Source of the DNA: a phage | Direction: 5' to 3' (one strand) | DNA: 64,000 nucleotides | Sequence record: PZ166176.1 | Shown: positions 1 through 64,000 of the stretch, piece by piece | How the letters are laid out: each line of letters opens with the position of its first letter | How positions within the stretch are numbered: position 1 is the first letter of the stretch | Translations under genes and position numbers: made by a program | Notes under the pieces: generated by a model | Seen by the model: the letters and a program-made list of their open reading frames with translations, nothing else | What the model was told of the DNA's origin: nothing | Database searches by the model: none

Positions 1-189
1 ACCGACCACTGGAAGATCTGGAGATGTTCTAACACGATAACCTGCCTGGAAAGCTCCAATATCGCAGACCTCTTCTAAATCATATTCTTCCCATAAGGCA
101 CGACCACTATCGGTGTCTGTTCGGAATGTTCTAATCCCACTATCTGCACTTAAACCTGCACCGCTTACAAAAATCACTCGTCTTGGCAT
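1..189 (-). CDS. Sir2-family (sirtuin-like) NAD-dependent protein, N-terminal part only; gene runs off the window start
   Basis: Minus-strand frame from ATG at 189..187 translates MPRRVIFVSGAGLSADSGIRTFR...GRALWEEYD, resembling the sirtuin GAGIS..SGIPTFR / GLW motif; absent from ORF track because truncated. Confidence 0.45.
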   Translation of the reverse strand, partial: MPRRVIFVSGAGLSADSGIRTFRTDTDSGRALWEEYDLEEVCDIGAFQAGYRVRTSPDLPVVG

Positions 190-677
190 TCTTCCTCCTC
201 ATAATCATCATAATCTTCGTCATCCAAATCGTACACTTCGTCTTGAGAATAACTCACTTCAAAGTAAATATCAAACTCCGCAAACAAACGTAGAATGTTG
301 GACATGCTATAATAATTATCGTAGGCAGATTCAGCTTCATAGTAAACATAAAGCAAATGGTTAGCCTTATCATCTTCCAAATATTTCCCGTCTGCATACG
401 CATAGTCTGCATATGCTTTACCTGCATCTTCCACAAGAGAACGATCAAGCAGAGTAGGAAATGGTTTCTCTTTTTCTTTTAGTTTGCTCACCAACCAGTG
501 TGCAATATTATGCCAATCTGCATCCTCTCCGCTGAAGCAGCTTGCGACTTCGCCAAACTTGGCATCTCCTAAGTCCCCGCTGATAGTGATCATGGTTGAA
601 CTATTGTAACCACAAGTTTCGCAATTTGAACAACTGTTGTGCACATGAATTTCTACTTGAAACATATTTCCTCCCAT
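174..677 (-). CDS. hypothetical protein (CxxC-containing N-terminus, strongly acidic C-terminus)
   Basis: Track ORF, 167 aa, co-oriented with neighbours; no motif recognised. Confidence 0.45.
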   Translation of the reverse strand: MGGNMFQVEIHVHNSCSNCETCGYNSSTMITISGDLGDAKFGEVASCFSGEDADWHNIAHWLVSKLKEKEKPFPTLLDRSLVEDAGKAYADYAYADGKYLEDDKANHLLYVYYEAESAYDNYYSMSNILRLFAEFDIYFEVSYSQDEVYDLDDEDYDDYEEEECQDE

Positions 678-723
678 AAAAGAAAAGCCCCCTGAAACAG
701 GAGGCTTTGTTCAGATGCTGGCA

Positions 724-1377
724 CTATACCAGACTTTGTAGGTATTTGTCAAGGGCTTCTTGATCGCCTTGACAAACATAGCAACGGAAGTCTTGAGCCG
801 AAGGTTGTTTATTTTCATCCCAGTCCCAATAAACATTACCCTTATAACGTGAACCAGGAAACTCAAAAGAGGCTGTATGTGTAATGTATCCTGGGCCACC
901 AGTGAAATCACAGAATGAGAATTGGGGGTATGCCGCCTTTACTGCCTCAATAAACCAAGCTTTACGATCTAAAGCTTCATTGATGCTATACGCATGTCTC
1001 TCCATTTCTTCCCACGTTTTCCAGACACTTCTCTCATCAGGAGAAAAGACAAGCCATTCTGGAAGGTATAGAGTGTCATAGTAATCATCATATTCGATCT
1101 CGGAGGCGCACGAAGCTGACTCCTCCAGTTTTGAGTAATCAAAAGCAGAATATACCCACCAACCATCTTCCAGTAACGCTTTGATAGGGACGAAGCCTTT
1201 ATCAGCATATTGATCGAATTGTTTGACACGGTGGCTTGTGCAGTCTTCAAACTCACATTCTAAACGATATGCACCTTTTCGACGAGCCTCAAGACCGTGT
1301 GTACTGAAAATAACAACACTTCCTTCACCATCATTACGATCTACTTGATAAGCAACCACTGGTTTTGAATTTGACAT
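724..1377 (-). CDS. hypothetical protein
   Basis: Track ORF, 217 aa; stop/start abuts next gene. Confidence 0.5.
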   Translation of the reverse strand: MSNSKPVVAYQVDRNDGEGSVVIFSTHGLEARRKGAYRLECEFEDCTSHRVKQFDQYADKGFVPIKALLEDGWWVYSAFDYSKLEESASCASEIEYDDYYDTLYLPEWLVFSPDERSVWKTWEEMERHAYSINEALDRKAWFIEAVKAAYPQFSFCDFTGGPGYITHTASFEFPGSRYKGNVYWDWDENKQPSAQDFRCYVCQGDQEALDKYLQSLV

Positions 1378-2060
1378 TATTTCTCCTTATCTAGAAGATT
1401 GTTAGACAAAAACACTGCACGAGCAAAACCACGTGCGGTTAGTGATCTAAGTTGTTTTGTTTTTGCACTAGCTCCACCTAAGCTTTTCCAACCCCAGAAG
1501 CAGCCTATATGATCTACTGGTTTCTTCACTGGTTGAACAAAACCATTGCCGTGCCAAATACAAGTTTTCTTTGTATACCCATCACGGGTAGGCATTTTAG
1601 GATGAAAGCTTCCTTCCTCTTCAAACAAATACCCACCATACTCATAAGGATCAAAGTAAAAATCGGGTTTACGCCATAAGGTTGAAAGTTTACCTACTGG
1701 GTTCTCAATCATCCAAGGAACATTATATTTGTTACCCAAAGCTTCCACTACACGAATATTAGCTAAAGCTTCATCCAATTCCTCTGTGCTGCGTTCGTGT
1801 TTGCTACCACTACCTGCTAACATAGTGCAAGGTGGAAATCCAAAAATAATATCGGGTTTAGGTATCCCATGATCTTCAGGGTTGAATGTAGAATCTATCC
1901 AGGCATTCACATAGGTTATGTTTGGGTGCTCCATCCTAACCTCGTATTTACCGTGATCCCCTTCATCAGCGTTTACACAAAAACACTTGTGACCTGCTTC
2001 GGCATAACGTAACACCATGATCCCAGATCCGTCAAACATAGACAAAACTGTTTTACTCAT
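1377..2060 (-). CDS. putative SAM-dependent DNA cytosine-C5 methyltransferase-like protein
   Basis: FDGSG (motif I-like), GFPPCT (PC motif IV-like), ENPVG (motif VI-like); start moved to internal ATG (MSKTV) preceded by GGAGGGG; catalytic Gln of PCQ replaced by Thr so function uncertain. Confidence 0.35.
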   Translation of the reverse strand: MSKTVLSMFDGSGIMVLRYAEAGHKCFCVNADEGDHGKYEVRMEHPNITYVNAWIDSTFNPEDHGIPKPDIIFGFPPCTMLAGSGSKHERSTEELDEALANIRVVEALGNKYNVPWMIENPVGKLSTLWRKPDFYFDPYEYGGYLFEEEGSFHPKMPTRDGYTKKTCIWHGNGFVQPVKKPVDHIGCFWGWKSLGGASAKTKQLRSLTARGFARAVFLSNNLLDKEK

Positions 2061-2466
2061 TACCCCTCCATTCAAGACAAGCCATAACTTTACGCCAATC
2101 ACTTTCTGTAAGAAAAATCTCGTTTGCTTTCTTCCACAAATCTAAATCGTGAAGGGTTGGAATACGATATGTTAGTTCACAGAATCTATGCTCTTCTTCT
2201 GTAATATAACCAAAATGCAGAGCCACATCGTGAAACCAACACCAACCATGCATCTCTCGAACAACATGGTCATGTTGAGACATTATTTTATGCCGTAAAC
2301 CTAACCAACAAGGAACAGATACTTTAGTAGTCTTTAATCTGTGATCAACAGTATTAGAGTATTCAATAATAGCTGTCAGTTTCAATCGTGCTTTTTCTAA
2401 ATCCTCATGCGTCACTTTGAAATAACTTTCTGAAAGATATCCACACATATTAATAACCTCCTTCAA
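2053..2466 (-). CDS. hypothetical protein
   Basis: Track ORF, 137 aa. Confidence 0.45.
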   Translation of the reverse strand: MKEVINMCGYLSESYFKVTHEDLEKARLKLTAIIEYSNTVDHRLKTTKVSVPCWLGLRHKIMSQHDHVVREMHGWCWFHDVALHFGYITEEEHRFCELTYRIPTLHDLDLWKKANEIFLTESDWRKVMACLEWRGNE

Positions 2467-3391
2467 AAGGCTTTACTACATGTTGATTAGCTTTAAAACG
2501 TTCAACATAGTCGTTTTCGCCCATGTTTTCATATAGCTTAATAACAACATAAAAGTTTTCCCAAGCATATTCCCTAAACCAACCACTAGTGATGGACGTG
2601 CAGACTTTAGATAAAGCCATTATAAAACTTTGCTTAGGGGTTGGACCTCCGATCTCTCCACCGAAAGGAATTTGTGAACGTTCCAAAGCCAAAACACACG
2701 CTTCTTCATAAACACCTAACAGGCGCACATGTTTTGGTTGAGCAAAAAACTTTTCTTTGCTGGTCATAACTTCACTTCCATCTTTCATATAAGATTTATA
2801 TGCCGGAGCATCCATTACCGCGATTGCTTCATGGATAGAATCATGATCATAAACATACGGAACCTCATCACCTTTAAAAAAGTCTTTACTTTTTACGTTT
2901 AAGTTCGGATGAGAGTAAGTGTATGTTTCTTTCTCACGCAACTCATAAATACTCTTAAGATTTTCTGGGATCTTTGCGCCCAGTGACCGCATGAAATGAA
3001 TATCTTTCATAGTTTTAAAGAAGTGAGGACTATCCTTTTTAAAACGATGACTCATTTTAAGAAGGTAGAGCACATCTAAAGGAGCAACAACATGTCCAGC
3101 GTAAGTTCGACGAACATCATCAGAATCTTCACAATAACTAATCAAAGCTTCTGTGCTATCTCCTTGAGAAGCAATATCGTATTCCAAATGTGCACCAGCT
3201 ATCATTTTGACATGGCCTTTGTTTCCTTTACGTTCTACAAGTTCAACAAACTCATCTTGAGAGAACATTTTTGATAATTCTTCCCACTCTTGTTCTGTAC
3301 ACAGGTAATCTAAATCTACACAAGGGCGATACAAGTCTTTTCCCATATCCATAGCATGAATTTGTAATGCACGGCTACCAATTAACACCAT
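2450..3391 (-). CDS. hypothetical protein (weak nucleotidyltransferase-like GS...DxD pattern)
   Basis: Track ORF 313 aa; N-terminal LIGSRAL...VDLDYL vaguely resembles a pol-beta-type NTase motif but spacing is atypical. Confidence 0.45.
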   Translation of the reverse strand: MVLIGSRALQIHAMDMGKDLYRPCVDLDYLCTEQEWEELSKMFSQDEFVELVERKGNKGHVKMIAGAHLEYDIASQGDSTEALISYCEDSDDVRRTYAGHVVAPLDVLYLLKMSHRFKKDSPHFFKTMKDIHFMRSLGAKIPENLKSIYELREKETYTYSHPNLNVKSKDFFKGDEVPYVYDHDSIHEAIAVMDAPAYKSYMKDGSEVMTSKEKFFAQPKHVRLLGVYEEACVLALERSQIPFGGEIGGPTPKQSFIMALSKVCTSITSGWFREYAWENFYVVIKLYENMGENDYVERFKANQHVVKPFEGGY

Positions 3392-3421
3392 AATATTTCT
3401 CCTCTATTGGTTGATAGGTTA

Positions 3422-3450
3422 AGTTTATCAAGCTTCCAGATTCCTGTCAA
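3422..3450 (-). promoter_or_regulatory. sigma70-like promoter (TTGACA-17-TAAACT) for gene 2450..3391
   Basis: Reverse complement reads TTGACAggaatctggaagcttgaTAAACT immediately after terminator hairpin. Confidence 0.45.
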
Positions 3451-3473
3451 TAAAAAACCCGCCGAAGCGGGTT
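3451..3473 (-). terminator. rho-independent terminator
   Basis: Minus strand: AACCCGCTTCGGCGGGTT hairpin followed by TTTTT. Confidence 0.55.
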
Positions 3474-3481
3474 ATTATTTA

Positions 3482-3754
3482 CTAACACATTGAGGAAGAA
3501 GAGATCCAAACACCTCTTGTGGTTAAACCATTTTCATCCAACTCTACACCATAATCTTCACAAATGAAATCAATATAGTGATCTGCGGCTGGCGTTCCTG
3601 TAGGGTAATAAGTTTCTCCGTTACCGTAGTCACCTATCCAAGCTTGTTCCTGAAACTGTTCACAAAGTTCTTCAATCTCCTTACGAAACTTTCTTTGTGC
3701 TTGTTCCATCTCTTTAACTTTCTTTTTTATCAGCAGTTCGCCTTCAGACTCCAC
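3482..3754 (-). CDS. small protein, member of W-x-SSS-C C-terminal tail paralog family
   Basis: GTG start after AAGGAGAG; C-terminus ...GVWISSSSMC. Confidence 0.5.
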   Translation of the reverse strand: MESEGELLIKKKVKEMEQAQRKFRKEIEELCEQFQEQAWIGDYGNGETYYPTGTPAADHYIDFICEDYGVELDENGLTTRGVWISSSSMC

Positions 3755-3763
3755 AATCTCTCC

Positions 3764-3982
3764 TTAACAGCTACTACTGTGCCAAACGCCTTGAGAATTA
3801 ACGACGAAACCATCATCACCTTCACCATAACAAGAAGAGGATTGCCAATCTTCAAAACAGATTGCGTCATTTTCTAAACTAAGACCAAAACCAGCATCTT
3901 CAGCTTCTTTTGTAAGTTCGTCCACTAAAGCCATAATAGCTTGGGCTTTTTCAGTTAATTCTTCAACATTACGATCACTCAT
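3764..3982 (-). CDS. small protein, W-x-SSS-C tail paralog
   Basis: Start set at internal ATG (MSDRN) overlapping stop of upstream gene; C-terminus ...GVWHSSSC. Confidence 0.5.
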   Translation of the reverse strand: MSDRNVEELTEKAQAIMALVDELTKEAEDAGFGLSLENDAICFEDWQSSSCYGEGDDGFVVNSQGVWHSSSC

Positions 3983-4296
3983 TAGTATTTCTCCTCTGGT
4001 TGGAAAACTGAACGACAAGCCCACATACTAGCTTCTTTTAAATGTTTAATAGCACAACGGATTTGATCAATACGTTCGTATGTAAGATCTAATTCTTTTT
4101 CTGTGCCGTCAAAAGACCCATGATATGCTTCACAATACTCTTCCTCTAAAGCTTTGAAGATTAAACCTAAACGCTCTTCTGCATCTTTAATAGCGTTAAC
4201 CTTGCCAATCTTATCGTCAGTATGCGCCTTATAACCTTTGATATCTTCGATTCCCACTTTACCTCCTATTAACAACTTAAAGAAGATGGATGCCAA
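3982..4296 (-). CDS. hypothetical protein
   Basis: Track ORF 104 aa. Confidence 0.45.
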   Translation of the reverse strand: MASIFFKLLIGGKVGIEDIKGYKAHTDDKIGKVNAIKDAEERLGLIFKALEEEYCEAYHGSFDGTEKELDLTYERIDQIRCAIKHLKEASMWACRSVFQPEEKY

Positions 4297-4466
4297 TTTG
4301 TTCCAGTATTCTCATTTTCATCTTCTGGATCATAATAGCCACCCATCCCATATTCAGGGGAGAAACGGAAACCTTTACCAGTCTCATCTGCTAACTGCTC
4401 TGCTTCCGCTAAAGCCTCATAAGCTGCTTTTACGGCTTCTTCTACTGTTTTAAACTTGGTCGTCAT
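4269..4466 (-). CDS. small protein, W-x-SS-x-SC tail paralog
   Basis: C-terminus ...NWHPSSLSC. Confidence 0.45.
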   Translation of the reverse strand: MTTKFKTVEEAVKAAYEALAEAEQLADETGKGFRFSPEYGMGGYYDPEDENENTGTNWHPSSLSC

Positions 4467-4740
4467 AAAATTTCTCCTCTCCTAAAGACATGTTGACATG
4501 AAATGCACGATATGTAAATTCGTTGTCCGTTGTGTTTGAATAAAACTCAAATTGAACAACACCGTCTTGAGAAGACAGATACATGCCAATTTGAACTGTT
4601 CCTTCTGGTACCAGGTAAGCATACTCTGGACGTAGTGTTACATTGTAAAAATAAAGTTCCCCAACACCCATTTCATCCCAAGCTTCCCAAGCGGTAACGA
4701 AGTTACTTTCAAAACTTGTTACTGATCCGAACTCTGCCAT
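4450..4740 (-). CDS. hypothetical protein
   Basis: Track ORF 96 aa. Confidence 0.45.
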   Translation of the reverse strand: MAEFGSVTSFESNFVTAWEAWDEMGVGELYFYNVTLRPEYAYLVPEGTVQIGMYLSSQDGVVQFEFYSNTTDNEFTYRAFHVNMSLGEEKFYDDQV

Positions 4741-5231
4741 AAAACCTCCTCAATCTTGTAGTTTGACTCCATCTCCAACACATTTCCACGAACGTCTCTC
4801 CGAAGAAAGGCATAAGCTTTATTAGGTATTGTAGACTCATATTTAACCATATCTGGTACAGCAAAAGATACTACTACTCCTGCTGGGCTTCTGTCAAGAG
4901 CCTTATTAATATTTCTAAGGATATCGTTAGCCAAGATTTCTGCCAATTCTCCAAGAACGGTTTCGGTTATATCTTTATATCCCATTAAGTATTTGTTGAT
5001 ATCTTTCATCTCTGTATTGTTCAGAGTATAATCCAAAGGATAGAAATTCAAAGCGGAGTCACTTTTATGTGTCCACATGAAATGCACCCGATCCGAGCAG
5101 AATCGTAACCCTCTTTGAAGAATATCTTCTACAACAGGCAGAATTTCTTTTGTCACATCATTAACCATGTTGTAATCTAAGATTTCTGCCAAGTTTGTTC
5201 TTTGTTCACCACGTTTACGTTTAGGAATCAC
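4719..5231 (-). CDS. hypothetical protein
   Basis: Track ORF 170 aa. Confidence 0.45.
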   Translation of the reverse strand: MIPKRKRGEQRTNLAEILDYNMVNDVTKEILPVVEDILQRGLRFCSDRVHFMWTHKSDSALNFYPLDYTLNNTEMKDINKYLMGYKDITETVLGELAEILANDILRNINKALDRSPAGVVVSFAVPDMVKYESTIPNKAYAFLRRDVRGNVLEMESNYKIEEVLWQSSDQ

Positions 5232-5826
5232 TTGTTATTGCCCTCATTACCAAAGGTCGTAGAAAATCGTAAATCTCTTGTTTTGTTTTCCCACGAATGT
5301 TTAAACAAGGAACATTATTGGCTTTAGCTATCTTCCAAGCCGTAGCTGTTCCACCTTTTGCATCTCCATGTTTATCAGTATTAGCACAAGCCAACAAGAA
5401 ACATGATGGAGCAGGATTCTCCAAATCTCTACCTAACACTTGATGCACATTACGTTGGTGCAATTTTCTAGCACCCTGCTTAAGCTTTTCATAGGCTGGG
5501 TGAACATCTTTGATCCATTGCACAGAAATAGCATAGTTCATTGTATCTGGTTTTGCAAGAACAATAACATCCCCTGGAATCTGATTACCTTTGAAATTTT
5601 CCCAAGGAACATAAATCTCCTTGTTAGTAGGATTTTCAGACTCTTGGACACCTGTTTCAAAAGCAGAATCACTACCCTCTGCCTTCCCAGACCTTAATTT
5701 AAACCCAAGGTTTGAAAGCCATTTCCCTATGCCTACCATCAAAGCCCACTCTTCTTCGGATATGTCTCTACTTCCAACTCCCGTATAGAACAGTTCTGCC
5801 ATAATCACCTCAACAAGTAATTTCAA
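5221..5826 (-). CDS. DprA/Smf-like SLOG-domain (Rossmann-fold nucleotide-binding) protein
   Basis: TGVGSRD...RSGKAEGSDSAFETG matches the GSR...SGxAxGxDxxA signature of DprA/LOG-type SLOG domains. Confidence 0.45.
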   Translation of the reverse strand: MKLLVEVIMAELFYTGVGSRDISEEEWALMVGIGKWLSNLGFKLRSGKAEGSDSAFETGVQESENPTNKEIYVPWENFKGNQIPGDVIVLAKPDTMNYAISVQWIKDVHPAYEKLKQGARKLHQRNVHQVLGRDLENPAPSCFLLACANTDKHGDAKGGTATAWKIAKANNVPCLNIRGKTKQEIYDFLRPLVMRAITSDS

Positions 5827-6118
5827 AAGGTGTATAGGGTTCCGTATTTCTCATGATCCAAGGACTGCTAGGATTGCTCGGATCATAAGGGCCAAAAGGT
5901 TTTATGGTAGGTTGTGTTTCTTTCTTCTGAATCTCTTCAAAAATACGACGAAGTTCAGAATATTCTTGATCCACCATAAGATTCGGTGCATCTGATTCTA
6001 CAGCTTGCAGGTTATCTTCCTTAAGAACAATCTCACGAACAAGATTAACATCTTCTGTTTCTAAGATAACTTCTTTACGGATATTGCCTACACTTTGAAT
6101 AATTGTAATCTTATACAT
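5810..6118 (-). CDS. hypothetical protein
   Basis: Track ORF 102 aa. Confidence 0.45.
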   Translation of the reverse strand: MYKITIIQSVGNIRKEVILETEDVNLVREIVLKEDNLQAVESDAPNLMVDQEYSELRRIFEEIQKKETQPTIKPFGPYDPSNPSSPWIMRNTEPYTPFEITC

Positions 6119-6861
6119 TAATCCTCCTCAAGAGTTGAATAAAATTGAAGACCACCGTCCATATCGAAATAAGCAAATGTTAAGTTATTATTGAACACAG
6201 ATCCAGTATCCATATAAACACGATTCGCATTGATAATAGGTGTTTTTACATAAGAGTGTCCATGAAACACATAATCCACACCCATCACAACAGGAAGTTT
6301 CATTCCCTCTTTAGCACAATCCACCATATCTCTGTCCCACATAAGTGCTTCAGCAAAACGGTTTTCCTGTGTTTTTGTCATCTTCGAAGTGTATTCTGGA
6401 ATATCTGTTACAGGGAGATATTCCAAAGAAGACGGATACCCACCATGAATAAACGCAAGTTTCATGCCTCTGTAGTTAACAATGAGAACAACAGGTAAAT
6501 CTTCTGTCATCATTGCTAAGGCTGTAGCTCCTTCTTCACCACATTCTTCAAGGACCGTATATCCTCCATTTTGATACCAACACTCGAAGTAGCTACGATC
6601 TCCTTCCAGCATACCTTTAATCATCATGTCTTCATGATTTCCACGAATAGCGTAGCGATTGTGTTTACGAGTAAATTCTAAAACACAACGAAAGTTTTGC
6701 TTTCCACGGTCAGTAAGATCTCCTAGAGATACAACCACATCTGTATCTCGGATACCTAACTTTGCCTTTCCTTTTTCATACAAATTATAACAACCGTGTA
6801 GATCTCCAATTATAAAAAGATCTTGATCGCTTTTAACAGTAATTTCTCTGTGTATGATCAC
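6118..6861 (-). CDS. Ser/Thr protein phosphatase (calcineurin-like metallophosphoesterase)
   Basis: GDLHG, GDLTDRG, GNHE and HGH metal-binding motifs in canonical order. Confidence 0.75.
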   Translation of the reverse strand: MIIHREITVKSDQDLFIIGDLHGCYNLYEKGKAKLGIRDTDVVVSLGDLTDRGKQNFRCVLEFTRKHNRYAIRGNHEDMMIKGMLEGDRSYFECWYQNGGYTVLEECGEEGATALAMMTEDLPVVLIVNYRGMKLAFIHGGYPSSLEYLPVTDIPEYTSKMTKTQENRFAEALMWDRDMVDCAKEGMKLPVVMGVDYVFHGHSYVKTPIINANRVYMDTGSVFNNNLTFAYFDMDGGLQFYSTLEED

Positions 6862-7187
6862 TTATCCTCCTCAAAATCTAAGAAAATAAAAATATTCACC
6901 TTTCCTTCAATCTCTTGTTCTAAAACAAGATCGGCAAATTCTGCATAAGCTTTCTCTTCAACTTTTTCAATATGTTCTGCGGCATCTTTAAAAGGCGTAT
7001 CCCCATCCACCTTTACTAATAAGAAAAGAGATCGCATTTCGACGCTTTTACTGTTACGAGGAAGGAAATCTACAGCTTCAACAATTCTCCAACCCAAATA
7101 GCCAGGGGTTTTATGAATCTCCCCTAAATACTTTTCTAAGATTTTACGACCCTCGTCGATAAGGGCTTGTTCTGTAGTAATTTCCAT
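6858..7187 (-). CDS. hypothetical protein
   Basis: Track ORF 109 aa. Confidence 0.45.
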   Translation of the reverse strand: MEITTEQALIDEGRKILEKYLGEIHKTPGYLGWRIVEAVDFLPRNSKSVEMRSLFLLVKVDGDTPFKDAAEHIEKVEEKAYAEFADLVLEQEIEGKVNIFIFLDFEEDK

Positions 7188-7197
7188 TCCTTCCTCC

Positions 7198-7788
7198 TCA
7201 AATTATTAACGAAACCGCATGACTAAATCTTGGTTCAGATATAACCTCTGCTACAGTCACATATGTATCGTGCAGCCAAAAAGATTCTACTCTACAAACA
7301 CAAATACCGTTGATAATGAAATCTATACAGGCTTTATTATTTTCGCACACTTGTTGACTATAAACAACTCCTAAAGAGTCATAAAGTGATCTCACTGTTG
7401 CTACCATTTCATCTGTTTCGTCTTCCTGTGAAACAAAGAAAACGAATACAGACAAGTTATTAGCGAAAGTATTGCTATTCTCTACTTCAACCGACTTACA
7501 AGGTAAAAAGGAGTAATATTTACCGTTAGGTATCAATTTCGCCTCAACCTGGTTAAGTACGCTTTGAGATGGTTTTGTTACATAAAAAAGATTTTCTGTT
7601 GGGTTTTCAACATTACTCCTTACTATGCAACGAGTGGGGTTCGAAGGATCAAAAACATGATCGAAATCGACACACACAGGTAAGTTAACAACTTTAAACT
7701 TTTTGCTAAGAATGCTTACTGCTGTAAAAATCAAACCAGCATTTATTTTGCCAGTGAAAGTTGAACGCATAACTACTCCTCGGATCAT
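7198..7788 (-). CDS. hypothetical protein
   Basis: Track ORF 196 aa. Confidence 0.45.
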   Translation of the reverse strand: MIRGVVMRSTFTGKINAGLIFTAVSILSKKFKVVNLPVCVDFDHVFDPSNPTRCIVRSNVENPTENLFYVTKPSQSVLNQVEAKLIPNGKYYSFLPCKSVEVENSNTFANNLSVFVFFVSQEDETDEMVATVRSLYDSLGVVYSQQVCENNKACIDFIINGICVCRVESFWLHDTYVTVAEVISEPRFSHAVSLII

Positions 7789-7979
7789 TCTACCAAAGAG
7801 AATTCCGCCTCTTCCAGGTAGATTACAGACCTTGTTGCATGATATTTAACGCTCCAGAAATTACCTTCGCGCCGTAAAAGTATCTCATTCACATCAAGAT
7901 TGCTTAGAAAAACCATATAACTTAAAGCTTGTTGACGCGTTGAGAATTGTTTCTCTAAAAGTTCTTCTCCGCTCTGCAT
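7785..7979 (-). CDS. hypothetical small protein
   Basis: Track ORF 64 aa, 4-nt overlap with downstream gene. Confidence 0.4.
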   Translation of the reverse strand: MQSGEELLEKQFSTRQQALSYMVFLSNLDVNEILLRREGNFWSVKYHATRSVIYLEEAEFSLVE

Positions 7980-8024
7980 AATCCCTCCTTAAAATACTCC
8001 CTCCGAAAAGGGAGTATAAGTATA

Positions 8025-8228
8025 TCACGTAGTTGTTATGTTGTCTTCTTGGATACTAGAATCCACTTCTGCAAACATATCTTCTGCACTGTAATTATTT
8101 CCAGTCCAGCGTGATAAAAGGATAGCACCAATCTCTTTTGCATGAGATTCGGACTCTGCATAAACGTTAGTCCCAGTGTCACCTTTTTTCTTTTCATGTG
8201 CATAAATGCAGTAATAATTGTAAGCCAT
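8025..8228 (-). CDS. hypothetical small protein
   Basis: Track ORF 67 aa. Confidence 0.4.
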   Translation of the reverse strand: MAYNYYCIYAHEKKKGDTGTNVYAESESHAKEIGAILLSRWTGNNYSAEDMFAEVDSSIQEDNITTT

Positions 8229-8464
8229 TAATCTTCCCAGTCATTGCCCTCGGTAGAGTGAACTAAAGCTCGCACGATACCACCGTAATCTACTGCCTGA
8301 TTTGCAGCATGTTCGGCATAAACTTCAATGGCTTTTTTGAAGAAAAGAGCAGTAGCTGCTTCAATATTATCCATTTCGCCATCTACGTCAGTAGAAAGTG
8401 AAAGGTTGAGGCTTTCATCTACTTCATCAAAATCAATAGCCACTGTCATAATTAGTTTACCCAT
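8228..8464 (-). CDS. hypothetical small acidic protein
   Basis: Track ORF 78 aa. Confidence 0.4.
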   Translation of the reverse strand: MGKLIMTVAIDFDEVDESLNLSLSTDVDGEMDNIEAATALFFKKAIEVYAEHAANQAVDYGGIVRALVHSTEGNDWED

Positions 8465-8476
8465 AGTTCACACTCC

Positions 8477-8986
8477 TTAAACAAAATAAAATGGTTGAGA
8501 GAGGCCCAAACGATTCTTTGGGTCGTATACATACCAAGCGTATGCTGTCTTATCTGTTCCACCTGCAACAAACGAAGGCCGTTCTGAAAGGACTATAAGG
8601 TTTGTTGGTGGATTCTTTTGATGGAACTCTCGTCGTTTCTTTGACTCCAAGAAGCCCAACCGAAGAAGATAAATACAAACATCCGCCTCTTTTAAGCTCT
8701 TTTCCAAGAACTCCATTGCTAACTTAAATGGAGGATTTGTGATTATAATGTCGGGACGATTTTCCCATTCATGACTAAAATAATCTTTACCTTCTTCAAG
8801 TTCGCAATATTCTGAACCTTCAGGAAAATGGCGATAAATCGCTTCAGCTTCACCTCTGCAAGGTTCTGCAAAAACCCAACCTTCTTCCTTTAGATTTTTG
8901 AAATCTATAACACTAAACAAACTATTGATTGCTTTTTGCGGTGTCGGATAATAATCGCTCGTTGGGCGATCATAATCTAATGCCAT
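8477..8986 (-). CDS. DNA N6-adenine methyltransferase (small phage Dam-like type)
   Basis: YYPTPQ near N-terminus and NPPF catalytic motif (DPPY-family motif IV). Confidence 0.7.
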   Translation of the reverse strand: MALDYDRPTSDYYPTPQKAINSLFSVIDFKNLKEEGWVFAEPCRGEAEAIYRHFPEGSEYCELEEGKDYFSHEWENRPDIIITNPPFKLAMEFLEKSLKEADVCIYLLRLGFLESKKRREFHQKNPPTNLIVLSERPSFVAGGTDKTAYAWYVYDPKNRLGLSQPFYFV

Positions 8987-9404
8987 CTAAAATCTCCTCT
9001 TTTGTAATATTATCCAACTCTTTAAAGGATGAAATCTCGTTTAATAATCCTATTTGATCAGCTTCTAGAGGATAAGTGTTTTTATCTGTTTTTCTAGACA
9101 GAATATCTTCAACAAACTTATCAATAGCCAAAGAAGAATCATAAAATTTTAAAAGTTGGTAATCCATAGGAGATATTTTGTCATCTCTTAGAAATATTTC
9201 TAACATGTTTTCAGGAGTGTCATGGTTTAGTTTATGTTCACCAAAAATATTAACTTCATAAACATCTTTGCCAAACCAACGTTTCTTCTTTTCAACAGTA
9301 TAGGTTTTTGCCACCAGACCATCTAAACAGTTTCTTGCCCTCTTACATGTTTGACGGTAAGAGTGGATAGCGCCTTCAACAAACTTAGCAGGAACTTGTA
9401 ACAT
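8970..9404 (-). CDS. hypothetical protein
   Basis: Track ORF 144 aa. Confidence 0.45.
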   Translation of the reverse strand: MLQVPAKFVEGAIHSYRQTCKRARNCLDGLVAKTYTVEKKKRWFGKDVYEVNIFGEHKLNHDTPENMLEIFLRDDKISPMDYQLLKFYDSSLAIDKFVEDILSRKTDKNTYPLEADQIGLLNEISSFKELDNITKEEILDGIRL

Positions 9405-9449
9405 TATTAATCTCCTATGTTTAAGAAATGCCCCCGAAGGGGCAGTTTG

Positions 9450-10142
9450 TTAAATAGCGGTTCCTTCGAAATCCGCCACATTTACGAGATTAATATTTTC
9501 AGATTTAGAAGTCAAGTTGTTTTCTGCAACAGATTTTTCTTCAGTATCCGCCTCGTTACCTGCCACGTTACGAGGTTCTTCTTCACCGTAGGGATTACCG
9601 AATTTCAAAAGATTGATCAATTCTTCTTTGGAGAAGTTTTCTAAATCATCATCTGTTAATTCAATAATCTCGTCTTGTTCTTCAATAAATGTTTCACCAC
9701 CAGAAAAAGCATCTCGCTTTTTAGCTACTTCCATAGCCTGTTCTGGTGTTGCCCCTGCATCAAGAGCAGCTAAAGCAAAATCTGACCCACTCCCTACTGC
9801 ATAATATTCTTCATCAATCGGGTATGCACGTGTTGGGTTGTTACCTTCGTGCAGGAAAATACGTCCGTCTGGATGAACAACAAGTGCAATAAACTCTTCA
9901 TCTTCTTTATCTGGATCAGAGTGAATCATCAAACCAGGGACAGCATCACGTGCTGCTTCGCACTGTAGATTTTGTTCAAACCATTGAAAGAAAGAAAGCA
10001 CGGAGGTCAGACGACCAGCACCACCTACAAGGTAATCTCCAATTTTTCGGACCTTTTTGAAATTAATAGAATCTACACGCCCACCAAAAGTTACCTTACC
10101 GTCACTCAAAATCTTATTTTTGGTTGCAATAATTGTCGTCAC
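9450..10142 (-). CDS. hslV: HslV (ClpQ)-like N-terminal-nucleophile peptidase with acidic C-terminal extension
   Basis: MTTIIA N-terminus (Thr nucleophile after Met), KKVRK, GGAG, AVGSGSDFALAALDAG align with E. coli HslV landmarks. Confidence 0.6.
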   Translation of the reverse strand: MTTIIATKNKILSDGKVTFGGRVDSINFKKVRKIGDYLVGGAGRLTSVLSFFQWFEQNLQCEAARDAVPGLMIHSDPDKEDEEFIALVVHPDGRIFLHEGNNPTRAYPIDEEYYAVGSGSDFALAALDAGATPEQAMEVAKKRDAFSGGETFIEEQDEIIELTDDDLENFSKEELINLLKFGNPYGEEEPRNVAGNEADTEEKSVAENNLTSKSENINLVNVADFEGTAI

Positions 10143-10645
10143 TATTCTTCCTCCTCTGTTAATGTTTTAAGAACCGCTTTCCCGCCATTCACATATTTGC
10201 AGATGTATTCTATCGCACGTAGTGTCTCTTTGTCAACAAAAATTTGATCAGACGTTGCGAGCGGGTTATTAAGAAGATCACTGCAATCACGAACAAGCAG
10301 TGCTTTCTTATTAAACAAATTACTTAAGAACAGTAACTTCGCCTCTTCTTCTGTTATGTGCAGAAGGCTAGGATCGGAGCCAGCTATTCCTATTATACAA
10401 TCAAACAAGCTTTCTTTACTATCAGAAAGTTCTTGAAAATGGTTTAAAAGCCAATCTTCTCCTAGACACCAACATTTAAACATTTCCAGTTTATCTCGGA
10501 GGGTCATATTCTCTAAAGTAAGAGCAATCTCTTTTTCAATATGGTTTACACAAATTTGACGAAATTCGTTAGGTTTTACGAGTCCCGTTTGATAGCACTC
10601 ATCTATACCGCTTCTTCCGATAGCTATTGTTGCTACACCCATCAA
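10142..10645 (-). CDS. hypothetical protein
   Basis: Track ORF 167 aa. Confidence 0.45.
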   Translation of the reverse strand: MMGVATIAIGRSGIDECYQTGLVKPNEFRQICVNHIEKEIALTLENMTLRDKLEMFKCWCLGEDWLLNHFQELSDSKESLFDCIIGIAGSDPSLLHITEEEAKLLFLSNLFNKKALLVRDCSDLLNNPLATSDQIFVDKETLRAIEYICKYVNGGKAVLKTLTEEEE

Positions 10646-10677
10646 TCCTCCTTATAAATGGCTTCCCTGCCACATTA

Positions 10678-11436
10678 TTAAATAAACACTTCAGTAATCA
10701 GTTTAGACAAACGTCCACGTTTATTATCGTCCGTTGTCAGTTCAACATATCCAATAAAATCTACAATTGGCTCACGAACACCTTCTTCATTCTCTGGATA
10801 TAAAAGTTCCAAAATTTGATGCAGACCATTGCTACGTTTTTTAATTGCATATGTCTGGCGAACATCGCCTAATACAATAACATGCGTATTAATACCTGCA
10901 CGTTCAATAAGAAGTTTAAGTGTTTCTGTTGACATAAGTTGTGCTTCGTCAATAATGACGATTGTATTATCCAGGGTGGCCCCCAACAAATAGTTAGGAA
11001 TATTCAATTCGATCTTACCTGATCCAATATCGTTTTCCAATTTGTTGGCTGTCATGAATTGCTGGAAAATACGTTTTGTAGATTCATAGTGTGCTGCTAG
11101 TTTATCTGTTTTATCCCCAGACAAGAAACCAATCTGGTCATCTCCGACTTCAGTAGGGTTCTTGATAAAAAGTAGTTTACGGAAGTCTCCTGAACGAAGC
11201 ATCTGCAAAGCTTTCCATAAAGCAACAGAGGTTTTACCAGTCCCTGCCGGAGCATTTACAACAGTCAGATCATTCCAAATCATGCTTTGAACAATCTTAT
11301 TTTGGTCCCCTTCAGGCATAAATTCATCTAAACGGTAATCGTCATTACCTACCGCTTTTGCTGCATAACGGCTTTCAATCTTTGCTGAATTAGCCAGTTT
11401 CTGCCGTTGTGTTTTAGCTGCGGTTTTATTTCCCAT
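10678..11436 (-). CDS. phoH: PhoH-like ATPase
   Basis: Walker A GTGKTSVAL and PhoH-like downstream blocks; start moved to internal ATG (MGNKT) preceded by AAGGAG. Confidence 0.75.
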   Translation of the reverse strand: MGNKTAAKTQRQKLANSAKIESRYAAKAVGNDDYRLDEFMPEGDQNKIVQSMIWNDLTVVNAPAGTGKTSVALWKALQMLRSGDFRKLLFIKNPTEVGDDQIGFLSGDKTDKLAAHYESTKRIFQQFMTANKLENDIGSGKIELNIPNYLLGATLDNTIVIIDEAQLMSTETLKLLIERAGINTHVIVLGDVRQTYAIKKRSNGLHQILELLYPENEEGVREPIVDFIGYVELTTDDNKRGRLSKLITEVFI

Positions 11437-11473
11437 AGTAGCACTCCTTTTAGAAGGGGCCGAAGCCCCTTTA

Positions 11474-11974
11474 TTAGTTGTAAGCATCTAAAGTTCCAGA
11501 AGTCAGAACTTTAATTACTCGTTCAGCACGGTTTGGCGTCTGGCTATACCATCGGCTTTTACGCATGTTTTTACCTGCTTGAGTATAATATGCATTGCTG
11601 ATTAAAGTCAAGCTATTTTGAAACCCTTCAGCACCTTTTAACCCCAACTGGAAAACCATGTTAATTATTCCCAATTTACGAGTATCACTAACCTTATCAT
11701 AGATTGGTGATAAGATAGTACTGTTTTTTATGTCTCTCTTCACTTTTGCAACATCGTCAGCAAAGATTTGACGGGCTTCTTTTTCCGTGATAACTCCATT
11801 AGTCTTACGACCAAGAAGATTATCTAAGATTTGAATAGCCTTTGCTTTATCTTTTATTTTAGTCAGAAGGTGTCCTATGCCGACTGTCCAATAACCAAGA
11901 TGGTCTTGATAAACAGTAAGCTTCAGTCCTTCATCGACTCGTAGCATATCAAACTCATCTACTACTTTAGCCAT
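11474..11974 (-). CDS. T4-type lysozyme (endolysin)
   Basis: FDMLRVDEGLKLTVYQDHLGYWTVGIGHLL ... RWYSQTPNRAERVIKVLTSGTLDAY closely parallels T4 lysozyme. Confidence 0.85.
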   Translation of the reverse strand: MAKVVDEFDMLRVDEGLKLTVYQDHLGYWTVGIGHLLTKIKDKAKAIQILDNLLGRKTNGVITEKEARQIFADDVAKVKRDIKNSTILSPIYDKVSDTRKLGIINMVFQLGLKGAEGFQNSLTLISNAYYTQAGKNMRKSRWYSQTPNRAERVIKVLTSGTLDAYN

Positions 11975-11981
11975 TTACTTC

Positions 11982-12131
11982 CTATTCGTCGTCTCCTACT
12001 CCGTGATCCAACTCGTTAAACAACAGATGTTCTGGAGAAGTTTCACGTTTTGGTTTCGTTTTCTTTATGTTGGACTTCAGCTCATTTGCCAAAGCACGAG
12101 AAAAGATCTTACGTTTCTGTTTACTTTTCAT
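11982..12131 (-). CDS. small basic hypothetical protein (49 aa)
   Basis: ATG 5 nt after glutaredoxin stop; MKSKQKRKIFSR...; below track size cutoff. Confidence 0.3.
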   Translation of the reverse strand: MKSKQKRKIFSRALANELKSNIKKTKPKRETSPEHLLFNELDHGVGDDE

Positions 12132-12136
12132 AATTG

Positions 12137-12397
12137 TTACTCCGCAATTTGAGCCATGAGATCACGCAGTTCGGTAAAACCGCCTACGTATGTTACCTCC
12201 CCGTTCACTTCGGACAGAATTTGTGGAAATGTGCGTGGAGGAACTCCGGTAAGATCAACAACTGTTTTAGTCATTGATTCTAAATCATAGTCTTGATCAA
12301 GACTTAAATATTCAAACTGTTTATTGCGCATGGTTAATAGTTGTTTTGACATTTCACAAAATTGACAGTTAGGTTTACCAAAAATTACAAATTCCAT
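12137..12397 (-). CDS. glutaredoxin / NrdH-like redoxin
   Basis: CQFC active-site motif near N-terminus, 86 aa, next to RNR genes. Confidence 0.65.
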   Translation of the reverse strand: MEFVIFGKPNCQFCEMSKQLLTMRNKQFEYLSLDQDYDLESMTKTVVDLTGVPPRTFPQILSEVNGEVTYVGGFTELRDLMAQIAE

Positions 12398-13239
12398 TAC
12401 CTCTCCTTATTAAGTAATACTGCTAAAGACTGTTCAATACCTTTATTTAAATCTGATTTTGTAAGATAGTGACTGGTTACTAGTTGTGACTTCACCGGAC
12501 GTGCTGCTGGAGCATTATAGGTTGAAGCTGATACCGCCGATATCTTAACAGGTTCTGGCATCTGTGTCAAGATCTTTTCCGCAAACTCCGCCCAAGAAAT
12601 AAGATGGCTTCCTGCAAAATGGTAAGTCTTAACAGACCTTGACCAACCTGTTTTTAATACTTCAAAAATAGCTTCTGCTAAATCTGGAGCATATGTTGGA
12701 CAAGAGAACTGATCAGCAACAATAATAAAATCACGTTGTCCATCATTATAGCGAGACAACATGGTTTTTAGAAAGTTATTTCCAAATTCGCTATATACCG
12801 AGGCTGTTCGAATAATATATGCATTTGGGTTAACTCCTCGCACCATTTTTTCACCAAGTTCTTTCGTATACCCATAATTGTTTATTGGGTTAGGTGTAGT
12901 ATCTTCAAAAATAGGATGAGAATAATTAAAAATATAGTCTGTGGAAATATGCACAAAATCGATTTTAAGTTTGCTGCACACTGCCGCAATATTTGCAGGT
13001 CCATACGCATTAACAGCCAAAGCAGTAGCAAAATCATGTTCTGCTTTATCTACAGCCGTATAAGCGGCGCAATTAATAACCCCATCTACATAATCTTCAA
13101 CAATAGCGTTTCGCACAGCTTCAAAATTTGTAATATCTACACGTTCTTTAGGATAAATTAAAGATACATTTGAAGGAACCACTTTACGTAAAGCTTGTCC
13201 CAGTTGTCCATTACCACCCAATACCAGATATGTTAGCAT
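12397..13239 (-). CDS. rmlD: dTDP-4-dehydrorhamnose reductase-like (RmlD)
   Basis: N-terminal Rossmann LVLGGNGQLGQAL and YGYTKELGEK (YxxxK) as in RmlD. Confidence 0.65.
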   Translation of the reverse strand: MLTYLVLGGNGQLGQALRKVVPSNVSLIYPKERVDITNFEAVRNAIVEDYVDGVINCAAYTAVDKAEHDFATALAVNAYGPANIAAVCSKLKIDFVHISTDYIFNYSHPIFEDTTPNPINNYGYTKELGEKMVRGVNPNAYIIRTASVYSEFGNNFLKTMLSRYNDGQRDFIIVADQFSCPTYAPDLAEAIFEVLKTGWSRSVKTYHFAGSHLISWAEFAEKILTQMPEPVKISAVSASTYNAPAARPVKSQLVTSHYLTKSDLNKGIEQSLAVLLNKER

Positions 13240-13799
13240 ACACCCTCGCTACGTAACTGTTGAAAAGATTTAGCCATTGCATCTTTTGTTGATAAAATAG
13301 GTTTAAAACCTTCGTCAAAAATCATATCGAAGCCCCAATCAATCCCTATATCAGGATCATCCCAACGTAAACTTTGTTCACTAGAAGGGTCGTATGGAGT
13401 TGTGCATTTGTATTCAAAGATCGCATCCATACTCAAAACTATGAAACCATGTGCCAAACCAGGAGGAAGCCAAAACTGCGTATGGTGTCGTGCACGAAGA
13501 ACAACACCGTCCCAAGCACCGTAAGTTGGGCTATCTTTACGTAAATCTACAGCGAAATCCAATACTTCCCCACTTACACAACGAACAAGCTTACCTTGCG
13601 GATTATTTGTTTGAAAATGCATTCCTCGCAAAACACCGAAGTTTGATTTAGACATATTATCTTGAACGAAAGTTTGTTTACCAATGATATCTTCGTATTT
13701 TTGTTCATTGTATGTTTCTAAAAAGAAACCACGATCATCTTTATAAACGTCTGGTTTGATAATTACCGCACCTTCAATTTTTGTTTTTTCTACTTTCAT
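13233..13799 (-). CDS. rmlC: dTDP-4-dehydrorhamnose 3,5-epimerase (RmlC)
   Basis: DDRGFFLETYNEQ, VLRGMHFQ, GKLVRCVSGEV, PPGLAHGF, YDPSSEQSLRWDDPDIGIDW closely match RmlC. Confidence 0.8.
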   Translation of the reverse strand: MKVEKTKIEGAVIIKPDVYKDDRGFFLETYNEQKYEDIIGKQTFVQDNMSKSNFGVLRGMHFQTNNPQGKLVRCVSGEVLDFAVDLRKDSPTYGAWDGVVLRARHHTQFWLPPGLAHGFIVLSMDAIFEYKCTTPYDPSSEQSLRWDDPDIGIDWGFDMIFDEGFKPILSTKDAMAKSFQQLRSEGVC

Positions 13800-13808
13800 T
13801 TTCTCTCC

Positions 13809-14135
13809 TTACCAGACGTGTTGAGAAATAATAGTTTCCGTTTTAATATTATATTTTTCAAGTAGCTCTGCATAGGCTTCTTTTGCATTCTCATTCAATT
13901 GCTCAAGATCTACAGCTATGCTTCCTTCTCCGCCTTCTAAATCAAGGCCGTATATGCAATAAGACTCATCCGCATCGTAGAAAGGAGAGATGCGGCTTAA
14001 GTCCAGACCTTCTTGTAAGAACCAGTTAAAATCTCCATCAAATTCTTCTTCAATTCTAGGATCTTCTCCTACAGCCTCTTCCCACTTATTAAAAGGTGCA
14101 CCCTGTAACATACGCCATTCGATATCAATACCCAT
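13809..14135 (-). CDS. hypothetical acidic protein
   Basis: Track ORF 108 aa. Confidence 0.45.
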   Translation of the reverse strand: MGIDIEWRMLQGAPFNKWEEAVGEDPRIEEEFDGDFNWFLQEGLDLSRISPFYDADESYCIYGLDLEGGEGSIAVDLEQLNENAKEAYAELLEKYNIKTETIISQHVW

Positions 14136-14289
14136 TTTTCATCTCCTCCTCTTCTTGAGCAGCTTTAATAATTGCTTCATAAATATCGTAAGCAATGCCT
14201 CCACAACATCTAGCTTCGAAAGCTATTGCTTCTGCAATGTGATCTGTTAATTCTCGTGGAATGCGGACATACTCTTTTTCACTCTCCAT
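14125..14289 (-). CDS. small hypothetical protein (54 aa)
   Basis: ATG-initiated ORF overlapping neighbours by a few nt; below track cutoff. Confidence 0.3.
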   Translation of the reverse strand: MESEKEYVRIPRELTDHIAEAIAFEARCCGGIAYDIYEAIIKAAQEEEEMKNGY

Positions 14290-14431
14290 CTTCTACCTCC
14301 AACCCTTCTTTTTCAAAGACTACTACTCGTCCCTCACCATGACAATTCAGGCAAGGAAATGTTACCATAATTTCCACTTCCATCTGTCCAGTCCCACCGC
14401 ACACAGGACAAAAAATAAGTTTTTCAGCCAT
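14279..14431 (-). CDS. small zinc-ribbon protein (50 aa)
   Basis: MAEKLIFCPVCGGTGQ...FPCLNCHGEG: two CxxC pairs; start overlaps upstream stop (TAATG). Confidence 0.35.
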   Translation of the reverse strand: MAEKLIFCPVCGGTGQMEVEIMVTFPCLNCHGEGRVVVFEKEGLEVEDGE

Positions 14432-14640
14432 TATTCCTCCTTAATTATTTCAAACTTGGCAACACCATTTACAATAATATGACCACAAGACATAACTCCT
14501 AGCCAAGGATCGCCGTTTTTCTTCCGGCGTTTACCGAATACATCACAAAAACCATTCTTCATTTCGGAGGCTTCATAAGAAGCCCCTTTGTCAAAAACGT
14601 CTTTGAATGTGTCGATTATACCAACACATCTCAAAATCAT
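14431..14640 (-). CDS. hypothetical small protein
   Basis: Track ORF 69 aa directly downstream of nrdB. Confidence 0.4.
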   Translation of the reverse strand: MILRCVGIIDTFKDVFDKGASYEASEMKNGFCDVFGKRRKKNGDPWLGVMSCGHIIVNGVAKFEIIKEE

Positions 14641-15725
14641 TAGAAGTCAAGCTCCTCATCATCAGAGAGATCTTTGTTAGCTGAATTCAATTTGTAATTA
14701 GTTAACTGAATCTCTTGGGCTGCTGACTGAATCAAATCAGGATTCAACCATTTTTCCATCCAAGCTAAAGGACTATGTTTAGGTGCTTTAAACTTGGCTT
14801 TCATTTTCAATCGACGATAAATAGGAGCAGCATTGAAATAAACCCACTGTTTAGACAATTCGGCGTTAAGACCTACAATAAAACGACCTTCACTAAACAG
14901 GTAGTCACACCACTGTTCCTCTTGTTCAACAACAGTGTCGAGGATCAAAGTCAACTCTTCAATATTGTCTTCGTAAATTTTACGCCAAATTGGGTCATGC
15001 ATCAATGCATCAATTACAGCATAATCCATCTTAACATGCAAGATTTCATCTAGCATAATTTTCTGGATCAGTTTACAAGCCCCAACAAACAGTTGTTGTT
15101 CTGCCATAGCAAAAGTAGCAGAGAAGGAAGATATAAACTGAATACCTTCTAATCCAATCAGGGCTACCATCCCTTTAAGAATCAGCAATCGAAGTTCATC
15201 GTTAGCTTCAATCAATCCTAGAGCATACTTATGACCAGCTTCTTCCAACTGACCCATGATATCAGCAATGATACCCATACGATTGAAAATTTTATCATTA
15301 ATCATAATCTGATTGATGACTTCAATTGGATCTGGAGTACATTGACGGATTATTTCAGAATACGTTAACGCATGGAGAACTTCCATTTCACTCTGCTTCA
15401 TCATCATAGCACAGGCTTCATTGTTACTCAAGAATGGAGAGAACAAAGTGATGATTGATTTTGCAAGAGAATCATTTTCCCATTGGAACGATAAGTTTTT
15501 AATCATAACATCGTAGTTGTTTTTAGAACAAGCTACGAAATCTTTACGTGTCTGATCCAGATTAACTTCGTTTTCATCCCAATCTTGTGCTTTTTGAAGC
15601 TTGTAGAGTTTGTGCATTTCTGGGTAAGTTACGTTAACAGAATCAAAGATCCCTAATTGCTCCCCCAAAAATACTGGATATTTTCCTGTTTTGTAAACTT
15701 CATTGTGTAAATTAATTGCTGCCAT
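14640..15725 (-). CDS. nrdB: ribonucleotide reductase class Ia small subunit (R2)
   Basis: 361 aa, ferritin-like, adjacent to nrdA; C-terminal acidic tail DDEELDF. Confidence 0.8.
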   Translation of the reverse strand: MAAINLHNEVYKTGKYPVFLGEQLGIFDSVNVTYPEMHKLYKLQKAQDWDENEVNLDQTRKDFVACSKNNYDVMIKNLSFQWENDSLAKSIITLFSPFLSNNEACAMMMKQSEMEVLHALTYSEIIRQCTPDPIEVINQIMINDKIFNRMGIIADIMGQLEEAGHKYALGLIEANDELRLLILKGMVALIGLEGIQFISSFSATFAMAEQQLFVGACKLIQKIMLDEILHVKMDYAVIDALMHDPIWRKIYEDNIEELTLILDTVVEQEEQWCDYLFSEGRFIVGLNAELSKQWVYFNAAPIYRRLKMKAKFKAPKHSPLAWMEKWLNPDLIQSAAQEIQLTNYKLNSANKDLSDDEELDF

Positions 15726-16050
15726 TTAAATCCTCCACTATTTCACAAAAACCTCTTAAGCTTAAAATATCTTCTTCCTCAAAATCATTGCTCCGGTAGA
15801 AAGCTTCCAGTGCTTCCCATACGCTTCTACCAAGTATAACAGTCACTGTTTCTTCACTTCTTGCCCTTGTTATTGCGTAAGCCGTGGCTTCTGGATAAAA
15901 AGATTCCCAAATCTGCATGTTAGCTATTTCAAGACCGCCAAGATAATGGTGGCACCAAGTAGGGGTAAAATCTTCAGGGCGAATCAACAGAGGCTTAAAC
16001 CCAGGTCGGTAGATTGGGGTTACTCCAGGTAAAACTATAAGTGTGCTCAT
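15712..16050 (-). CDS. hypothetical protein
   Basis: Start moved to internal ATG (MSTLIV) preceded by GAGGAGG and downstream of the nrdA terminator. Confidence 0.45.
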   Translation of the reverse strand: MSTLIVLPGVTPIYRPGFKPLLIRPEDFTPTWCHHYLGGLEIANMQIWESFYPEATAYAITRARSEETVTVILGRSVWEALEAFYRSNDFEEEDILSLRGFCEIVEDLNGSN

Positions 16051-16063
16051 AATCCTCCTCAAT

Positions 16064-16082
16064 AAAAAGGGGCTGAAGCCCC
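16064..16082 (-). terminator. rho-independent terminator after nrdA
   Basis: Minus strand GGGGCTTCAGCCCC hairpin followed by TTTTT. Confidence 0.5.
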
Positions 16083-16090
16083 TAGTTTCA

Positions 16091-18331
16091 TCACATTTTG
16101 CAAGCTTCACAACCACCATCAGAATCTTCTTGTGCTAAAGAGTCTGCTGATTTTGTTCTACTATTAAGGTAATACAATGACTTGCCACCCAGTCTGGCAA
16201 AATTCAGAATAAACTGCATCTCAGCTTTCACTGATAAACGTCCACCTACCAATTTAGAATAATCTAGCCAAGAATCACAAGAAATTCCTTGGTCCGTGAA
16301 TTTGGTAAAGATACCATACATTTCTGCAAGATCTTTAGCCGGAGTATCCCAGGCGGATTGGTAGAACATTTTCAGTTTTTCGTAGTCTGGAACAATAAAT
16401 AATACACTACCTTTCTGACTTTGTTTATACATGATAGTATCACGAACAGGATACAGAGAGTTAGTAGTATTGCTTACCAAACTGCTGGACTCATTAGGTG
16501 CAATAGCAGCCAAGACACTGTTACGGATACCACCTTGTTCAATGATTTCAGCACGTAAGCCTTCCCAGTCCATTTTAAGATCAAAATTACCGATACTATC
16601 TACTGTTTTAGCATAAGTGTCAATTGGTAGCCAACCTTGAGGCCATTTGGTCTTATCGATCCACTCTGCATTACCTTTTTCCTTAGCCAGACGCAGAGAG
16701 GCTTTTGCCAACCAAAAGTAATGACGTTCTGCAAGTTCATGCATTAATTTTTTAGCATAAGCATCTGAATAATTTACAAAATTACTTGCCAAGTAATGCG
16801 CTAAGTTTGTAATGCCTACACCAATAGATCTACGTGCTTTAGCAGTTATTTCGTTATGTTTAAATGGATAATCCATTGTTTCAATAACGTTGTCAATTGT
16901 CAATACAGTGTAGTATGCAACATCCTCATATTCTTCAGGTAAGACACGACCAGCCACAATAGAAGATAAGAAGCATAAAGCCAATTCTTGATCTTCTGTA
17001 TTCTCACCAGTAAAGAGATCCGGCATACTGTGGAAAGCTTTAGTTGGTAAGAAGATCTCTTGACACAGGTTTGATTGATACACCGTATCCAGGAAAGGTG
17101 TATGGTTGTTAACGTTGTCAGCAAAGAACATGTAAATACGTCCTGTTTCTGCACGTTGAACAATAATCTCTGTCAGAAGATCACGAGCCTTAACAAATTT
17201 TTTCTTAATGCGACGACGGCTTACTTTGTCATAAACTGCATCAAACTCTTCTTCACTTTTATACAAAGCTTCATAAAGTTCAGGAGCATCATCACAACTA
17301 ACTAACATCCAATCTTCGTTTTTTGCTGCTCGACGCAAGAACGAACGGTTAACAACAATAGAATAATCCAGTTTGTCTACTCGTTTATCTATAGGTGTTG
17401 TTGGATTCTTCAGTCGAATCAGATCGTCGAAGTCTGGTTCAAGTATGGTAAAGGTAACTGTAGCACTACCTCCACGACTTGCTTGCTTCGAAGCTCCAAC
17501 ACTATCTTCCATCCATTTCAGATACGGAAGAAGACCACCATGAATAATACGATTATTCTTAACACCTTGACCTGTGGCACGAGTTTGAAGATTAACACCA
17601 ATACCTGCGTTATTCAACGTATACTCATGAGCTAAGTAATTAGCAATGGCTAAAGACTCTGCCGTATCGTCTGCACGGAATAAACAACAAGACGCACTTC
17701 CTTTGATTGGAGTTCGTAGAGTTGTCAGATACGGCGATGGCAGATTAATCTTAAGATCGCTAACATAAGTATAAAGTTTTTTAATATCTTCTATACGGCG
17801 TTCTTTTGGTTGGATCTCCATAACCTTCATTGCGATACCAATGAAAAGAAACTGTGGAGACTCATGCACCACATCGTTTACTGCATCTCGAATAAGATAT
17901 TTATCTACCATCTGGCGTAAAACAGAATAACCATAAGTTAGATTTTTATTATGCTTTACAATCTTACCGATTTCTTTGATCTCTTCATCAGTATAATCCA
18001 TTTTAGCCCAATGTCCACGTTCTACCATATCATGATAAAAGGTATTCAGTGAAGGGATACTGTGGTATCCCCCATGAGCCTGTTTGTAAATCATACCCAG
18101 AAGAAGTCTTCCTGCCATATCACTGTAAGCTTGTGTTTTCTTGTCAATACACGCTGCAATCATTGCTTTATGCAGATCACGTGTAGACACACCGTCATAA
18201 CACCGCTTCACAGCTTCTAATTCAATTTCAGACCAGTTTAGTTTACCTGCTGCAAATTCAGACCACTTGCGAAGTTTTTCTGGATTAAACTCCTCTGTCT
18301 TACCATTAGATTTAGTTACAAAACGAATCAA
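16091..18331 (-). CDS. nrdA: ribonucleotide reductase class Ia large subunit (R1)
   Basis: 746 aa; ATP-cone-like N-terminus, catalytic-core blocks, C-terminal redox cysteines ...GGCEACKM. Confidence 0.85.
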   Translation of the reverse strand: MIRFVTKSNGKTEEFNPEKLRKWSEFAAGKLNWSEIELEAVKRCYDGVSTRDLHKAMIAACIDKKTQAYSDMAGRLLLGMIYKQAHGGYHSIPSLNTFYHDMVERGHWAKMDYTDEEIKEIGKIVKHNKNLTYGYSVLRQMVDKYLIRDAVNDVVHESPQFLFIGIAMKVMEIQPKERRIEDIKKLYTYVSDLKINLPSPYLTTLRTPIKGSASCCLFRADDTAESLAIANYLAHEYTLNNAGIGVNLQTRATGQGVKNNRIIHGGLLPYLKWMEDSVGASKQASRGGSATVTFTILEPDFDDLIRLKNPTTPIDKRVDKLDYSIVVNRSFLRRAAKNEDWMLVSCDDAPELYEALYKSEEEFDAVYDKVSRRRIKKKFVKARDLLTEIIVQRAETGRIYMFFADNVNNHTPFLDTVYQSNLCQEIFLPTKAFHSMPDLFTGENTEDQELALCFLSSIVAGRVLPEEYEDVAYYTVLTIDNVIETMDYPFKHNEITAKARRSIGVGITNLAHYLASNFVNYSDAYAKKLMHELAERHYFWLAKASLRLAKEKGNAEWIDKTKWPQGWLPIDTYAKTVDSIGNFDLKMDWEGLRAEIIEQGGIRNSVLAAIAPNESSSLVSNTTNSLYPVRDTIMYKQSQKGSVLFIVPDYEKLKMFYQSAWDTPAKDLAEMYGIFTKFTDQGISCDSWLDYSKLVGGRLSVKAEMQFILNFARLGGKSLYYLNSRTKSADSLAQEDSDGGCEACKM

Positions 18332-18347
18332 CTTCTCCTCCCTATTA

Positions 18348-18602
18348 TTAATGCATATTCAAAACATCTACATCATAACCGAACTTCATTTCATTAAAAA
18401 GTCCATTAGCATATAGAAAACCTTCAAAATGAGTTATGTCATCAAACCCTTTTGCTTTTGCTCGACGGTCTGCTTCTTGTCTTTTAGGAGATAAACGTTT
18501 TGAAGTGTCTAGAATTACAGTTACATTACAACCAACAGTTTCATCAAAATAGACTTCGATTTCACAGCCTTCATATTTATTATCAGTCATTGTCCCTCTC
18601 AT
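18348..18602 (-). CDS. hypothetical small protein
   Basis: Track ORF 84 aa. Confidence 0.4.
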   Translation of the reverse strand: MRGTMTDNKYEGCEIEVYFDETVGCNVTVILDTSKRLSPKRQEADRRAKAKGFDDITHFEGFLYANGLFNEMKFGYDVDVLNMH

Positions 18603-19009
18603 TGATTAGTATCATCTGCTTTCGCAGGATCATAAGAGTTACCGAAATCATCCATCTTAATATGTGACGCACCCCAACCTGTAAATTCTTCATCACCAAA
18701 ATGAAAAATATCATTTTCTTGATAGATTCGTTTAAAACCACAATTAGGTGAAACAGGGAAAGTGAAAAGTGTTGTATTTGCAAACACTACTCGCTTACCG
18801 TTATTGCTTCGGATATTCACATTACGCTCAACAGAATAGTGTGAATCTTCAGCCATACCCAGCATTACAAGCGACGCTCTAATAACAGCACTTTGTTTCT
18901 CGTGTGGGATATTGCCATTGTGTTTATTTGATTCTAGTTTCCAGATAGGGGTAGACATTACAGTAGACATGCTTACGGTAGCCCAAGTTGTAGTATTTAC
19001 TAATGACAT
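18599..19009 (-). CDS. hypothetical protein
   Basis: Start moved to ATG (MSLVN) 5 nt after AAGGAG. Confidence 0.45.
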   Translation of the reverse strand: MSLVNTTTWATVSMSTVMSTPIWKLESNKHNGNIPHEKQSAVIRASLVMLGMAEDSHYSVERNVNIRSNNGKRVVFANTTLFTFPVSPNCGFKRIYQENDIFHFGDEEFTGWGASHIKMDDFGNSYDPAKADDTNQ

Positions 19010-19063
19010 ATTTTCTCCTTCATTTTGAATGGGAGGACTCACCTCCTCCCAGTATTGTGCTAT

Positions 19064-19091
19064 ATTATACTAAAACTAATACTAAAGTCAA
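19064..19091 (-). promoter_or_regulatory. sigma70-like promoter (TTGACT-16-TATAAT)
   Basis: Reverse complement reads TTGACTttagtattagttttagTATAAT upstream of gene 18599..19009. Confidence 0.5.
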
Positions 19092-19107
19092 TAACTATTT
19101 AAACAGA

Positions 19108-20106
19108 TCACCATTTAGTATGATTTGTTAAAAGTTGACGATGTTGAATCCAGCCTTTGAAATTGCCAGACCAAAACTTACCATTACGATCTACATGGGT
19201 AATACCTGGTTCCCAAGAGTTAAAATCCCAAGGAGCATTGATAAACAAATCTTCAAAACAGTTCTCTCCATATTGTTCGTATGTTTCTTGAATTGGAGTG
19301 GCCTGATGTTCAAACGGAGAAGCATGAACCTTGCGCCCAGTCAGCAAGCGACCATAAATATCTAAAGCTTTATCTTTAGTTGCATTTAAACGACGATAGC
19401 TAACCTGTGCACAACATGAAGCTGAAATAGCTTTGGCTTCTTCCAAAGTAAGCACAACAACTTCTCCAGATTCATCTTGAACGTAGTATCCACCAAAAAC
19501 AAAATGATCGTCACCTTCTGTGCCAATATTATCGTAGAAATGGTCTACATAAGGTGTGTGCCATTGCCCTGGTTTCAGCACTTCTGGTGTAGATCCTTCA
19601 TACTCTTTGTGCATCTCTTTAGCCAAAGCTTCGATAGTAGGATCGGCTTCTTTGTCATCACGTAGCCACCAGAAATTTTCATATTCTGTTGCTGTCAGAA
19701 CTGTTTTAATTCGTTGGAAAGGTTCCAGAAGACGGTTTGCAACTTGTTTGTGGTACCCTGCCAAAGAGAATTCTTCTGCAAAACGTGCTGCACTAAGCGC
19801 GGCAAGATCCCACCACTCTTGAGCAGTATAACCTGCATCAATAAGAGCGTCATGATCAACACCTTTATCCTGCATACCAGGTTGGTTAGCCCCAAAACGA
19901 TAAGGACGAGCAGGTTGATTTCGCACCATTTCAATCAGTGTTTTAACAGGTATAGCACGGCTAGAAGCAGCATTACGACTAAACAGGCGGTGAGTCATCA
20001 ATTCTGAATGAATAATACGTGGATATTCTAGTTCAAAAGTTACAATCTCTTTTCCGTCTTCAGTGATGGAATGCGCAATAATACTAGCCGAAATCTGTTT
20101 TGTCAT
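19108..20106 (-). CDS. thyX: ThyX-family (flavin-dependent thymidylate synthase-like) protein with C-terminal extension
   Basis: ELMTHRLFSRNAASSRA parallels the ThyX LMRHRxFSxxxxSQRY signature, but first Arg of RHR is Thr. Confidence 0.55.
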   Translation of the reverse strand: MTKQISASIIAHSITEDGKEIVTFELEYPRIIHSELMTHRLFSRNAASSRAIPVKTLIEMVRNQPARPYRFGANQPGMQDKGVDHDALIDAGYTAQEWWDLAALSAARFAEEFSLAGYHKQVANRLLEPFQRIKTVLTATEYENFWWLRDDKEADPTIEALAKEMHKEYEGSTPEVLKPGQWHTPYVDHFYDNIGTEGDDHFVFGGYYVQDESGEVVVLTLEEAKAISASCCAQVSYRRLNATKDKALDIYGRLLTGRKVHASPFEHQATPIQETYEQYGENCFEDLFINAPWDFNSWEPGITHVDRNGKFWSGNFKGWIQHRQLLTNHTKW

Positions 20107-20115
20107 TTTTTCTCC

Positions 20116-20724
20116 TTAGTTTTTAAAATTGTTCAAAGTGTTAAAAACATCCAAACATGTTAGCCACTGATCTTCTAAACCTGTGATCACAACATTTGGT
20201 TTTTTCTTTAGTTCTTCTAGATGGTTATCTTTATAAGGCGTATTAAAATATATTTTAACCACTTCATCTGGAAAATATAGTAGGTTATCAGCCCTGTCAT
20301 CTATTGCTATATCACAAGGCAATAAGTATTTTTCTTTCGTAGCAAAAAAGCCGTTACCAGATCCTTTGCTAAAATCAATCGTATCTAACGTTCTTAAAAC
20401 ATGCTTATGTTTAGAACTTAAGTGACCACCTTTTGTCACACTTGCGATCAAAAGATTGCTACCTTTCCTTGAAACATACTTTAAGAAATCTGGCATACCT
20501 GGAACAAAACCCATTGTATCATAGAGATGAGGATTATCCAGAAATCCGTAAGGATCTATATTGAACTCCTCCCTGAAACCAGGAAAGTAGTTGGTAAGAT
20601 CATAGTCTGCATTTTTTGTGAATGTGTCTATCTTAACACCAAGTCCACTAATCTTATTCAACCATTCTAACCAAGCAACATCTAATGGAGCCACAACTAA
20701 ATCCCAATCACATACTATCTGCAT
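20116..20724 (-). CDS. 5'(3')-deoxyribonucleotidase-like HAD-family hydrolase
   Basis: N-terminal DWD HAD motif I (MQIVCDWDLVV) and overall size/pattern of NT5C-type phage nucleotidases. Confidence 0.55.
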   Translation of the reverse strand: MQIVCDWDLVVAPLDVAWLEWLNKISGLGVKIDTFTKNADYDLTNYFPGFREEFNIDPYGFLDNPHLYDTMGFVPGMPDFLKYVSRKGSNLLIASVTKGGHLSSKHKHVLRTLDTIDFSKGSGNGFFATKEKYLLPCDIAIDDRADNLLYFPDEVVKIYFNTPYKDNHLEELKKKPNVVITGLEDQWLTCLDVFNTLNNFKN

Positions 20725-20760
20725 AAAACCTCCTCTCTCTTTTAGTATAGTTATCTTATA

Positions 20761-21315
20761 CTAACTTTCAATTTCCTGCAATAGGATTTTGACTATTTGT
20801 TTACGGCGTTTTGCTACTGTGCTTTCAGGTTCTATTTTACGCTTCTTCAGCCACGCTTTATCTTTCTTAGCTCTACACAAAGCTATCGCTTCTTTTTCAG
20901 CTTTTGCTTCTTCAAAAGATATGCCTTGCTTGTCTGCATAAGCAAGAATAGAGTTGCACAATTTACAAACCATTCGCAAATCTTCTTCTTTCACATAGAT
21001 CAAACGGAAAACAAAAAGGGGAATATCCTCAAAACATTGAAGTTGTTTTGCTGCGTGAATATGATCCACTTGGAAGTCTTTCATTCCTCCTCTGTGTCCA
21101 CATATTTCGCACTCACAATTCCAAACTTGTTTTGGTTTTCCAGTTTTCTTGTCTATCATTACATTGCCGTCTTTATCTACACGATCAACTTTAAAACGCC
21201 TTGCATTGATAACCTTAATTTTATTAGGGTGTCTCATCCATGCTTTTCTAAAACATCCCCTAAGATAAGTATAAAATTCAGCTTGTGTTTTCCAGGGTGT
21301 TCCTTCACCCCACAT
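20761..21315 (-). CDS. HNH endonuclease-like zinc-binding protein
   Basis: CECEICGH ... DHIH ... CKLCN arrangement typical of HNH nucleases; start set at internal ATG (MWGEG). Confidence 0.4.
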   Translation of the reverse strand: MWGEGTPWKTQAEFYTYLRGCFRKAWMRHPNKIKVINARRFKVDRVDKDGNVMIDKKTGKPKQVWNCECEICGHRGGMKDFQVDHIHAAKQLQCFEDIPLFVFRLIYVKEEDLRMVCKLCNSILAYADKQGISFEEAKAEKEAIALCRAKKDKAWLKKRKIEPESTVAKRRKQIVKILLQEIES

Positions 21316-21384
21316 TATTTTTGGTTCACCTGCCAATATTGCTCACCTTTTTAGCTGTATATTCCCCTGGTGGGATATTATGTT

Positions 21385-21415
21385 TAAAAAACAAAAGGCG
21401 GTCTAACCCCGCCTT
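21385..21415 (-). terminator. rho-independent terminator
   Basis: Minus strand AAGGCGGGGTTAGACCGCCTT hairpin followed by TTGTTTTTT. Confidence 0.55.
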
Positions 21416-21503
21416 GCACATTGTTTCTGGAATAGTCAAAGTTAGTAAAAGTTTATCACCTTTTCGGTTGAATATTTTATAAACTTCTCCTGCTCCATAT
21501 TGT

Positions 21504-21905
21504 TTAGTATTGCTCGCCACTAATACGTTCCTTAAGTTGTTTAATAGCTTCGATTGCATCTACATAAGAAGAGTTATACATGTGTTTCAGTGCTACTCGT
21601 ATTAAAGGATCTTTTGTGAAGAAATCAATAAGAAGCATAGCTTGATCATGTTTAGCTGCATTTGTCATAGATGGATAATTTTCACGAACCATATACGTGT
21701 TATTTTGCATAAGGGTTCTTTCTAGTTCAATACAATGAATAGCTTTATCTAGGTTAATCTGACGTTCACCTTTAATACGTGTTGCGTATTTTGCCAATTT
21801 GCAAAAACAAGGTGTGCCACCAACCAAATAAGCTAGTTCAATAGGTTGCATTGCCATTTTTGTGTAGTGATCACCGTCAACCTGATTATCAAAAGCATTA
21901 GACAT
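21504..21905 (-). CDS. conserved phage protein (possibly DUF3310-like, GDHY motif)
   Basis: VDGDHYTKMAMQPIE pattern recalled from a widespread phage family; assignment tentative. Confidence 0.3.
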   Translation of the reverse strand: MSNAFDNQVDGDHYTKMAMQPIELAYLVGGTPCFCKLAKYATRIKGERQINLDKAIHCIELERTLMQNNTYMVRENYPSMTNAAKHDQAMLLIDFFTKDPLIRVALKHMYNSSYVDAIEAIKQLKERISGEQY

Positions 21906-22170
21906 AATTTTCCTCCTGAATTCCTACTGCACCTTCTTCTGGGTAGTCTGCATAATAAGCTACCCTACCTTGATAGATAATATCACCATCGTCATTATAA
22001 ATTGCTGTATCTTCTTGGATTGTTATTTCAACGTCAAGAAGATCTGGATCTTTATTGATGGTATAGTTCAAACCTAACATTTCAAACAGTTCGAAAATTT
22101 CGTTACCTGTTAATGTAATGCTCATATTTCCTCCTTTTATTGTGGTTAGCAGAGTATACACTAATATCAA
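21898..22170 (-). CDS. hypothetical protein
   Basis: Track ORF 90 aa downstream of promoter at 22153..22182. Confidence 0.45.
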   Translation of the reverse strand: MILVYTLLTTIKGGNMSITLTGNEIFELFEMLGLNYTINKDPDLLDVEITIQEDTAIYNDDGDIIYQGRVAYYADYPEEGAVGIQEENYV

Positions 22171-22182
22171 ATTTTTGTCAAT
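22153..22182 (-). promoter_or_regulatory. sigma70-like promoter (TTGACA-18-TATACT)
   Basis: Reverse complement TTGACAaaaatttgatattagtgTATACT. Confidence 0.5.
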
Positions 22183-22205
22183 AAAAAAGGGAGCAATAAG
22201 CTCCC
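22183..22205 (-). terminator. rho-independent terminator
   Basis: Minus strand GGGAGCttattGCTCCC hairpin followed by TTTTTT. Confidence 0.6.
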
Positions 22206-22211
22206 TGATTA

Positions 22212-23171
22212 TTAGATTCCAATGATAGTTGCTGCTCGTTTATCCTTGGATCTGGTGTTTGCTCTACTACGTGACAAACCTCCGCAAGATTCACAACGAA
22301 TGATATCGAAAGAACTTACCGCAGTGTGGTATTGTTTACCAGTAACAACGTGAACGTGATCACTGCCACAACGAGAACAACGGACCTTCTCATCTGGGTA
22401 ATAAGCGGATAAGTTAGGATGCTGTGGAATCCACGGAAGGATTTTCATATATAAATCACGGAGTGAAACAACATCACCATCATTGTAAATCTGCATACGT
22501 TCAAAAGCATCACGATCACCTTCACAACATGCTTTCCATAAAGGGAACCCCTCGTTATCCAGTTTTTCACTTTCTGTTTCGAAATATGCTCCCATTTCTT
22601 TAAGGGAGTTGGAAGGAAGTGCAAATTGTTTCTTAGCTGCCTTCAATGTATCAACAACTACATAATTAGAAGGAGGAGCCATATCGTGATATGCAAATCG
22701 TTGGTTAATGTATGCACGGTCAAACTTATATCCGTTGTGTGCCACAACTACATCTGCCTCATTCAGAAGGTTCCAAAGATCTTGGCAAAGCTCCCAATCA
22801 TCTGTATGATCAATATCAAAAAGAGGATAAGAAGACAAGTTCTTACCTTCCACTTCACCAGTATACAGGTCAGCAGAAGAGTAAGATAACAAATAACCCC
22901 TACGAATTACTTGATCTGGAGAAATGAAGGCTTTGAATCGACGGAAAGTATATGCAATCTCTGGTGCAGTTTCAACATCAATAATTTTAATAACTGGTTG
23001 TTTCTTTTTAACTGGCTCTTGTTTACTTGCTCCAAATCGTGCAAGGAAATCGTTCACTGTGCTTTTTCTTGTTGGACTACCTAAAACAATTGCTGCAATA
23101 TTACGAGAAGACATACCCTCTGCACTCATACTAAGGATATCTGCTTTCTGCTCTTCTGTTAATCTGCTCAC
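22212..23171 (-). CDS. DnaQ-like 3'-5' exonuclease with N-terminal HTH and C-terminal zinc ribbon
   Basis: Exo motifs IIDVET, AHNGYKFD, YNDGDVVSLRDLY; C-terminal CSRCG...CESCGG. Confidence 0.5.
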   Translation of the reverse strand: MSRLTEEQKADILSMSAEGMSSRNIAAIVLGSPTRKSTVNDFLARFGASKQEPVKKKQPVIKIIDVETAPEIAYTFRRFKAFISPDQVIRRGYLLSYSSADLYTGEVEGKNLSSYPLFDIDHTDDWELCQDLWNLLNEADVVVAHNGYKFDRAYINQRFAYHDMAPPSNYVVVDTLKAAKKQFALPSNSLKEMGAYFETESEKLDNEGFPLWKACCEGDRDAFERMQIYNDGDVVSLRDLYMKILPWIPQHPNLSAYYPDEKVRCSRCGSDHVHVVTGKQYHTAVSSFDIIRCESCGGLSRSRANTRSKDKRAATIIGI

Positions 23172-24286
23172 TCTGCCTCCTGTTGTGAGATGTATGATTG
23201 AAGCATACTCTCAAATGTTGTATCGTCATTATCCCAGCGTTTCATGTATACCAACTGGAAAATTGTTTCTATCCATTCATCTGTTGTCATATGGACTTCT
23301 TCTCCATCCCAAGAAGTAAAATTAACACCATCTGGGAACCACGAGTAGTAAGTATCTTTAACTGTTTGGAAAAGTTCTGCTTGAGTTTTACAAGCTGAAA
23401 GAAGATTAAAACAAGTAATATCTCCGAACTTAATATCAAAATCTTGATAAGGTCGGATACTATCTGTTTTATCTCCCATTAGCATCTGATATGCTAACCA
23501 GTAACTGCCCCAACCTTTAACTTCTTTCTTTTTACCTTTATCTACAATCCATATATCGCCAATAGACTCGTCAATAAGAATTATATCTGGATTTTTAAAT
23601 ACTCCATCCTCTTTGTAGAAATTAAAAAGGATACTAGGAGTATGTAAACTATCTTTATCTATAGACACTACGATATAAGAAAATTTACCCGTCCTTTTAT
23701 AATCTTTATAACCTTGGAAACCATACTTCTCTAACTCATCGTCAGCCTCTATTACAGTAACAACATCACCATTGTGGAACTCCACAAGATAATCTTTGGT
23801 TTCTGAAAGCTGAAGTGGTTTGATATCTAATCGTTCAGATTTATATTCTACAGGCATTTTGAAGGCGTGTCTGAAAGTTTTTCCTACGCCAATAACTCCG
23901 CAATATTTTTCTAAACGTAGATGTTTTAGAATACCTAAGACTTTTGTTTTAGCTGCTTGGAAGGTGTGTCCGATATCTTCTGGCGGGTATTGCTTATCAA
24001 TGATTTCGAACTCTTCCTTTGTGAAGGGACGTTTGTTTTTGGAGGCTCTTTCTGCATTTGTATCTCCTAGCCAACCTCCAATTTTAGTCTTGCTTTTACC
24101 CCAAAACTCTGTCTTATTTTTAAATTCCTTTTGAGCACCTGAAGGGATGTGCTTCGCAATGATTGTTCTTTTCTCTAATGCAGACGCTGCTTGGAAAGCG
24201 ATCTGATCATAATCAATTGCAGCTATTGTTTCTTCGTTGACATATAAATGAAGATCTTCAGGTTTAATTAAAATATAACCGCTAAT
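23168..24286 (-). CDS. T4 RNase H-like 5'-3' exonuclease / flap endonuclease; start non-canonical and uncertain
   Basis: IAAIDYDQIAFQAASAL (cf. T4 RNase H ICLIDFSQIALSTAL) lies upstream of the first ATG (23857) in a stop-free frame; LMGDKTDSIRP matches the FEN GDxSDNIPG block. Confidence 0.55.
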   Translation of the reverse strand: MSGYILIKPEDLHLYVNEETIAAIDYDQIAFQAASALEKRTIIAKHIPSGAQKEFKNKTEFWGKSKTKIGGWLGDTNAERASKNKRPFTKEEFEIIDKQYPPEDIGHTFQAAKTKVLGILKHLRLEKYCGVIGVGKTFRHAFKMPVEYKSERLDIKPLQLSETKDYLVEFHNGDVVTVIEADDELEKYGFQGYKDYKRTGKFSYIVVSIDKDSLHTPSILFNFYKEDGVFKNPDIILIDESIGDIWIVDKGKKKEVKGWGSYWLAYQMLMGDKTDSIRPYQDFDIKFGDITCFNLLSACKTQAELFQTVKDTYYSWFPDGVNFTSWDGEEVHMTTDEWIETIFQLVYMKRWDNDDTTFESMLQSYISQQEAE

Positions 24287-24298
24287 ATTTCCCCCTAA

Positions 24299-24508
24299 TT
24301 ATTCATCGTCATCCTCTGTTGAGAATGTTTTAGTATACGGACATTGACGACTTTTCGGGATTGCTATAACTTCATCTTGGTTAGCGTTAGAATAGTAGCA
24401 ATATTTTGTGTTGCCATTAACTTCAGAATCAGACAAGATTAAAGTAATTTGACCTGCTGCTACTGTGAAACTAAAAGCTAAAAGAACGACTGTCAGAATC
24501 TTTTTCAT
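24299..24508 (-). CDS. small secreted protein (signal peptide)
   Basis: MKKILTVVLLAFSFTVAAG hydrophobic leader followed by a Cys-containing mature region. Confidence 0.5.
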   Translation of the reverse strand: MKKILTVVLLAFSFTVAAGQITLILSDSEVNGNTKYCYYSNANQDEVIAIPKSRQCPYTKTFSTEDDDE

Positions 24509-24580
24509 AACGCCTCCTAAAAAGCCTACCTCATTAAGTAGGTAGGCATAATATCATAACTAATCCCGCAAGTCAAGAAC

Positions 24581-25459
24581 TTATTTAAGGATTGTTGCTT
24601 TGGTTAAATCTTCCATCAGACCTCGAATCTCATTGAAGCACAGAAGGACTGAAGCTTCAATACTACCTTCTTCGTCTGCAAAATATTTCGGAAAACGTAG
24701 TTTAGAAAGTTTAAACTCTTTATCCACTACAAAATCTACAACACCATCATATTCAAGACCGATTGCAACCACATCTTTACCATCTTCTTTTAGTTCGACA
24801 GCTTTAGACTCGTATAGGGATTCTTTACTCCAAACAACAACGCCCTCGCTATCCTCCATTTTGATATAATTTCCGAGAGTAATACGATCTGCTTCGTGAT
24901 TCTCCAGCAATTCACCAAAACCTTTTACAATAGCTTCTTCGTGCACACTAAAACCTACCGAAGGGAAAGTCCCCAGAACGGAACGGAGGAAAGAAGTAAT
25001 CTCTTCTGCAACCTTTTTACTTCCATTAAGAACATAAAGAAGATTCGTAGTTTTATCTAAGACAACATAGTTAAAGAAATCTTCAGGTTCTGTTTCAGGC
25101 AATAGTGCAAATTCAATATCTTCCTTCATTGCTTTGACTACTTCTTTATCGACATAAAACTCTTTACCTTCGCTCTCCATGTCCTGACGCATTTCTTCTA
25201 GACGTTCATTCAGAATACGTTTAACTTTCTTTTTATCTACCTTCTTCACAGATTGACCTACATTAAGTAGTTCAAGATCTGAAAACTCTTTTACAAATTT
25301 AGAGTCATCTTCGAAACGAACAAGACCGATAGTATGTGACTGGGAGCCTTCTGCTGTTACAAATTCCAGAGGAATATCTGTAATGCTGTTAAGGGATGCT
25401 ACAGAAGCATTGTCACCAACAACCATAGGCAGAGCGGATTTAAAAGATTTTACAAACAT
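24581..25459 (-). CDS. RdgC-like recombination-associated protein
   Basis: NLLYVLNGSKKVAEEITSFLRSVLGTFPSV parallels RdgC [31 protein letters not shown]; similar length. Confidence 0.45.
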   Translation of the reverse strand: MFVKSFKSALPMVVGDNASVASLNSITDIPLEFVTAEGSQSHTIGLVRFEDDSKFVKEFSDLELLNVGQSVKKVDKKKVKRILNERLEEMRQDMESEGKEFYVDKEVVKAMKEDIEFALLPETEPEDFFNYVVLDKTTNLLYVLNGSKKVAEEITSFLRSVLGTFPSVGFSVHEEAIVKGFGELLENHEADRITLGNYIKMEDSEGVVVWSKESLYESKAVELKEDGKDVVAIGLEYDGVVDFVVDKEFKLSKLRFPKYFADEEGSIEASVLLCFNEIRGLMEDLTKATILK

Positions 25460-25515
25460 GTTTCCTCCTATTTAATACATCTCACATTACCGCCCGTAAA
25501 GGGCGGCTTACAACA

Positions 25516-26241
25516 TTACTTATTAATAATACCTGCAATATTAGGTTTGACAAAGGTCGATGGTTTCATGATCTTACCTTTATCATCAAAGAACACATAC
25601 ACTTTCTGTTTTTCATTATAAACAGCATGAACACCAGTGTATGCCCCTTCTGGACGATTGGCATTTCGTTCTTCAATTGCAGCGCATTCTTGTGCAATGG
25701 CTGAATCGATATCTGAAGTTTTCCAAGTTTTCAGCAACTGTTGTTTAGTTGGATACTTGGAATCATTACTTTTCAATACCTCTTTAATAACTTTCTTTTC
25801 TGGATATTTTGAACGGATTAGAGTGTCACGAGACATACGCATAATACCAGCAGCCATTAGTGCCATTTGAACTGGCTCTGTAAATGTTTGTTCCAAAGCA
25901 TCAAAATCAGTATATACAGTTGGAGTAAAAACATCGCCTACAGCATAGTCCAAGAAATTCATCGTATGTTCTTCACCAAAGAACATGTAAGTAAGATAAC
26001 TGGATACTACAAAAATATCCGCTGCTGCATCCAAGAGTTCTACATGATCGTTTACTTTCGCGGCTGTTTCATACTCTTTAAGCTCTTCACGAACGAACCC
26101 GATTTGGGACATAAATAGCTCTTGAGTGAATTCAGGTTGTTCACCACCTCGTGCTTTGGCATTCCAATCAATCACGTGCTTTGCTGCATTTTTGAAAAAT
26201 TCAGTATCGAATTTAATATCTTTAAAAAAATTCTCGATCAT
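25516..26241 (-). CDS. MazG-like nucleotide pyrophosphohydrolase (tentative)
   Basis: EQPEFTQELFMSQIGFVREELKEYE...DHVELLDAAADIFVV resembles the all-alpha NTP-PPase EExxE...D metal-binding pattern. Confidence 0.4.
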   Translation of the reverse strand: MIENFFKDIKFDTEFFKNAAKHVIDWNAKARGGEQPEFTQELFMSQIGFVREELKEYETAAKVNDHVELLDAAADIFVVSSYLTYMFFGEEHTMNFLDYAVGDVFTPTVYTDFDALEQTFTEPVQMALMAAGIMRMSRDTLIRSKYPEKKVIKEVLKSNDSKYPTKQQLLKTWKTSDIDSAIAQECAAIEERNANRPEGAYTGVHAVYNEKQKVYVFFDDKGKIMKPSTFVKPNIAGIINK

Positions 26242-26250
26242 TATAACTCC

Positions 26251-26433
26251 TTATTTAAAATAGCTTTCTAGAAAGTTGCTAATATTTACTACAGTCTCAC
26301 CCATGTAAATTCCTGCGAAACCGAAAACAAGCATACGTGGAATATTGAAATACCATTTATCCGCCGGAAAAGATGCCAGAATTACAATAGCAATGGCTAT
26401 CAACATCATAAGAATTGTTGCTAAAATTATCAT
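26251..26433 (-). CDS. small membrane protein (2 predicted TM helices)
   Basis: Start at internal ATG (MIILATIL) after GGAGG; hydrophobic stretches IILATILMMLIAIAIVILA and MLVFGFAGIYMG. Confidence 0.4.
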   Translation of the reverse strand: MIILATILMMLIAIAIVILASFPADKWYFNIPRMLVFGFAGIYMGETVVNISNFLESYFK

Positions 26434-26624
26434 AAAAATGCCTCCAGGTATTTTGCACAATGATAAGCTAAGAAACAAGAAACTACCGCATACCCAACTC
26501 CAGACATACATGAATCAATCGCAATACATACGGTTCTTTTCTTTGAATTCTTAGGAAAGCTTTCCGAAGCATTCATACAATAAAAAGAAAGCACACTGAA
26601 AACGATTAAAATGGCTAAGAACAT
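26430..26624 (-). CDS. small membrane protein (2 predicted TM helices)
   Basis: FLAILIVFSVLSFY and VGYAVVSCFLAY hydrophobic segments; stop overlaps next start. Confidence 0.4.
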   Translation of the reverse strand: MFLAILIVFSVLSFYCMNASESFPKNSKKRTVCIAIDSCMSGVGYAVVSCFLAYHCAKYLEAFL

Positions 26625-26633
26625 TTTTCCTCC

Positions 26634-27761
26634 TTATTCTGCTGGTTCCCAAGTGCCTGGGATCATTTCTCGAATACGAACACCAACAGGTTTTGTTGGA
26701 ATACCTTCATCTGAAAATTCTTCATACTCTATTTCAACAAACTGGTTAATCAAGGTAGAAGCATTCTCTGCTTTACGATAATTGATAGTCTCATGAGCAT
26801 CTTTACGCATTAAGAATTCGACTACTTTACCATTTTCCATCTCACCTGTCAACACTCCATCGCCATTTTTATCACTTTTTGAATTTGTTACTTTAACTTC
26901 AAGGGTATGGCGAGGCTTACGTTTAATAACGTCATAAGAACGTTTATCAAATTCGTAAACTCCGTGAGCATTACGATATACTACACCTTCAGCTTTCTCA
27001 AGTAAAGCTTTTTCATAGAAAGCATCAAACTGTTCTTGGTTTTCAATAAACTCTGTATGAACTACACAAATAAGCTCGTCAAGACCATAATCTTCAACTA
27101 CTGCCTTAAGAGCAGCAAGAACATCAACACGTTTTTCAAACGGTAGATCTGGAACTGGAATATCGTATACGTAATAGTTCAGCAAAGGTGTATTTGCATT
27201 ATGCTTCTTCCAGGCACTGTTAATTTGTTGTAGACTAAGGACACCTAACCCAGCAAACACTTCACCATCAAGAGGATGACCAACAACTTCACTAATAAAG
27301 TTTGGAATACCTTTCCAATGAGGTGGCAGGTTGTACACTTCCCCAGCTTTTGATAAACACTCCCCTTTCATGTTAATCATAGAACGCAACCCGTTCAGTT
27401 TGTACTGTGCATAACCAGGGAACACAACCCTTTCAGGATAATCTTTATAATCCTGGCATTTCATTGGTGTGGAAGGAACATGGTTTTCAGCTTCTTCTTT
27501 TGTTTTATAATAGCCATTCTTTAACTGTTTTGTCCATTTGGCAAAAGCTTCAAGTTCAGCTTGTTCTTCCGGTGTTGTTTCATTGGAACGACCAATGTTT
27601 TTTGCTTCTGCTGTATAAGATTTTTCTGTGATTTTTCCACCTACTCTTCCATGAGCTACAGTAACAACTGCACCATCTGTATACACTGTCCACTGTTTAA
27701 GTTTTCCTTTTGAATCTTTACCATACAGCGTTTGATTTGTTTGTTGCATTAGTCCTCCCAT
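26634..27761 (-). CDS. ATP-dependent polynucleotide ligase (DNA ligase-like)
   Basis: Motif I KLNGLR (KxDGxR-like with Asn), motif IV EGVVYR, motif V DVIKRK; size similar to T7-type ligases. Confidence 0.55.
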   Translation of the reverse strand: MGGLMQQTNQTLYGKDSKGKLKQWTVYTDGAVVTVAHGRVGGKITEKSYTAEAKNIGRSNETTPEEQAELEAFAKWTKQLKNGYYKTKEEAENHVPSTPMKCQDYKDYPERVVFPGYAQYKLNGLRSMINMKGECLSKAGEVYNLPPHWKGIPNFISEVVGHPLDGEVFAGLGVLSLQQINSAWKKHNANTPLLNYYVYDIPVPDLPFEKRVDVLAALKAVVEDYGLDELICVVHTEFIENQEQFDAFYEKALLEKAEGVVYRNAHGVYEFDKRSYDVIKRKPRHTLEVKVTNSKSDKNGDGVLTGEMENGKVVEFLMRKDAHETINYRKAENASTLINQFVEIEYEEFSDEGIPTKPVGVRIREMIPGTWEPAE

Positions 27762-27970
27762 TTAAAAACTGAAATTTTCAATCTGTTACACACTTCATCC
27801 AAATCTGCGTCGAGTAACGTTGTAGATGTTGCCAACATGTAATCAATGCTTGTGAAACCTTGCCCTTTGGCATAGTCAAACATATCTTCATACATATCTT
27901 CAAGATCACCGTCATCAAAAGTAGCTAGAAAATCCTCGTCTCCGCTACGAACATAAAATGCAGTACTCAT
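27749..27970 (-). CDS. hypothetical acidic protein
   Basis: Track ORF 73 aa. Confidence 0.4.
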   Translation of the reverse strand: MSTAFYVRSGDEDFLATFDDGDLEDMYEDMFDYAKGQGFTSIDYMLATSTTLLDADLDEVCNRLKISVFKWED

Positions 27971-28155
27971 TCTTCTTCATCCCAAGATTCAAAAGCACAA
28001 CAATCATCGGTTTCTATAATACCAACACGTCCGCAGGTATTGCAAGTGATTTTATCCCCGTAGAATAAATAATTTTTATCACCCTCTGTGTTTACAGTTA
28101 TGTCATTACTACCACAAGGGCAAGTCAGCCAACCAACAACGATATCTTTTTTCAT
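27967..28155 (-). CDS. small zinc-ribbon protein
   Basis: CPCG ... CNTCG cysteine pairs. Confidence 0.4.
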   Translation of the reverse strand: MKKDIVVGWLTCPCGSNDITVNTEGDKNYLFYGDKITCNTCGRVGIIETDDCCAFESWDEEE

Positions 28156-28164
28156 AATCCCTCC

Positions 28165-28491
28165 TTAAGCGTTAAGTTCGTTGTTGAGTTCGTAAATCTC
28201 TTCTTGAAGAGCATCAATCTCTTCCTCCAAACGGGAGATCTCTTCTTTTAGATATACCATTTCGGATTCTTTCTCTTCTAATTCATTTTCAAATTTTACT
28301 TTATTAGCCTCATTTTCATAATTCAGTTCAGCGTAATCATCACGCATTTGTTCAATAAGATGAATCAGAGACAAGATGTAATTGTCTCCCGTTTCATCAC
28401 GCCACTCTTCACCGTGACGGAGAACGGTAATTCGTCCAGTATCTTCATCTAAAATTGTCTCATATTTACGATCATCTGTATAAATCTGCAT
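28165..28491 (-). CDS. hypothetical coiled-coil protein
   Basis: Glu/Leu-rich heptad-like C-terminal half. Confidence 0.4.
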   Translation of the reverse strand: MQIYTDDRKYETILDEDTGRITVLRHGEEWRDETGDNYILSLIHLIEQMRDDYAELNYENEANKVKFENELEEKESEMVYLKEEISRLEEEIDALQEEIYELNNELNA

Positions 28492-28500
28492 TATTTCTCC

Positions 28501-28905
28501 TTATTGAAGTTTAAGTGAACCACGAAGACGTTTCTCTTGCTGATCACGGATATATTGTGGAACCTCGTGAATTGAATCATTACCGTGCCTATTTTCAACA
28601 ACTAAAGAGATAACTTGATAACCAAACTCTTCAGCAAGAGCTAAATAAGGTTTAAGTTCTTTCTCTGTGGTTGAAGTATTAGAAACAATAATCTTGTTAA
28701 GATTAGATGCCATAGCATCACGAACAATACCCTGACACCATGCGTGTGCTTTACCTACATTTTCTGGCTTCCAATCGTAAACACCACTCTCTGTGTAATG
28801 ATATTGATCTGCCTCACAGATAGGCCAATAACCTTCAGAAATAATTTCTGCTACTGTAGATTTACCAGCACCTGAAACGCCACGTAAAATGATAAGTTGT
28901 TTCAT
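28501..28905 (-). CDS. P-loop polynucleotide 5'-kinase (T4 Pnk kinase-domain-like)
   Basis: Walker A GVSGAGKST; overall pattern parallels the T4 Pnk kinase domain (P-loop, then IIVSNTS.. block). Confidence 0.55.
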   Translation of the reverse strand: MKQLIILRGVSGAGKSTVAEIISEGYWPICEADQYHYTESGVYDWKPENVGKAHAWCQGIVRDAMASNLNKIIVSNTSTTEKELKPYLALAEEFGYQVISLVVENRHGNDSIHEVPQYIRDQQEKRLRGSLKLQ

Positions 28906-29838
28906 TTATCCTCCAAAAAAGTTTTCGATTTTTTCACGTCGTTCTTGCTGATTTAAAGCAGCCCATTGAATCTTCGTAAAATTATTTTGAATCCATTCTA
29001 ACAAAGCGTAATATTCTTCGTCAACCATTTGTTTGGCATTTTTTGGATTATCCCAAATCAGATCCCACTTTTTATCTCCACCGCGCATAAGAAACTTCTT
29101 AGTAAGATAGTGTGGTGATTTAATTTTTAAAAGTAAGTTGAACGGATAGTTTGTTTCACGAACTACAAACCCTTCGTGTTTACAATGTTTAGACATTTCA
29201 ACAACATCTGAAAACTTAACCATTGGATGAACTTCAGGACGCTTAAATTTGGTGACAGAAGCAATTCCATCAAGAGCACCTTCAGGTAACATAAAACTTG
29301 TCCCATCAGGATTTTGAATTCTGGCACCAATTAAGTATGCACCTGGTTCTTCTTCGACAATATGCGGATCAGAAGGATCACAGATTTCAAAAAGGAAAGT
29401 TGCTTTTGCACTCTCTGTCCATTTGATGAAATGTTCTATGTCATCACACTCTGAAACAATATGATTCTTTGCAATACTTGCAAAATCTGATTCAAGGCTT
29501 CCTGTTGTCGATACAATAAGTTGACCTTTATATACACCTACAGAGGCCATAAAACCATTTATTTTACGAACCACATCTACAAGTTCATCCGCTGGTAGAT
29601 CTGTGCCATTCTCAAAACGATTAAAAATCTTAGTGAAAGGCCAAATAACAACATTGTCATCAGCATCAACAACGATTCCGCGACATTCTAGAAGACGAGA
29701 ATCAATGCTCCATAAGTTATCCCAGAAAACTTTGTTCTTATACTTAAGAACAGATAGACCAGAATACTCTCCTTCTTTATATGTTTTCTTATGAACTAAA
29801 CCTTTTTCAACCAAATCGTCGCAATTAAATTTAGCCAC
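28906..29838 (-). CDS. RNA ligase-like nucleotidyltransferase
   Basis: Motif I KINGFMAS (KxNG as in Rnl1/tRNA-ligase type), motif IV EGFVVRE, motif V LLLKIK; abuts the kinase and phosphoesterase genes. Confidence 0.5.
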   Translation of the reverse strand: MAKFNCDDLVEKGLVHKKTYKEGEYSGLSVLKYKNKVFWDNLWSIDSRLLECRGIVVDADDNVVIWPFTKIFNRFENGTDLPADELVDVVRKINGFMASVGVYKGQLIVSTTGSLESDFASIAKNHIVSECDDIEHFIKWTESAKATFLFEICDPSDPHIVEEEPGAYLIGARIQNPDGTSFMLPEGALDGIASVTKFKRPEVHPMVKFSDVVEMSKHCKHEGFVVRETNYPFNLLLKIKSPHYLTKKFLMRGGDKKWDLIWDNPKNAKQMVDEEYYALLEWIQNNFTKIQWAALNQQERREKIENFFGG

Positions 29839-29839
29839 A

Positions 29840-30391
29840 TTATTCTCCTTTGATTATTTTGTGATGGTCTACAGTCACGATATCTCGTTTACTCATCATA
29901 GAAATTATCTCATCAAAATGCAAGATTTTTCCGTGTGCATCCCAACCCACATCTAACATTTTACCATAAGCTTCATCAGGGAAAGATCCGTGGGAATGCC
30001 CGTGTAGCATGATTGATCCACGACCTTGTTTATTCCAGGAGGCCATAGGGTAATGGCTTAAGACGAAGAACAGCTTCTGATATTTCACTTCGTCATAATA
30101 CACCACTTCTCCATACTCTGCAAGCACTTCTCGGTGTTTGCTGTAGTCATGGTTCCCAACACAGTAGGTGATATCTCCTTGAAGACGGGAAGCAATTTTA
30201 CGGGTATCTTCTTCAGTTCCGAAACAGAAGTCGCCCAAATGCCACATCTTAACACCAGGAGTAGTAGCACATTTGTTCCATGCTTCGATCAAGGCTTCTG
30301 TCATGTGGTCCATATCTTCCCACGGACGATATTCAGGAGCAAACTCTCGAATACGTTTATGCATAAAATGCAAATCGCTTGTAATAAACAT
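29840..30391 (-). CDS. calcineurin-like metallophosphoesterase (RNA-end-healing phosphatase candidate)
   Basis: DLHF, GDFCFG, GNHD, HGHSH metal-binding motifs. Confidence 0.6.
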   Translation of the reverse strand: MFITSDLHFMHKRIREFAPEYRPWEDMDHMTEALIEAWNKCATTPGVKMWHLGDFCFGTEEDTRKIASRLQGDITYCVGNHDYSKHREVLAEYGEVVYYDEVKYQKLFFVLSHYPMASWNKQGRGSIMLHGHSHGSFPDEAYGKMLDVGWDAHGKILHFDEIISMMSKRDIVTVDHHKIIKGE

Positions 30392-30747
30392 TAGTATAAT
30401 CCCTCGCTAAATAATTCATGGTCGTGACCATTACGCTCATGGTCGATCTGGTCAGCATTTTCCGCGATGATGTAAGCATCCGCACGACTCCACCAATTGT
30501 AATACTGATCGATAAAGCCTTGATTATCTGGTGTGCACAAAGTTTTGTTGATTACACCTGCTTCTTTCAACACGTTTAACTGTGCATATAGTACAGGATT
30601 TGCATGTCGAACACAAGGAATAATTAATTCTTCACCATTATTCAAAATATACTTATTTGCAGCACAGACGATAACACGTTGCGCATAATGACCCTCACCC
30701 ATCCAGGTAAGAGGTTGGTAACAAATGTTGTTTTCAATACCACTCAT
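30391..30747 (-). CDS. hypothetical protein
   Basis: Track ORF 118 aa; start overlaps upstream stop. Confidence 0.45.
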   Translation of the reverse strand: MSGIENNICYQPLTWMGEGHYAQRVIVCAANKYILNNGEELIIPCVRHANPVLYAQLNVLKEAGVINKTLCTPDNQGFIDQYYNWWSRADAYIIAENADQIDHERNGHDHELFSEGLY

Positions 30748-30906
30748 TGTTTCCTAATCCTCCTCTCTTAAATTATCCTCGAAAAAACTAGTATCTGGAA
30801 GTAAAAGATCATTGCTTGTGTCGGGCCAATCCTCTTCTTCTCTGTAGATAAAGTAACCTTCGTCCTCTTCTTGTTCCGACCAAACCGAATGATGCATGTT
30901 CTCTCC

Positions 30907-31251
30907 TTAGTAGTGCACACGAATCATTTTAATACCATAACGCTGCATGAATTCTTTTGCAAGCATGAATTTATCCCCAGCGGCGGGATTAGAAGTATGC
31001 ACGAAAATGGTAGGTGAACCAAAGCAAGGTTTACCAAACGCCAGAAGTTCTTCCAGGTGCAGGAAAACATCATACCCATCTTGGTCTGACTCCATACCTA
31101 AATCATTGTCAAAAGACCACTCGGTTACTCTTCGATACAGTTTAGCAGGATCATTGAGAAAGGCCATAGCTTCTTGTGACGTTTTAAACCAAATTGCATC
31201 TTCCTGTCCATAGTCGGCTGGGTTCCGCATATCATCTATCCAAACTTTCAT
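30907..31251 (-). CDS. hypothetical protein
   Basis: Track ORF 114 aa. Confidence 0.45.
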   Translation of the reverse strand: MKVWIDDMRNPADYGQEDAIWFKTSQEAMAFLNDPAKLYRRVTEWSFDNDLGMESDQDGYDVFLHLEELLAFGKPCFGSPTIFVHTSNPAAGDKFMLAKEFMQRYGIKMIRVHY

Positions 31252-31261
31252 ATAACCTCCT

Positions 31262-31732
31262 TTAAGCTGGCATGATCAAAAAAGAACTTTCCACTTCAAA
31301 ATGCCAATCATCAACAAGTCCTGATTCCCAATCCTTCTCTTCATGGAAAGAGCAAATCCAACGGTACATACCTGGCGGTGTATTCTCAACATCTTCTGGC
31401 AACCCATAATCCAAAGCTGTCTTACCGTTCTCTGTAAAACCAGGGTGGAGATTAGGAGCTTTCAGTACAGAAACCATACCTCCAACATCCACAGCTACGA
31501 TCCACTCTGTCATGTATGGACTGTCATATTGAGGCTCATCATAACCTACCTCAACAGCCTCTGTGCGTAAGATGATAATAGGCTGCTCTGTGATTGGGGC
31601 TTTGACAATATACCCGTGGTCCTCAAAAAGATCGATAACCTCGAACTCATCACCGTTTTCGATACCATAGCTCTTATTCAAAGAGATAAACTTCGGGTTA
31701 TCATCGTAAGCTTTAGTTACTTTAATTTTCAT
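31262..31732 (-). CDS. hypothetical protein
   Basis: Track ORF 156 aa. Confidence 0.45.
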   Translation of the reverse strand: MKIKVTKAYDDNPKFISLNKSYGIENGDEFEVIDLFEDHGYIVKAPITEQPIIILRTEAVEVGYDEPQYDSPYMTEWIVAVDVGGMVSVLKAPNLHPGFTENGKTALDYGLPEDVENTPPGMYRWICSFHEEKDWESGLVDDWHFEVESSFLIMPA

Positions 31733-31953
31733 TTTTCCTCCTTCACTTTAACCTCAAATTCTACAGGCTTGCCCTCAATGTAAAAACACTGATACTCTGA
31801 CTTATCATCCTCATCACGAGGCCAAGTTACCAAGGAGTTATAGCAATCTTCTGGTGCTTTGAAGATGGTTTTAGTCTCCACAGTAACATTCCCATTAAGT
31901 GTTGCCAATACCACCCACCCAGCTATAGGGATCATAGTGCCTCCACTTTCCAC
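31729..31953 (-). CDS. hypothetical small protein
   Basis: Track ORF 74 aa. Confidence 0.4.
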   Translation of the reverse strand: MESGGTMIPIAGWVVLATLNGNVTVETKTIFKAPEDCYNSLVTWPRDEDDKSEYQCFYIEGKPVEFEVKVKEEK

Positions 31954-32114
31954 GTTTTACCCTTATCAACCAAGGTCTTTGCTACAGCATACTCCTTCCC
32001 ATTAACAAGGAAATAATAAACGATAAAAGATTTCCCGATTGTTACTGTCTTAGTAACCTCTACACGTTTAACACCTTGCATGTATTTTGCCTTACCGGAA
32101 TAGAGTAAAATCAT
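31932..32114 (-). CDS. hypothetical small protein
   Basis: Track ORF 60 aa. Confidence 0.35.
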   Translation of the reverse strand: MILLYSGKAKYMQGVKRVEVTKTVTIGKSFIVYYFLVNGKEYAVAKTLVDKGKTWKVEAL

Positions 32115-32392
32115 TTTGCATTCCTCTTGTTGTTGATAACATCCATAGCAGTATATGGTTTATTAGTGCCATGATACTCCAGAATCATTGGAGAGCCTTC
32201 TTGCACTACTTCAAAGATACCATAAACAGAACTTTCAGCAAATACCATTTGCTTCGTGCCTTCATCGTTTACAACGAGAGAAAACTTCTTGCCTGTCCCG
32301 TTGAGGATCTCGTATTTCTTGCCAGCAGTGAATAATCCAGAGTACCACTCATTATCTGTTGCTTTTACACACTTCAGAAAAGTCTTTATCAT
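32111..32392 (-). CDS. hypothetical protein
   Basis: Track ORF 93 aa. Confidence 0.4.
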   Translation of the reverse strand: MIKTFLKCVKATDNEWYSGLFTAGKKYEILNGTGKKFSLVVNDEGTKQMVFAESSVYGIFEVVQEGSPMILEYHGTNKPYTAMDVINNKRNAK

Positions 32393-32742
32393 TTCTTTTT
32401 GCTCCTCTTTTTAGATTTCTCATACAAACCTAACACAGCCGCTTCTTTTGCACAAGTAGGAACTGAAGTCATTCCTCTTCTTTTTGCTTCTGGAAGATTG
32501 AGTGTCCACCATCCGAACCAATAAATTTGGTCTGCCGTGAGTGGTTCAGCCATTGGATCTGCCTCCTGCTCCTCAAGACGTTGCAACGCTTCTTCAATCT
32601 TCTCGATTGGTGTGTCAAAGACGAATGCCTCCGTATCAAATTTATCTTTCTTAGGAACTGATTTAGCTACTTTGAGAACCTCGTTTTTCGGTTTCTTAGT
32701 AACGTTCTTTGGCTTTGATAACTTCTTCGGTGTTTTCGCCAC
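32389..32742 (-). CDS. lysine-rich basic protein (possible nucleic-acid binding)
   Basis: N- and C-terminal K-rich tails (MAKTPKKLSKPKNVTKKPK ... KSKKRSKKK). Confidence 0.4.
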   Translation of the reverse strand: MAKTPKKLSKPKNVTKKPKNEVLKVAKSVPKKDKFDTEAFVFDTPIEKIEEALQRLEEQEADPMAEPLTADQIYWFGWWTLNLPEAKRRGMTSVPTCAKEAAVLGLYEKSKKRSKKK

Positions 32743-32935
32743 TTACTACCTCCATACGATCTAAAAAGTCATTCACAAATCTCCAGTAACGTTGACCTGT
32801 TCTAAGATCTTCATAGATAACCACAGGATCAAACACTTTAGATATTCCGGCAGGTTTTGGAAATTCCACTACCGTATATAAACCACCTTTTGCTACACAA
32901 GAATAGGTTACGCCTGTAATTGGATAGTTGCTCAT
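32696..32935 (-). CDS. hypothetical small protein
   Basis: Track ORF 79 aa. Confidence 0.4.
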   Translation of the reverse strand: MSNYPITGVTYSCVAKGGLYTVVEFPKPAGISKVFDPVVIYEDLRTGQRYWRFVNDFLDRMEVVSGENTEEVIKAKERY

Positions 32936-33126
32936 TTCTTTACGTACTCCATGATTGGGGTGTGGTCGCCAGTAAGCGTAACACGGCTGTAGGACACATC
33001 TTGTGTCTTCAGTGTATCAATCCACTCTAAGAAGTGTTCTTTCGCTTCTGTGTAGTTCTGTGTGCCTTTAACAACGTGTATACCATCTAGAGTTACACGG
33101 AATACCATTTGAATAACGTCTTTCAT
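32932..33126 (-). CDS. hypothetical small protein
   Basis: Track ORF 64 aa. Confidence 0.4.
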   Translation of the reverse strand: MKDVIQMVFRVTLDGIHVVKGTQNYTEAKEHFLEWIDTLKTQDVSYSRVTLTGDHTPIMEYVKK

Positions 33127-33222
33127 TTCTTACCTCCTTTATTGTCAAAATAGCTTACCAGAATATCGTGAACCACACATAAGGCAAAAATCAGAACAAT
33201 TGTTGCCAGGACTGGATTCTCA

Positions 33223-33546
33223 CTAATCAGTGCTATCATCTTTAACCACCTCCAATTGTCTTTCGAGTTTGACCTTGTTTGAGAACTGATAATGACACAA
33301 CTTACATTGCATGTCAACAATCTGATAGTGATTTAACCCTACAATTTTAACTTCCTTTGCACCATCCCACTCCAAATACTCAAAGCCATCCAAATGATTA
33401 CTCTTGTCCAACAGGAATGCTATCTGCTGCCATTCAATCTGAATGTCATTTAAATGATATGCTGCACAGAAGATATCCTCATAGTAAAAGACGATCATTG
33501 TCATTGCTTCGTCCAGCACAACTACCTCTTGTCTTGTAAATCTCAT
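33223..33546 (-). CDS. hypothetical protein (first leftward gene after the divergent control region)
   Basis: Track ORF 107 aa. Confidence 0.45.
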   Translation of the reverse strand: MRFTRQEVVVLDEAMTMIVFYYEDIFCAAYHLNDIQIEWQQIAFLLDKSNHLDGFEYLEWDGAKEVKIVGLNHYQIVDMQCKLCHYQFSNKVKLERQLEVVKDDSTD

Positions 33547-33599
33547 TCTAGCCTCCTAAACGCGTCTCTGATGCACTTTTTATATATAAGATGATAAAT

Positions 33600-34027
33600 C
33601 ACCTTACCTAGTAAGTAAACTTGCTCTACGAGCCTCTTATGAAGCTTATGTTATAGGCTATACTATTGCTACCTGTTTAAGCAAGGTTTTTGCACACAGA
33701 AAATAATTTTTAATAAAACTCTTGACTTTTGTGTTCGAAGTATGCTACCCTAGAAATCTATTAACGAGCGCAGCGAGTTAAGGTTTTAGGTTGTTGATGT
33801 AGTACTCTGTACTCAAGTACTGTACTCCGTACTAGATTAATAATTATTAAATATTAATAATAAATAATTATTAGATCTAACAAACAGGTACAGTGTATCA
33901 GAACTGGTACGTACAGATCAACTTCTATCAATTAAAAATAAAATAATAAATTATTATAAATAATACTTGATCTATAGATCAGTATGAAGTACAGTACGGA
34001 ACATCTTAACAAGAATGGAGGTGTGCA
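33600..34027. promoter_or_regulatory. divergent intergenic control region / candidate replication origin
   Basis: No ORF; five GTACT repeats at about 33802..33833, AT-rich near-palindrome about 33838..33873, further GTAC motifs and four GATC sites (about 33874, 33916, 33969, 33977), AT-rich tract 33932..33966. Confidence 0.45.
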
Positions 34028-34213
34028 ATGATTAGCGAGAATCCGTGCAAATGGCATCATGTGCCTATTAAAGATTGTATGTCTTGTAATCCACGTTCTA
34101 TTTATAACATTGCATCTTATGATGATGACAATGTGTTAGACGATGATGAAGGCTGGGAGGATTTAGATTGGACTGGTTATGAAACCAAAAAGGATAAAAT
34201 TATTCCTAGTTGA
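34028..34213 (+). CDS. hypothetical small protein
   Basis: Track ORF 61 aa, first rightward gene. Confidence 0.4.
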   Translation: MISENPCKWHHVPIKDCMSCNPRSIYNIASYDDDNVLDDDEGWEDLDWTGYETKKDKIIPS

Positions 34214-34250
34214 CTTAAGATATCCTTCGTGCTAAACTAGAAGTGAGGAG

Positions 34251-34502
34251 ATGCCGATCACTCCCCATTTGGGGTTCGAAGGATATATGCAAAATAGCTT
34301 TTATTTTAGGTGCCGTGCTTGTAATAGGCATTTGACAAACCACTCCAGACGTGATAAAAATGGAGTCATCAAGGAATCAGACCTCTGTTCTATTTGCACA
34401 GGTTTGGCTTTTGATGATAGTCCCGAAAGGGTTTATCAGCATCAATGTATAACAGACGTTCTCGTGTCAAACTTGGTAGAGGACGAACAACTAACAGATT
34501 AG
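34251..34502 (+). CDS. small zinc-finger protein
   Basis: CRACNRH ... CSICTG cysteine pairs. Confidence 0.4.
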   Translation: MPITPHLGFEGYMQNSFYFRCRACNRHLTNHSRRDKNGVIKESDLCSICTGLAFDDSPERVYQHQCITDVLVSNLVEDEQLTD

Positions 34503-34510
34503 GAGGAACA

Positions 34511-34759
34511 ATGTCTCTATTAGAAAAACACGTGTTTGAAGATGGTAACGGCAATGCAGTTTTTCTTTTCCATCCAGAAAAATACACATCTGAAAACAAT
34601 GGTACAACTTCTATTGTAATCACTAAAGATGTTAAAGTTATTGATTTCTTGGCTCTGATGCGAGAGATGGATCTTGAAATTAATACTTTTAACGCAGAAG
34701 CTTTGGTTGTTGCTCTTCTGGAAAAGAAAGATAGTGAAGAAGTAGCAGAATATGCTTAA
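34511..34759 (+). CDS. hypothetical small protein
   Basis: Start at internal ATG (MSLLEK) after TTAGGAGGAACA. Confidence 0.4.
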   Translation: MSLLEKHVFEDGNGNAVFLFHPEKYTSENNGTTSIVITKDVKVIDFLALMREMDLEINTFNAEALVVALLEKKDSEEVAEYA

Positions 34760-34766
34760 ATAACTA

Positions 34767-34797
34767 TTGACAAACGTATCCTTCATATGTTAGGATA
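34767..34797 (+). promoter_or_regulatory. sigma70-like promoter (ctaTTGACAa ... TGtTAGGAT)
   Basis: TTGACA then extended -10-like TGtTAGGAT; same motif recurs at 35354 and 36103. Confidence 0.45.
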
Positions 34798-34807
34798 CGT
34801 TCATCAA

Positions 34808-35001
34808 GTGTGGTAACAGGGTCGTTGACTTTTGTTAAGAGGGGCTTGCACTGCGGTAGTGTTAGAGACTACTTCTTCAGAGGTTAGCTACCAAAGAGGA
34901 AAAGGAATAGTCTCGGCTCAAGAACTTTTACGCTGAAAGTTGGGCTTGGTCTTAGAGAATGTAGCGGTTCTCTACAATCGTCAGCGTCTCTGTTACCACA
35001 T
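34808..35001 (+). ncRNA. structured RNA of about 190 nt preceding the first tRNA
   Basis: 5' GTGGTAACAG (34810..34819) pairs perfectly with 3' CTGTTACCAC (34990..34999); no ORF; sits between promoter and tRNA. Confidence 0.35.
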
Positions 35002-35005
35002 TTAT

Positions 35006-35080
35006 GGCCCTGTAGCTCAATGGGAGAGCTGTCGGCTCATAACCGATAGGTAGCTGGATCGAAACCAGCCAGGGCCACCA
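35006..35080 (+). tRNA. tRNA with CAT anticodon (resembles tRNA-Ile2 / elongator Met)
   Basis: Hand-folded cloverleaf: acceptor GGCCCTG/CAGGGCC, anticodon loop CTCATAA, T-loop ATCGAAA, encoded CCA. Confidence 0.7.
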
Positions 35081-35082
35081 AC

Positions 35083-35157
35083 GTCTTTATGGTGTAATGG
35101 ATAGCACAGGAGTCTTCTAAACTCTTAGTCAAGGTTCGATTCCTTGTAAAGACACCA
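35083..35157 (+). tRNA. tRNA-Arg (TCT)
   Basis: Acceptor GTCTTTA/TAAAGAC, anticodon loop CTTCTAA, T-arm CAAGG-TTCGATT-CCTTG, CCA. Confidence 0.7.
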
Positions 35158-35158
35158 G

Positions 35159-35342
35159 AACATTTTAACATGAATTAGCTCAAGTGATTTGAACCCACTA
35201 CTGATCATGGTGGCAGAGAATGAGGCAAGTATGTCAGACATTATAAACAAAGGCCACGGTTATATTAGAAGACATAAATGCTCGAAGAGCACCGTTCGTT
35301 GAGAACGGGGGTTGGTGGAGTCACCATTCATGGTAAAATGTT
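35159..35342 (+). ncRNA. structured RNA of about 185 nt following tRNA-Arg
   Basis: 5' AACATTTTAACATGAAT pairs with 3' ATTCATGGTAAAATGTT (one mismatch); no ORF. Confidence 0.35.
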
Positions 35343-35353
35343 TTAAAAAACTA

Positions 35354-35384
35354 TTGACAACTAACATTATTTTATGTTAGATTA
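35354..35384 (+). promoter_or_regulatory. sigma70-like promoter (ctaTTGACAa ... TGtTAGATT)
   Basis: TTGACA and extended -10-like element upstream of tRNA-Ser. Confidence 0.45.
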
Positions 35385-35391
35385 TAAGTAT

Positions 35392-35482
35392 GGAAGGGCA
35401 AATCGACGTGGCGACGAAAACGGTCTTGAAAACCGCCGAGCTTGAAAGAGCCTTGGGAGTTCGACTCTCCCTCCTTCCGCCA
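35392..35482 (+). tRNA. tRNA-Ser (TGA), long variable arm
   Basis: Acceptor GGAAGGG/TCCTTCC, anticodon loop CTTGAAA, long variable arm, T-arm GGGAG-TTCGACT-CTCCC, G73-CCA; D-arm atypical. Confidence 0.55.
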
Positions 35483-35486
35483 GATT

Positions 35487-35572
35487 GGTAGATTGGTGAA
35501 ATGGTAGCCACGACAGTTTGCTAAACTGTAGTCGGAAACGGCGTGTAGGTTCGAGTCCTACATCTACCGCCA
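35487..35572 (+). tRNA. tRNA-Ser (GCT), long variable arm
   Basis: Acceptor GGTAGAT/ATCTACC, anticodon stem ACAGT/ACTGT loop TTGCTAA, variable arm AGTCGGAAACGGCGT, G73-CCA. Confidence 0.7.
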
Positions 35573-35578
35573 AATTAA

Positions 35579-35664
35579 GATGAGTTGGCTGAATGGTTTA
35601 AGCGGCGGACTGTTAATCCGTGTTCGAAAGAACGATATAGGTTCAAATCCTATACTCATCGCCA
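35579..35664 (+). tRNA. class II (long variable arm) tRNA with GTT (Asn) anticodon; identity ambiguous
   Basis: Acceptor GATGAGT/ACTCATC (7 bp), anticodon stem GCGGA/TCCGT loop CTGTTAA, variable arm GTTCGAAAGAACGAT with GTTC/GAAC stem, T-arm ATAGG-TTCAAAT-CCTAT, G73-CCA. Confidence 0.55.
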
Positions 35665-35671
35665 GAATTAT

Positions 35672-44085: not shown

Positions 44086-45087
44086 ATGCCAGCAGTAATT
44101 TTAGATCAGGTTGTAGATTTCAGCCCTATGATCGAACTTCAGGATTCCCCTGATACACTGATTGCCAGCCTGAATCTGTTCAGTGTTGACTATCATTCAA
44201 CTACCGCTATTGAAATCGGTAAAGAAAAAGCTGAAGATGCTCTGATCTCCGCTCGTGAGCGTGGTGGTGAGCGTAACTTCCTGAGCATGAAAAATCCAGA
44301 ACTGAAAGCGTTCCGCATTCCGTTCTTCCCTCTGGATAAAAACATCAAAGCTCAAGATATCCAATCTTTCCGTAGCTTTGCAATGGCAGGAATCAATGAC
44401 TCTCTGCGCACAGACGCTGAAGTTGTTAACCGCTATATGTCCCAGATTCTACGTGACGTAGCAAAAACCAAAGAGAAAATCTTTGCAGAAGCAGTTATGG
44501 GTCGTGCCTATAACGGCGTAGGTGGTGCAGCTAACTCTGCATACAACTGGTATACCGAATGGGGTGCTACCCAGAAATCTGTTGCTGTAGACTTTGCTTC
44601 TACCACTATTTCTCCAGCAGCCACTATCGAGAAAGAAGCTCGTGCTTACATCATCGATACTAAACAAGATGGCTCTACCGCTACTCGTATCGTAGCTCTG
44701 TGTTCTCGTGAATTTTTCGCATCTCTGGTTAACTCTCCATTTGTTCGCCAGGCGTATCAGTATTTCCAGGGAACTCCTAACCTTCTGCGTGACCGCCTTA
44801 GCGGTAACATGGATGTTCAGGTGTTCGAATGGAACGGTGTAACTTACATTGAAGATATCCACGGTAACATCCCTGCTGGTGAAGCATATGTTCTGCCTAT
44901 GGGTATCGAAGGTATGTTCCAGGCGCACTACGCTCCTGCGGATACTCCAGAACTGGCTAACACCCAGGCTCGTGAACTGTATACCTTCATGATCAGCCAG
45001 CACCGCACTATTCAGCTTCAGTCTGAATTCTCGCTGCTCGCAGTTAACACCCGTCCAGAACTGGTAGTTAAACTGACTACGGCTTAA
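44086..45087 (+). CDS. major capsid protein (lambda gpE-like family)
   Basis: 333 aa; C-terminal LANTQARELYTF parallels lambda gpE LGNTQARGLRTY; followed by strong terminator. Confidence 0.75.
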   Translation: MPAVILDQVVDFSPMIELQDSPDTLIASLNLFSVDYHSTTAIEIGKEKAEDALISARERGGERNFLSMKNPELKAFRIPFFPLDKNIKAQDIQSFRSFAMAGINDSLRTDAEVVNRYMSQILRDVAKTKEKIFAEAVMGRAYNGVGGAANSAYNWYTEWGATQKSVAVDFASTTISPAATIEKEARAYIIDTKQDGSTATRIVALCSREFFASLVNSPFVRQAYQYFQGTPNLLRDRLSGNMDVQVFEWNGVTYIEDIHGNIPAGEAYVLPMGIEGMFQAHYAPADTPELANTQARELYTFMISQHRTIQLQSEFSLLAVNTRPELVVKLTTA

Positions 45088-45108
45088 TAGAACTCTGTTA
45101 AGATTAGA

Positions 45109-45140
45109 GGCTCGTCCGTGATGGGCGAGCCTTTTCTGTT
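45109..45140 (+). terminator. rho-independent terminator after major capsid gene
   Basis: GGCTCGTCC-gtgat-GGGCGAGCC hairpin followed by TTTTCTGTTT. Confidence 0.65.
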
Positions 45141-45171
45141 TACAATAAGAGTTTACAACGAGGAGATTGAT

Positions 45172-45516
45172 ATGTCAAACCCAGAATTGAAACGTTACTT
45201 TAGTTATCACGAAATGATTCGTGATTTCGAATCGCTTTCACCACTGATCGATGCTGATAAAACATTAGTATCTGCGCCACCAATGTCTTTCTATCTGAAA
45301 GATGGTCGTATTGCATTAGGTGGAAACTTCATCCACTTCCTCACACGTTTGAGAGAAGAAACAGGTATTCTTGTGCATCCTTTTGCAAGTGAAGAACACA
45401 TGGGTTACTATCTTGTAAGTTACGAAGACTATGCACCTGTAAAAATCAAAGAAGAAGTTTTAAAAGTAGAAGCGGTAGACACTCCAGCTAAAAAACGTTC
45501 CCTTCGTAAAAAATAA
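45172..45516 (+). CDS. hypothetical head-associated protein
   Basis: ATG (MSNPEL) after GAGGAG, downstream of terminator. Confidence 0.45.
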   Translation: MSNPELKRYFSYHEMIRDFESLSPLIDADKTLVSAPPMSFYLKDGRIALGGNFIHFLTRLREETGILVHPFASEEHMGYYLVSYEDYAPVKIKEEVLKVEAVDTPAKKRSLRKK

Positions 45517-45525
45517 GGTGGGCTT

Positions 45526-46074
45526 ATGCTGAATGCGGTAGAGTTGGCACCACTGATCCGAATTCTTGTTTATAACCCTTCTCAAGAAGTATTGCCAGAT
45601 GCAATGCTGATTCAGATCATCCAAACTTGGATTGATATTATAGGGAATGAAGATAAGGATAAGTGTGCAGTATTGTGGAACAGCTTGATTTCTGTTTTAG
45701 AGTATCTATGGAACAACGATGTTCTTAACAACAGTACTCAAACAGGAGGAGCTATGTCCCGCAGAGAAAAGATGGGTGAAGTCGAAGTTGAAGTTAAATT
45801 TAACAACGGTCAAGTAACTTATAAGTCTCCGTGGGAAGATATCTATCATAACTATTTAAACGGTCTTATGGTCATTCCTGGGTGCACGGCAGGACGAGGA
45901 GCAACCAGTAAAGTTCTTATTGGCGGTGTGGATGCTCGTGAGATTGATCGAGTAAACAGCGATCCTAACTCTGTGAATGGTCTTGGTAATGTTGCAAGTG
46001 TTGATCGTAATACACGTAACGTTAATTATTTGCGAAATTACGGACCTGTTTCTTTTTATCGTAGGGACAAATAA
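45526..46074 (+). CDS. putative head-tail connector / neck protein
   Basis: Position between capsid and tail genes. Confidence 0.35.
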   Translation: MLNAVELAPLIRILVYNPSQEVLPDAMLIQIIQTWIDIIGNEDKDKCAVLWNSLISVLEYLWNNDVLNNSTQTGGAMSRREKMGEVEVEVKFNNGQVTYKSPWEDIYHNYLNGLMVIPGCTAGRGATSKVLIGGVDAREIDRVNSDPNSVNGLGNVASVDRNTRNVNYLRNYGPVSFYRRDK

Positions 46075-46562
46075 TGGAAAGTGAGATCTTACCAGGTGAC
46101 GATACAGATTGGGAAACCATTATCAAAAAGATGATGGATCTTGAACAAGTTCAAATCGAAGCTGGTTTTTTAACAAACAAAAGGCATCCTGAATCAGATC
46201 TCACTATTCCTGCAATAGCAGCTATTCAACAATATGGTAATGAAACAAACAACATACCTGCTCGCCCTTTTATAACAGATGGTGCTGTTATCTCACAGAA
46301 CAATATCGCTAAAAAGATGAAGCAGGTGTTTGCAAATTACTTACTGAATAATGTCGGGTTAGCTGTTTTTGAGCCTATAGCGAGAGCCTCTAGAGAAGGA
46401 ATAGCTCAAGCGATTGCAATGCAACGTTATCGTCCTTTATCTCCTGTGACAATTAAGATACGACAAGATAAAGGCAACTATTCTAATCATATCTTAATAG
46501 ATACGGCACACATGATAAATGCAATCGAAACAAAAATCACAAAAAGCAAGTCTAAAAAATAA
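46074..46562 (+). CDS. putative neck / head completion protein
   Basis: Track ORF 162 aa, start overlaps upstream stop. Confidence 0.35.
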   Translation: MESEILPGDDTDWETIIKKMMDLEQVQIEAGFLTNKRHPESDLTIPAIAAIQQYGNETNNIPARPFITDGAVISQNNIAKKMKQVFANYLLNNVGLAVFEPIARASREGIAQAIAMQRYRPLSPVTIKIRQDKGNYSNHILIDTAHMINAIETKITKSKSKK

Positions 46563-46563
46563 C

Positions 46564-46592
46564 TTGCATAAACTTTGTTTTTGATGTATACT
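46564..46592 (+). promoter_or_regulatory. sigma70-like promoter (TTGCAT-17-TATACT)
   Basis: TTGCATaaactttgtttttgatgTATACT. Confidence 0.45.
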
Positions 46593-46607
46593 AAAAAGGA
46601 GATACAA

Positions 46608-47024
46608 GTGTTACTAGATCAATTTACTCTCCTTGATCTAACTGAATACCAAGGTCGTAGACGAGTCTACAAAGAGGCCGTTGGTTCAGTTATTGCTAAC
46701 TTAGAAAGTAGTGTAGAATATGAACAATTTACTATTGAAGCGGCAAGCTTACAACCGATATCTGGTAAAACACTGAATGCACTACCTGAAGGTTACAGAT
46801 CTAAGGCTCAATATAGTTTCTGGACTAAAACAGAAATGAAGGGGTTACAACAAGGAACAGAACAGTTATCAGATCAGATATTGATAGATGGTAAATGGTA
46901 TTCTGTTTATTCCCTTAAAGATTGGACCAGAACATCTTTCTTAGTCCATCATCACTGTGTTGCGATATTAGACGATCAAAACAACTCCTGGTCTTATGGA
47001 ACAGAAGGAGGAAACTTTGGCTAA
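46608..47024 (+). CDS. putative tail completion / neck protein
   Basis: GTG start after AAAGGAG; track start 46575 lies inside the promoter. Confidence 0.4.
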   Translation: MLLDQFTLLDLTEYQGRRRVYKEAVGSVIANLESSVEYEQFTIEAASLQPISGKTLNALPEGYRSKAQYSFWTKTEMKGLQQGTEQLSDQILIDGKWYSVYSLKDWTRTSFLVHHHCVAILDDQNNSWSYGTEGGNFG

Positions 47025-47655
47025 TATTTACCAACAAATAGAAGCATACGAAAATGCCATCTACTTAAATATAGGTGGCTTCCTTCAAGAATTAGTGGGG
47101 TTGCCAGTCTATGTTATGGATAAGCCATTCATTAAACCGGATACTCCTTACCTAGCACTACGTATTATCACTTCCAGCGATTCTGGAGGTTGGTCTTACC
47201 GAAGCTCTATTCAAAATGATATGTATTCCTACGAGATGGATAATACCTACGAGATTGAACTTGTAGCCTATCGTGGAAGACCTACCACTTTGATGAGCTA
47301 TGTTCTGGCTGCTCTCCGTGGTGCAGAGGAATTAAAATACAAACATCTCTATTCTAAAGGTCTTGGTTTTTTAGGAGCCTCCAATATAGCTCAAGCCAAT
47401 ACAATTGTAGACGGAGATAAGACTGAATTAAGAGCGCGTATGGTTATGACGTTCAACACTCGTATGAGTATTGAAGATATTGCTACTACACCAATAGAAG
47501 CAATCAACATGCACATCCGTTCATTCAGAGATAGTTACAATGATCCTATCCCTTTAGATTTAATTCTAAACAGGATTTATGCAATTACTTTGGTTCCAGG
47601 CGAATACTCGTCAGTCAATCAAAATGGATCATTATTTAACAACCCTACCGAATAA
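46996..47655 (+). CDS. putative tail sheath stabiliser / tail terminator
   Basis: 219 aa immediately upstream of sheath gene. Confidence 0.35.
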   Translation: MEQKEETLANIYQQIEAYENAIYLNIGGFLQELVGLPVYVMDKPFIKPDTPYLALRIITSSDSGGWSYRSSIQNDMYSYEMDNTYEIELVAYRGRPTTLMSYVLAALRGAEELKYKHLYSKGLGFLGASNIAQANTIVDGDKTELRARMVMTFNTRMSIEDIATTPIEAINMHIRSFRDSYNDPIPLDLILNRIYAITLVPGEYSSVNQNGSLFNNPTE

Positions 47656-47689
47656 ACTCATTGGAATTAAGTTTCTAACAGGAGCATAA

Positions 47690-49063
47690 ATGGCAACTTT
47701 TCGTGAAAAGGTAGCAACCGTAACTTTACTGTATGGTGCTACATCAATTCGTGAAACCCAGTTCGATATTCCCCTGATCCTTACAGGTCAGAACGTAACT
47801 GGCGAAGCGATTCAATATTACTCTTCTTCCGATGCACTTTTGGAAGCAGGTTATGGATTAAATGATCCAGCGTATATTATGGCAGTCAAACTGTTTAACG
47901 GTTTGTTCCCACCAGATCAAGTTATGGTTGGTAAGCGTGAAGTTACAAACTTTACTCTAACTCCAATCGTAGAAGATAGTGCAACTTACACAATTACCAT
48001 CAAAAATGGTACCAAGAAAAAAGAATTTAAATTCATTGCTGATGACACTGCAACTGCACAAGAGATTGTAGTTGGTCTGACTGAAATGATCAATGCAGAT
48101 CTCGTTTATGGCCCACTGTTTACAGTAGCTAACAACGGCGCCGCAATGACTTTCACTCCAGTAGAAGGTAAGTTTGGTTCTATTGACAGCACAGGTTTCA
48201 CTCAAGAAACTGTCTATGCTAATGCTATTACGGAAGATATTGCTGCTCTGCATGATATTGATAGTAGCTGGTTCTGGACCCTTTCAGATTCCCATGAAAC
48301 AGAAGATGTTCTAGCTTTGGCTGCATGGGTAGAAGAGAATGATAAAGTTTACTTCTTCTCTAGCTCTGAACCTGGAATTAAAACGAAAGCAGAAGATAAC
48401 GTTCTGGAACGACTGAATGACCTCGGTTATAATAACACTTGCTTTGCTTTGTGGATGACCGATGCAGATTCTGTATTCCCAGAAGCAGCAGTTGTTGGTG
48501 CAATCTGTTCTCGTCAACCTGGTTTAACTACTCTTCACGGTAAAACACTGGTAGGCGTAGAGATCGAGAAACTGGATCAGACTTCGGAAAATAATATTGT
48601 TCAACAGAACGGTAACATCTATCGTAAAGAGCATGGAACTCTGTTCTATCGTGATGGATTGATGGTTAGCGGTTTCTTTGTTGATTATGTTGTTCATGCT
48701 TTGTGGTTTAAAGCTCGCACAGAAGAATCACTGTTTACACTGTTTAAACAACAGTCTATGCTGGGTGGCGGTGTTCGTGCTACTTCAAACGGTCTGGCTT
48801 TGATTCGACAAGCTGTTCTGGCTAACCCGATCCAAGTAGGTATCCTCAACGGTTCCATCGCTAATGAAGTTGTTACTTCTGAAGAGACTGGTTTGCGTGT
48901 CGATCTGAAACCTATTGTTTATATTCCTTCTCGTGCCGATATGACTGATGCGCAAATCAATGCTCGTCTGGTCGATGGGATGAAGATTGAATATGTTTAC
49001 GCTGGCTTCTTCCATTACGTTAAAGTTCAGGTCAACGTCCTGACTAACCGTACTGCAAACTAA
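47690..49063 (+). CDS. tail sheath protein
   Basis: 457 aa, immediately upstream of tube gene; sheath-tube-chaperone-tape-measure order. Confidence 0.6.
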   Translation: MATFREKVATVTLLYGATSIRETQFDIPLILTGQNVTGEAIQYYSSSDALLEAGYGLNDPAYIMAVKLFNGLFPPDQVMVGKREVTNFTLTPIVEDSATYTITIKNGTKKKEFKFIADDTATAQEIVVGLTEMINADLVYGPLFTVANNGAAMTFTPVEGKFGSIDSTGFTQETVYANAITEDIAALHDIDSSWFWTLSDSHETEDVLALAAWVEENDKVYFFSSSEPGIKTKAEDNVLERLNDLGYNNTCFALWMTDADSVFPEAAVVGAICSRQPGLTTLHGKTLVGVEIEKLDQTSENNIVQQNGNIYRKEHGTLFYRDGLMVSGFFVDYVVHALWFKARTEESLFTLFKQQSMLGGGVRATSNGLALIRQAVLANPIQVGILNGSIANEVVTSEETGLRVDLKPIVYIPSRADMTDAQINARLVDGMKIEYVYAGFFHYVKVQVNVLTNRTAN

Positions 49064-49068
49064 TACGG

Positions 49069-49095
49069 CGGGGGTTAAGCCCCCGTTATCAAAAT
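49069..49095 (+). terminator. terminator-like hairpin after sheath gene
   Basis: CGGGGG-ttaag-CCCCCG hairpin followed by TTATC; weak U tract. Confidence 0.4.
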
Positions 49096-49109
49096 AAAGA
49101 GGATCTATA

Positions 49110-49589
49110 ATGGATAAAATGCTTACTGGCGTAATGGCCTACGACCCATCTCAAGTTATCCTTTCATTAGGTGGTTGGGAACCGTGGGGTTTTGCGGCTG
49201 ATACTAAAATCGTTATTGCTAAATCTAACGATATTATCAACCCTTATTCAGGGACTGATGGCGACGTTTCTCTAGCTTTGAGTCGTAACCGTTTGGGAAC
49301 ACTCACAATGTCTTTGCAACGCACATCTCCAGCTAACGAAGTACTTGCAACATATGCACAAACAATGTATTCTACTCGTCAAGTAGCGTTCAGTGTTTAC
49401 TTGGAAGACCCACGTGGCTATTACATTAGCACGATTGGATGGATTCAAAGTCAGCCTGAAGATACTATTGGTGAAATGATTACAGAGAACCAATGGGTTA
49501 TTGGTCTTAAAGATGCAAGCCTTCTGCGTAATGAAGTTGGTGTAGGTTTGAGCACCCTTAACTCAATCTCTGCTCTGACAATTCAATAA
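49110..49589 (+). CDS. tail tube protein
   Basis: 159 aa between sheath and chaperone genes. Confidence 0.6.
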   Translation: MDKMLTGVMAYDPSQVILSLGGWEPWGFAADTKIVIAKSNDIINPYSGTDGDVSLALSRNRLGTLTMSLQRTSPANEVLATYAQTMYSTRQVAFSVYLEDPRGYYISTIGWIQSQPEDTIGEMITENQWVIGLKDASLLRNEVGVGLSTLNSISALTIQ

Positions 49590-49595
49590 TAAATA

Positions 49596-49618
49596 AAGGG
49601 CAGAAATGCCCTTTTTAT
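49596..49618 (+). terminator. rho-independent terminator after tube gene
   Basis: GGGCA-gaaa-TGCCC hairpin followed by TTTTT. Confidence 0.6.
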
Positions 49619-49634
49619 CATTAGAGAGGAAAAT

Positions 49635-50117
49635 ATGTCACAAGAACAAGATAACACAATTCAAAAATATGCTCGACCAGAAGAAGTAGTTGAGATTCCG
49701 TTAGATGGAAACAGATCTGTTACTTTCCGTATTATGAAGTGGAGTCCATCTAAAGTGTTTGACAGGATTCCAGAATTGGGTAGTGTTCTGGTTGTTCCTA
49801 TGACTATGTATAGCACAGCAACAATGTCCGCAGACGAAGACCTTGAGTCACGTATTGCTATGGCACTGATCCAACTTTTTTCAGGTTTGGAAGAAAAGAA
49901 TTTAACTGTCTTTTTGCGTAAAATTTTAGATGAGGTTTATACCCAAGACGGTTATAACGTTGCAGAAAATTTTGATGAATTATTTATGGCTCACCCAGAA
50001 CTAGTGTTAGATCTTACTGCTAAAGTTCTGGAGGTAAACTACGGCCCTTTTTTCAAACGAGGTTTCGGAAAACTGTTCACACAGCTTCAGGCGATGACGA
50101 GTTTAGCAGCAAATTAA
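49635..50117 (+). CDS. tail assembly chaperone (G-like, zero-frame product)
   Basis: 160 aa directly upstream of tape measure gene; contains slippery site. Confidence 0.6.
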   Translation: MSQEQDNTIQKYARPEEVVEIPLDGNRSVTFRIMKWSPSKVFDRIPELGSVLVVPMTMYSTATMSADEDLESRIAMALIQLFSGLEEKNLTVFLRKILDEVYTQDGYNVAENFDELFMAHPELVLDLTAKVLEVNYGPFFKRGFGKLFTQLQAMTSLAAN

Positions 50118-50383
50118 CACCTGCGATTGAACATGCTATCGACACAGCAACGAAAACCCTTACTTTGAAGTGGTATGAGGTTATTCTTTGCAAAGTCGTT
50201 AAAGATACCTCGGAAACACTGAAAACATTAGATAACTACGGTGTAGATTATCTTTTAAAACTATATGAGTATTTAACATACGAAGAGTATGTTGAAGCCA
50301 TGTATGTTAAAGACACTTCAATAAAGAGAAAACATCAAAACCAGACAAATAAAATGTCAGATTTGTTTAAGAAACTTGTTTAA
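49635..50383 (+). CDS. tail assembly chaperone -1 frameshift fusion product (GT-like)
   Basis: Slippery heptamer T_TTT_TTC at 50048..50054; -1 frame open from 50024 to 50383. Confidence 0.55.
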
Positions 50384-50403
50384 TCCAACACGAGGAACAT
50401 ACT

Positions 50404-52392
50404 TTGTTAGAAATTAACGCCTCCAAAATTAGTAACGTGGTTACGTTTAAGGTGGACAAGAACAGTCTCAAGGAAGCAAAAGATGCCGTGTTGAGTGTTC
50501 AGAAGTTTGCAAATAAAATGCAACCCACTATGAACATGACCAAGTTTAGACAACAAATGAAAGAGATTGAGCGTGAACTTAAGAAAGCTCAAACTCAAAG
50601 TCAAAAGCCTATGCGAGCACCTACTCCCGCTGGAGCGGGTGCTCCTGTAGGTGGTTCTGGTAGACCTAGAACTCCTAAAACGCCGCAAGGAAGAGAAGAA
50701 GAAAAAGCTCGTAAAGCTGCTGAACGCGAAGCTAAAGCAGCAGCACGTAGGGAAGACTTAGGTAATCTTCGTTTGCAGAACTTTAACTACCGAGCAAGAG
50801 CATTTAGTAAAGCAAGCCCTGGTGCTATGCAAGAAGCTAGAGACGTTATGGGTAAAGCCGTAGAGCAATACAAAAAGGGTGAAATAACTCTTCAACGTAT
50901 GAACCAAGCTCTTGCTCACCAGTTAGATGCTTTACGCAGATCTCATCGTGAAAAGAATGCTGAAATAGAAGACGAGGTTCGAGGTCGTCGCCGTATTCGT
51001 AGAGAGCTAGAAGCAGAAGCTAAAATGCGTATACGTATGCGAAATCGTGAACTTAGAGATATAGAACGCAACCGTAAGCGTGAATTAGCTCAACAGAAAC
51101 GTGATCGTGATCGTCGATATGGACAATTAAAAGAAGGTGCAGCAGGTCTTAATCCACGCATGATTGCATCCTCTTTGATTGGTGCTGGGCTGTTTGCAGG
51201 TGGTTCTGTAGTTGGTAACACGTTGATGAATACTAACGAAAGAATTAAACTTGTAAGCCGTGGTGCTGAAAACGTTCAGACAAACGCCAACGCTATTTTG
51301 GCAATGACAGCTTGGGGTGAACAGAACGGTGTAGACTCTGCAAATATTATTAAATCAATAGATAATATTAAAGACGTTCGTGAACGTCTTGGTAATACAG
51401 TTTTAGCTGCAAAGTGGAATGAGAAAGAAGGGAAGTGGAAAGGCGGTGATAATGGCATAACTGACATTATGAACTTGTTTGGATGGAATCCAGAACAGCT
51501 TAAACCTTTACAGAACGATCCTTTAGCTTTTATTCAGGCTACTGTTAATGAAGGTGAGCGTCGAGGTATGAACTCTGCTCAAATCGGGCGACTTCTTGAA
51601 AACCTTGGTGATGACCTTATGCACTACCAACGTATGTTTAGTAAAAACGGCGAAGGGTATAATGAAGTATTGAAGATGCTTCAAAGAACAGGTGCAACAT
51701 TAACTCAAGAACAAATAGATGCTTCTAAAGAGTTTACTCGTTTTGCTGCAACAGTTCAGCTTGTAGGTCAAGGTATGCAGAACCATTTCTTAGAAGGTTT
51801 TGTAAAAGCTTTACCTAAAGATGATTCTTGGTTGGATAACGTTAAAGTGCTAGATCAGTTCGCCAAAGATTTAGGTGAAGAACTCGGTAAGACAACAGTT
51901 CAATTAGGAGGTTTTGCTAAAGAATTGGGAGATGGTTTCGGATCTTTTACCAATTGGCTTAAAGAAACATTCCCAGATACATTCGGAGACAACACAGATC
52001 CTAATAAATCTATAGCACAAAAAGCATACGAGGCAACGCAAAGTGGAGACAGCAATCCTGTAGCAGATTGGTTGTACAATTTAACAGGTATTGATACACA
52101 AGATATTGGTCGTATGTGGAGAGGAGAACAAACAAGAACACGTGCTTTTGGATTTGGTAATCCTCTTGAAGATTTACGTGAATCAGCCTATACACCTAAC
52201 GTAAGTTTGGCTCGTAATCAACCTGTTGTTGAGAATACGGTAGCAATACCAAGTGATCTTATCAAAGTTACGATCAGCCCTTCTTCAGAGTTTGGAAATA
52301 TTCTTGATGCAAGAATTCAAAATAGCGGAAATAGCATTTTCCAACGTTTGTCTCTTTCAACTCTAAGTGGACAATCTAACACTGGTGGTTAA
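50404..52392 (+). CDS. tail tape measure protein
   Basis: 662 aa, coiled-coil Arg/Glu-rich centre, directly after the frameshifted chaperone pair; start codon uncertain (track uses TTG). Confidence 0.65.
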   Translation: MLEINASKISNVVTFKVDKNSLKEAKDAVLSVQKFANKMQPTMNMTKFRQQMKEIERELKKAQTQSQKPMRAPTPAGAGAPVGGSGRPRTPKTPQGREEEKARKAAEREAKAAARREDLGNLRLQNFNYRARAFSKASPGAMQEARDVMGKAVEQYKKGEITLQRMNQALAHQLDALRRSHREKNAEIEDEVRGRRRIRRELEAEAKMRIRMRNRELRDIERNRKRELAQQKRDRDRRYGQLKEGAAGLNPRMIASSLIGAGLFAGGSVVGNTLMNTNERIKLVSRGAENVQTNANAILAMTAWGEQNGVDSANIIKSIDNIKDVRERLGNTVLAAKWNEKEGKWKGGDNGITDIMNLFGWNPEQLKPLQNDPLAFIQATVNEGERRGMNSAQIGRLLENLGDDLMHYQRMFSKNGEGYNEVLKMLQRTGATLTQEQIDASKEFTRFAATVQLVGQGMQNHFLEGFVKALPKDDSWLDNVKVLDQFAKDLGEELGKTTVQLGGFAKELGDGFGSFTNWLKETFPDTFGDNTDPNKSIAQKAYEATQSGDSNPVADWLYNLTGIDTQDIGRMWRGEQTRTRAFGFGNPLEDLRESAYTPNVSLARNQPVVENTVAIPSDLIKVTISPSSEFGNILDARIQNSGNSIFQRLSLSTLSGQSNTGG

Positions 52393-52399
52393 TAAAATA

Positions 52400-52426
52400 C
52401 CTCGCTTCGGCGGGGTTTTTTCGTTT
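52400..52426 (+). terminator. rho-independent terminator after tape measure gene
   Basis: CCTCGC-ttcg-GCGGGG hairpin followed by TTTTTT. Confidence 0.6.
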
Positions 52427-52429
52427 CCC

Positions 52430-52459
52430 TTGACACGAAGTTTCTATATGTGTTACAAT
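52430..52459 (+). promoter_or_regulatory. sigma70-like promoter (TTGACA-18-TACAAT)
   Basis: cccTTGACAcgaagtttctatatgtgtTACAAT. Confidence 0.5.
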
Positions 52460-52518
52460 AATCAATATGGGAAGATCTTGCATCTTCCTTTTGGCATTAT
52501 CATTACTACGAGGTTATC

Positions 52519-53220
52519 ATGGCAGCAATGACTCCACAACAGTCGGTGAGAGCCGTCTATAAGGCAGAACAGGAAATCAACTCTACCGAGAATAAAAATA
52601 CCTCGGCATCTACTGTAAAAGGTGATAATGGTTTCTGCATTTTAGCAAGTGTTTATAATAGTTCAAGTGATCAATACATTCAAAACTTTAAAGCAATTAC
52701 TTTCGATTCAGTCCCTGAAATAGGTGTAACTCGTGAGGCAGATGTTACAAGTTTTCCAGTAGAATCAGGATCAGATGTAAGTGACCACGTTCAAATAAAA
52801 AACAACAGATTTAAACTTTCAGGTATAATTACCGAAACACCAATTCGGCTTATGCGAGATCAATTATACAGTGCAGGTGTAAATGGAGCAAGGATTTCTC
52901 AAGCAATAGAATACCTAGATCAAATATTTGAGTCAAGACAACCAATAGTTCTTTTGACAGAACATAGAACTTTTGAAAATGTTATTCTCAAAGGTTATTC
53001 CTATGATTATAAATCTGAATTTGCTATGCAATTTGATTTAGAGTTTGAACAAATCCGTCTTGTTTCTAAGGCCACTACTAACGCTATTGCTGTAAAAACA
53101 GCACCAAATAAGTCAACTGGTGGTGATGTGAAAGGTCAAGTTGCTTCGAATGGTCCTAAGTCAGATATTACAGTAAGAACTGCTGAAGCTACTAATACCC
53201 CAACAAACAACGGAGGTTAA
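52519..53220 (+). CDS. baseplate / tail assembly protein
   Basis: 233 aa, first gene after tape measure. Confidence 0.35.
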   Translation: MAAMTPQQSVRAVYKAEQEINSTENKNTSASTVKGDNGFCILASVYNSSSDQYIQNFKAITFDSVPEIGVTREADVTSFPVESGSDVSDHVQIKNNRFKLSGIITETPIRLMRDQLYSAGVNGARISQAIEYLDQIFESRQPIVLLTEHRTFENVILKGYSYDYKSEFAMQFDLEFEQIRLVSKATTNAIAVKTAPNKSTGGDVKGQVASNGPKSDITVRTAEATNTPTNNGG

Positions 53221-53222
53221 TA

Positions 53223-53636
53223 GTGACAACTTATTCTAAAACAACAAGGTCTACAAGTAATACAGGCTACAGTGCAGTTTATCTGGAGGACCATTCTACT
53301 TATTTTGCATGGTATCTGAAAACTGAAGAGTACCCTGATCAAACATATACAGTTACATTGGATGGAGTTGATTATGACATTCGTTTAAGGTGGAACACTA
53401 GGGACGAGTCTTGGCAATGTCAGATGGGATTATCTGGAGATGATCCAAGTATAAGTTTCAAAGTTACAAATGGTTTAGATCTTCTTAAACCTTATAAATA
53501 TCTTGAAAGTGTTCCAGATGGTCAATTGTATATAGTAGATACAGTTAAGATTAATGGTCGTCCTGGGTATACAACTACAGGTCGAGATAAACGTTTTGTA
53601 TTGGTTTATATTGATAACAAACCTAATCAGGCGTAA
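53223..53636 (+). CDS. baseplate assembly protein
   Basis: 137 aa, GTG start. Confidence 0.35.
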   Translation: MTTYSKTTRSTSNTGYSAVYLEDHSTYFAWYLKTEEYPDQTYTVTLDGVDYDIRLRWNTRDESWQCQMGLSGDDPSISFKVTNGLDLLKPYKYLESVPDGQLYIVDTVKINGRPGYTTTGRDKRFVLVYIDNKPNQA

Positions 53637-53645
53637 GGAGATAAT

Positions 53646-54656
53646 ATGGCAGAAAGAGAGTATACAAAAGCTCCTGCCCCTAATTTAAACAGGGCATACA
53701 AATTATTAATTGGTTCTGCCACAAACACAATACAGAAGAGAACTAAGAACTCGGCATTTAAATCTACAGTAGATTTGGATACCAAGTTAGGGACAACAGA
53801 AAAATCCTCTTCTAATTTGTATTTGTTGCAAGACCATCAAATAACCTTCAGCATTAAGAAAGATAATAACAAAGATCCTAACCAAGCAGAGATTGTAGTT
53901 TATAACCTTTCGGATGATACTGTTAATTATATAAACCGTGGTATCCGAAATAACTTGGCTGTTGCTTTAGCGGTAGGATACGAAGGTGAAGAGTTGGTTA
54001 TGATCTTCAAAGGAACTATCCAATGGGTTAGTGATACTTTTGACTCGGTAGACAGGAAAACCACTTTACACTGTTTGGATGGCGGTATTAACATTGCAGA
54101 AGCAAGAACAAGCCGCAGTTATCCAAAAGGAACTAAAATCAAACGTGTTGTGACAGATTTGGTAAAGGATTTAGGAACTACAGAAGGTAATATACACGTA
54201 GATAATGATCAAACCTTATCTTCAGCAACAGCTATGTGTGGAAACACTTCACATTACCTAGAACATATTTGTAAAAGTATTGATCACAATGTGTCAATAC
54301 AAGATGGATCTGTTTATGTTACTCCTCGTTCACAAATGTCTAGTGCACGTAGCGCCTATATTAGCCCTGAAACTGGTCTGATAGGAAGTCCAGAACCATT
54401 CCACAACGATATAAAACCTACTAAAAAAGTTACCAAGTCCTCTAAGAAGGCAAAGAAACCTACAGATGGTGTTAAATTCAAATGCCAAATGAATGGTGCA
54501 ATATTACCAGAAAAAACAATCTGGTTAAAAAGCCGAGATTATGACGGTCCATTTAAAGTTGTTTCTGTTTCTCACAATGGTGATAAAGAGGGTAAAGAGT
54601 GGGTTACTGAAGTGGAGTGTGTATCCGTGTCTGAAATAATGACTAAGGAGAAATAA
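53646..54656 (+). CDS. baseplate hub-like protein
   Basis: 336 aa directly upstream of spike gene. Confidence 0.4.
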   Translation: MAEREYTKAPAPNLNRAYKLLIGSATNTIQKRTKNSAFKSTVDLDTKLGTTEKSSSNLYLLQDHQITFSIKKDNNKDPNQAEIVVYNLSDDTVNYINRGIRNNLAVALAVGYEGEELVMIFKGTIQWVSDTFDSVDRKTTLHCLDGGINIAEARTSRSYPKGTKIKRVVTDLVKDLGTTEGNIHVDNDQTLSSATAMCGNTSHYLEHICKSIDHNVSIQDGSVYVTPRSQMSSARSAYISPETGLIGSPEPFHNDIKPTKKVTKSSKKAKKPTDGVKFKCQMNGAILPEKTIWLKSRDYDGPFKVVSVSHNGDKEGKEWVTEVECVSVSEIMTKEK

Positions 54657-55390
54657 TGGATGCATTGAATTTTGTCACAGCAATGCGTGGCTTAATGACA
54701 GAACAATTAGCAGAAGTCCATACAGCCTTGCCAGTCCGTGTGACTGGTGTTAATTATGGTGCTAAAACTGTCACTTTAGAATCTATTGTTAAAAACACAC
54801 GATCTAGTGAAGATGAAATAGATTATCCAACTTTCGAAGATGTTCCTTTCATGGTTAATGGTGGTGGGACAGGAAGAATCTCATTCCCTATTAAAGCTGG
54901 CGATTTAGGAACTGTTATATTTTCTGAAAGAGATCCTTCTAATGCACTGCAAACTAGTGGGGAAACCTCTTCATCATCCACTTTTATGCAGCCTTGTGGA
55001 TTATACCCTATTTGTTTTATTCCCAAAATAGCTACAGGAACAGATTCAACAGAAGCTGTAGATTCTGAAAAGGTAGTTATTTCTAATAACAAAAACACGT
55101 ACGCTTCTTTCGACCCTACAGGTAATATTTCAATATGGAATAGTCAAGGGATGAAAATAGATATTACTACCTCCGGTATTACTATTACAGATGGCACAGG
55201 AACTTTGGATCTAAAAGGTGGTAATTTAACTTTCAAAGGCGGCGTGGCAGATATCAATGGTCTTAAAATAGACCAGAACGGTTTGATGACAGATGGTAAT
55301 GGCATCGGATTCCATACTCACACGCACACGGTTCGTAACATTCAGAGCGGTAACTCAAGTGCCGAGTCCTTAAAACCAACAGGAGCCTAA
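54656..55390 (+). CDS. baseplate central spike protein (gpV-like)
   Basis: Gly/Thr-rich beta-helical C-terminus ending in His-rich apex GFHTHTHTV. Confidence 0.5.
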   Translation: MDALNFVTAMRGLMTEQLAEVHTALPVRVTGVNYGAKTVTLESIVKNTRSSEDEIDYPTFEDVPFMVNGGGTGRISFPIKAGDLGTVIFSERDPSNALQTSGETSSSSTFMQPCGLYPICFIPKIATGTDSTEAVDSEKVVISNNKNTYASFDPTGNISIWNSQGMKIDITTSGITITDGTGTLDLKGGNLTFKGGVADINGLKIDQNGLMTDGNGIGFHTHTHTVRNIQSGNSSAESLKPTGA

Positions 55391-55391
55391 C

Positions 55392-56015
55392 ATGGGAATC
55401 CCTTTTGACTTAAAGCTTGGACCAAACAACGACCTCATCATGGACGATGGGGATTTGGTCCTCACCACAACCAGAACAGAAATTGCAGCACAAACTCTTG
55501 GGATAACTCTGAACACGTATCGTGGAGAGTGGTTTTTAAATACTAACTTCGGTGTTCCTTACTTACAAGAGATTATTGGTGTTGCTAGAAAGAAAGATAT
55601 TGTAGACAGAATATTTTTAGCGGAGATTGCCAAAAACGTTTACATAGATACAATAAACAGTTATAAATCTGCTTACGACATGGACCAACGTTATTACTCA
55701 ATGACAGTTATGGTGACAGTTGGAGCAGATACAGTAACATCCATATTCAATACTCAACCTTCTGAAGAGTTTATTTACCCTGAAGCTGGTGAAGACAATG
55801 CAGCGATCATTTGTGAAGCTTACAGTATTGTTGAGAATTCGAATAGACTTTATCGCTTTATCAACTTTGTTGGTTTGCCACGTGATACCTACTCTACTTG
55901 GTGGAATGAATGGTCTACAGAGTCAGCAGGGGAAAGAATCATGGTTAACGAAAAAGGTGATGCATTAGCTACAAACAATAATTTCGGTATAACAGCTATG
56001 ACAGGAGTAGAATAA
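55392..56015 (+). CDS. baseplate wedge protein (gp25 / GPW-like)
   Basis: N-terminal DLKLGPNNDLIMDDGDLVL...TYRGEWF pattern of the GPW/gp25 family. Confidence 0.5.
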   Translation: MGIPFDLKLGPNNDLIMDDGDLVLTTTRTEIAAQTLGITLNTYRGEWFLNTNFGVPYLQEIIGVARKKDIVDRIFLAEIAKNVYIDTINSYKSAYDMDQRYYSMTVMVTVGADTVTSIFNTQPSEEFIYPEAGEDNAAIICEAYSIVENSNRLYRFINFVGLPRDTYSTWWNEWSTESAGERIMVNEKGDALATNNNFGITAMTGVE

Positions 56016-56488
56016 TGGCAGATTTAACTACGATCAAAGTTTCTGATCTTACACAAACAACCTCTGTATCTGATACAGATTTCTTTGTAACAGATCAGGC
56101 TGGAATAACAAAGAAGACTTCTTTGAAAGTGCTGTTGAGTGGTGCAGGGGTAACTAGAAACCGTTTAAATGCACGTGGAACAGTAACTAGCACCTTGGCA
56201 TTAGATATTAGTTCAGCAGAATATTTTTCGGCAACTTTATCTTCTGCAACATGCACAATTAGTTTTACTAATATTCCAGTAGCAACGAATGCAGTTTTAA
56301 ACTTTACTTTAGCTTTGCGTCAAGGAAGTGGCGCAAATAAAGTCGTATGGCCTTCTTCTGTAAAATGGAGTTTTGGTCGTTCCCCAGTTTTGAGTTATCG
56401 TCAAGGTGCAACAGACACTTTTGAGTTTATCAGTTATGATAATGGTGCAACTTGGACAGGTAGCTTAGTTTTAGCAGGAGTTATTTAA
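56015..56488 (+). CDS. baseplate / tail fibre associated protein
   Basis: 157 aa, overlaps neighbours by 1 nt. Confidence 0.35.
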   Translation: MADLTTIKVSDLTQTTSVSDTDFFVTDQAGITKKTSLKVLLSGAGVTRNRLNARGTVTSTLALDISSAEYFSATLSSATCTISFTNIPVATNAVLNFTLALRQGSGANKVVWPSSVKWSFGRSPVLSYRQGATDTFEFISYDNGATWTGSLVLAGVI

Positions 56489-59364
56489 TGTCAAGAGTTA
56501 AGCACAATATTGACAACACGTTTCAGTTGATTGAAGGGTTGGTTCAGTTTTTGGAAAGAAATACTGGGCTTACCATAGATCCTACGGTTCAGCATTACAT
56601 TATCAACCCACAAAACGTATTGGCGAACAACAGACACTTTATTAACTGGACAGCGCAGGAAGGGCAACCAAACGGTGACGCTACTACCGAAGGTCAATCT
56701 GTGCTTATCACTGGTTTTGCTTATGCATATTTGGCTACAGGGGATAAAAAATATCTTGAATCTGCCGAGAAGTATTGGCAAGCCTATATAGATCACTTCT
56801 TCGGGGGCCAACCTATTCCTGATCCTCCGGCTAAGTATCGTCCCAACTGGATCATCAATGGTAAAGAACCACGTTTAGCACATTACCCTCTCACAGATGA
56901 TGGGTATCCTACGCACGGTGGGTTCAAAGGTAGCATGATGACTTGGATTAACGGAAGGACTGTTATTCCTAAAGGTGCACCGCATTGGGGGGAATACTTA
57001 GATAAAGCTTGGTTTGCTTTCAATGGCAATCTTGGTTGGAACTCCGTTAACGCAACAGTTTATGCAACTAATCCAGATGGTTCAACCAACTGGAAAGAAT
57101 ATGGAGATCAGTGGGACGTTGAATGGATTATAGATCGTCTAGGACGTAAAGTTGATTGGGATGGTAACATTTTATCTACAGATCACAGCTTCGCAGAATA
57201 TGGAACAGTGCAACTTAAAAATGCTTCTGTGAACGGTGATTATAAATTCAACTACGCTACATGCAACCCTGTAGAACACGGTGGATATCTGCTTAAGCGT
57301 AATGAGATGTGGCATAACCGTCCTGTAAACGTTCCGGTAGAGTTAGGTTATCAAGATAATGCTTCCGATGCTGAAACGTGGTGGTGTGATGCAAACTACT
57401 TGATGTATCAGATCACAGGAGAGAGAAAATACTGGCTTTGCTGGCAATCTTCTTTATTGTTGTGTCAAGACTACTCAAACATCGATATGTTTGATAAATT
57501 CTTCCGTAGATCTACGACAGCAATAATTCCTTTTACAGATGGTATCTCGTATGATTACTCATACCCATCTACAGCAATACCTAAATATTCTCGTGACGAA
57601 TTAGGATACACAGTAATTCGCCAAGATGTTTCAGCACAAACAACTCTAGAACAACAGGCAGTTTGGTTCAGAGTAGATCAGAATTCAAAACTGCGTATTG
57701 AGTTTCAAGGTGTAGATGATGCAGGGGAAGGTGTTCTTTTCCGTCCAGAGCTAGAATTAAGCAAAACTAAGAGTGAAACAGACACAGTGACATATCGTTG
57801 TGGCTTACCTCTTGGTGCAGCTAATATGACTAAGATGGATATACCTTTATCTAGTTTTATGCGCACCGAACCTCCTGGAGGTGGTGTATATATTATTGCT
57901 GAACCCAGAATTATTGTTGACTGGGGAAGCAATACTGTGATACAATATAAATATGCAACTGGTATTGCTGGGACAAATAGTGATCAGATAGTTTCTGCTA
58001 ATATGGATTCAGATGGTGGTTTTACTGTTGGGTTTTGGTTAACACCAACTAAAACAGCCAATTTAAAATCTATTACATATCGTTCATACGCAGATGATTT
58101 TAACATCACTATTACGGATTCCGCAGGTTGGAGATGGTGGGCCATGTTAGAAAAAACAAATTCTGCATGGGTTACTAAAGCTTTAAGTCCTGCTGATTTC
58201 AAATTAAGCACTTGGCAACCCAATCATAACGACACAGAGACAAAACCTTCGTCAATAAACCTGACTGCTGTTGATCAGATCAACATTGCATTGGATTCTG
58301 AACCTGCAAATGGCTTGACAGGGGCAATCGATTTTTATTGTGTTAACGATATCCCATCTTTGTATTCTTCAGCCGCTGGTGATGATTACACAATGTATTT
58401 CAGGGTTACAGTTTCATCTGAAAATCCTTATACAGCAAAACTTGGAGATTGTACAATACTGGACTATAAACTTGACAGTTTGAATTATACTCCAGGAATC
58501 ATTCCATTTTCCAATATTAGTGATCCTAACACAGCATTATATGACGGTTGGCGTGGTATTCCTTACCCAGGTTATCAATACCCATCCTTATATTGTTTTA
58601 AAGGGAGAGATATTGACTGGGTTCGTATGAACAACAGTATAGACTTTTTATATGATTCACAAATGTGGTTTTATAATAAGTTTGCCCCTGTAATGCCTGG
58701 GCCAATGGCACAAGCTTATGTTTGGGATCGTTGGGATGCTCATAAATATGGAAACAAAAATGAGTTCACAATGTATCATTGGAACGATAAAGCTTGGGAT
58801 GGTTATGAAGCACGAGCATTCTTCTGTGCGTGTCATACGGTATACGAACTAAAGCGACGAGGAGCCGAAGTTCCTGAAAAACTTTTAACAGTTTGTAAAA
58901 ACTGGATCAACTACCTGAAGTGGTTCCAAGATAACAACGAAGGAAGAACACCAACAATATTTTATCCCAACGGAGAAGTGGCTGCGCCTGTAGATGACTT
59001 TACAAGTCACATGTCTGCGCTCTTTATGGCGGGATGTGCTATAATGGGGATGGCTGGATATGATTCAGAAATTCCTAACATTAAAATAGTAGCAGACCGC
59101 TGTTTTGAACTTATTCAGGAAAACTATATTGTTCTTGGTCCTAATCACGTTATGAATGGTTGTTGGAGTGCTGCTCCTAGACCAGACAGTGATAACGGAG
59201 TCTTCTTTGGCTTCCACGCTGGAGAGTTGTTACGTGGTTTTGGGTTGTATGCTTTATACAAAAAACTTAATCCCCAAAATGCATTACCTGTTTTGGATTC
59301 GAGCAATATTCCTGCACTTACTGTTTTGACAATGGCAAACATTAGTGTGGACGTTACCGAGTAA
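56488..59364 (+). CDS. large baseplate / tail fibre structural protein
   Basis: 958 aa in the distal tail block. Confidence 0.4.
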   Translation: MSRVKHNIDNTFQLIEGLVQFLERNTGLTIDPTVQHYIINPQNVLANNRHFINWTAQEGQPNGDATTEGQSVLITGFAYAYLATGDKKYLESAEKYWQAYIDHFFGGQPIPDPPAKYRPNWIINGKEPRLAHYPLTDDGYPTHGGFKGSMMTWINGRTVIPKGAPHWGEYLDKAWFAFNGNLGWNSVNATVYATNPDGSTNWKEYGDQWDVEWIIDRLGRKVDWDGNILSTDHSFAEYGTVQLKNASVNGDYKFNYATCNPVEHGGYLLKRNEMWHNRPVNVPVELGYQDNASDAETWWCDANYLMYQITGERKYWLCWQSSLLLCQDYSNIDMFDKFFRRSTTAIIPFTDGISYDYSYPSTAIPKYSRDELGYTVIRQDVSAQTTLEQQAVWFRVDQNSKLRIEFQGVDDAGEGVLFRPELELSKTKSETDTVTYRCGLPLGAANMTKMDIPLSSFMRTEPPGGGVYIIAEPRIIVDWGSNTVIQYKYATGIAGTNSDQIVSANMDSDGGFTVGFWLTPTKTANLKSITYRSYADDFNITITDSAGWRWWAMLEKTNSAWVTKALSPADFKLSTWQPNHNDTETKPSSINLTAVDQINIALDSEPANGLTGAIDFYCVNDIPSLYSSAAGDDYTMYFRVTVSSENPYTAKLGDCTILDYKLDSLNYTPGIIPFSNISDPNTALYDGWRGIPYPGYQYPSLYCFKGRDIDWVRMNNSIDFLYDSQMWFYNKFAPVMPGPMAQAYVWDRWDAHKYGNKNEFTMYHWNDKAWDGYEARAFFCACHTVYELKRRGAEVPEKLLTVCKNWINYLKWFQDNNEGRTPTIFYPNGEVAAPVDDFTSHMSALFMAGCAIMGMAGYDSEIPNIKIVADRCFELIQENYIVLGPNHVMNGCWSAAPRPDSDNGVFFGFHAGELLRGFGLYALYKKLNPQNALPVLDSSNIPALTVLTMANISVDVTE

Positions 59365-59372
59365 GGGGTAAA

Positions 59373-61526
59373 ATGAAACAAGCTATATTTACTGTCACGC
59401 GAGACAAGAGAGTAAATGCGAGTTCATTTAACTACACGACTGTTGACGGAACAGCAGTCGCTGGTAGAGATTATATTGCAAAATCGGGAACACTTGTGTT
59501 CCCTGATGATGCGGATTCTGCTACTATTGTGGTTGAAGTATTTGAACGACCAAAGAACTCAATAGATCTTAACTTCTCCCTCCAAGTTTCAGGGATTAGT
59601 CAAAATAACATGATGGTTGAAACGACCATTAATTGTATTATAACTACTATCCAAGAAAATACTACTCCAATAACTTGGACTACAAAAGACGTTAAAATGT
59701 TCTCTCCTATGTATTGGACAATAGATTCTCAAGCAACGGAAAGTTGTTCTATTGTATCTCATGGAGACTCTTTTACTGCAAGATTTGTAAACAGAACAAC
59801 AGCAGGTTTGGCAGGGGTTATCTGGAGCACAGTTGACAAATATGACCATAAAGGTGTTGGGTATTTGCCTCACACAGATTTAAGTTCAGAGAAACTTTGG
59901 TTTAAAATGGAAATTAGTCAAAACATGCCAGGTTTTAAAGAAGAACCTTTGGTGCCGACTTTGACTGTAACTCTCCTGGATAAAAGTGTTCATTATGTCA
60001 GTTTAGGATTCTACGCTTCAGATATTTCAGAAGATGGTAAAACAGCCACAATAAAGTTAGATTTTGGTAATATCTTTTCTGGCCCTAATAATGATATTCC
60101 TTTGGATATGAGTGCTGTAGATAATATTTTCTTCTCTTTGATTACAGCAAGGTATGAAGAAATAGAAGAGATTATACCTATTGCCAGTCAAGAGGCTTGG
60201 TTTACTTTCACTCTTCTTGAACCTACTTCTGGTTACAGTATGATGAAAGTCAGCAACCTTGTCCAGCCTGAACATGATATTCGCATGTGCACATCTTATG
60301 ATGATATGTATAACCTGACTCCAGAGAGAGTTATTTATAATACATATGCACTAGGTTATCGTGGAATGATTAACCATTACAACGGAATGTCTCACTATTA
60401 TGAGTTCTCATGGAACGGAACATCTTGGGCTTTAAATAGATCTGTTTTCCTGAATCCGGCTACAGAAGCTTGGCTTAACAGTTTCCATTCTATAGCTAAT
60501 GAAAATGGCTACACAATAATGAACTCTTTGAGTTTTGAGTTGATGAGCACAGTTTGTCCTGTTGAATGGGTCCAGCATGATTGGAACGATGCTCTTGCAG
60601 CAACAGGGTATAAGCCTCCTAGTTACGTGTTGTCTCCAACTATTGACGAAGGCATGGAATATTTGCAAAATGTTATTAACAAAATAGCATCTATTTCTCA
60701 AGCTAATAACATTCCAGTCGTAATTCAAATTGGTGAACCTTGGTGGTGGTATAATACAGCAAGTAAAATGCCTTGTATATATGATTACACTACCAAACTG
60801 GCATTCAATACAGAAACAGGCTTATTTGCACAAGACGCAGGAACAATAGATAATTATAAAACAGGAACACCATTTGACGAATACTATGCATTTTTGTCTC
60901 GTAAACTAGGGTTAAGAGTTACAAAGTTTGCAACAGACACCAGAGCAACTTATCCTGGAGCTAAAGTAACATTGCTTCCGTTCTTACCGTCAATTATTGG
61001 CAACGGTTTGATGGAGAAAGTTAACTTCCCGTCTGATTACTACATTCCTGAAGCTTTTGATTTTTACTGTTCAGAGTGTTACGACTGGCTTCTGGAAGGT
61101 AAAATGATGAAAGCATTCGATGCAATTACCATACCACATGAAAAATTAGGTTTTGAATATTCTGATATTCACTATCTTTCGGGTTTTGTTCCAGATGCTA
61201 CTCTTGCACCTTTGTATGGCTTCGATCCTGAATCAAACTACCGCACGTATCTTTGGAAAATGATTATAGGTAATATAGTGTTGAACGCCAATAAGTTCAA
61301 TGGGCTTACACAATATATATGGGCCTATCCTCAAATAATGCATGATTCCATCACGGTAGTTAATTCTCAATCCCAAGTTTTCTATATGGGTAATGTGCCT
61401 TTGAATTGTTATTTGCAAGATATCACTCTTAAACAAGCAAATGTTGAGATTGCTACCATAAGTGGAATTACATTAGCTACTAAATCTGGAGAAGATTTAG
61501 TAACAACACAAAAATTTTATATATAG
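59373..61526 (+). CDS. tail fibre / baseplate protein with N-terminal Calx-beta-like domain
   Basis: N-terminus ...TTVDGTAVAGRDYIAKSGTLVFPDDADSATIVVEVFE resembles the Calx-beta motif. Confidence 0.45.
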   Translation: MKQAIFTVTRDKRVNASSFNYTTVDGTAVAGRDYIAKSGTLVFPDDADSATIVVEVFERPKNSIDLNFSLQVSGISQNNMMVETTINCIITTIQENTTPITWTTKDVKMFSPMYWTIDSQATESCSIVSHGDSFTARFVNRTTAGLAGVIWSTVDKYDHKGVGYLPHTDLSSEKLWFKMEISQNMPGFKEEPLVPTLTVTLLDKSVHYVSLGFYASDISEDGKTATIKLDFGNIFSGPNNDIPLDMSAVDNIFFSLITARYEEIEEIIPIASQEAWFTFTLLEPTSGYSMMKVSNLVQPEHDIRMCTSYDDMYNLTPERVIYNTYALGYRGMINHYNGMSHYYEFSWNGTSWALNRSVFLNPATEAWLNSFHSIANENGYTIMNSLSFELMSTVCPVEWVQHDWNDALAATGYKPPSYVLSPTIDEGMEYLQNVINKIASISQANNIPVVIQIGEPWWWYNTASKMPCIYDYTTKLAFNTETGLFAQDAGTIDNYKTGTPFDEYYAFLSRKLGLRVTKFATDTRATYPGAKVTLLPFLPSIIGNGLMEKVNFPSDYYIPEAFDFYCSECYDWLLEGKMMKAFDAITIPHEKLGFEYSDIHYLSGFVPDATLAPLYGFDPESNYRTYLWKMIIGNIVLNANKFNGLTQYIWAYPQIMHDSITVVNSQSQVFYMGNVPLNCYLQDITLKQANVEIATISGITLATKSGEDLVTTQKFYI

Positions 61527-61534
61527 GAGTAAAA

Positions 61535-63481
61535 ATGTCAACTACAATTACTAATTTACCCGAAACATCAAAAGTTAATGGTTCTGATTACCTAGTTTTA
61601 GACCAATCTGATAAGACCGTTAAAAGCACAGTTTCTAACTTTCTTGCTGACACTGGGGTGGTTTTAGCCACCCAGTTGAAAGATACAAATGGAGCAGATT
61701 TAATACAATCCTCAAATGGTAATACTGTTCAGGAAGAGTTGAATAACAATCTTCTTAATGATCGTGAACAGTGGTGTCGTAGTCTTGCTGAGGCAGGGTT
61801 AACCCTTGTCAACGGTAGCTTTGAAGAAGGCGCTACATTAAATAATAAGACCGATGCTGTTTGGTATATTGCAGGCGGTCAGTGTTATTCATGGGATGGT
61901 GCACTACCTAAAGAAGTTCCAAATGGCTCAACTCCAGAAACATCTGGTGGTGTTGGTCTGGGTGCGTGGGTTAGTGTTGGTGATGCATCGTTGCGCACTG
62001 AACTTTCCTCTTTATCAGGGGCTAATCTTGTTGGGTATAGCGTTTCCATGAGATATAATGAAGAGACTGTTGGGTGGATGTTAGAAAATCTCACCGACAG
62101 AGCTTTATCATCAAGTGATTTCCCTGGAGACGATGCCGGAGAACAAATAAATAACGGTCTTGATTTTTTACGCTCCCAGAATGAGAAATATAGACAAGGG
62201 GGAACATTAAACCTACCCAGAGAAACACTGAATGTATCGACACCGATTACACTCGACAGAACTCCAAGCGGTGCGCCAGATGAAAATGATGAATATACAA
62301 TATCTGGCTCTGGAAAAGGAGGGACAGTACTGATAGCGGGTAATAGCTTCCCACCAGATAAAGCGGTTTTAACAACTAACTCTGCTAATGGTAATGCGGT
62401 TCAAGGTTTTAAATTAAAAGACTTTTCCATCAGGGGTGGCAAAAACGGACTTCGTATTGAAACCGCATCAAGAAGTATAATAGACAGCATCAAAGTTTCG
62501 GGATCAGGTTCGGACGGTATTTATGTAGGTAATAGCTGGGTCAATCTTTATAGTCAGGTGCTTGTAGATTCAAGCGGTGGTAATGGAATTACGTTCGATA
62601 ATAGTCTACAAAAAACAAGCACAACAGTACTTTCAGGATACCAGTTAAAAAACAAGGGGTCAGGTTGGGATTTTGGTTTTATGAACTATTCAGTGGCAAT
62701 TGCCACTGCTTCAGATCAGAACTCACAACATGGCTATAAAATATCAAGGTCGGAAGGATTTGTTCTTATATCTCCGGGAGCGGAAAGCAACGGGGGTGCT
62801 GGTATATTAGCTGAGGCATCAACATCTTTAGGGGAAAACAAGAGCGTCCTAATTCAAGGAGCTTTTTGCCACAATAATAATAAGATAGGTACTTACGCGA
62901 ATCTTTTATATGCGGTGAGTACTGCTAACACAATAAACCGTGTAAAAATAACAGATAGCACAGCACATTCCAGCCCTGTAGGTTCTCCAGATGTTGTTGC
63001 TGATGGGAACGAATGCGTTGTCACAATAGATAACTGCGTACTACCTAACGGCTGGGAATCCAGAAATGGTGGATATATTGACTGGGTTCATCATACCCTA
63101 TATGTACAGAAACCAGGAATCACAGGGGCAACAGCCATATGCAACTTAAGAGGAACTCAGGGGCACGGTAGAAATGAAGCTTCTGCTTCTGATAGTTTTG
63201 CTGGGGAAGTAACCATAGTAGCAAGTCCATTAGCGCCTTCAACAGCGACAAGACGACTTGCTATCTATAAACTTTTTATTTGCGTAGCAGCGGATACCGG
63301 CGTTCAATGCGAAGTGATAAAACAATTGGGTTACGTATCTGGAAATGTTCCAGGTTCGCCAAGTTTCACATGGAGCATCGGTTCATCTCATGAATTGATA
63401 GCAACCCCAATAGGGTCTACAGCCGGAACGTTCTATTTTGAAATCACAACGGATTCGCAAGTTGTAGCCCTCAAAAGATAA
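61535..63481 (+). CDS. tail fibre / tailspike with parallel beta-helix-like repeats
   Basis: Repetitive Gly/Ser/Asn-rich rungs (GSGSDGIYVGNS, GGNGITFDNS). Confidence 0.45.
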   Translation: MSTTITNLPETSKVNGSDYLVLDQSDKTVKSTVSNFLADTGVVLATQLKDTNGADLIQSSNGNTVQEELNNNLLNDREQWCRSLAEAGLTLVNGSFEEGATLNNKTDAVWYIAGGQCYSWDGALPKEVPNGSTPETSGGVGLGAWVSVGDASLRTELSSLSGANLVGYSVSMRYNEETVGWMLENLTDRALSSSDFPGDDAGEQINNGLDFLRSQNEKYRQGGTLNLPRETLNVSTPITLDRTPSGAPDENDEYTISGSGKGGTVLIAGNSFPPDKAVLTTNSANGNAVQGFKLKDFSIRGGKNGLRIETASRSIIDSIKVSGSGSDGIYVGNSWVNLYSQVLVDSSGGNGITFDNSLQKTSTTVLSGYQLKNKGSGWDFGFMNYSVAIATASDQNSQHGYKISRSEGFVLISPGAESNGGAGILAEASTSLGENKSVLIQGAFCHNNNKIGTYANLLYAVSTANTINRVKITDSTAHSSPVGSPDVVADGNECVVTIDNCVLPNGWESRNGGYIDWVHHTLYVQKPGITGATAICNLRGTQGHGRNEASASDSFAGEVTIVASPLAPSTATRRLAIYKLFICVAADTGVQCEVIKQLGYVSGNVPGSPSFTWSIGSSHELIATPIGSTAGTFYFEITTDSQVVALKR

Positions 63482-63487
63482 AAACAA

Positions 63488-63510
63488 CCCCGCTTCGGCG
63501 GGGGGTTCTT
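63488..63510 (+). terminator. terminator-like hairpin after tail fibre gene
   Basis: CCCCGC-ttcg-GCGGGG hairpin followed by GGTTCTT. Confidence 0.45.
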
Positions 63511-63530
63511 AGAAAAACAAAGAGGTACTT

Positions 63531-63842
63531 ATGAACGAGATGTTCTCACAAGGTGGTAAAGGTTCAACTGGAATCTTAACCAATAAACAAGCAGTAGCCC
63601 GTCACTTTGGAGTTAAACAATCTGAGGTTGTTTACTTCTCAGTTGGTGCACTGCTTGATGGGTACAAAGTTATCTATGATAAGGAGACGCAAAGGGCGTA
63701 TTCCCTACCTGCTGATATTGCCCCAGGTACTATTGCCATTAGTCTTAGTGCTGCCGGAGTATTAGTTCACTCTGCGGGTAATGTGGACCTTGGGGAATTA
63801 GCTGTATCTCGTGATTTAAAAAGTAATGAGAACGCACTATGA
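63531..63842 (+). CDS. hypothetical protein
   Basis: Track ORF 103 aa. Confidence 0.4.
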   Translation: MNEMFSQGGKGSTGILTNKQAVARHFGVKQSEVVYFSVGALLDGYKVIYDKETQRAYSLPADIAPGTIAISLSAAGVLVHSAGNVDLGELAVSRDLKSNENAL

Positions 63843-64000
63843 GAAAATTTTTAATAGGTATGTTCTGTACATATCCTGATAATAAAGTCAGTTCTACGAA
63901 AGTCTGGAACGCTGTAGGCATGTCGGTTATGACAGGCATGTTTATCTTTTTAGGAATAGAAAAAGAAATTCCTGAATGGATGGGTTGGGCTTTTGTTTTC
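63839..64000 (+). CDS. small membrane protein, 5' part (runs off window end)
   Basis: ATG overlapping upstream stop (ATGA); MRKFLIGMFC...VGMSVMTGMFIFLGI hydrophobic segment. Confidence 0.3.
   Translation, partial: MRKFLIGMFCTYPDNKVSSTKVWNAVGMSVMTGMFIFLGIEKEIPEWMGWAFVF

Follow-up and report, generated by a model that had tools for sequence, protein, structure and literature searches.

Sirtuins of phages have been treated in the literature before. Skliros et al. 2016 (PMC5107563) modelled the protein of KVP40-type phages on CobB; at the sites which hold the zinc ligands in bacterial sirtuins this protein has salt bridges, and deacetylation of host Acs was proposed as its function. Iyer et al. 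2022 (PMC9503650) described a distinct sirtuin clade of proteobacterial phages and predicted, in section 3.7.3, a KptA-like role in RNA repair from the gene neighbourhoods. For this clade our literature search returned in-silico proposals only and no experimental characterisation or assay; the 2026 NARP3 paper has the host Sir2-HerA as its subject and not the phage sirtuins. The gene analysed here is already known: it is annotated, it is catalogued as a PHROG, and its clade has already been compared.

Using tblastn we found homologues in 982 of 50,697 phage records (~2%), among them T5-like, rV5-like, KVP40-like and jumbo phages. Many of these 982 records annotate the gene as Sir2, and likewise many Phapecoctavirus genomes list it as "Sir2 / NAD-dependent deacetylase". 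Identity is 90-100% to the proteins of Phapecoctavirus and Justusliebigvirus and 91-94% to other sirtuins from Stephanstirmvirinae. It amounts to 54-62% for T5-like Demerecviridae and Mydovirus, to about 49% for rV5-like Vequintavirus, and to about 38% for KVP40-like Vibrio phages and jumbo phages such as Serratia BF.

The window, i.e. the whole stretch of 64,000 nucleotides (PZ166176.1) which was analysed, shares 97% identity over its first 3 kb with ESCO13, phAPEC8_ev052, Schickermooser and dozens more Phapecoctavirus genomes (Stephanstirmvirinae). By its sequence the window belongs to a phAPEC8-like Escherichia phage (Phapecoctavirus). On the minus strand, positions 1-189 form 63 codons without a stop, MPRRVIFVSGAGLSADSGIRTFRTDTDSGRALWEEYDLEEVCDIGAFQAGYRVRTSPDLPVVG, and this frame is open at the window start. 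The translation, the match to Pfam SIR2 and the N-terminus of near-identical proteins mark it as the 5' end of a sirtuin gene, with its ATG at 189-187 (-) and the other 208 codons outside the window start. The visible part spans Rossmann strand 1 with the NAD-binding motifs GAGLS and SGIRTFR, and it also holds the flexible cofactor loop TDTDSGR, the invariant EVC motif and the beginning of a variable insert. A Shine-Dalgarno sequence read directly from the DNA (GAGGAGG, 194-200, minus strand) lies 4 nt 5' of the ATG within the final codons of the upstream gene, and in ESCO13 a ribosome-binding site is annotated at the equivalent place. Taken by itself, the Pfam score of the 63-residue fragment (SIR2 model positions 1-45, E 9.6e-5) is only suggestive, as 22.8 bits are above chance but miss the curated cutoff of 24, so that it would not secure the family call.

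The full-length form could be taken from close relatives. A lookup with the protein of the upstream window gene gave three contigs that encode it unchanged. L005 (NCBI assembly contig, 151 kb) shares 99.5% identity with window positions 1-4665 (4,665 nt), while L006 matches the window with 99.6% identity over 768 nt. Both encode one identical sirtuin of 271 aa, of which residues 1-63 equal the window fragment exactly; on L005 its gene occupies 4477-5292. The ESCO13 orthologue, gp057, also has 271 aa and differs from this protein in 2 residues, and intact 271-aa orthologues were present in every close relative checked. By these matches, window 1-189 is the 5' end of an intact gene of 816 nt which is predicted to encode a single-domain sirtuin of the PHROG 2162 clade.

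An earlier note, made from the letters of the window, had called the frame a truncated Sir2-like gene at the window edge and had pointed to the NAD-binding signature of this family in the 63 visible codons. The family and the signature were borne out, as the ESCO13 orthologue passes Pfam SIR2 as well as phrog_2162 and both motifs are present. The word "truncated" applies to the window edge alone: nothing points to a gene that is itself cut short, and the near-identical contigs L005 and L006 carry the complete 271-aa ORF. The few codons visible and the score below the Pfam cutoff could be taken to mean that the frame is open by chance or is left over from a truncated or inactive gene. We regard this as extremely improbable and effectively refuted, given the strong Shine-Dalgarno sequence, the overlap with the upstream stop codon, the whole orthologues just mentioned, and 44 alignment columns, catalytic residues included, which are invariant across 120 homologues.

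SIR2 (PF02146) is the sole Pfam family reported for ESCO13 gp057, which reaches 79.8 bits and is above the gathering threshold. Against phrog_2162, named "Sir2 (NAD-dependent deacetylase)", the same protein scores 348 bits (E 6.4e-104, residues 2-271). The two NCBIfam models for CobB/deacylases remain far under their cutoffs (NF001753, 105.1 vs 243 bits; NF040867, 85.3 vs 320), and none of the PADLOC defence models matched at E <= 0.01. Among solved structures, CobB (1s5p) ranks first by sequence (E 4.9e-19), followed by Sir2Af2, Sir2Af1, Sir2Tm and SIRT5. The AlphaFold2 model of the 271-aa protein, built from the 120 homologues, has a pLDDT of 91.7 and a pTM of 0.89 and is uncertain only at the cofactor loop 24-30. 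It has the two-domain fold of sirtuins, with a beta-ribbon predicted at E136-144 and E152-155, and forms a single domain with no fused sensor or effector domain. A Foldseek search against the PDB gave 273 matches at E <= 0.001, of which the best 50 are all sirtuins of the Sir2 family; among the matches listed CobB is at the top (E 3e-17, TM 0.85 on target, 28% identity), and Sir2Af1 and SIRT5 come next.

Residue conservation was studied in the alignment of the 120 homologues which gave the 44 invariant columns; residues past codon 63 lie outside the window and were taken from L005, the contig with 99.5% identity. Within the window fragment S14, S17, F22, R23, W33, V41 and C42 are invariant. 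The first four belong to the cofactor loop motif GAGxS...SGIxxFR, which aligns to GAGISAESGIRTFR of CobB. The class-III YxxR motif is found as FYNKRR, compared with FYNARR in CobB, and its Y80, R83 and R84 are invariant. The same holds for P92, N93 and H96 (PNAAH), for N116 and D118 of the NAD pocket around the nicotinamide ribose, for F175, F176 and E178 of the FGE loop, and for S205 and N229. The catalytic H135 and the following G136 (HG) are invariant too, and VIHVHG aligns here with VIHMHG of CobB. In sirtuins the FGE loop acts as the substrate beta-staple, and in SIRT5 the YxxR motif binds acidic acyl groups. As NAD+-binding and catalytic residues are invariant in all 120 homologues, the protein is predicted to be almost certainly active, and we are highly confident of its place in the phage sirtuin clade and of its catalytic competence.

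Some features depart from the canonical pattern. The QNID motif reads TNVD, its glutamine being replaced by an invariant Thr115. Further, the small domain keeps its predicted beta-ribbon but is without the four zinc-binding cysteines: in the homologue alignment no conserved Cys or His was found at residues 136-170, and Tyr, Ile, Asp and Asn stand where CobB has its cysteines. Among distant relatives, drawn from representatives of 1.8 billion proteins, the CxxC...CxxC pattern returns together with TQNID. Zinc loss and the exchange of Gln for Thr thus co-occur in the sampled relatives and, as far as these alignments indicate, mark a sub-clade. This co-occurrence suggests that the small domain, which faces the substrate, has been remodelled.

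The earlier note had proposed an HMM search for the SIR2 domain and for the catalytic histidine, and regarded a full-length protein lacking either this histidine or the zinc-binding module as speaking against the assignment. The search of the full-length orthologue gave the score reported above together with a histidine in the conserved HG motif; the histidine is kept, and the zinc module is absent. To demand the zinc module would exclude too much, since by its fold, its catalytic residues and its Pfam score the protein belongs firmly to the family. We also considered whether another protein provides the zinc module in trans as a general feature of the clade, and rejected the idea: in SP15, Hena1 and phi-pp2 no such domain occurs in the small ORFs next to the sirtuin, and the protein encoded next to the sirtuin in the window has no Pfam match. 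The roles suggested in the earlier note, namely that the protein could deacylate or ADP-ribosylate host factors or manipulate NAD+ pools, are hypothetical, and the one prediction in the literature that draws on gene context is that of RNA repair.

The sirtuin gene closes a long block of minus-strand genes and forms a two-gene unit with a gene for a protein of 163 aa (174-665, minus strand; from the ORF list, phrog_9509, E 3.5e-63). The stop codon of the latter (176-174) overlaps the start of the sirtuin gene by 16 nt, so that the sirtuin ATG lies within its last codons, and this overlap suggests that both genes are translationally coupled. The 163-aa protein has conserved residues H9, C15, C18 and C43 in its alignment and an acidic C-terminal tail. 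It is confined to the phage's own lineage, with only 8 clusters of homologues, all of at least 66% identity. No Pfam match was found for it even at E <= 1, and none in NCBIfam or PADLOC; its AlphaFold model (pLDDT 81.8) gave no significant fold match in the PDB (best E 0.05, TM 0.25). Two observations had prompted the idea of a zinc module in trans, which was rejected above as a general feature: in Serratia phage BF a Phage_zn_bind_2 protein (80 bits) is encoded directly upstream of the sirtuin, and the conserved residues of the 163-aa protein are His and Cys.

Scanning for consensus patterns, we found a terminator-like hairpin (684-708, minus strand; 11-bp stem and T-run) between the gene of a 217-aa protein and the 163-aa gene, which would form the upstream boundary of the two-gene unit. 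Just upstream of this hairpin lies a sigma-70-like sequence (723-752, minus strand; TTGACA-18-TATAGT, 11/12 matches, with an extended -10 TG), a candidate for the promoter of the unit. A second hairpin follows directly after the sirtuin stop, beyond the window (L005 5300-5317). All of these signals are pattern matches only. The immediate neighbours of the sirtuin gene are a phage ORFan and a gene for a 90-aa protein. The latter, which follows the sirtuin, carries the RefSeq name "Sir2-like protein"; this name is unsupported, as the protein has no match to the Pfam SIR2 family and gives E 1.8 in BLASTP against the sirtuin. Further upstream, at a distance of 1-4 kb on the minus strand, a DNA methyltransferase (phrog_757) and a protein with the Acb2/Tad1 hairpin domain (61 bits) are encoded.

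In other phages the setting is different. In WalterGehring, a Vequintavirus, the genes for RNA ligase, a cREC protein (Pfam 55 bits), the sirtuin and a MazG-like protein follow one another, while PNK and a phosphoesterase are encoded divergently from this row, and the cluster in Mydovirus and Henunavirus is as in WalterGehring. In the T5-like SP15 the sirtuin is followed, after one gene, by HAD_SAK_2 (72.7 bits). The order in Serratia phage BF is NAMPT, a 2H protein, the Phage_zn_bind_2 protein, the sirtuin and a Nudix-cREC fusion; the 2H neighbour matches Pfam Acb1, the anti-CBASS phosphodiesterase (56 bits), and NAMPT is encoded two genes further upstream. Beside the sirtuin of the KVP40-like phi-pp2 no annotated RNA-repair neighbours were seen. 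The published linkage between sirtuin and RNA-repair genes is confirmed in lineages other than that of the window.

The genes which flank the sirtuin in Vequintavirinae are all kept in the window, on the same strand as the sirtuin and 25-31 kb away from it. Pfam matches identify a MazG-like pyrophosphohydrolase (25519-26250), an ATP-dependent DNA ligase (26634-27761), a P-loop protein of 134 aa with a kinase and without a phosphatase domain (28501-28905), an RNA ligase of the T4 Rnl1 type (28906-29838) and a calcineurin-like phosphoesterase (29840-30391), all on the minus strand. The cREC domain protein (30907-31251, minus strand) was found with phmmer, using the cREC protein of WalterGehring against the window ORFs (E 2e-35); the ORF at 30391-30747, which had been considered as its homologue, shows no similarity. 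The gene set 25519-31251 (minus strand) thus comprises possible functional partners of the sirtuin under the RNA-repair hypothesis, and 10 tRNA genes lie at 35006-36710.

For the reaction we propose that the sirtuin would bind NAD+ and expel nicotinamide, and that C1'' of the ADP-ribose would be joined to an oxygen nucleophile held beside the anion-binding pocket of Tyr80, Arg83 and Arg84. In a second step His135 would activate a ribose hydroxyl, which would then attack the adduct. The readings of the protein differ in the acceptor. If this were an acyl-lysine on host or phage proteins, the enzyme would work as a deacetylase or desuccinylase of the CobB/SIRT5 type and would release nicotinamide and O-acyl-ADP-ribose in early-to-middle infection. 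By analogy with the characterised relatives we take acyl-lysine to be the single most likely acceptor, although we put its chance at somewhat less than even. The nearest relatives by sequence and by fold (best 50 of 273) are deacylases, YxxR and FGE are invariant, and the PADLOC search for defence models was negative. Against it stand the distance from the curated NCBIfam cutoffs for CobB and deacylases, the lost zinc ligands and the change from QNID to TNVD. Host CobB is reported to restrict T4 (PMC4271551), so that the benefit of an extra generic deacetylase for a phage would be less obvious. A nucleic-acid substrate is favoured, further, by the RNA-end-processing genes that adjoin the sirtuin of Vequintavirinae, of T5-like phages and of a jumbo phage.

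Such a substrate is envisaged in the proposal of Iyer et al. (PMC9503650), in which the phage enzyme would act in the manner of Tpt1/KptA and transfer ADP-ribose from NAD+ onto the 2'-phosphate of cleaved or religated (t)RNA. The ribose 2''-OH would then attack the phosphate, giving ADP-ribose 1''-2'' cyclic phosphate and clean RNA. Together with the phage kinase, Rnl1 ligase, phosphoesterase and cREC protein, the sirtuin would so finish the repair of tRNAs cut by host anticodon nucleases. We put its probability near one third, nearly tied with deacylation. It gains from the recurrent linkage to cREC, HAD_SAK or 2H plus ligase and kinase genes in other lineages, from the presence of every partner gene in the window with the tRNA genes nearby, and from a window kinase that consists of the kinase alone. 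The two-step chemistry of sirtuins would be formally analogous to that of Tpt1, the invariant Tyr/Arg/Arg pocket could hold a phosphate, and the small domain appears remodelled. Because the two reactions are, as we see it, chemically analogous, the conserved residues fail to separate Tpt1-like action from deacylation. On the other hand, the sirtuin of this phage is 25-31 kb from the RNA-repair genes in a terminator-flanked two-gene unit of its own, phi-pp2 is without annotated neighbours of this kind, and the contexts in Vequintavirinae represent one inherited arrangement and not independent events. A calcineurin-like phosphoesterase could also heal ends without a 2'-phosphate intermediate, and sirtuin action on an RNA 2'-phosphate has no known biochemical precedent. 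Unlikely, in our estimate, is a further reading, in which the protein would be an NAD+ glycohydrolase or a mono-ADP-ribosyltransferase and would serve counter-defence or the take-over of the host, with a host protein, a defence component, or NAD-derived or nucleotide immune signals as target; it covers the idea of the earlier note that the protein may bear on NAD-depleting defence. Zinc-less SIR2 domains of known defence systems are NADases, the Acb2/Tad1-type sponge and DNA methyltransferases are encoded in the same minus-strand block, the Serratia BF neighbours include the Acb1-like 2H protein and NAMPT, and coupling to a lineage-specific acidic protein would fit a module with an accessory role or one shaped by an arms race. 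However, the closeness of genes within an early region of a phage says little; the PADLOC models gave no match, the best 50 of 273 fold matches are deacylases, the single domain of 271 aa has no sensor or effector fused to it, and depletion of NAD+ would hurt the phage's own replication.

Acyl-lysine stays our preferred acceptor, at the strength given above, and the finding of a sirtuin gene in this place is correct but ordinary. Still, with homologues in ~2% of the records searched, the phage sirtuin is predicted to be among the most widespread phage enzymes which plainly consume NAD+, and NAD+ is a central theme in current work on the conflict between phages and hosts. In this phage the sirtuin gene stands apart from the RNA-repair genes that normally adjoin it and is coupled instead to a new partner, which makes the phage a useful test case provided by nature. 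We tentatively suggest that the zinc-less clade may apply sirtuin chemistry to an oxygen of a phosphate group in nucleic acids or nucleotides and perhaps does not deacylate proteins. This may take the form of the Tpt1-like removal of 2'-phosphates in tRNA repair or, less likely, of the inactivation of nucleotide immune signals. If true, a new catalytic role would be added to those of the sirtuin fold, and phages, given 982 records with a homologue, would have in it a widespread counter-measure. The RNA version was already proposed in silico in 2022, so that the novelty would be in the demonstration alone.

Among the known systems compared, KptA/Tpt1 is a possible functional analogue only. These enzymes carry out a two-step ADP-ribosyl transfer from NAD+, and the predicted analogy draws on the gene neighbourhoods in other phages; their fold is unrelated to that of sirtuins (PMC9503650), and the phage protein is thus not a member of the Tpt1 family. 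The SIR2 NADases of defence systems (ThsA, DSR1/2, SIR2-HerA, SPARSA) have in common with it the fold of the SIR2 superfamily and NAD+ as substrate, which for the phage protein is predicted. Defence-associated SIR2 domains are likewise without the zinc ribbon. The phage sirtuin differs from them in that no sensor, HerA or Argonaute is fused or adjacent to it, that it is encoded by a lytic phage and that its nearest folds are deacylases.

The class III desuccinylases/deacylases SIRT5 and Sir2Af1 match its fold with E about 1e-13 to 1e-15 and share the YxxR motif, which is invariant in the phage sirtuin, although the identity is only 18-26% and the phage protein has no zinc ligands. E. coli CobB (PDB 1S5P, 6RXJ), a class III NAD+-dependent deacylase, is the best match by sequence and fold, and the motifs GAGxSxxSGIRTFR, FYNxRR, PNAAH, N-[IV]-D, HxHG and FGE are common to both. 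In contrast to CobB, the phage protein is without the zinc cysteines, has TNVD in place of QNID and GCSNQVIN in place of GTSGHVYP, and has two insertions, one of 4 residues (TDxxSG) within the cofactor loop and a variable one at residues 45-72. Its place is in the phage clade of PHROG 2162, together with phAPEC8/ESCO13 gp057, phi92 gp038, the T5-like sir2, the rV5-like proteins and KVP40 Sir2/CobB, and it shares the zinc-less ribbon and the motif TTNVDD of this clade. The window sirtuin does not have beside it the RNA ligase, kinase, cREC or HAD genes that flank its counterparts in Vequintavirinae and T5-like phages; it stands at the end of a long minus-strand block, with the lineage-specific 163-aa gene as its partner.

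Directly upstream of the sirtuin gene lies a gene for a lineage-restricted ORFan protein of 163 aa (phrog_9509; window 174-665, minus strand), and its position suggests translational coupling to the sirtuin. In this protein the residues H9, C15, C18 and C43 are invariant, and its tail is acidic (DDEDYDDYEEEE). The structure, a beta-sheet with helices, was predicted with confidence (pLDDT 81.8), and a fold search of the PDB with this model gave no significant match. Further upstream on the same strand, a near-consensus sigma-70-like promoter (723-752; 11/12 matches, extended -10) and, directly downstream of it, a strong terminator-like hairpin (684-708) were found, both as pattern matches only. 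The hairpin would form the first part of any transcript starting from the promoter-like site, and it may both end upstream transcription and make the 5' end of the newly started RNA more stable.

The minus-strand block shared with the sirtuin includes, 3.8 kb upstream of it, a gene for a 91-aa protein (3982-4257, minus strand) matching the Acb2/Tad1 hairpin domain of Pfam (PF24729, 61 bits, E 1.3e-16). As a candidate sponge, this protein may bind signalling nucleotides of CBASS or Thoeris. A 313-aa protein (2450-3391, minus strand) matches the Pfam families DUF7277 and DUF7275 (255 bits), and a 201-aa protein (5221-5826, minus strand) has no Pfam match despite being annotated as DprA-like in the related Escherichia phage ESCO13.

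Just beyond the window start, after the sirtuin, the 151-kb contig carrying the complete sirtuin gene encodes a 90-aa protein (L005 5336-5608, plus strand; phrog_15991, gp056 of ESCO13), whose gene has a terminator of its own. RefSeq names it 'Sir2-like protein'. Pfam finds no SIR2 match and BLASTP no similarity to the sirtuin (E 1.8); the name is unsupported and looks like annotation carry-over.

In Serratia phage BF, the gene adjoining the sirtuin (L008 3281-3953) is annotated as 'RNA ligase' and matches the Pfam family Acb1, an anti-CBASS 2H phosphodiesterase (56 bits); a 71-aa Phage_zn_bind_2 protein (80 bits) is encoded directly upstream of the sirtuin, and NAMPT two genes further upstream. 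At L010 3501-4238, in Vibrio phage phi-pp2, the Sir2/CobB CDS has its annotated start at locus position 3573. Tblastn similarity to the sirtuin begins at 3501 (query residue 4) and the first residue of the annotated protein aligns to sirtuin position 32, past the GAGxS...SGIxxFR motifs; therefore the annotated start looks to be too far downstream, unless there is a frameshift.

Where the minus-strand early block switches to plus-strand genes, an array of 10 tRNA genes is located (Met, Arg, Ser, Asn, Thr, Gly, Gln, Pro, Ile, Met; window 35006-36710, plus strand). By its predicted gene content, window 28501-31251 (minus strand) is a compact RNA-repair cluster, comprising a 134-aa P-loop protein (AAA_33) with a kinase domain only, an RNA ligase of the T4 Rnl1 type, a calcineurin-like phosphoesterase, an unassigned gene of 118 aa and, at 30907-31251 (minus strand), a gene for a protein with a cREC domain, the ESCO13 counterpart of which (record 53442-53786) is annotated 'hypothetical protein'. 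While T4 Pnkp possesses a phosphatase domain, the 134-aa kinase does not.

Follow-up and report, generated by a model that had tools for sequence, protein, structure and literature searches.

Tandem small phage proteins with a C-terminal Trp-Ser-Ser-Cys tail and the predicted nucleotidyltransferase encoded downstream of them

Why should three neighboring small phage genes, whose products differ in their N-terminal parts, end in nearly the same tail of tryptophan, serines and a final cysteine? The question arose from a 64,000-nt stretch of phage DNA (sequence record PZ166176.1, referred to here as the window), in which an earlier note made from the letters alone had described three such ORFs. 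We confirmed all three (A, B and C), which lie on the minus strand and end RGVWISSSSMC, QGVWHSSSC and TNWHPSSLSC directly before their stop codons (Table 1). Here we describe their family, the conservation of the tail, and the main clue to their role, a predicted nucleotidyltransferase gene downstream that the earlier note did not mention.

Table 1. Features of the array and of the region downstream of it in the window, in order of transcription
Feature	Position	Strand	Evidence
C, family member (M-type), 65 aa	4269..4466	minus	ORF and PHROG 899 match
Acb2/Vs.4 homologue, 91 aa, GTG start after an AGGAGG site	3982..4258	minus	Pfam and PDB profile matches
B, family member (B-type), 72 aa	3764..3982	minus	ORF, PHROG 899 match and orthologue alignment
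A, family member (A-type), 90 aa from GTG 3754 (most likely start)	3482..3754	minus	ORF and PHROG 899 match
Intrinsic-terminator-like hairpin, AACCCGC-TTCG-GCGGGTT then TTTTTAT	3456..3473	minus	Directly after the A stop codon
Putative sigma-70-like promoter, TTGACA, 17-nt spacer with TG, TAAACT	3422..3450	minus	Consensus match only
Partner gene, 313 aa, DUF7277 and DUF7275	2450..3391	minus	Pfam domains and structure model

Array layout and the family of A, B and C

Window positions 2400-6200 share 99.7% identity with Escherichia phage vB_EcoM-Ro121c4YLVW, a Phapecoctavirus (Stephanstirmvirinae) in which every gene of the region lies on the strand matching the minus strand of the window; most of this interval is covered by 65 phage records. 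Genes are transcribed in the order 96-aa ORF, C, Acb2 homologue, B and A, followed by the strong terminator-like hairpin. The enzyme gene begins on the same strand 90 nt past the A stop codon, and the putative promoter upstream of it overlaps the T-tail of the terminator. Proximity to tRNA genes was considered and rejected, the tRNA cluster being 31 kb distant. For A, the start is most likely the GTG, given the AGGAG ribosome-binding site there and N-terminal residues that are kept in homologues; the closest records annotate ATG 3709 instead.

All three proteins begin with a helix and are acidic. In C (net charge -8), the helix is followed by GFRF, YGMGGYYDP, an acidic linker and the terminal NWHPSSLSC. 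In B (net charge -13), it is followed by GFGLSL, an internal FEDWQSSSC-YGEG and the terminal GVWHSSSC, which places the Trp at -6 from the end; the tail motif is therefore also present internally in this protein (EDWQSSSC, then YGEG). In A (net charge -10), GDYGNGETYYP follows the helix and the protein ends in GVWISSSSMC. Compared with T4-like homologues such as Entb_45 gp194 and PEi20 gp141, A has 42-57% identity (BLASTP local alignment).

The three proteins are paralogues of one family, as had been proposed. Each of them has a match to PHROG 899 (function unknown), with E = 5.1e-14 for A, 1.4e-5 for B and 1.2e-12 for C, and all three matches fall on positions 148-221, the C-terminal part of the 221-position profile. 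In addition, when the profiles of the B-type and the A/M-type were compared, 60 columns aligned (hhalign probability 93%, E = 2.8e-7). The N-terminal parts do differ, and pairwise BLAST among A, B and C gave nothing significant, but the profile comparisons show that they are not unrelated. The A, B and M subtypes recur in T4-like phages, in another order, and the same three subtypes occur in distant phages. Hence, they are old, maintained paralogues rather than recent duplicates. No further member besides A, B and C was found in the 64 kb with the family HMM.

Across the family, the consensus comprises an amphipathic helix with LADExG at its end, then an F-x-F strand, a YG(M)GG(T)Y-x-P loop, a Trp/Ser-rich acidic linker and the terminal G-W-x-S-S-x-x-C. 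Conservation is thus not confined to the tail, since the LADExG helix end, the F-x-F strand and the YGxGxxYxP loop are also kept family-wide. An acidic helical region had been described just before each tail; the acidity holds, but the helix is N-terminal and the pre-tail stretch is Gly/Tyr-rich and non-helical in the AF2 model. In the model of C (pLDDT 83), residues 8-29 form the helix, a small sheet follows, and W58-P60 is a strand, so that the Trp sits in a beta-strand of the small fold and not in a free tail. In this model, the apparently exposed end of the protein is limited to SS-x-x-C. We nevertheless take the exposure of the tail as an assumption, because the Trp belongs to the fold and the last five residues are modeled with moderate confidence (pLDDT ~60). 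Members average 90 aa with a mean net charge of -8 (376 Cys-terminated members), and long members carry heterogeneous N-terminal extensions.

Curated libraries (Pfam, NCBIfam and PADLOC) gave no meaningful match for A, B or C, and a profile search of PDB chain sequences returned only weak chance matches to helical proteins (AcrIIC4 and designed helical bundles; E >= 0.07). We found no described function for the family or the enzyme in Pfam, PHROGs, NCBIfam, PADLOC, the PDB or the searchable literature, and literature searches on phrog_899, DUF7275/DUF7277, YGMGG, and phage nucleotidyltransferase AMPylation or counter-defense returned nothing relevant.

Conservation of the tail as protein sequence

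Among the 1005 stop-to-stop segments of the window in six frames, the pattern W-x(1-2)-SS-x(0-2)-Cys-stop (regular expression) selects exactly A, B and C, compared with a mean of 0.069 ORFs and a maximum of 2 in 2000 residue shuffles. All three also have the tail that defines the family, W-x-[SPA]-S-S-x-x-C or W-x-S-S-S-C with the Cys last. This ending is kept widely: 376 of 388 distinct sampled family members end in Cys. Of these 376, 310 have the Trp at -8 and 54 (the B-type) have it at -6, 320 have a Ser at -5 and 325 have one at -4, and in 170 the terminal Cys is the sole Cys.

We sampled 145 distinct tails for codon usage, 100 of them with the Trp at -8. In these 100, TCN as well as AGY codons occur at the two invariant serines (~22-25% AGY), the terminal Cys is encoded by TGC and by TGT, and all three stop codons are seen. 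The ribosome-binding sites of downstream genes are located past the stop codons. Because the invariant serines draw on both codon families, the tail is conserved at the protein level. It is the most conserved element of the family and is under protein-level selection, which bears out the earlier proposal of a conserved C-terminal motif; the targeting role that had been suggested for it found no support.

The same results bear on whether the tail could be a DNA-level feature, such as an overlapping ribosome-binding site or a repeat, or whether the ORFs might not be genes at all. The ORFs are short and their pairwise BLAST comparisons insignificant, as this explanation would have it. However, the mixed synonymous codons and the position of the ribosome-binding sites beyond the stop codons speak against it, and the PHROG 899 matches support real genes. 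The size of the family argues in the same direction. An hmmsearch with a 35-sequence alignment against 1.84 billion cluster representatives (clusters at 50% identity) returned 973 clusters at E <= 1e-3 (352 when the cut-off is E <= 1e-10), and 140 of the 144 new top representatives are Cys-terminated. From the sequences, we regard this explanation as already refuted and give it practically no weight. Such an invariant Cys at the very end of a protein is unusual and so far unexplained, even if the array and the downstream gene described below were coupled genetically and no more.

The predicted enzyme downstream and its linkage to the array

The gene that follows the array encodes a predicted Pol-beta-fold nucleotidyltransferase. 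Its structure model (pLDDT 90) has a MenT-like, bi-lobed Pol-beta nucleotidyltransferase fold with the catalytic carboxylates in place, the closest structural matches are MenT1 first and then TglT and MenT4, and the structural neighbors also include ANT(2'') and LnuA. In 30 homologues (51-81% identity to the window enzyme), G5-S6, D26-x-D28, E70, K112 and D130 are invariant, as are a DHDxIHE motif and five His in the helical C-terminal domain. Scanned against Pfam, the window enzyme and these 30 homologues gave DUF7275 and DUF7277 only, with none of the signatures of characterized nucleotidyltransferases (DUF1814/PF08843/AbiEii, RlaP PF10127, NTP_transf_2), and PADLOC gave no match for a MenAT/AbiE-type system. 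Hence, with no sequence match to characterized families, the activity is predicted from fold and motifs. Electrostatic complementarity between the enzyme and the small proteins was rejected, since the enzyme too is acidic (mean net charge -8.6). Fusion to a small-protein domain was not seen in long enzyme homologues.

The enzyme is present in 735 phage records, has >2200 relatives in metagenomes, and is 45-51% identical across phage families. In bacterial genomes, with one genome for each of 185,579 species, only 2 loci were found. Hence, the enzyme family is effectively phage-restricted.

Linkage to the array was measured from both sides. With the enzyme as bait, we sampled 80 IMG/VR loci and called family genes at E <= 1e-3. 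Between 1 and 6 family genes lie on the same strand as the enzyme in 66 of the 80 loci, and they are upstream of it in 65 of these 66. The 65 upstream arrays hold 1, 2, 3, 4 and 5 copies in 14, 22, 12, 2 and 15 loci, respectively, and the distance from the last family stop to the enzyme start is <1 kb in 64 of them and within 100 nt in 23. Divergent upstream ORFs ending W.SS..C were found in 8 further loci, which brings the loci with the family to 74 of 80; in about 5 of the 80, the enzyme occurs without a family member. Distant enzyme relatives, in a Streptomyces phage and a KVP40-like Vibrio phage, had no Cys-tailed neighbor.

With the family as bait, a search for a DNA pattern encoding YGMGGTY, which samples M-type members only, returned 73 loci, 26 of which were chance matches. 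The enzyme is downstream on the same strand in all 32 loci that could be assessed (a true family ORF and enough downstream sequence), and in these M-type-baited loci the family was never seen without it. Hence, the dependence is asymmetric, because the family was never found without the enzyme and the enzyme is sometimes found without the family.

The linkage holds on unrelated backbones. Five tandem members precede the enzyme in the T4-like phage VR7, three in E. coli O157 typing phage 3, three in Pseudomonas phage KIL4 and two in a 371-kb jumbo-phage contig; overall, the module is found in Straboviridae, Stephanstirmvirinae (Phapecoctavirus), Flaumdravirus and jumbo phages. In T4-like phages, the array occupies hyperplastic accessory regions, between the e.2 and e.3 homologues. 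No other gene is a constant partner: Acb2 (25 of the 80 enzyme-baited loci, at 5-7.6 kb), Metallophos (20/80), Rnl1 (12/80, within 8 kb) and PNKP (10/80), as well as DprA-like genes and flanking hypothetical genes, are weakly or variably linked. We consider it quite probable, with good support from comparative genomics, that the array and the enzyme are functionally coupled; the nature of the coupling we infer. A terminator and a promoter separate the array from the enzyme gene both in the window and in KIL4. Hence, the two need not be co-expressed stoichiometrically.

A second gene absent from the earlier note lies within the array itself. By sequence, the ORF lodged between C and B is a clear homologue of the cyclic-oligonucleotide sponge (anti-CBASS) family; it scores 61 bits with Pfam PF24729 (Acb2/Tad1 hairpin; gathering cut-off 27, E = 1.3e-16) and matches, over its full length, the T4 Vs.4 structure 7uq2 (E = 2e-28). 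It is unannotated in the closest GenBank and RefSeq records, and in the 80 enzyme-baited loci its adjacency is confined to Phapecoctavirus. The likeness to the Acb2/Vs.4 and Tad1 sponges applies only to this embedded gene; the Cys-tailed family resembles them neither in sequence nor in fold.

Possible roles of the small proteins

The small proteins might be host-directed effectors that act independently of the enzyme, either as acidic nucleic-acid mimics or as inhibitors of host defense or nucleic-acid-binding proteins, with the terminal Cys serving oligomerization or metal binding. They would then have only a pathway or a mobile cassette in common with the enzyme, for example in RNA-damage counter-defense. 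Their strongly negative charge (-8 to -13 in the window) is as expected for such proteins, and so is their place in the hyperplastic regions of T4-like phages. In the window they are co-operonic with the Acb2 sponge gene, whose stop codon overlaps the ATG of B (TAATG), and in some phages the enzyme is near Rnl1/PNKP or polynucleotide kinase genes. In the 170 members with a single Cys, moreover, any Cys-based site would be intermolecular. However, independent effectors leave the near-obligate, adjacent linkage to one enzyme across unrelated backbones unexplained, while other neighbors vary, and no match in fold turned up to known DNA mimics, a class that includes the anti-restriction proteins Ocr, ArdA and Arn, or to any other PDB entry. 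We regard this reading as rather unlikely. In a related vein, the linkage could be conserved because both parts serve one pathway in which they never touch.

If the two components do touch, the gene order itself offers an analogy. MenA1 is a 68-aa helix-loop-helix protein encoded upstream of MenT1 that plugs the electropositive active-site cavity of this toxin (PMC10435456). By analogy, the small proteins might be antitoxin-like inhibitors that block the active site of a MenT-like tRNA nucleotidyltransferase, which could be toxic, and so neutralize it or time its activity. In structure, the enzyme is closest to MenT1 and next to TglT and MenT4, the small protein is upstream in both systems, and the window proteins also have a long N-terminal helix. 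MenA1-MenT1 (MenAT1 of M. tuberculosis), AbiEi/AbiEii and TakA/TglT all share this arrangement, a small helical protein encoded directly upstream of a bi-lobed Pol-beta nucleotidyltransferase. The residues named for MenT1 are T39, D41, K137 and D152 (PMC10435456), and the invariant D-x-D ... K ... D of the window enzyme parallels them in a pattern-level comparison, not a residue-by-residue alignment.

The differences are more numerous. The window enzyme lacks the DUF1814/PF08843 (AbiEii) signature, and no relation of the upstream small proteins to a known antitoxin, MenA1 or COG5340/AbiEi, was found (PDB profile, Pfam, NCBIfam and PADLOC); the PDB-wide profile search of the small proteins yielded only chance helical matches. 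MenAT is bacterial and has one antitoxin, whereas the module described here is phage-restricted and has 1-6 divergent paralogues, a multiplicity unexpected for an antidote. MenAT has no counterpart to the invariant C-terminal W-x-SS-x-x-C tail. The window-type enzyme is acidic, which leaves no obvious electrostatic match to an acidic inhibitor, and it can occur alone, in several phages, when the converse was never seen. A terminator also lies between the genes in two phages. Hence, a small protein upstream of a MenT-fold nucleotidyltransferase echoes MenAT1, but by sequence the defining features of MenAT are absent, and we consider an antitoxin-like role unlikely. The asymmetric dependence fits small proteins that need the enzyme better than an antidote that the enzyme needs.

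One conserved enzyme accompanied by many divergent paralogues that keep scaffold and tail is the pattern expected if the enzyme recognizes the tail. Our tentative preference is that the small proteins are clients of the enzyme, with the tail most likely the acceptor that it nucleotidylylates. We favor this reading because it accounts for how many paralogues there are, for what is conserved in them and for the one-sided dependence on the enzyme. Also consistent with it, proteins structurally related to the enzyme transfer NMP to hydroxyls (ANT(2'') and LnuA, and MenT on a 3'-OH).

A, B and C are ancient paralogues from a large, phage-restricted group of very acidic small alpha/beta proteins with G-W-x-S-S-x-x-Cys-COOH as the hallmark C-terminus. 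With these proteins as clients, the array and the downstream DUF7277/DUF7275 enzyme would form a two-component module. The tail, with its Ser-Ser hydroxyls and its terminal thiol or carboxylate, would enter the conserved catalytic or metal cleft of the enzyme and would most likely be the acceptor that becomes nucleotidylylated. The fast-diverging bodies of the 1-6 paralogues may direct each copy to a different host target. The module would be expressed alongside early counter-defense genes; in the window it has an operon in common with Acb2. In this scheme, we infer the physical interaction, the docking of the tail in the active site, the covalent modification, and the host or defense target.

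MntA-HepT (a type VII toxin-antitoxin system), GlnE, GlnD and DrrA have Pol-beta-fold enzymes that nucleotidylylate a hydroxyl on a partner protein. They provide a precedent for a partner-protein substrate, and the window family keeps invariant Tyr as well as Ser-Ser residues. However, they modify Tyr and not a Ser/Cys tail, and neither a sequence match nor a top-ranking structural match between them and the window enzyme was seen.

The tail chemistry could also be of another kind. Lanthionine rings typically have a Ser(i)...Cys(i+3/4) spacing, and this spacing fits the tail. The small proteins might then be RiPP-like precursors whose SS-x-x-C tail is dehydrated and cyclized to a lanthionine-type thioether, or processed into a peptide, with the enzyme activating the Ser. 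The invariant Ser-Ser and terminal Cys, and several tandem candidate precursor genes beside one enzyme, are as expected for such a system. Yet the scanned neighbors included no homologue of LanB, LanM or LanKC, nor of a cyclase, protease or exporter, the proteins are predicted to be folded alpha/beta domains rather than leader-plus-core peptides, and the whole scaffold is conserved. To our knowledge, nucleotidylylation-driven dehydration has no precedent. We therefore hold RiPP-like precursors to be very improbable.

A broader proposal builds on the reading of the small proteins as clients and joins it to these chemistries. A MenT/ANT-like enzyme could nucleotidylylate the Ser-Ser-x-x-Cys C-termini of a diversifying acidic array, or convert them further by elimination and thioether closure or by metal capture, and the modified tail would be a warhead with which each paralogue inhibits a different host enzyme or defense system. 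Taken as a whole, this form of phage protein-tail modification is distinctly unlikely; if the tail does prove to be covalently modified, it would be categorically new.

Should the coupling be physical, the two genes would constitute a module so far unrecognized and very widespread among large virulent phages, the T4-like, phAPEC8-like, Felix-like Pseudomonas and jumbo phages included. Hundreds of small genes now called hypothetical would gain a role, as would Pfam DUF7275 and DUF7277, and the enzyme of the module would be the first phage Pol-beta nucleotidyltransferase working with a protein-partner family defined by a terminal cysteine. The place of the module amid early counter-defense genes, interleaved with Acb2 here, makes it a good candidate for a new anti-defense or host-takeover mechanism.

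Two further phage systems resemble the module in part. RlaP (PF10127) is an RNA-ligase-associated phage Pol-beta nucleotidyltransferase (PMC7824862). Like RlaP, the window-type enzyme is a phage-borne Pol-beta nucleotidyltransferase by prediction and is found in accessory regions, and in one jumbo-phage contig it is ~4-6 kb from Rnl1 and PNKP genes. However, the window enzyme has no PF10127 match, on which ground identity with RlaP was rejected, Rnl1 or PNKP is nearby in only 10-12 of the 80 loci, and no small Cys-tailed partner is described for RlaP.

The T4 internal proteins IPI, IPII and IPIII are tandem, fast-diverging small proteins with one short conserved terminal motif, encoded in hyperplastic regions of T4-like phages. 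Their signal is at the N-terminus, a capsid-targeting sequence (MKTYQEFI...) cut by the prohead protease, whereas the window proteins have a C-terminal motif and a common fold instead. The three window proteins begin MESEGELL, MSDRNVEE and MTTKFKTV, none of which resembles the MKTYQEFI start.

An Acb2 homologue within the array and the start of gene A

Within the array of Cys-tailed small-protein genes, we found a gene clearly homologous to T4 Vs.4/Acb2, which encodes an anti-CBASS cyclic-oligonucleotide sponge in T4. The homologue starts with GTG, its stop codon overlaps the ATG of the next gene, and it lacks annotation in the closest GenBank/RefSeq records (MH051333 and NC_052654).

Public records start gene A, a family gene on the minus strand, at ATG 3709 (75 aa). 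However, since the 15 residues before this ATG are kept in homologues and an AGGAG site precedes GTG 3754, the 90-aa product predicted from GTG 3754 is more likely than the annotated form. As a further candidate member, a 102-aa ORF with a terminal Cys (...PFEITC) was rejected: its match is to PHROG 15301, and a search with the family HMM gave no hit to it.

Coordinates of features in the window and at comparison loci from other phages
Feature	Sequence	Coordinates	Strand
Composite terminator hairpin and promoter-like site	window	3422-3473	minus
T4 Vs.4/Acb2 homologue	window	3982-4258	minus
102-aa ORF with terminal Cys	window	5810-6118	minus
Clustered tRNA genes (10)	window	35006-36710	plus
T4-type RNA ligase 1 + PNKP gene	L004 (jumbo-phage contig)	689-3478	
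ORF near enzyme	L054 (T4-like IMG/VR contig)	5173-5481	
Distant DUF7275 relative	L160 (Streptomyces phage BillNye)	2854-3600	
Distant DUF7275 relative	L161 (Vibrio phage V09)	2839-3600	

The terminator-promoter element

In the composite element, the T-tail of the terminator hairpin overlaps the -35 of the promoter-like site. The same terminator-plus-promoter layout is annotated after the array of KIL4, a Pseudomonas phage with three family members followed by the enzyme. The composite resembles the promoter-terminator 'PeSL' cassettes of T4-like phages, reported as mediators of module shuffling (PMC4122927).

The enzyme and its neighbours

In the helical DUF7275 domain (residues 112-190) of the window enzyme (2450-3391, minus), five invariant His (115, 123, 161, 183 and 187) and a DHDxIHE motif together suggest a metal centre; no HD-domain model matches. 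The distant relatives in BillNye and V09 are shorter (about 250 aa) and retain the G-S...D-x-D motif, and neither has a Cys-tailed neighbour at its locus.

A polynucleotide kinase gene lies ~2 kb upstream of the BillNye relative. Upstream of the module (array plus enzyme gene) on the jumbo-phage contig, at a distance of about 4-6 kb, the RNA ligase 1 and PNKP genes hint at an RNA-repair neighbourhood; RNA ligase 1/PNKP is near the module in only 10-12 of the 80 IMG/VR loci baited with the enzyme. The T4-like phage of L054 has the enzyme without a Cys-tailed array upstream. There, a nearby ORF begins MKTYQEFINE, resembling the sequence that directs T4 internal proteins to the capsid.

The window's tRNA cluster (Met, Arg, Ser, Asn, Thr, Gly, Gln, Pro, Ile and Met) lies ~31 kb from the module.

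Follow-up and report, generated by a model that had tools for sequence, protein, structure and literature searches.

What a phage does with a stand-alone copy of the SLOG domain is the question raised by a small gene on the minus strand of the phage DNA analyzed here, a stretch of 64,000 nucleotides from sequence record PZ166176.1 (hereafter the window). The window belongs to a Phapecoctavirus, an E. coli myovirus similar to phAPEC8 with a genome of about 150 kb; bases 4000–8000 of the window share 99.6% identity with Escherichia phage ETEC-TG and match dozens of related phages at an identity of at least 95%, and the HNH insertion annotated in the terminase of the reference phage is absent from the window. 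A preliminary description of the sequence had proposed that the gene product might act as a sponge or hydrolase for host immune second messengers, or equally in single-stranded DNA (ssDNA) handling like DprA. The first of these ideas is not new, as it restates a prediction of Iyer et al. (2022; PMC9503650), whose survey of viral NAD+/ADP-ribose domains found SLOG domains in 7–31% of phages, varying with genome size, reported viral SLOG fusions to Macro, NADAR, and DUF4326 domains, and proposed that viral SLOGs may sense or degrade cADPR-like signals. Searches of the literature returned no experimental study of SLOG or DprA-like proteins from phages, and the gene in the window, which is already annotated, is an ordinary member of a known phage family.

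The motif quoted in the preliminary description, GVGSRD...RSGKAEGSDSAFETG, was found within a minus-strand open reading frame that ends at position 5221. The gene reported at 5221–5826 is thus real, but its start had to be moved: It most likely spans 5221..5802 (minus strand, 193 aa plus stop), because the ATG at 5802 is preceded by a GAGGTG ribosome-binding site, agrees with the N-termini of homologues, and is also the RefSeq-annotated start of the identical protein in NC_052658 (gp207). A 201-aa version initiated from a TTG at 5826 was rejected, given that this codon lies inside the upstream gene whereas the ATG at 5802 has a ribosome-binding site; the 24 extra bases between 5802 and 5826 are a mechanical TTG extension only. 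As read from the sequence, the Shine–Dalgarno-like GAGGTG (5806..5811, minus strand) overlaps the TGA of the upstream gene (5812–5810), which suggests translational coupling of the SLOG gene with this 102-aa gene (5810..6118, minus strand; PHROG 15301), and the two are probably co-transcribed.

The SLOG gene abuts or overlaps both of its neighbors, with an 11-nt overlap between its end and the downstream gene of 170 aa (4719..5231, minus strand; PHROG 8569). Two genes upstream, a calcineurin-like metallophosphoesterase is encoded (6118..6861, minus strand; Pfam Metallophos, E 3.4e-13), which is annotated in the reference as a NinI-like Ser/Thr phosphatase. The surrounding co-directional block further includes ribonucleotide reductase, ThyX, ligases, exonucleases, PhoH, and methyltransferases, and a pattern scan placed putative terminator-like hairpins upstream (9429..9444, minus strand) and downstream (3456..3473, minus strand) of the block, the latter followed by a promoter-like site at 3450–3422. 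The assignment of the gene to an early region is plausible.

Profile searches and structure prediction, both proposed in the preliminary description, agree on the identity of the domain. The PHROG 768 HMM matches the protein over its full length (E 2e-62, 211 bits; protein residues 2–182, profile positions 2–180 of 191), and the AF2 model (pLDDT 95.6) shows the SMF/DprA–LOG Rossmannoid domain of the SLOG superfamily. The name under which PHROG 768 is listed, "DprA-like DNA recombination-mediator protein," is an annotation label. In Foldseek, the top rank was taken by chains of Helicobacter pylori DprA (best E 5.8e-5), and the other structure search returned the Moco carrier protein (score 15.8), DprA (3MAJ, 15.5; 4LJK, 14.9), TM1055 (14.8), LOG/YgdH (13.9–14.0), ShosA (13.2), YpsA (12.3), and the SLOG domain of ThsA with 3′cADPR bound (10.9). 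The model and both structure searches therefore confirm the SLOG assignment and the relationship with DprA, LOG, and YpsA, as first described.

To place the protein among these relatives, we compared sequences and profiles. The single protein sequence yielded noise only in a search against PDB sequences and no match in NCBIfam, and a profile search against the PDB sequences found 3MAJ with an E value of 0.023, in the N-terminal part only. The Pfam DprA model (PF02481) aligned with residues 9–52 only, at a subthreshold score (12.7 bits, E 0.073; cutoff 29.6); the LOG models (PF03641) gave no match in the same Pfam search, and neither ThsA nor other SLOG models gave a sequence-level match in Pfam or PADLOC. 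When the PHROG 768 family profile was compared through hhalign with an alignment of five DprA-type Rossmann domains, the two aligned over 143 columns (E 1.1e-5) with four motifs in register. By these sequence comparisons and by its individual residues (see below), the protein is placed on the DprA branch and not on the LOG or ThsA branch.

The sole PADLOC models matched were ShosA and PsyrA, the antitoxins of ShosTA and PsyrTA, and phage-encoded orphan antitoxins have precedent; the protein could thus be imagined as an orphan mimic that neutralizes these two systems, analogous to the orphan NADARs acting against DarTG1. The matches are weak, however (E 0.02), and cover the N-terminal motif only, and ShosA requires a SAM domain, dimerization, and RecA binding (PMC12961424), all missing in the phage protein. 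PHROG 768 is also, in our judgement, far commoner than such defense systems seem to need, and we regard antitoxin mimicry as very improbable.

The placement near DprA directs attention to the ligand pocket. Two signatures have been proposed for the ssDNA-binding DprA domains, "G-S/T/A-R" and "F/L/Y-x-x-R-N/D," where LOG proteins instead have "P-G-G-x-G-T-x-x-E" (Wang et al., PMC3950713). In H. pylori DprA (HpDprA) the signatures correspond to G50–R52 and to F140–N144 in the base-pocket helix; R52 forms the gate of the pocket, a flipped thymine is held by R143, N144, and G164, and the affinity for ssDNA falls about 315-fold with R52E and 173-fold with R143E (PMC3950713).

We scored residue conservation across 263 members of the family, to which all of the following percentages refer. 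The counterpart of "G-S/T/A-R" (motif 1; 5767..5781, minus strand) is G10-S11-R12, located after the first core strand, with G10 and R12 conserved in 100% and S11 in 96% of the members, and R12 aligned with HpDprA R52. Motif 2 (5659..5694, minus strand) corresponds to the DprA motif S-G-x-A-x-G-x-D and aligns with SGLAxGID; R37, G39, and D45 within it are 100% conserved, R37 being specific to the phage family. The counterpart of "F/L/Y-x-x-R-N/D" is motif 3, L114-H-Q-R117-N118-V-H-Q121-V-L-G124 (5431..5463, minus strand), in the helix formed by residues 109–123: R117 and N118 align with HpDprA R143 and N144 in hhalign, R117, N118, and Q121 are conserved in 100% of the members, and L114 in 91%, being otherwise M. 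Motif 4 (5338..5358, minus strand) is equivalent to the DprA motif S-G-S-x-x-T, with G151 aligned with HpDprA G164 and both G151 and T152 at 100%. The equivalent of the LOG motif reads K149-G-G-T-A-T-A-W-K157, in which the position of the catalytic Glu is occupied by the variable K157; LOG-type catalysis was rejected on account of this missing catalytic motif.

A further pair, P66-W67 (5602..5607, minus strand), is specific to the family and lies right after strand 3 (residues 61–65 in the AF2 model), with P66 conserved in 99% and W67 in 96% of the members; S11, S38, H101, H115, T154, and N168 likewise reach at least 95%. In the AF2 model, all conserved residues follow strands, being placed in loops or at the beginning of helices, where Rossmann folds classically bind their ligand, and the invariant or near-invariant residues lining the pocket are R12, R37, D45, W67, H101, H115, R117, N118, Q121, G151, and T152. 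Among these, R37, W67, H101, H115, and Q121 are invariant polar residues of the phage family that are missing from DprA. Isoelectric point and net charge are not discriminating, the family having a median pI of 8.1 and the DprA domains ranging from 5.7 to 9.2.

Taken at its annotation, the protein would be a DprA-like mediator in replication and recombination, covering the ssDNA of the phage and loading either host RecA or a phage recombinase. Both PHROG and RefSeq carry this label, the ssDNA-binding motifs of DprA are kept, and helicases, exonucleases, polymerases, and an RdgC-like protein are often encoded nearby. The parts needed for loading RecA, however, are missing. In Streptococcus pneumoniae DprA (SpDprA), RecA is bound through the triad E235/D243/E265, and residues 249–275 form the dimerization zone (PMC4066776); in an alignment at the sequence level only, E235 corresponds to the variable K157, D243 to P165, and E265 to nothing. 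Nothing in the phage protein corresponds to the dimerization zone: The hhalign match stops at residue 173, and a single helix (residues 174–192 in the AF2 model) is all that follows. Dimerization is needed for the function of both DprA and ShosA (PMC4066776, PMC12961424). With 193 aa, the protein is a single domain that has neither the N-terminal SAM nor the C-terminal winged-helix domain; it should be noted that some bacterial DprAs are single-domain too (PMC3950713), so that the accessory domains are not strictly defining for DprA.

The subthreshold Pfam DprA score also speaks against a mediator, and T4-like carriers have recombination machinery of their own, as illustrated by Aeromonas phage 31, in which the gp47 nuclease subunit is encoded beside the SLOG gene. 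T4-like phages also encode the UvsX/UvsY loader. Without the RecA-loading parts, the shared pocket is the one basis left for the label "recombination mediator," which is therefore probably misleading, and we consider a function of this kind unlikely. From the earlier suggestion of DprA-like ssDNA handling, what stands is the set of binding-pocket motifs, whereas the RecA-loading determinants are gone.

A different context for the pocket is given by the distribution of the family and by the domains to which it is fused. PHROG 768 forms a large, essentially phage-borne family. Of 50,697 phage records, 1,443 contain a member, among them myoviruses and N4-like, T4-like, and jumbo phages, and the hosts include Klebsiella, Pseudomonas, Escherichia, Aeromonas, Vibrio, and Acinetobacter; a family profile search gave 5,980 representatives at 50% identity, mostly of 170–210 aa. 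Fusions of the SLOG domain to NADAR (P0142 and P0236) and to DUF4326 (P0202) were identified, as were two proteins of about 1,480 aa (P0121 and P0122) in which a PHROG 768 SLOG is joined by a NADAR domain and by domains of two further SLOG families, and all of the invariant pocket residues are kept in these fusion proteins. The extra domains of five fused members belong to PHROGs 2072 or 9995 or have no match; PHROG 2072 recurs among the fusions (P0119 and P0211), and on one phage-like contig (L089) a SLOG–PHROG 2072 fusion is found 0.8 kb from a DUF4326–NADAR gene, with a polynucleotide kinase-phosphatase nearby. A link with the ADP-ribose network is thus supported for the PHROG 768 family by its fusions, and the association with Macro, NADAR, or DUF4326 through fusion or gene neighborhood (Iyer et al. 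2022) is seen in the family, but not for the gene in the window.

To interrogate the gene neighborhoods, we sampled 74 viral loci representing 37 lineages at 60% identity. No conserved partner emerged when the four genes on each side were clustered through BLAST across the 74 loci, with the best cluster present in 4 of the 37 lineages. The Pfam matches of the flanking genes mostly concern DNA and nucleotide metabolism (helicases, PhoH, ThyX, TK, TMK, dCMP deaminase, DHFR, DnaB, and PolA), with Macro and NAPRTase also among them. Counted within 6 kb of the SLOG gene, PhoH is present in nine lineages, Macro in six, NAMPT-like genes in five, and NADAR in two.

The recurrence of the SLOG gene by PhoH, ribonucleotide reductase, thioredoxin, ThyX/ThyA, TK, TMK, dCMP deaminase, and DHFR would suit an enzyme of the nucleotide pool resembling LOG, PpnN, or DNPH1, with N-glycosidase or phosphoribohydrolase activity toward (d)NMPs or modified nucleotides, that operates beside the ribonucleotide reductase, ThyX, and kinases of the phage. 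This context is not specific, since the same clusters contain unrelated genes of DNA metabolism, and both the absence of the LOG signature with its catalytic Glu, to which the variable K157 is aligned, and the lack of a sequence match to any LOG model render such an enzyme improbable.

The Macro and NAMPT-like neighbors derive exclusively from Pakpunavirus-like contigs of roughly 60–100 kb, in which Prs-like, NAMPT-like, and Macro genes, two small ORFs, and the SLOG gene follow each other within about 4 kb; given this origin from a single clade, the cases may represent one conserved synteny and not independent events. The Prs-like and NAMPT-like proteins match the enzyme types described for NARP1 (PMC13464706), and the NARP3 paper does not mention the PHROG 768 family. 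This gene order is among the arguments for a sponge or N-glycosidase of soluble NAD+-derived messengers or toxins (isomers of cADPR or further ADP-ribose derivatives, for example), which would blunt Thoeris-type or similar signaling and possibly feed ADP-ribose into NAD+ reconstitution. The published prediction with its Macro, NADAR, and DUF4326 fusions and co-occurrences (PMC9503650) points in the same direction, the NADAR and DUF4326 fusions are confirmed in the present analysis, and a single pocket lined by many invariant polar residues would be suitable for such a ligand. On the other hand, the nearest relatives by sequence and motifs are the ssDNA-binding DprA and ShosA, the matches in Pfam and PADLOC include neither ThsA nor other SLOG models, and the LOG catalytic Glu is missing. 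Among the 263 members, no family-specific invariant acid was seen after strand 3, the stated catalytic site of the clade, and no sponge or hydrolase of the SLOG fold is reported in the searchable literature. With the neighborhood support coming mostly from one phage clade, we judge a sponge or hydrolase of soluble messengers to be unlikely, though the likeliest of the rival readings.

Our own preference, tentative and held with clear reservations, is for a nucleotide-docking module that works with ADP-ribose-removing enzymes and is not a RecA loader. By homology with DprA and ShosA, the single pocket atop the Rossmann sheet would clamp one nucleotide or base of a single-stranded nucleic acid; R12 would gate the pocket, and R117 and N118 would steer the base. 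The protein might thereby serve as a reader or targeting partner in early or middle infection and, together with NADAR- or Macro-type enzymes, protect phage DNA or nucleotides from a NAD+-derived attack by the host. The targeting role is suggested by two observations taken together, namely the absence of the dimerization and RecA-binding parts and the fusion of relatives with the same pocket to NADAR and DUF4326; the identity of the ligand, a cooperation with NADAR or Macro, and any role in counter-defense are what we infer.

Several lines of evidence are consistent with nucleotide docking. Docking of ssDNA is the sole activity demonstrated for proteins with these motifs, and the SLOG gene is typically found amid genes of DNA and nucleotide metabolism. 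The reference Phapecoctavirus carries a NADAR (gp118, E 1.8e-35), a Macro protein (gp077, mislabelled as "phosphatase"; score 23 bits, cutoff 22), and a Sir2-like protein. NADAR enzymes strip guanine in DNA of its ADP-ribose, and DarTG1 is neutralized by those of phages (T4 gp30.3, now named AdfN; PMC11125620, PMC11825919).

Other findings weigh against the docking module. Conservation of the DprA motifs is no proof of an ssDNA ligand, as other SLOG branches bind AMP derivatives, 3′cADPR, or Moco, and the extra R37, W67, H101, H115, and Q121 would be in keeping with catalysis or with a small ligand bound more specifically; it is mainly on account of these five residues that we still consider a small ligand or an enzymatic activity. 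Only 4 of the 150 best representatives carry a NADAR fusion, and a soluble ADP-ribose-derived ligand is equally compatible with such fusions. All three ADP-ribose-related genes of the reference phage lie outside the window and far from the SLOG gene, NADAR and Macro at a distance of tens of kilobases, and NADAR of the Phapecoctavirus type differs from the SLOG family in its distribution over genera. Finally, no partner gene is conserved across lineages, and the possibility of a single synteny behind the Macro and NAMPT-like neighborhoods reduces their weight here as well.

A further proposal would have the PHROG 768 SLOG itself as a reader or glycohydrolase of ADP-ribosylated ssDNA bases, for example, DarT-type adducts, with the DprA-type pocket flipping out and holding the modified nucleotide. 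This would explain the fusion of SLOG to NADAR and DUF4326, and it would add a second anti-DarT class beside the NADAR and Macro enzymes; we nevertheless think it quite unlikely. Whichever ligand is bound, PHROG 768 is a common family with a very strongly conserved pocket, and as such a well-defined and cheap target for biochemistry. If the SLOG protein acts on ADP-ribose-linked DNA or immune nucleotides, it would be a widespread counter-defense part against NAD+-based immunity such as DarTG, Thoeris, and Sir2 systems, and the target of the conserved DprA pocket would become clearer as well.

The phage protein can further be compared with known systems. ThsA, the 3′cADPR sensor of type I Thoeris (7UXS), is the most distant of the SLOG matches and has no match at the sequence level, and the phage protein does not contain a SIR2 domain of the ThsA type or any other effector domain. 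It likewise has no detectable sequence similarity to LOG, PpnN (YgdH), or the Chlamydomonas Moco carrier protein, and it lacks both the P-G-G-x-G-T-x-x-E motif of LOG and PpnN and their catalytic Glu. With the viral SLOGs of Iyer et al., the phage family shares the stand-alone forms, the NADAR and DUF4326 fusions, and the adjoining Macro genes; most of those viral SLOGs were, however, assigned to a YpsA-like clade, whereas the phage family is nearer to DprA by sequence and in both structure searches.

The DprA-type Rossmann domain is shared with ShosA and PsyrA (8ZVA, 9VZO), and ShosA binds ssDNA through arginines homologous to those of DprA (PMC12961424). ShosA R139 and R234 align with R12 and R117 of the phage protein, which is otherwise without the SAM domain, the dimer, the RecA binding, and the PRTase toxin partner of ShosA. 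DprA/Smf itself (PF02481; H. pylori 4LJK/4LJR, S. pneumoniae 3UQZ, R. palustris 3MAJ) has both ssDNA signature motifs in common with the phage protein, but in addition possesses the final strands of the extended Rossmann fold, the dimerization zone, and the EDE triad, none of which is present in the phage protein. To this reduced DprA-type domain, the phage family adds the invariant R37, W67, H101, H115, and Q121 and, in some of its members, fusions to NADAR or DUF4326.

Several genes of the NAD+/ADP-ribose network were found in the reference Phapecoctavirus genome (NC_052658), which encodes an identical SLOG protein. The product of gp118, annotated as a hypothetical protein, carries a clear NADAR domain according to Pfam (E 1.8e-35), and that of gp077, annotated as a phosphatase, scores 23 bits with the Macro model (cutoff 22) and matches the Macro family of the Pakpunavirus-like phages with an E value of 1.3e-46. 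Both genes lie outside the window, at NC_052658 74245-74787 (25446-25988 of the compared locus L003) and NC_052658 94332-94805 (L003 45533-46006), respectively. The Sir2-like gene of the same genome is located approximately 6.4 kb from the SLOG gene, barely past the window edge. These phages thus have an NAD+/ADP-ribose domain set that is masked by current annotation.

Within the window, the same tightly packed run that holds the SLOG gene includes, two genes upstream of it, a calcineurin-like metallophosphoesterase (6118-6861, minus strand) annotated as a NinI-like Ser/Thr phosphatase; its putative substrate could be a nucleotide instead of a protein. The ORF at 7198-7788 (minus strand) is labeled histidyl tRNA synthetase in RefSeq and PHROG, which is implausible for a protein of only 196 aa and is probably an annotation artefact. 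Immediately downstream of the SLOG block, three adjacent small ORFs on the minus strand share a similar C-terminal motif: 90 aa (3482-3754; ending GVWISSSSMC), 86 aa (3764-4024; GVWHSSSC), and 65 aa (4269-4466; NWHPSSLSC). This group has the appearance of a small family of acidic paralogues arranged in tandem.

Elsewhere in the window, 10 tRNA genes (Met twice, Arg, Ser, Asn, Thr, Gly, Gln, Pro, and Ile) are clustered on the plus strand at 35006-36710, and the large terminase gene (38213-40288; 691 aa) is intact, whereas in the reference phage nepoznato (NC_052658 3553-6597) it is annotated as two pieces with an HNH homing-endonuclease gene between them.

Fusion of SLOG to PHROG 2072, a C-terminal domain of approximately 140-165 aa with the motif VFVFGSN..G.HGAG...YALPT, was observed in two unrelated sequences, P0211 and P0119 (contig L089, 8001-9002). 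Near the latter, L089 carries a PNKP-like gene as well as one for a DUF4326-NADAR fusion, and the same functional network may include PHROG 2072 as a further member. In the Pakpunavirus-like phages (ORF24-ORF20 of Pseudomonas phage vB_PaeM_C2-10_Ab02; locus L007, 7-3518), the genes directly upstream of SLOG encode a Prs-like kinase and a NAMPT-like transferase, which correspond to the enzyme types of NARP1, as well as a Macro protein that is annotated as a phosphatase.

Follow-up and report, generated by a model that had tools for sequence, protein, structure and literature searches.

The window analysed here, a stretch of 64,000 nucleotides of phage DNA (PZ166176.1), belongs to a phAPEC8-like myovirus (Phapecoctavirus) with 99.1-99.2% identity to 536P1, Mt1B1_P17 (NC_052662) and ESCO37 (OM386659), and is collinear with Mt1B1_P17. 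Its minus strand carries two adjacent genes, rmlC and rmlD, predicted to encode the epimerase and the reductase that convert dTDP-4-keto-6-deoxy-D-glucose into dTDP-L-rhamnose (Table 1). The stop of rmlC and the start of rmlD overlap by 7 nt, and rmlD in turn shares a start/stop overlap with the glutaredoxin-like gene that follows it in the same minus-strand gene string. A first-pass annotation, made from the sequence alone, had placed the pair in a nucleotide-metabolism block, and a glutaredoxin-like gene, both ribonucleotide reductase (RNR) subunits and a ThyX-like protein are indeed located nearby. The order nrdB, small ORFs, rml, glutaredoxin, lysozyme and phoH is common to the window, phAPEC8 (JX561091), ESCO37, phi92 (NC_023693) and phiWec186, and the glutaredoxin gene 3′ of rmlD is also found in phAPEC8 and phi92. 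Terminator-like hairpins at 16083-16068(-) and 9444-9429(-) bracket the gene string that contains rmlC and rmlD; these come from a promoter and terminator scan that yields consensus-level hints only.

Table 1. Features at and around the rmlC-rmlD locus (positions in the window)
Feature	Positions	Strand	Details
Glutaredoxin-like gene	12137-12397	-	PF00462, 1.8e-9; directly 3′ of rmlD
rmlD, dTDP-4-dehydrorhamnose reductase (EC 1.1.1.133)	12397-13239	-	280 aa, activity predicted
rmlC, dTDP-4-dehydrorhamnose 3,5-epimerase (EC 5.1.3.13)	13233-13799	-	188 aa, activity predicted
Deletion junction and rmlC ribosome-binding site	13800-13808	-	Coding orientation TAA-GGAGAGAAA-ATG
Hypothetical ORF	13809-14135	-	108 aa; no Pfam match; directly upstream of rmlC
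nrdB, RNR small subunit	14640-15725	-	Pfam scan
Variable ORF	15712-16119	-	135 aa; between nrdB and nrdA
nrdA, RNR large subunit	16091-18331	-	ORF; annotated NrdA in collinear relative
ThyX-like protein	19108-20106		Thy1, 33 bits vs cut-off 24.8

Identity of the RmlC and RmlD proteins

RmlC matches the cupin family PF00908 (dTDP_sugar_isom) with E = 7.8e-67, residues 5-180 aligning to profile positions 1-167 of 168, and scores 225.3 bits on the NCBIfam equivalog TIGR01221 (cut-off 155.75). It also matches PHROG 8784 (3e-93), and a sequence search of the PDB returns bona fide RmlC structures as top matches (for example 1dzr, ~7e-56). In the alignment to E. coli K-12 RfbC, to which the phage protein is 44% identical, the catalytic set is kept: H61 (in RGMHFQ), K70 (in QGKLVR), Y130 (in EYK) and D173 (in STKD), all of which also align with residues of solved RmlC structures. 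Established structural work on RmlC assigns the His as the catalytic base and the Tyr as the acid, the set being completed by the Lys and by the Asp of the His-Asp dyad.

RmlD matches PF04321 (E = 2.6e-73) and passes its equivalog TIGR01214 narrowly (238.2 bits vs a cut-off of 224.05), while it fails the enterobacterial-type model NF007440 (118 vs 308). The top PDB matches by sequence are the RmlD structures 3sc6 and 1vl0 (~1e-44). Alignment to K-12 RfbD (~30% identity) shows that the GGNGQLG (GxxGxxG) motif and the T100/Y122/K126 triad are kept: G8/G11/G14, T100, Y122 and K126 correspond to G7/G10/G13, T104, Y128 and K132 of RfbD, and the same motifs recur when RmlD is aligned with 3sc6 and 1vl0. 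Hence the assignment of positions 12397-13799 to RmlD and RmlC in the first-pass annotation holds, with both ORFs present, above their equivalog cut-offs and with their catalytic residues in place, and we infer that they encode functional enzymes.

The phage proteins share enzyme families and catalytic residues with the bacterial RmlA/B/C/D set (E. coli rfbBDAC). In contrast to the bacterial proteins, they fall in a phage clade of their own and so were not recently acquired from the host; nor do their genes lie within an O-antigen cluster. Identity of RmlD to its nearest bacterial homologues reaches 44% at most, against 51-100% for homologues on ~150 kb contigs, and its GC content is typical of the phage genome. 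By these comparisons RmlD is an old phage-lineage allele and not of the enterobacterial type.

Loss of rmlB and rmlA and maintenance of rmlC and rmlD

The first-pass annotation had also remarked that RmlA and RmlB are missing from the window. This was confirmed by tblastn with phAPEC8 queries: RmlA had no match in the 64 kb, and the sole match of RmlB was an SDR cross-match onto RmlD. Both genes are likewise absent from bases 1-150000 of the closest two-gene genome, Mt1B1_P17, so that the full rml operon elsewhere, which the first-pass annotation had named as a find that would speak against its reading, is absent there; for the present phage, absence beyond the window is extrapolated from such relatives. 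No remnant of rmlA or rmlB was seen at any two-gene locus examined. Sibling phages carry the full rmlB-rmlA-rmlC-rmlD set at this very locus, namely phAPEC8, phi92, phiWec186 and six further sampled phages.

Relative to these four-gene phages, the window misses a clean 1,876 bp that corresponds exactly to rmlB plus rmlA. The 108-aa ORF, whose syntenic counterpart in phi92 is gp069, borders the deletion on the left and precedes rmlB in the four-gene phages. The junction contains GGAGA, a 5-bp microhomology common to the Shine-Dalgarno sites of rmlB and rmlC in four-gene phages, which break at query positions 505-509 of a junction probe. The rmlC ribosome-binding site is exactly preserved, and the junction is the same in the window and in all 9 sampled close two-gene relatives. 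These comparisons suggest that an ancestral locus carried rmlB-rmlA-rmlC-rmlD, with the RNR genes on one side and those for glutaredoxin and lysozyme on the other. A deletion between the two GGAGA motifs would then have taken out precisely the first two genes and put rmlC behind the 108-aa ORF, leaving the ribosome-binding site of rmlC as it was.

Judged from this gene content, the rmlBACD operon is ancestral to the subfamily Stephanstirmvirinae and the window is a derived deletion variant. The first-pass annotation had described a phage carrying only the epimerase and the reductase; the two genes do stand alone, but as what is left of a longer operon and not through acquisition of the last steps of the pathway. 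Synteny around rml is the same as in phAPEC8 and phi92, and the window proteins are 99.5% (RmlC) and 98.6% (RmlD) identical to those of phAPEC8. Unlike in these two phages, the loss of rmlB and rmlA leaves the pathway incomplete without the host.

Both genes are missing at the locus in 23 deposited records, representing 19 distinct phages whose origins span several countries and hosts. In trees of the flanks, two-gene and four-gene genomes are interleaved, which points either to recombination between them, as described by Nicolas 2023, or to recurrent deletion, two histories that these trees do not separate. MirsaeidiM_Esher1 has a junction unlike that of the other two-gene phages, which suggests a second, separate loss of rmlB and rmlA. 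All this is already known from GenBank annotations and from published work (Olsen 2020; Maffei 2021; and, for ESCO37 without rmlA and rmlB, Nicolas 2023), and its description here adds nothing beyond those annotations and three papers. The rmlCD-only locus occupies the same place in ESCO37, Mt1B1_P17, nepoznato (MN850571) and 536P1; in rmlCD-only GenBank genomes both genes are already annotated as epimerase and reductase, and Nicolas et al. 2023 stated that ESCO37 is without the thymidylyltransferase and the dehydratase. RmlC and RmlD of ESCO37 are both identical to those of the window, which differs from the rmlCD-only genomes in nothing of substance, being a slightly different mosaic (structural half 98.4% at best).

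In two-gene and four-gene genomes alike, strong purifying selection has kept rmlC and rmlD intact. Indeed, rmlC and rmlD were intact in 19/19 sampled copies, the 11 sampled two-gene copies were all full-length with ATG starts, and pN/pS was 0.071 among two-gene genomes and 0.063 among four-gene genomes, with 0.069 for comparisons between the two groups. The RmlC protein of the window is 100% identical to that of ESCO37, Mt1B1_P17 and nepoznato; its full identity to RmlC of five sampled two-gene phages holds despite 13-24 synonymous differences in the coding DNA of rmlC plus rmlD. Even MirsaeidiM_Esher1, a two-gene phage that has diverged from the window to a dS of 0.20, shows a dN/dS of 0.063. 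Since two-gene and four-gene genomes may recombine, part of the selection measured in the former may have acted in four-gene backgrounds.

Proposed host supply of the intermediate

The substrate of RmlC, dTDP-4-keto-6-deoxy-D-glucose, is made in E. coli by RffH and RffG, encoded by genes of the enterobacterial common antigen (ECA). The genes rffG and rffH lie in an operon, and rffG-rffH were present in 5,306 of 5,426 complete E. coli genomes (97.8%). By comparison, rfbC was detectable in 2,199/5,426 (40.5%), a lower bound given the DNA-level search, in a genome set skewed to clinical and laboratory strains. The rmlB and rmlA genes would thus be dispensable because nearly every E. coli makes the intermediate for ECA, and rmlC and rmlD would be retained because up to ~60% of E. 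coli, by the same DNA search, have no detectable copy.

That the phage taps the host pool of dTDP-4-keto-6-deoxy-D-glucose had been proposed in the first-pass annotation, and it is the best-supported reading, given that rmlC and rmlD stay intact under purifying selection in genomes without rmlA and rmlB and that rffG/rffH are near-universal. Host RffH/RfbA and RffG/RfbB would turn glucose-1-phosphate and dTTP into this intermediate, phage RmlC would epimerise C3 and C5, and phage RmlD would reduce C4 to give dTDP-L-rhamnose. The most likely users of this sugar are four conserved glycosyltransferases of the phage, whose genes lie in another part of the genome. We consider that a deletion-derived split dTDP-L-rhamnose pathway, feeding phage glycosyltransferases in a virulent phAPEC8-like phage, is the best explanation as a whole, with a probability of about 0.7. 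It builds on gene identity, deletion anatomy, retention under selection and host gene frequencies, which are direct observations, and from these predicts that the enzymes are active, that they draw on the host pool, that the glycosyltransferases use their product and what kind of acceptor receives it. Two-gene and four-gene phages occur side by side in nature and offer, along with host mutants in rffG/rfbB and rfbC/rfbD, a ready-made genetic test system.

Glycosyltransferases and the possible destination of the sugar

A search for glycosyltransferases in the rest of the genome, as proposed in the first-pass annotation, was productive in relatives: Mt1B1_P17 carries four adjacent ones, outside the region that matches the window. 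The distribution of this cluster equals that of rmlC (65 records with at least 95% identity plus ~63 phi92-like and other relatives), and it is kept in two-gene phages. The proteins give weak GT-A/GT-B Pfam matches and are labelled simply 'glycosyltransferase' in PHROGs, and a PDB search by sequence gave no meaningful match for gp103 and gp105; a fold of the GT-A or GT-B type would not in itself reveal the acceptor. The cluster is the likely candidate consumer of dTDP-rhamnose; its co-occurrence with rml lies within one monophyletic subfamily and hence counts as a single phylogenetic observation, weak as a functional link.

The literature found on the rml genes of these phages consists of genome descriptions and speculation, with no experimental work; Olsen 2020 (PMC7552041) called the pathway 'peculiar', its purpose unknown. 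Among acceptors we would rank a protein of the virion or another protein first, a glycan of the host envelope second and DNA last. Our tentative proposal, which we regard as possible and no better than that, is that in the Stephanstirmvirinae the rml genes and the four glycosyltransferases serve to rhamnosylate proteins of the virion or some other target that is not DNA, and that rmlCD-only variants depend on RffH/RffG. If true, this would be a clean case of a phage auxiliary pathway trimmed to exactly those steps that hosts cannot reliably provide. Homologues of one of the four glycosyltransferases, Mt1B1_P17 gp103, occur in ~330 Mycobacterium phage records (~26% identity). In cluster F phages such as Che8, glycosyltransferases near the genome end are described as glycosylating capsid proteins (PMC11256854, citing Freeman et al. 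2023). In contrast to that system, a glycosylated virion protein would be a prediction for the Stephanstirmvirinae, and the similarity is remote and confined to the GT-A core, so that the likeness is a lead by analogy and not a membership. We know of no report of rml genes in mycobacteriophages. Phapecoctavirus and phi92-like phages, which all carry a sugar-nucleotide pathway and four glycosyltransferases, are among the coliphages of broadest host range and are in development for therapy and biocontrol. A sugar on the virion could change how the particle is recognised by the immune system and its pharmacokinetics, effects that have been reported for mycobacteriophages with glycosylated virions, and such a phage would be the first rhamnosylated coliphage particle; a sugar on the host envelope or on DNA would bear on superinfection and defence evasion.

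Manipulation of the host envelope, in which the host dTDP-4-keto-6-deoxyglucose pool is redirected so that receptors change or dTTP is spared, is in our judgement unlikely. Rhamnose could be supplied for modifying the LPS, ECA or capsule of the infected cell; otherwise the precursor of Fuc4NAc, a sugar of ECA, could be drained, or dTDP-rhamnose could inhibit RmlA/RffH by feedback. WecE and RmlC do compete for the one intermediate made by rffG/rffH, ECA is regarded as the bona fide primary receptor of the phage group (Maffei 2021, PMC8594841), and the PHROG class of RmlC and the glycosyltransferases is 'moron, auxiliary metabolic gene and host takeover'. On the other hand, the ancestral and commonest form of the locus has rmlA and rmlB and would raise flux instead of draining or shutting it, and envelope glycans already in place are not removed within one lytic cycle. 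Furthermore, the annotated genes around the glycosyltransferases include no flippase, polymerase or ligase, and the literature reports no phenotype.

Rhamnosylation of modified bases in phage DNA, with dTDP-rhamnose as donor by analogy with T4 glucosyl-hydroxymethylcytosine, is less likely again. T-even phages combine hydroxymethylcytosine with alpha- and beta-glucosyltransferases; phage-encoded sugar transfer, and rml genes lying among those of nucleotide metabolism, are what the present phages would have in common with them. Olsen et al. 2020 put this idea forward and Vitt et al. 2024 (PMC10844046) restated it; the first-pass annotation had offered it as well. Two short matches of gp103 also point this way, one to the TET-associated glycosyltransferase (TAGT) family PF20691, which is sub-threshold (E = 1e-3, 19.5 bits vs a cut-off of 27.5), and one to the beta-glucosyl-HMC alpha-glucosyltransferase PHROG (7.6e-6 over 39 residues), but both cover no more than the DXD region generic to GT-A enzymes. 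What disfavours DNA glycosylation is that phi92-like relatives, which have all four rml genes and the glycosyltransferases, were measured to be 'exceptionally susceptible' to RM systems (Maffei 2021). Moreover, the annotation of a complete relative genome lists no dCMP/dUMP hydroxymethylase, TET/JBP or 5-hmdU kinase, and the sole thymidylate-synthase-like gene, the ThyX-like one, occurs in 1,035 phage records that include groups without rml. Neither these annotations nor the ThyX-like distribution revealed a hydroxymethyl-base pathway that follows the rml genes. Unlike T-even phages, these phages have no annotated base-hydroxymethylating enzyme specific to them and their relatives are restriction-sensitive; the donor, too, would be a dTDP-deoxyhexose where T-even phages use UDP-glucose. 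The ThyX-like gene, spread across unrelated groups, was ruled out as a system-specific base modifier, and its protein has no solved homologue by sequence.

It is improbable that RmlC and RmlD make another dTDP-6-deoxyhexose, such as 6-deoxy-L-talose (through the opposite C4 reduction) or a mono-epimerised sugar. The narrow passage of RmlD over its equivalog cut-off, its failure against the enterobacterial model and its low identity to K-12 RfbD would allow for such a product, as would the 3- or 5-mono-epimerases of the RmlC fold that appear among the lower PDB matches of RmlC. Against it, both proteins lie above curated equivalog thresholds and keep their full catalytic sets, the solved structures closest to them are those of authentic RmlC and RmlD, and in its ancestral form the operon holds the canonical set of four rml genes.

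Most improbable of all is that rmlC and rmlD are decaying, functionless leftovers, for although half of the operon is already gone and K-12 has its own rfbC and rfbD, so that the phage copies look redundant in laboratory hosts, the two-gene copies are full-length, their pN/pS is as low as in four-gene genomes, RmlC has stayed identical across synonymous divergence, selection is equally visible in MirsaeidiM_Esher1 and the ribosome-binding site of rmlC is exactly kept.

Identity and setting of the two rml genes

The overlapping genes that the first-pass annotation had read as rmlC and rmlD were found at exactly the coordinates it gave (Table), and their products are very probably the enzymes of steps 3 and 4 towards dTDP-L-rhamnose. 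In profile searches, RmlC matched Pfam PF00908 (E = 7.8e-67), the NCBIfam equivalog TIGR01221 (225.3 bits, cut-off 155.75) and PHROG 8784 (3e-93), and RmlD matched PF04321 (2.6e-73) and TIGR01214 (238.2 bits, cut-off 224.05). Among solved structures, both proteins came closest to authentic enzymes of the same name, RmlC to 1dzr and relatives (about 7e-56) and RmlD to 3sc6 and 1vl0 (about 1e-44). Furthermore, alignment to E. coli K-12 RfbC and RfbD showed that all catalytic positions of RmlC (H61, K70, Y130 and D173) are conserved, as are the G8/G11/G14 dinucleotide motif and the T100/Y122/K126 triad of RmlD.

By sequence, both are long-resident phage genes and not a recent capture. RmlD falls within a clade of phage proteins (51-100% identical to homologues on contigs of about 150 kb, at most 44% to the nearest bacterial ones), and the GC content of the pair, 37.3%, matches the 38.7% of the window.

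The nucleotide-metabolism neighbours named earlier, namely glutaredoxin, ribonucleotide reductase (RNR; nrdB and nrdA) and a ThyX-like protein, are all present. For the ThyX-like protein, sequence searches returned no homologue of solved structure. The region shares 99.1-99.2% identity with 536P1, Mt1B1_P17 and vB_EcoM_ESCO37 (ESCO37), three Phapecoctavirus genomes of virulent myoviruses of about 150 kb from the phAPEC8 group of subfamily Stephanstirmvirinae, and the window is collinear with Mt1B1_P17 across 61 kb at 98.4-98.9% identity. The peptidase/PhoH gene order downstream of rmlD is kept in phi92. The insert ORF between nrdB and nrdA, which has no Pfam match, is missing from Mt1B1_P17, ESCO37, nepoznato and ECO340P1 (nothing in Mt1B1_P17 corresponds to window 15736-16051); it measures 408 bp in dw-ec, and SF1-1, ZCKP1 and phiWec186 carry a 339-bp version. 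The tRNA block sits where GC skew and coding strand switch, at about 34 kb.

Table. Features of the window and, in the last row, of the relative Mt1B1_P17
Feature	Position	Strand	Remarks
HslV-family peptidase homologue	9450-10142	-	annotation in relatives; downstream of rmlD, same gene string
PhoH-like ATPase	10678-11487	-	PF02562, 1.2e-36; downstream of rmlD, same gene string
Glutaredoxin	12137-12397		
rmlD, dTDP-4-dehydrorhamnose reductase	12397-13239	-	280 aa; overlaps rmlC ORF
rmlC, dTDP-4-dehydrorhamnose 3,5-epimerase	13233-13799	-	188 aa, full-length; overlaps rmlD ORF
RNR small subunit	14640-15725		
135-aa ORF between nrdB and nrdA	15712-16119	-	variable insert; terminator-like hairpin 16083-16068
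RNR large subunit	16091-18331		
ThyX-like protein	19108-20106	-	332 aa, divergent; partial Thy1 match only, 33 bits
NT5C-like 5'-nucleotidase	20116-20724		adjoins ThyX-like gene
10 tRNA genes (Met, Arg, Ser, Asn, Thr, Gly, Gln, Pro, Ile, Met)	35006-36710	+	
XkdF-like phage serine protease	42049-42528	+	PF14550, 1.4e-11; between portal and capsid genes
Glycosyltransferase genes gp102-gp105	45046-48190 of Mt1B1_P17 (NC_052662)		four consecutive genes, record annotation; outside window-covered part

Deletion of rmlB and rmlA from a four-gene operon

The first-pass annotation had noted that rmlA and rmlB are missing. Indeed, tblastn with the phAPEC8 proteins found neither in the 64-kb window, the sole match being RmlB on RmlD, an expected cross-hit between SDR proteins. 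The search beyond the window that it had called for gave the same answer: no RmlA or RmlB homologue was present in 150,000 of the 151,202 bases of Mt1B1_P17, a complete genome with only rmlC and rmlD at the locus (a two-gene phage), and no two-gene locus searched held remnants of either gene.

In phAPEC8 the locus reads rmlB-rmlA-rmlC-rmlD, an order also found in six other sampled Phapecoctavirus genomes, in phiWec186 and in phi92, of the sister genus Justusliebigvirus. All these four-gene genomes share nrdB and small ORFs upstream, and glutaredoxin, lysozyme and phoH downstream. Since phAPEC8, other Phapecoctavirus and phi92 have the same operon and flanks, the four-gene form is ancestral and the deletion in the window is derived. 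In phAPEC8, rmlB starts after ...TGGTAAGGAGA followed by ACTGATG, and rmlC, 1,876 bp further, after ...AGCGGAGA followed by GAAAATG; the window reads ...TGGTAAGGAGAGAAAATG at the junction. The comparison places the deletion between two Shine-Dalgarno GGAGA motifs, so that rmlC retains its own ribosome-binding site and spacing. A junction-spanning probe was uninterrupted in 23 records (19 distinct phages), while all four-gene phages broke it at one 5-bp overlap.

The junction is identical in the window and nine sampled close two-gene relatives. In the more divergent MirsaeidiM_Esher1, rmlB and rmlA are absent after the same upstream ORF but the spacer is different and longer, which suggests a second, independent loss. 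The two-gene form makes up about one third of the records carrying this rmlC allele. In neighbour-joining trees, built separately for the left and the right flank, two-gene genomes are intermingled with four-gene ones, indicating that the polymorphism segregates in a recombining population; this fits the recombinant between ESCO5 and ESCO37 that Nicolas et al. 2023 reported. A third operon variant occurs in phiWec186 (LC739535, 2625-5900), PsgM04F and phiWec190, with RmlA 97-98% identical to that of phAPEC8 and RmlC/RmlD only about 65% identical to the window's. These identities indicate an allelic replacement of rmlCD with its breakpoint at the rmlA/rmlC boundary, the boundary also used by the deletion.

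Both remaining genes are full-length in 19/19 sampled copies. Their pN/pS is equally low among two-gene phages (0.071), among four-gene phages (0.063) and between them (0.069), showing that selection is not relaxed, although part of this constraint may stem from four-gene backgrounds because both forms recombine. The window differs from ESCO37 by 14 synonymous and no non-synonymous changes, and from MirsaeidiM_Esher1 by a dS of 0.20 with a dN/dS of 0.063.

Probable host supply and possible use of the sugar

In E. coli, RffH and RffG produce dTDP-4-keto-6-deoxy-D-glucose, the substrate of RmlC, from which the Fuc4NAc residue of enterobacterial common antigen (ECA) also derives. RffH and RffG are annotated within the wec cluster, and of 5,426 complete E. 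coli genomes 5,306 (97.8%) carry the rffG-rffH pair. A sensitive DNA search detected rfbC in 2,199 of the 5,426 (40.5%), which is a minimum, as alleles of high divergence could escape it. With one pair near-universal and the other gene not, a very broad-host-range phage can rely on its host to perform steps 1 and 2, whereas steps 3 and 4 are not assured. This asymmetry supports the proposal of a phage drawing on the host pool, and explains the loss of rmlB and rmlA alone better than any alternative at hand. We favour a split pathway, to which as a whole we assign a probability of about 0.7: a deletion between GGAGA motifs removed rmlB and rmlA from the ancestral operon, host RffH/RffG or RfbA/RfbB would provide the first two steps, and phage RmlC and RmlD would perform the last two, the dTDP-rhamnose feeding phage glycosyltransferases.

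The glycosyltransferases whose search had been suggested were found as gp102-gp105 of Mt1B1_P17. PHROGs assigned all four to glycosyltransferase families, Pfam gave weak GT-A or GT-B signals only, and gp104 is a paralogue of gp105 (41% identity). They are conserved across Stephanstirmvirinae and kept in two-gene phages at 99-100% identity. They are likely consumers of dTDP-rhamnose, because their distribution over 50,697 phage records (65 at ≥95% identity, plus about 63 phi92-like or other relatives) matches that of rmlC; being confined to one clade, this co-occurrence counts as one evolutionary observation. For gp103, we found sub-threshold matches to DNA-glucosyltransferase-type profiles, and about 330 Mycobacterium phage records contain distant homologues of it, at about 26% identity. 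In Mycobacterium phages, capsid proteins are glycosylated by glycosyltransferases whose genes lie near the genome end, according to a passage of PMC11256854 citing Freeman 2023, and by analogy the gp103 homologues offer a lead towards virion glycosylation.

Glycosylation of phage DNA with the sugar, suggested in Olsen et al. 2020, taken up again in Vitt et al. 2024 and raised in the first-pass annotation, is disfavoured. Phi92-like relatives are 'exceptionally susceptible' to restriction-modification despite this machinery (Maffei et al. 2021), and the annotation of the complete relative genome lists no hydroxymethylase, TET/JBP or related enzyme. The ThyX-like gene beside RNR is generic: the 1,035 phage records that have it (rV5-like, ICP1, PB1-like and N4-like phages among them) include many groups lacking rml genes. 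Less probably, the sugar may serve to remodel the host envelope, or the pathway to drain the ECA precursor; either role fits poorly with an ancestral form that has rmlA and rmlB too.

Earlier descriptions and public records

The feature is real, and was correctly read and sensibly interpreted, but it is already known. RmlC and RmlD are so annotated in dozens of GenBank records, and those of ESCO37 are identical to the window's proteins. Olsen et al. 2020, who described it from both genera, termed the pathway peculiar and stated it to be complete in all phapecoctaviruses, a statement that does not hold for nepoznato and anhysbys, both among the phages of that study. Maffei et al. 2021 treated the pathway as putative dTDP glycosylation machinery, and Nicolas et al. 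2023 explicitly reported ESCO37 as lacking the thymidylyltransferase and dehydratase. Our literature searches returned no experimental study of rml gene function in these phages. What we add (the exact anatomy and frequency of the deletion, a probable second loss, continued selection on rmlC and rmlD, and a host-genome asymmetry explaining the pattern) refines a known feature and does not amount to a new one.

Some host labels look doubtful, as E. coli-phage-like alleles occur under unrelated host names. Campylobacter phage B15 (MG065650) and Acinetobacter phage ABPW7 (OP562383) have about 98-99% DNA identity to E. coli Phapecoctavirus here, Campylobacter phages A145 (MG065645) and C3 (MG065656) carry phi92-like alleles, and RmlA of Pseudomonas phage PsgM04F (OR584014) is 98.6% identical to that of phAPEC8. 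Finally, the counterpart of the XkdF-like protease gene (gp148) is labelled 'DNA methyltransferase' in a relative's RefSeq record, probably an annotation error.

Follow-up and report, generated by a model that had tools for sequence, protein, structure and literature searches.

The gene for a FEN-family 5′-3′ exonuclease (flap endonuclease) in the phage DNA studied here (record PZ166176.1; the entire 64-kb stretch that we analysed is referred to as the window) very probably begins with the non-canonical codon AUU at positions 24286..24284 of the minus strand, and the weakness of this start codon is most likely maintained by selection. Judged from the aligned genomes, a start at one of the near-cognate codons AUU, AUC, AUA, or CUG behind a strong Shine-Dalgarno (SD) sequence is a trait of an entire clade of phages, and this clade-wide trait is the new element of the present analysis.

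A nuclease gene with a probable non-canonical start codon

The FEN reading frame is open for 376 codons, from the TAA at 24301..24299 to the TGA at 23170..23168 (minus strand), and the first ATG, GTG, or TTG within it is the ATG at 23857..23855, 147 codons past the TAA. A preliminary description of this DNA had drawn attention to the 147 stop-free codons that reach back from this ATG to the in-frame TAA of a secreted-protein gene, to the lack of any canonical start codon among them, and to an AGGGGGA motif that lies just past the TAA and is followed by in-frame ATT codons. All of this is present in the sequence: TT-AGGGGGA-AAT-ATT-AGC-GGT-TAT follows the TAA, with the SD-like motif at 24296..24290 and the ATT at 24286..24284. 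The stretch in front of the ATG encodes ...NEETIAAIDYDQIAFQAASALEKR....

A chance origin of this stop-free and start-free stretch is unlikely, because 147 codons without a stop are expected with a probability of ~1.6e-4 (stop trinucleotides make up 5.8% of the strand) and an equally long run free of canonical starts with a probability of ~2.2e-4 (canonical-start trinucleotides, 5.6% of the strand). No other real gene with a long run free of both stops and canonical starts was found within the 64-kb window; the two next-longest cases that we inspected (61885..62400 and 44449..45174) turned out to be antisense shadows of long plus-strand open reading frames (ORFs).

The nuclease gene is part of a minus-strand string of replication and recombination genes that comprises the gene for an RdgC-like protein, a 69-aa ORF, the nuclease gene itself and the gene for a "DNA polymerase exonuclease subunit", whose GTG start overlaps the FEN stop codon (GTGA; Table 1). 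The 69-aa ORF, a possible partner of the FEN gene in translational coupling to judge from its location, is preceded by a sigma-70-like promoter and, directly after it, a terminator-like hairpin, which the record of phage ASO2A lists as a terminator. When ~1.5 kb around the FEN locus were compared with public sequences, 65 phage records matched with 95-100% identity; nearly all of them are Escherichia phages of the genus Phapecoctavirus (phAPEC8-like, Stephanstirmvirinae).

Table 1. Features of the FEN locus in the window.
Feature	Position	Strand	Remarks
FEN-family 5′-3′ exonuclease / flap endonuclease gene	23168..24286	-	372 codons, ATT to TGA; from translation, homologue alignment and AF2 model
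TGA stop codon of the FEN gene	23170..23168	-	
Proposed non-canonical start codon ATT (AUU)	24284..24286	-	Aligns with ATG/GTG/TTG of Vequintavirinae homologues
Shine-Dalgarno-like AGGGGGA	24290..24296	-	4 nt between the end of the G-run and ATT
N-terminal 142 codons of FEN without in-frame ATG/GTG/TTG	23858..24283	-	Missing in most public annotations
Internal Met codon ATG (Met144)	23855..23857	-	Start in most GenBank annotations, giving a 229-aa product
69-aa ORF upstream of FEN	24299..24508	-	Signal-peptide-like N-terminus, acidic C-terminus ...TEDDDE
TAA stop codon of the 69-aa ORF	24301..24299	-	12 nt before ATT; same frame as FEN
DEDD-type "DNA polymerase exonuclease subunit" gene	22212..23171	-	Downstream of FEN, same gene string
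RdgC-like protein gene	24581..25459	-	Precedes the 69-aa ORF
Sigma-70-like promoter TTGACT-17-TATTAT	24576..24548	-	Upstream of the 69-aa ORF
Terminator-like hairpin and T-run	24547..24524	-	Directly after the promoter, upstream of the 69-aa ORF

Since the gene starts at a weak codon, almost all public records carry a truncated protein. The 229-aa form is annotated in phages phAPEC8, iGC_PHA_EC001, and ASO2A and is on record for >385 contigs, while in the records of the genus Justusliebigvirus the gene is either started at an internal GTG or replaced by an ORF on the opposite strand. The database gene models of the FEN relatives range from 229 to 369 aa, an inconsistency that arises because the first canonical codon is scattered (positions 7 to 143) among the relatives. 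The record of phage ESCO13 (KX552041.2; AQM50955.1 / YP_009786567.1) does contain the identical 372-aa coding sequence beginning with this very ATT, together with a ribosome-binding-site feature; the text of the ESCO13 genome announcement makes no mention of the ATT start. Nor did we find a paper discussing it in the literature that we searched, the coverage of which is incomplete. In well over a hundred genome records of the Stephanstirmvirinae, and in the protein databases derived from them, the "exonuclease" is cut down to 229 aa or garbled in other ways, which misleads both functional and structural annotation. Genes of this kind are invisible to standard gene callers, and similar cases among phages are probably under-counted.

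Coding status of the N-terminal region and fold of the encoded protein

The preliminary description had argued that the stretch upstream of the ATG must be translated, and several independent lines of evidence bear this out. A tblastn search with the 376-codon translation matched 1,213 phage records, and the alignments covered at least 80% of the query in 901 of them. These alignments begin at residues 1-20 in Justusliebigvirus, in members of the Vequintavirinae (rV5-, CR3-, KB57-, and phiTE-like phages), in PAK_P1-like Pseudomonas phages, in ICP1, and in others; the homologues recovered by phmmer likewise align from residue 1-20 of the window protein. Residues 14-371 match the PHROG 107 "exonuclease" family with an E-value of 1e-55. 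Against relatives, the N-terminal 142 codons yield pN values of 0.16-0.34 and pS values of 0.71-0.90 (these proportions were used because synonymous sites are saturated and dN/dS is mostly not computable), which reveals purifying selection on this region over more than 50% protein divergence. Two aspartates within it, D25 and D27 of the IDYDQ block, are conserved to at least 90% in an alignment of 65 homologues, in which the residues E180, D182, D183, D210, D212, D272, and D275 are invariant. On this comparative evidence, the stretch in front of Met144 is coding.

The structure predicted for the 372-residue protein with AF2 (mean pLDDT 96.2) leads to the same view. Foldseek searches with this model retrieved the T5 D15 FEN and E. 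coli ExoIX, each at a probability of 1.0, and according to the model the window protein has the PIN-like fold of flap endonucleases. The N-terminal 142 codons contribute strand beta1 (residues 16-25, ending in D25) with D25/D27, helix alpha1, an inserted hairpin/helix region, and the beta-strands 93-100 and 127-137. A 229-aa product would be devoid of much of the FEN core because all three strands precede Met144; such a truncated protein would be non-functional.

These data also speak to the possibility that the prevailing annotation is right, that translation starts at the ATG at 23857, and that the 147 codons upstream are a remnant left untranslated when the start codon mutated. This is how the gene is annotated in almost every GenBank and RefSeq record, and this ATG is indeed the first canonical start in the frame. 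However, the remnant would have had to stay free of stop codons (P ~1.6e-4) and to remain under purifying selection across more than 50% protein divergence; the near-invariant D25/D27 and the core strands 16-25, 93-100, and 127-137 would be lost from the product; no SD sequence is located in front of the ATG; and the scatter of the first canonical codon between positions 7 and 143 would leave the relatives with inconsistent truncations. We therefore regard a start at this ATG as highly improbable.

At the level of sequence, the relationship to the known phage FEN enzymes is distant. The window protein has no match to Pfam PF02739 and hence falls below the significance limit of this family; its relatives score 26-28 bits, below the cut-off of 34.3, and the Pfam alignment begins only at about residue 85 in them. 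A profile search against the PDB sequences returned nothing. The preliminary description had also proposed that the upstream stretch matches the catalytic N-terminal block of T4 RNase H. The sequence comparison did not bear this out, as hhalign paired only the central motifs (EADD, DKD/DGD, and GD..D) of the two proteins, at a probability of 9% (the T4 RNase H sequence used is identical to that of 1TFR); the relationship in fold did stand. D25, a candidate for the metal-binding acidic residue at the end of beta1, did not pair residue by residue with T4 D19 or T5 D26. In comparison with other phage FENs, the window protein has beta1/alpha1 separated from the following core strand by an insertion of ~55 residues, and in its sequence the aspartate equivalent to T5 D68 seems to be absent. 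Among the phage FENs to which it can be compared (T5 D15, T4 RNase H, and the rV5/CR3/PVP-SE1-type "exonuclease" of PHROG 107), the Vequintavirinae orthologues start with ATG, GTG, or TTG, whereas the window gene starts with ATT.

Position and evolution of the start codon

The full-length homologues with canonical start codons fix the position at which the window gene begins. In CR3 the start region reads GAGGAGTGAGTA-ATG-GGT-TAT-CCC (MGYP...), in KB57 GAGAGGGCTA-GTG-GGA-TAT, in phiTE AAGGAGGAGTTA-GTG-GGA-TAC, and in the rV5-like phage CarlMeissner AGGAGGGTCT-TTG-AGT-AGA-GAA-TAT-CCA (MSREYP...). The corresponding sequence of the window is AGGGGGAAAT-ATT-AGC-GGT-TAT-ATT, which would yield (M)SGYI.... 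The ATT at 24286..24284 is thus the positional homologue of the canonical starts, because the full-length homologues begin at this site and do so with the same SD spacing. In the window this spacing amounts to 4 nt (AGGGGG-AAAT-ATT), and a GGAGG-type SD ((T)AGGAGG in the relatives) is found 3-5 nt before the start codon in all 36 start contexts that we collected (see below). In four relatives (L014, L025, L026, and L029) the equivalent ATC directly follows an in-frame TAA (TAGGAGGAG-TAA-ATC-GGT-TAC), so that a translation start further upstream is impossible in them. Collectively, the homologous position, the constant SD spacing and the TAA in front of the ATC support initiation at the in-frame ATT, one of the options that had been put forward in the preliminary description. 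Codons 5 and 7 of the window gene are in-frame ATT codons as well; judged by sequence, these could serve as minor starts.

To follow the start codon across the relatives, we gathered these from IMG/VR, metagenomes, and Logan/ENA assemblies and read the start region of each of them, with distinct 55-nt start contexts as the unit of the survey (n = 36). The start codon is non-canonical in 28 of the 36 contexts, all of which lie inside a single clade. ATT is the most frequent (12/36: Phapecoctavirus, Justusliebigvirus, L032/L042, L037, L038, L041, L046, L052, L053, and L054/55), followed by ATC (9/36: L010, L012, L014, L024-L027, L029, and L031) and ATA (6/36: L015, L028, L030, L036, L048, and L056); CTG occurs once (1/36: L016). 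The remaining eight contexts have ATG, GTG, or TTG; seven of them belong to the outgroup and the eighth is L039 (TTG), which is placed inside the clade by neighbor-joining (NJ). In the NJ tree, the non-canonical starts fall into one clade of 27 tips that takes in Phapecoctavirus, Justusliebigvirus, and uncultured relatives, whose proteins share 50-100% amino-acid identity with the window protein. An ATG at the equivalent position was found in none of the clade genomes surveyed.

The lack of such an ATG leads us to reject the possibility that an original ATG was lost, be it through an error in sequencing or assembly or through a mutation of very recent date. Only the rarity of ATT starts speaks for an error, while 54 phage records from independent sequencing agree in every one of the 64 nt surrounding the start, and non-canonical codons are also present in the Justusliebigvirus group (62 records, 80-90% identity) and in many metagenomic lineages; the probability of an artefact of this sort is vanishingly small. 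We also considered a conserved internal Met as the start of four database proteins (P0025, P0027, P0030, and P0032) and discarded it: in the DNA of P0025 (L046) and P0032 (L048/L049), an SD with an ATT or ATA is found nine codons upstream of the internal Met, which itself has no SD in front of it.

Parsimony on the 27-tip NJ clade makes ATT the ancestral codon and requires at least 10 start-codon changes, nine of which occurred among ATT, ATC, ATA, and CTG and none of which led to ATG or GTG. The turnover of the start codon is fast, since L015 (ATA) and L016 (CTG) are very close relatives. The sole canonical tip, L039, sits on a long branch, and judged by its TTG the constraint to weak codons is not absolute. 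Under neutrality, the missing ATG among the ~8-9 third-position changes is only modestly improbable, roughly (2/3)^8 = 0.04. For an ordinary Ile codon, an interchange of four near-cognates next to an invariant SD is not expected. Because the same four codons replace each other behind a strong SD that does not vary, the comparison points to the weakness of the start codon itself as the selected property, which would keep the amount of nuclease low or under conditional control.

The stop codon of the upstream ORF is close to the start in the relatives as well. It precedes the start by 12 nt in the window and by 8-16 nt in the relatives inspected (distances read by eye), where it is often embedded in the SD itself (GAA-TAG-GAGG). 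A syntenic small ORF precedes the gene in the relatives; L046 has a gene for an N6/N4 methyltransferase instead. The outgroup genes with ATG, GTG, or TTG display the same close stop-to-start geometry, and from this distribution coupling to the upstream gene is probably ancestral.

Given the shared frame, a recoding event (readthrough or frameshift) might extend the upstream ORF into FEN and thereby fuse the secreted peptide to the nuclease. Indeed, both ORFs are in one frame in the window and are separated by a single TAA, and the protein collection includes a 444-aa "fusion" protein (P0005). However, the upstream ORF of Justusliebigvirus and other relatives lies in another frame or is closed off by two or three stops (TGA TGA, TAA TAG, TAG..TAA), and P0005 proved to be a gene-calling artefact in which a TAG of its contig was read as Gln. 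A conserved slippery site is missing, the RNA around the start forms no significant structure (z = -0.54), and joining a signal peptide to a nuclease of replication would presumably serve no function. Recoding is hence extremely improbable.

Mode of initiation and comparison with known weak start codons

When the initiation efficiency of all 64 codons was measured in E. coli, AUA, AUC, AUU, and CUG were near-cognates that initiate at 1-2% of the level of AUG (Hecht et al., bioRxiv 10.1101/063800). In a reporter study, AUU and UUG ranked six- to eight-fold below AUG and GUG (PMC3592434). Initiation factor IF3 acts selectively against starts at non-canonical codons (PMC2268962). Against this background, we propose that the initiator tRNA of the host presumably decodes the AUU at 24286..24284 as fMet, with the strong SD 4 nt upstream positioning the ribosome on this codon. 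Both de novo initiation and re-initiation by ribosomes that terminate on the upstream ORF may contribute, as they do at E. coli infC. Inefficient and probably IF3-sensitive initiation would then limit how much nuclease is made or tie its level to particular conditions.

How the two routes share the work is a question of sub-mechanism. One could argue that AUU initiation is essentially all termination-reinitiation, that the de novo share is negligible, and that FEN synthesis is slaved to the upstream ORF. In this view, ribosomes that complete the small ORF would remain on the mRNA, retained by an SD that overlaps its stop or comes after it, and would resume at the near-cognate codon. The upstream stop lies 8-16 nt before the start, often within the SD, in every clade member inspected, and this geometry is kept even in L046 with its methyltransferase gene; furthermore, at the comparable infC about half of the synthesis stems from re-initiation (PMC3592434). 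On the other hand, de novo initiation requires just such a near-consensus SD at optimal spacing, and in E. coli re-initiation, too, is sensitive to IF3 and proceeds with the initiator tRNA (PMC2268962). Moreover, coupling is not specific to weak codons and cannot alone explain the choice of codon, because outgroup phages with ATG, GTG, or TTG share the geometry. An exclusive reliance on re-initiation thus appears rather doubtful to us, and it is in any case no true alternative to AUU initiation, being a sub-mechanism of it.

A different explanation would place the phage's own tRNAs at the center: either an initiator-like tRNA(CAU) encoded at 36632..36710 or a tRNA-Ile(GAU) might initiate at AUH codons, so that the protein would begin with Ile or would escape IF3 proofreading. 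The window does encode a tRNA-Ile(GAT), two tRNA(CAT), and in addition one initiator-like tRNA(CAT), in which position 1:72 is unpaired and the other arms are initiator-like, while the G:C triplet is absent from the anticodon stem. The case is purely circumstantial: a CAU anticodon matches AUH no better than does the host initiator, the tRNA-Ile has a normally paired 1:72 position, and the CTG of L016 is unfit for an Ile-tRNA. We consider initiation by a phage tRNA very improbable.

Only two natural non-canonical starts, those of infC and pcnB (both AUU), are stated to be confirmed in E. coli (bioRxiv 10.1101/063800). The FEN gene would add a further case, in a system that infects this bacterium, and its comparative support is unusually strong. 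The pcnB gene (poly(A) polymerase I) resembles the phage gene in that an AUU start precedes a nucleic-acid enzyme that is potentially harmful in excess, and its translation is reported to be limited by the inefficient start (Binns & Masters 2002, as cited in PMC3592434; PMC2939334). It differs in being a host chromosomal gene, and in the sources consulted a clade-wide interchange of near-cognates, as described here for the phage FEN, is not reported for pcnB. According to PMC5472188, sigR of Streptomyces is likewise a gene with a non-canonical start under the control of IF3, which represses its GTC start; it differs from the phage FEN in codon, organism, and class of protein.

The closest parallel is E. 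coli infC. Both genes combine an AUU start with an SD and are positioned a few nucleotides past the stop of an upstream gene; in infC, the AUU is located 3 nt past the upstream stop, and re-initiation and de novo initiation contribute about equally (PMC3592434). The weak codon of infC is functionally maintained and repressed by IF3, and by analogy the phage FEN might be IF3-sensitive as well. The product of infC, IF3, closes an autoregulatory loop; that of the phage gene is a nuclease, so that a dependence on IF3 would serve to read the state of the host. Pursuing this analogy, a strong SD joined to a near-cognate start could function as a sensor that lets FEN synthesis rise solely upon a drop in translation fidelity or in the ratio of IF3 to ribosomes in the infected cell, or that tracks translation of the upstream gene; the initiator-like phage tRNA(CAU) without the G:C triplet could belong to the same adaptation. 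We hold such a role to be unlikely; if real, it would allow the synthesis of a potentially self-damaging or defence-triggering nuclease to be set to a certain phase of the infection and would represent the use of infC logic by a phage to read the translational state of its host. Unlike infC, the start codon of the phage FEN drifts among AUU, AUC, AUA, and CUG, and this cycling among exactly four near-cognates would provide direct evolutionary evidence that weakness itself is the selected trait.

Canonical start codons in the FEN N-terminal stretch

Within the first 143 codons of the gene for the FEN-family 5'-3' exonuclease, the number of in-frame ATG, GTG and TTG codons ranges from 0 to 6 in members of the weak-start clade (Phapecoctavirus, Justusliebigvirus and uncultured relatives), versus 4 to 9 in the Vequintavirinae orthologues examined; the window itself has none between 23858 and 24283 on the minus strand. 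Judged by these raw counts, the N-terminal stretches of the clade members seem to be poor in canonical start codons, and one possible reading of this paucity is that internal starts are avoided where the primary start is weak.

Two other minus-strand stretches of the window (61885..62400 and 44449..45174) are likewise long, stop-free and devoid of an early canonical start, and hence superficially resemble the FEN case. Neither is a gene; they lie antisense to long plus-strand ORFs of 648 aa and 333 aa, respectively.

The small upstream ORF and gene models in relatives

The 69-aa ORF directly upstream of the FEN gene is conserved and syntenic in most of the clade. Ahead of it lies a predicted sigma-70 promoter whose sequence, TTGACT-17-TATTAT with an upstream TG, is close to consensus; directly 3' of this promoter lie a terminator-like hairpin with its T-run and then the Shine-Dalgarno sequence and ATG of the ORF. 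As read from these motifs, the transcript of the predicted promoter would start within or just ahead of the hairpin, which the record of phage ASO2A labels as a terminator.

Features outside the FEN coding region
Feature	Position	Strand	Characteristics
69-aa ORF	24299..24508	-	Signal-peptide-like N-terminus, several Cys, acidic tail ...TEDDDE
Predicted sigma-70 promoter, then terminator-like hairpin and T-run	24524..24576	-	Sequence motifs
tRNA(CAU) gene with initiator-like features	36632..36710	+	Inside tRNA cluster 35006..36710

The protein collection also contains P0005 (locus L047:601-1935), a 444-aa 'fusion' that joins the small ORF to FEN. It was dismissed as a gene-calling artefact in which the intervening TAG was translated as Gln; the L047 contig itself carries this TAG between the two genes. 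In Escherichia phage vB_Eco_PATM (L051; OX090893.1), the FEN N-terminal part is annotated as a separate opposite-strand ORF (1322..1546) labelled 'putative exonuclease [ESCO13]', and the remainder of the gene as a truncated CDS. The vB_Eco_PATM record exemplifies the damage that the non-canonical start does to annotation.

An initiator-like tRNA(CAU)

The tRNA cluster contains two tRNA(CAU) genes, one of them initiator-like, together with tRNA-Ile(GAT) and eight other tRNAs. In the initiator-like tRNA, the uppermost acceptor-stem position, A1xC72, is unpaired; acceptor positions 2-6 read GCGGG, the D-stem contains the pair A11:T24 and the T-loop is TTCAAAT. We take these features to be initiator-tRNA-like relative to E. 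coli tRNAfMet. Three consecutive G:C pairs in the anticodon stem are checked by IF3 and the P site; the anticodon stem of the phage tRNA reads CCAGT/GCTGG and lacks this G:C triplet.
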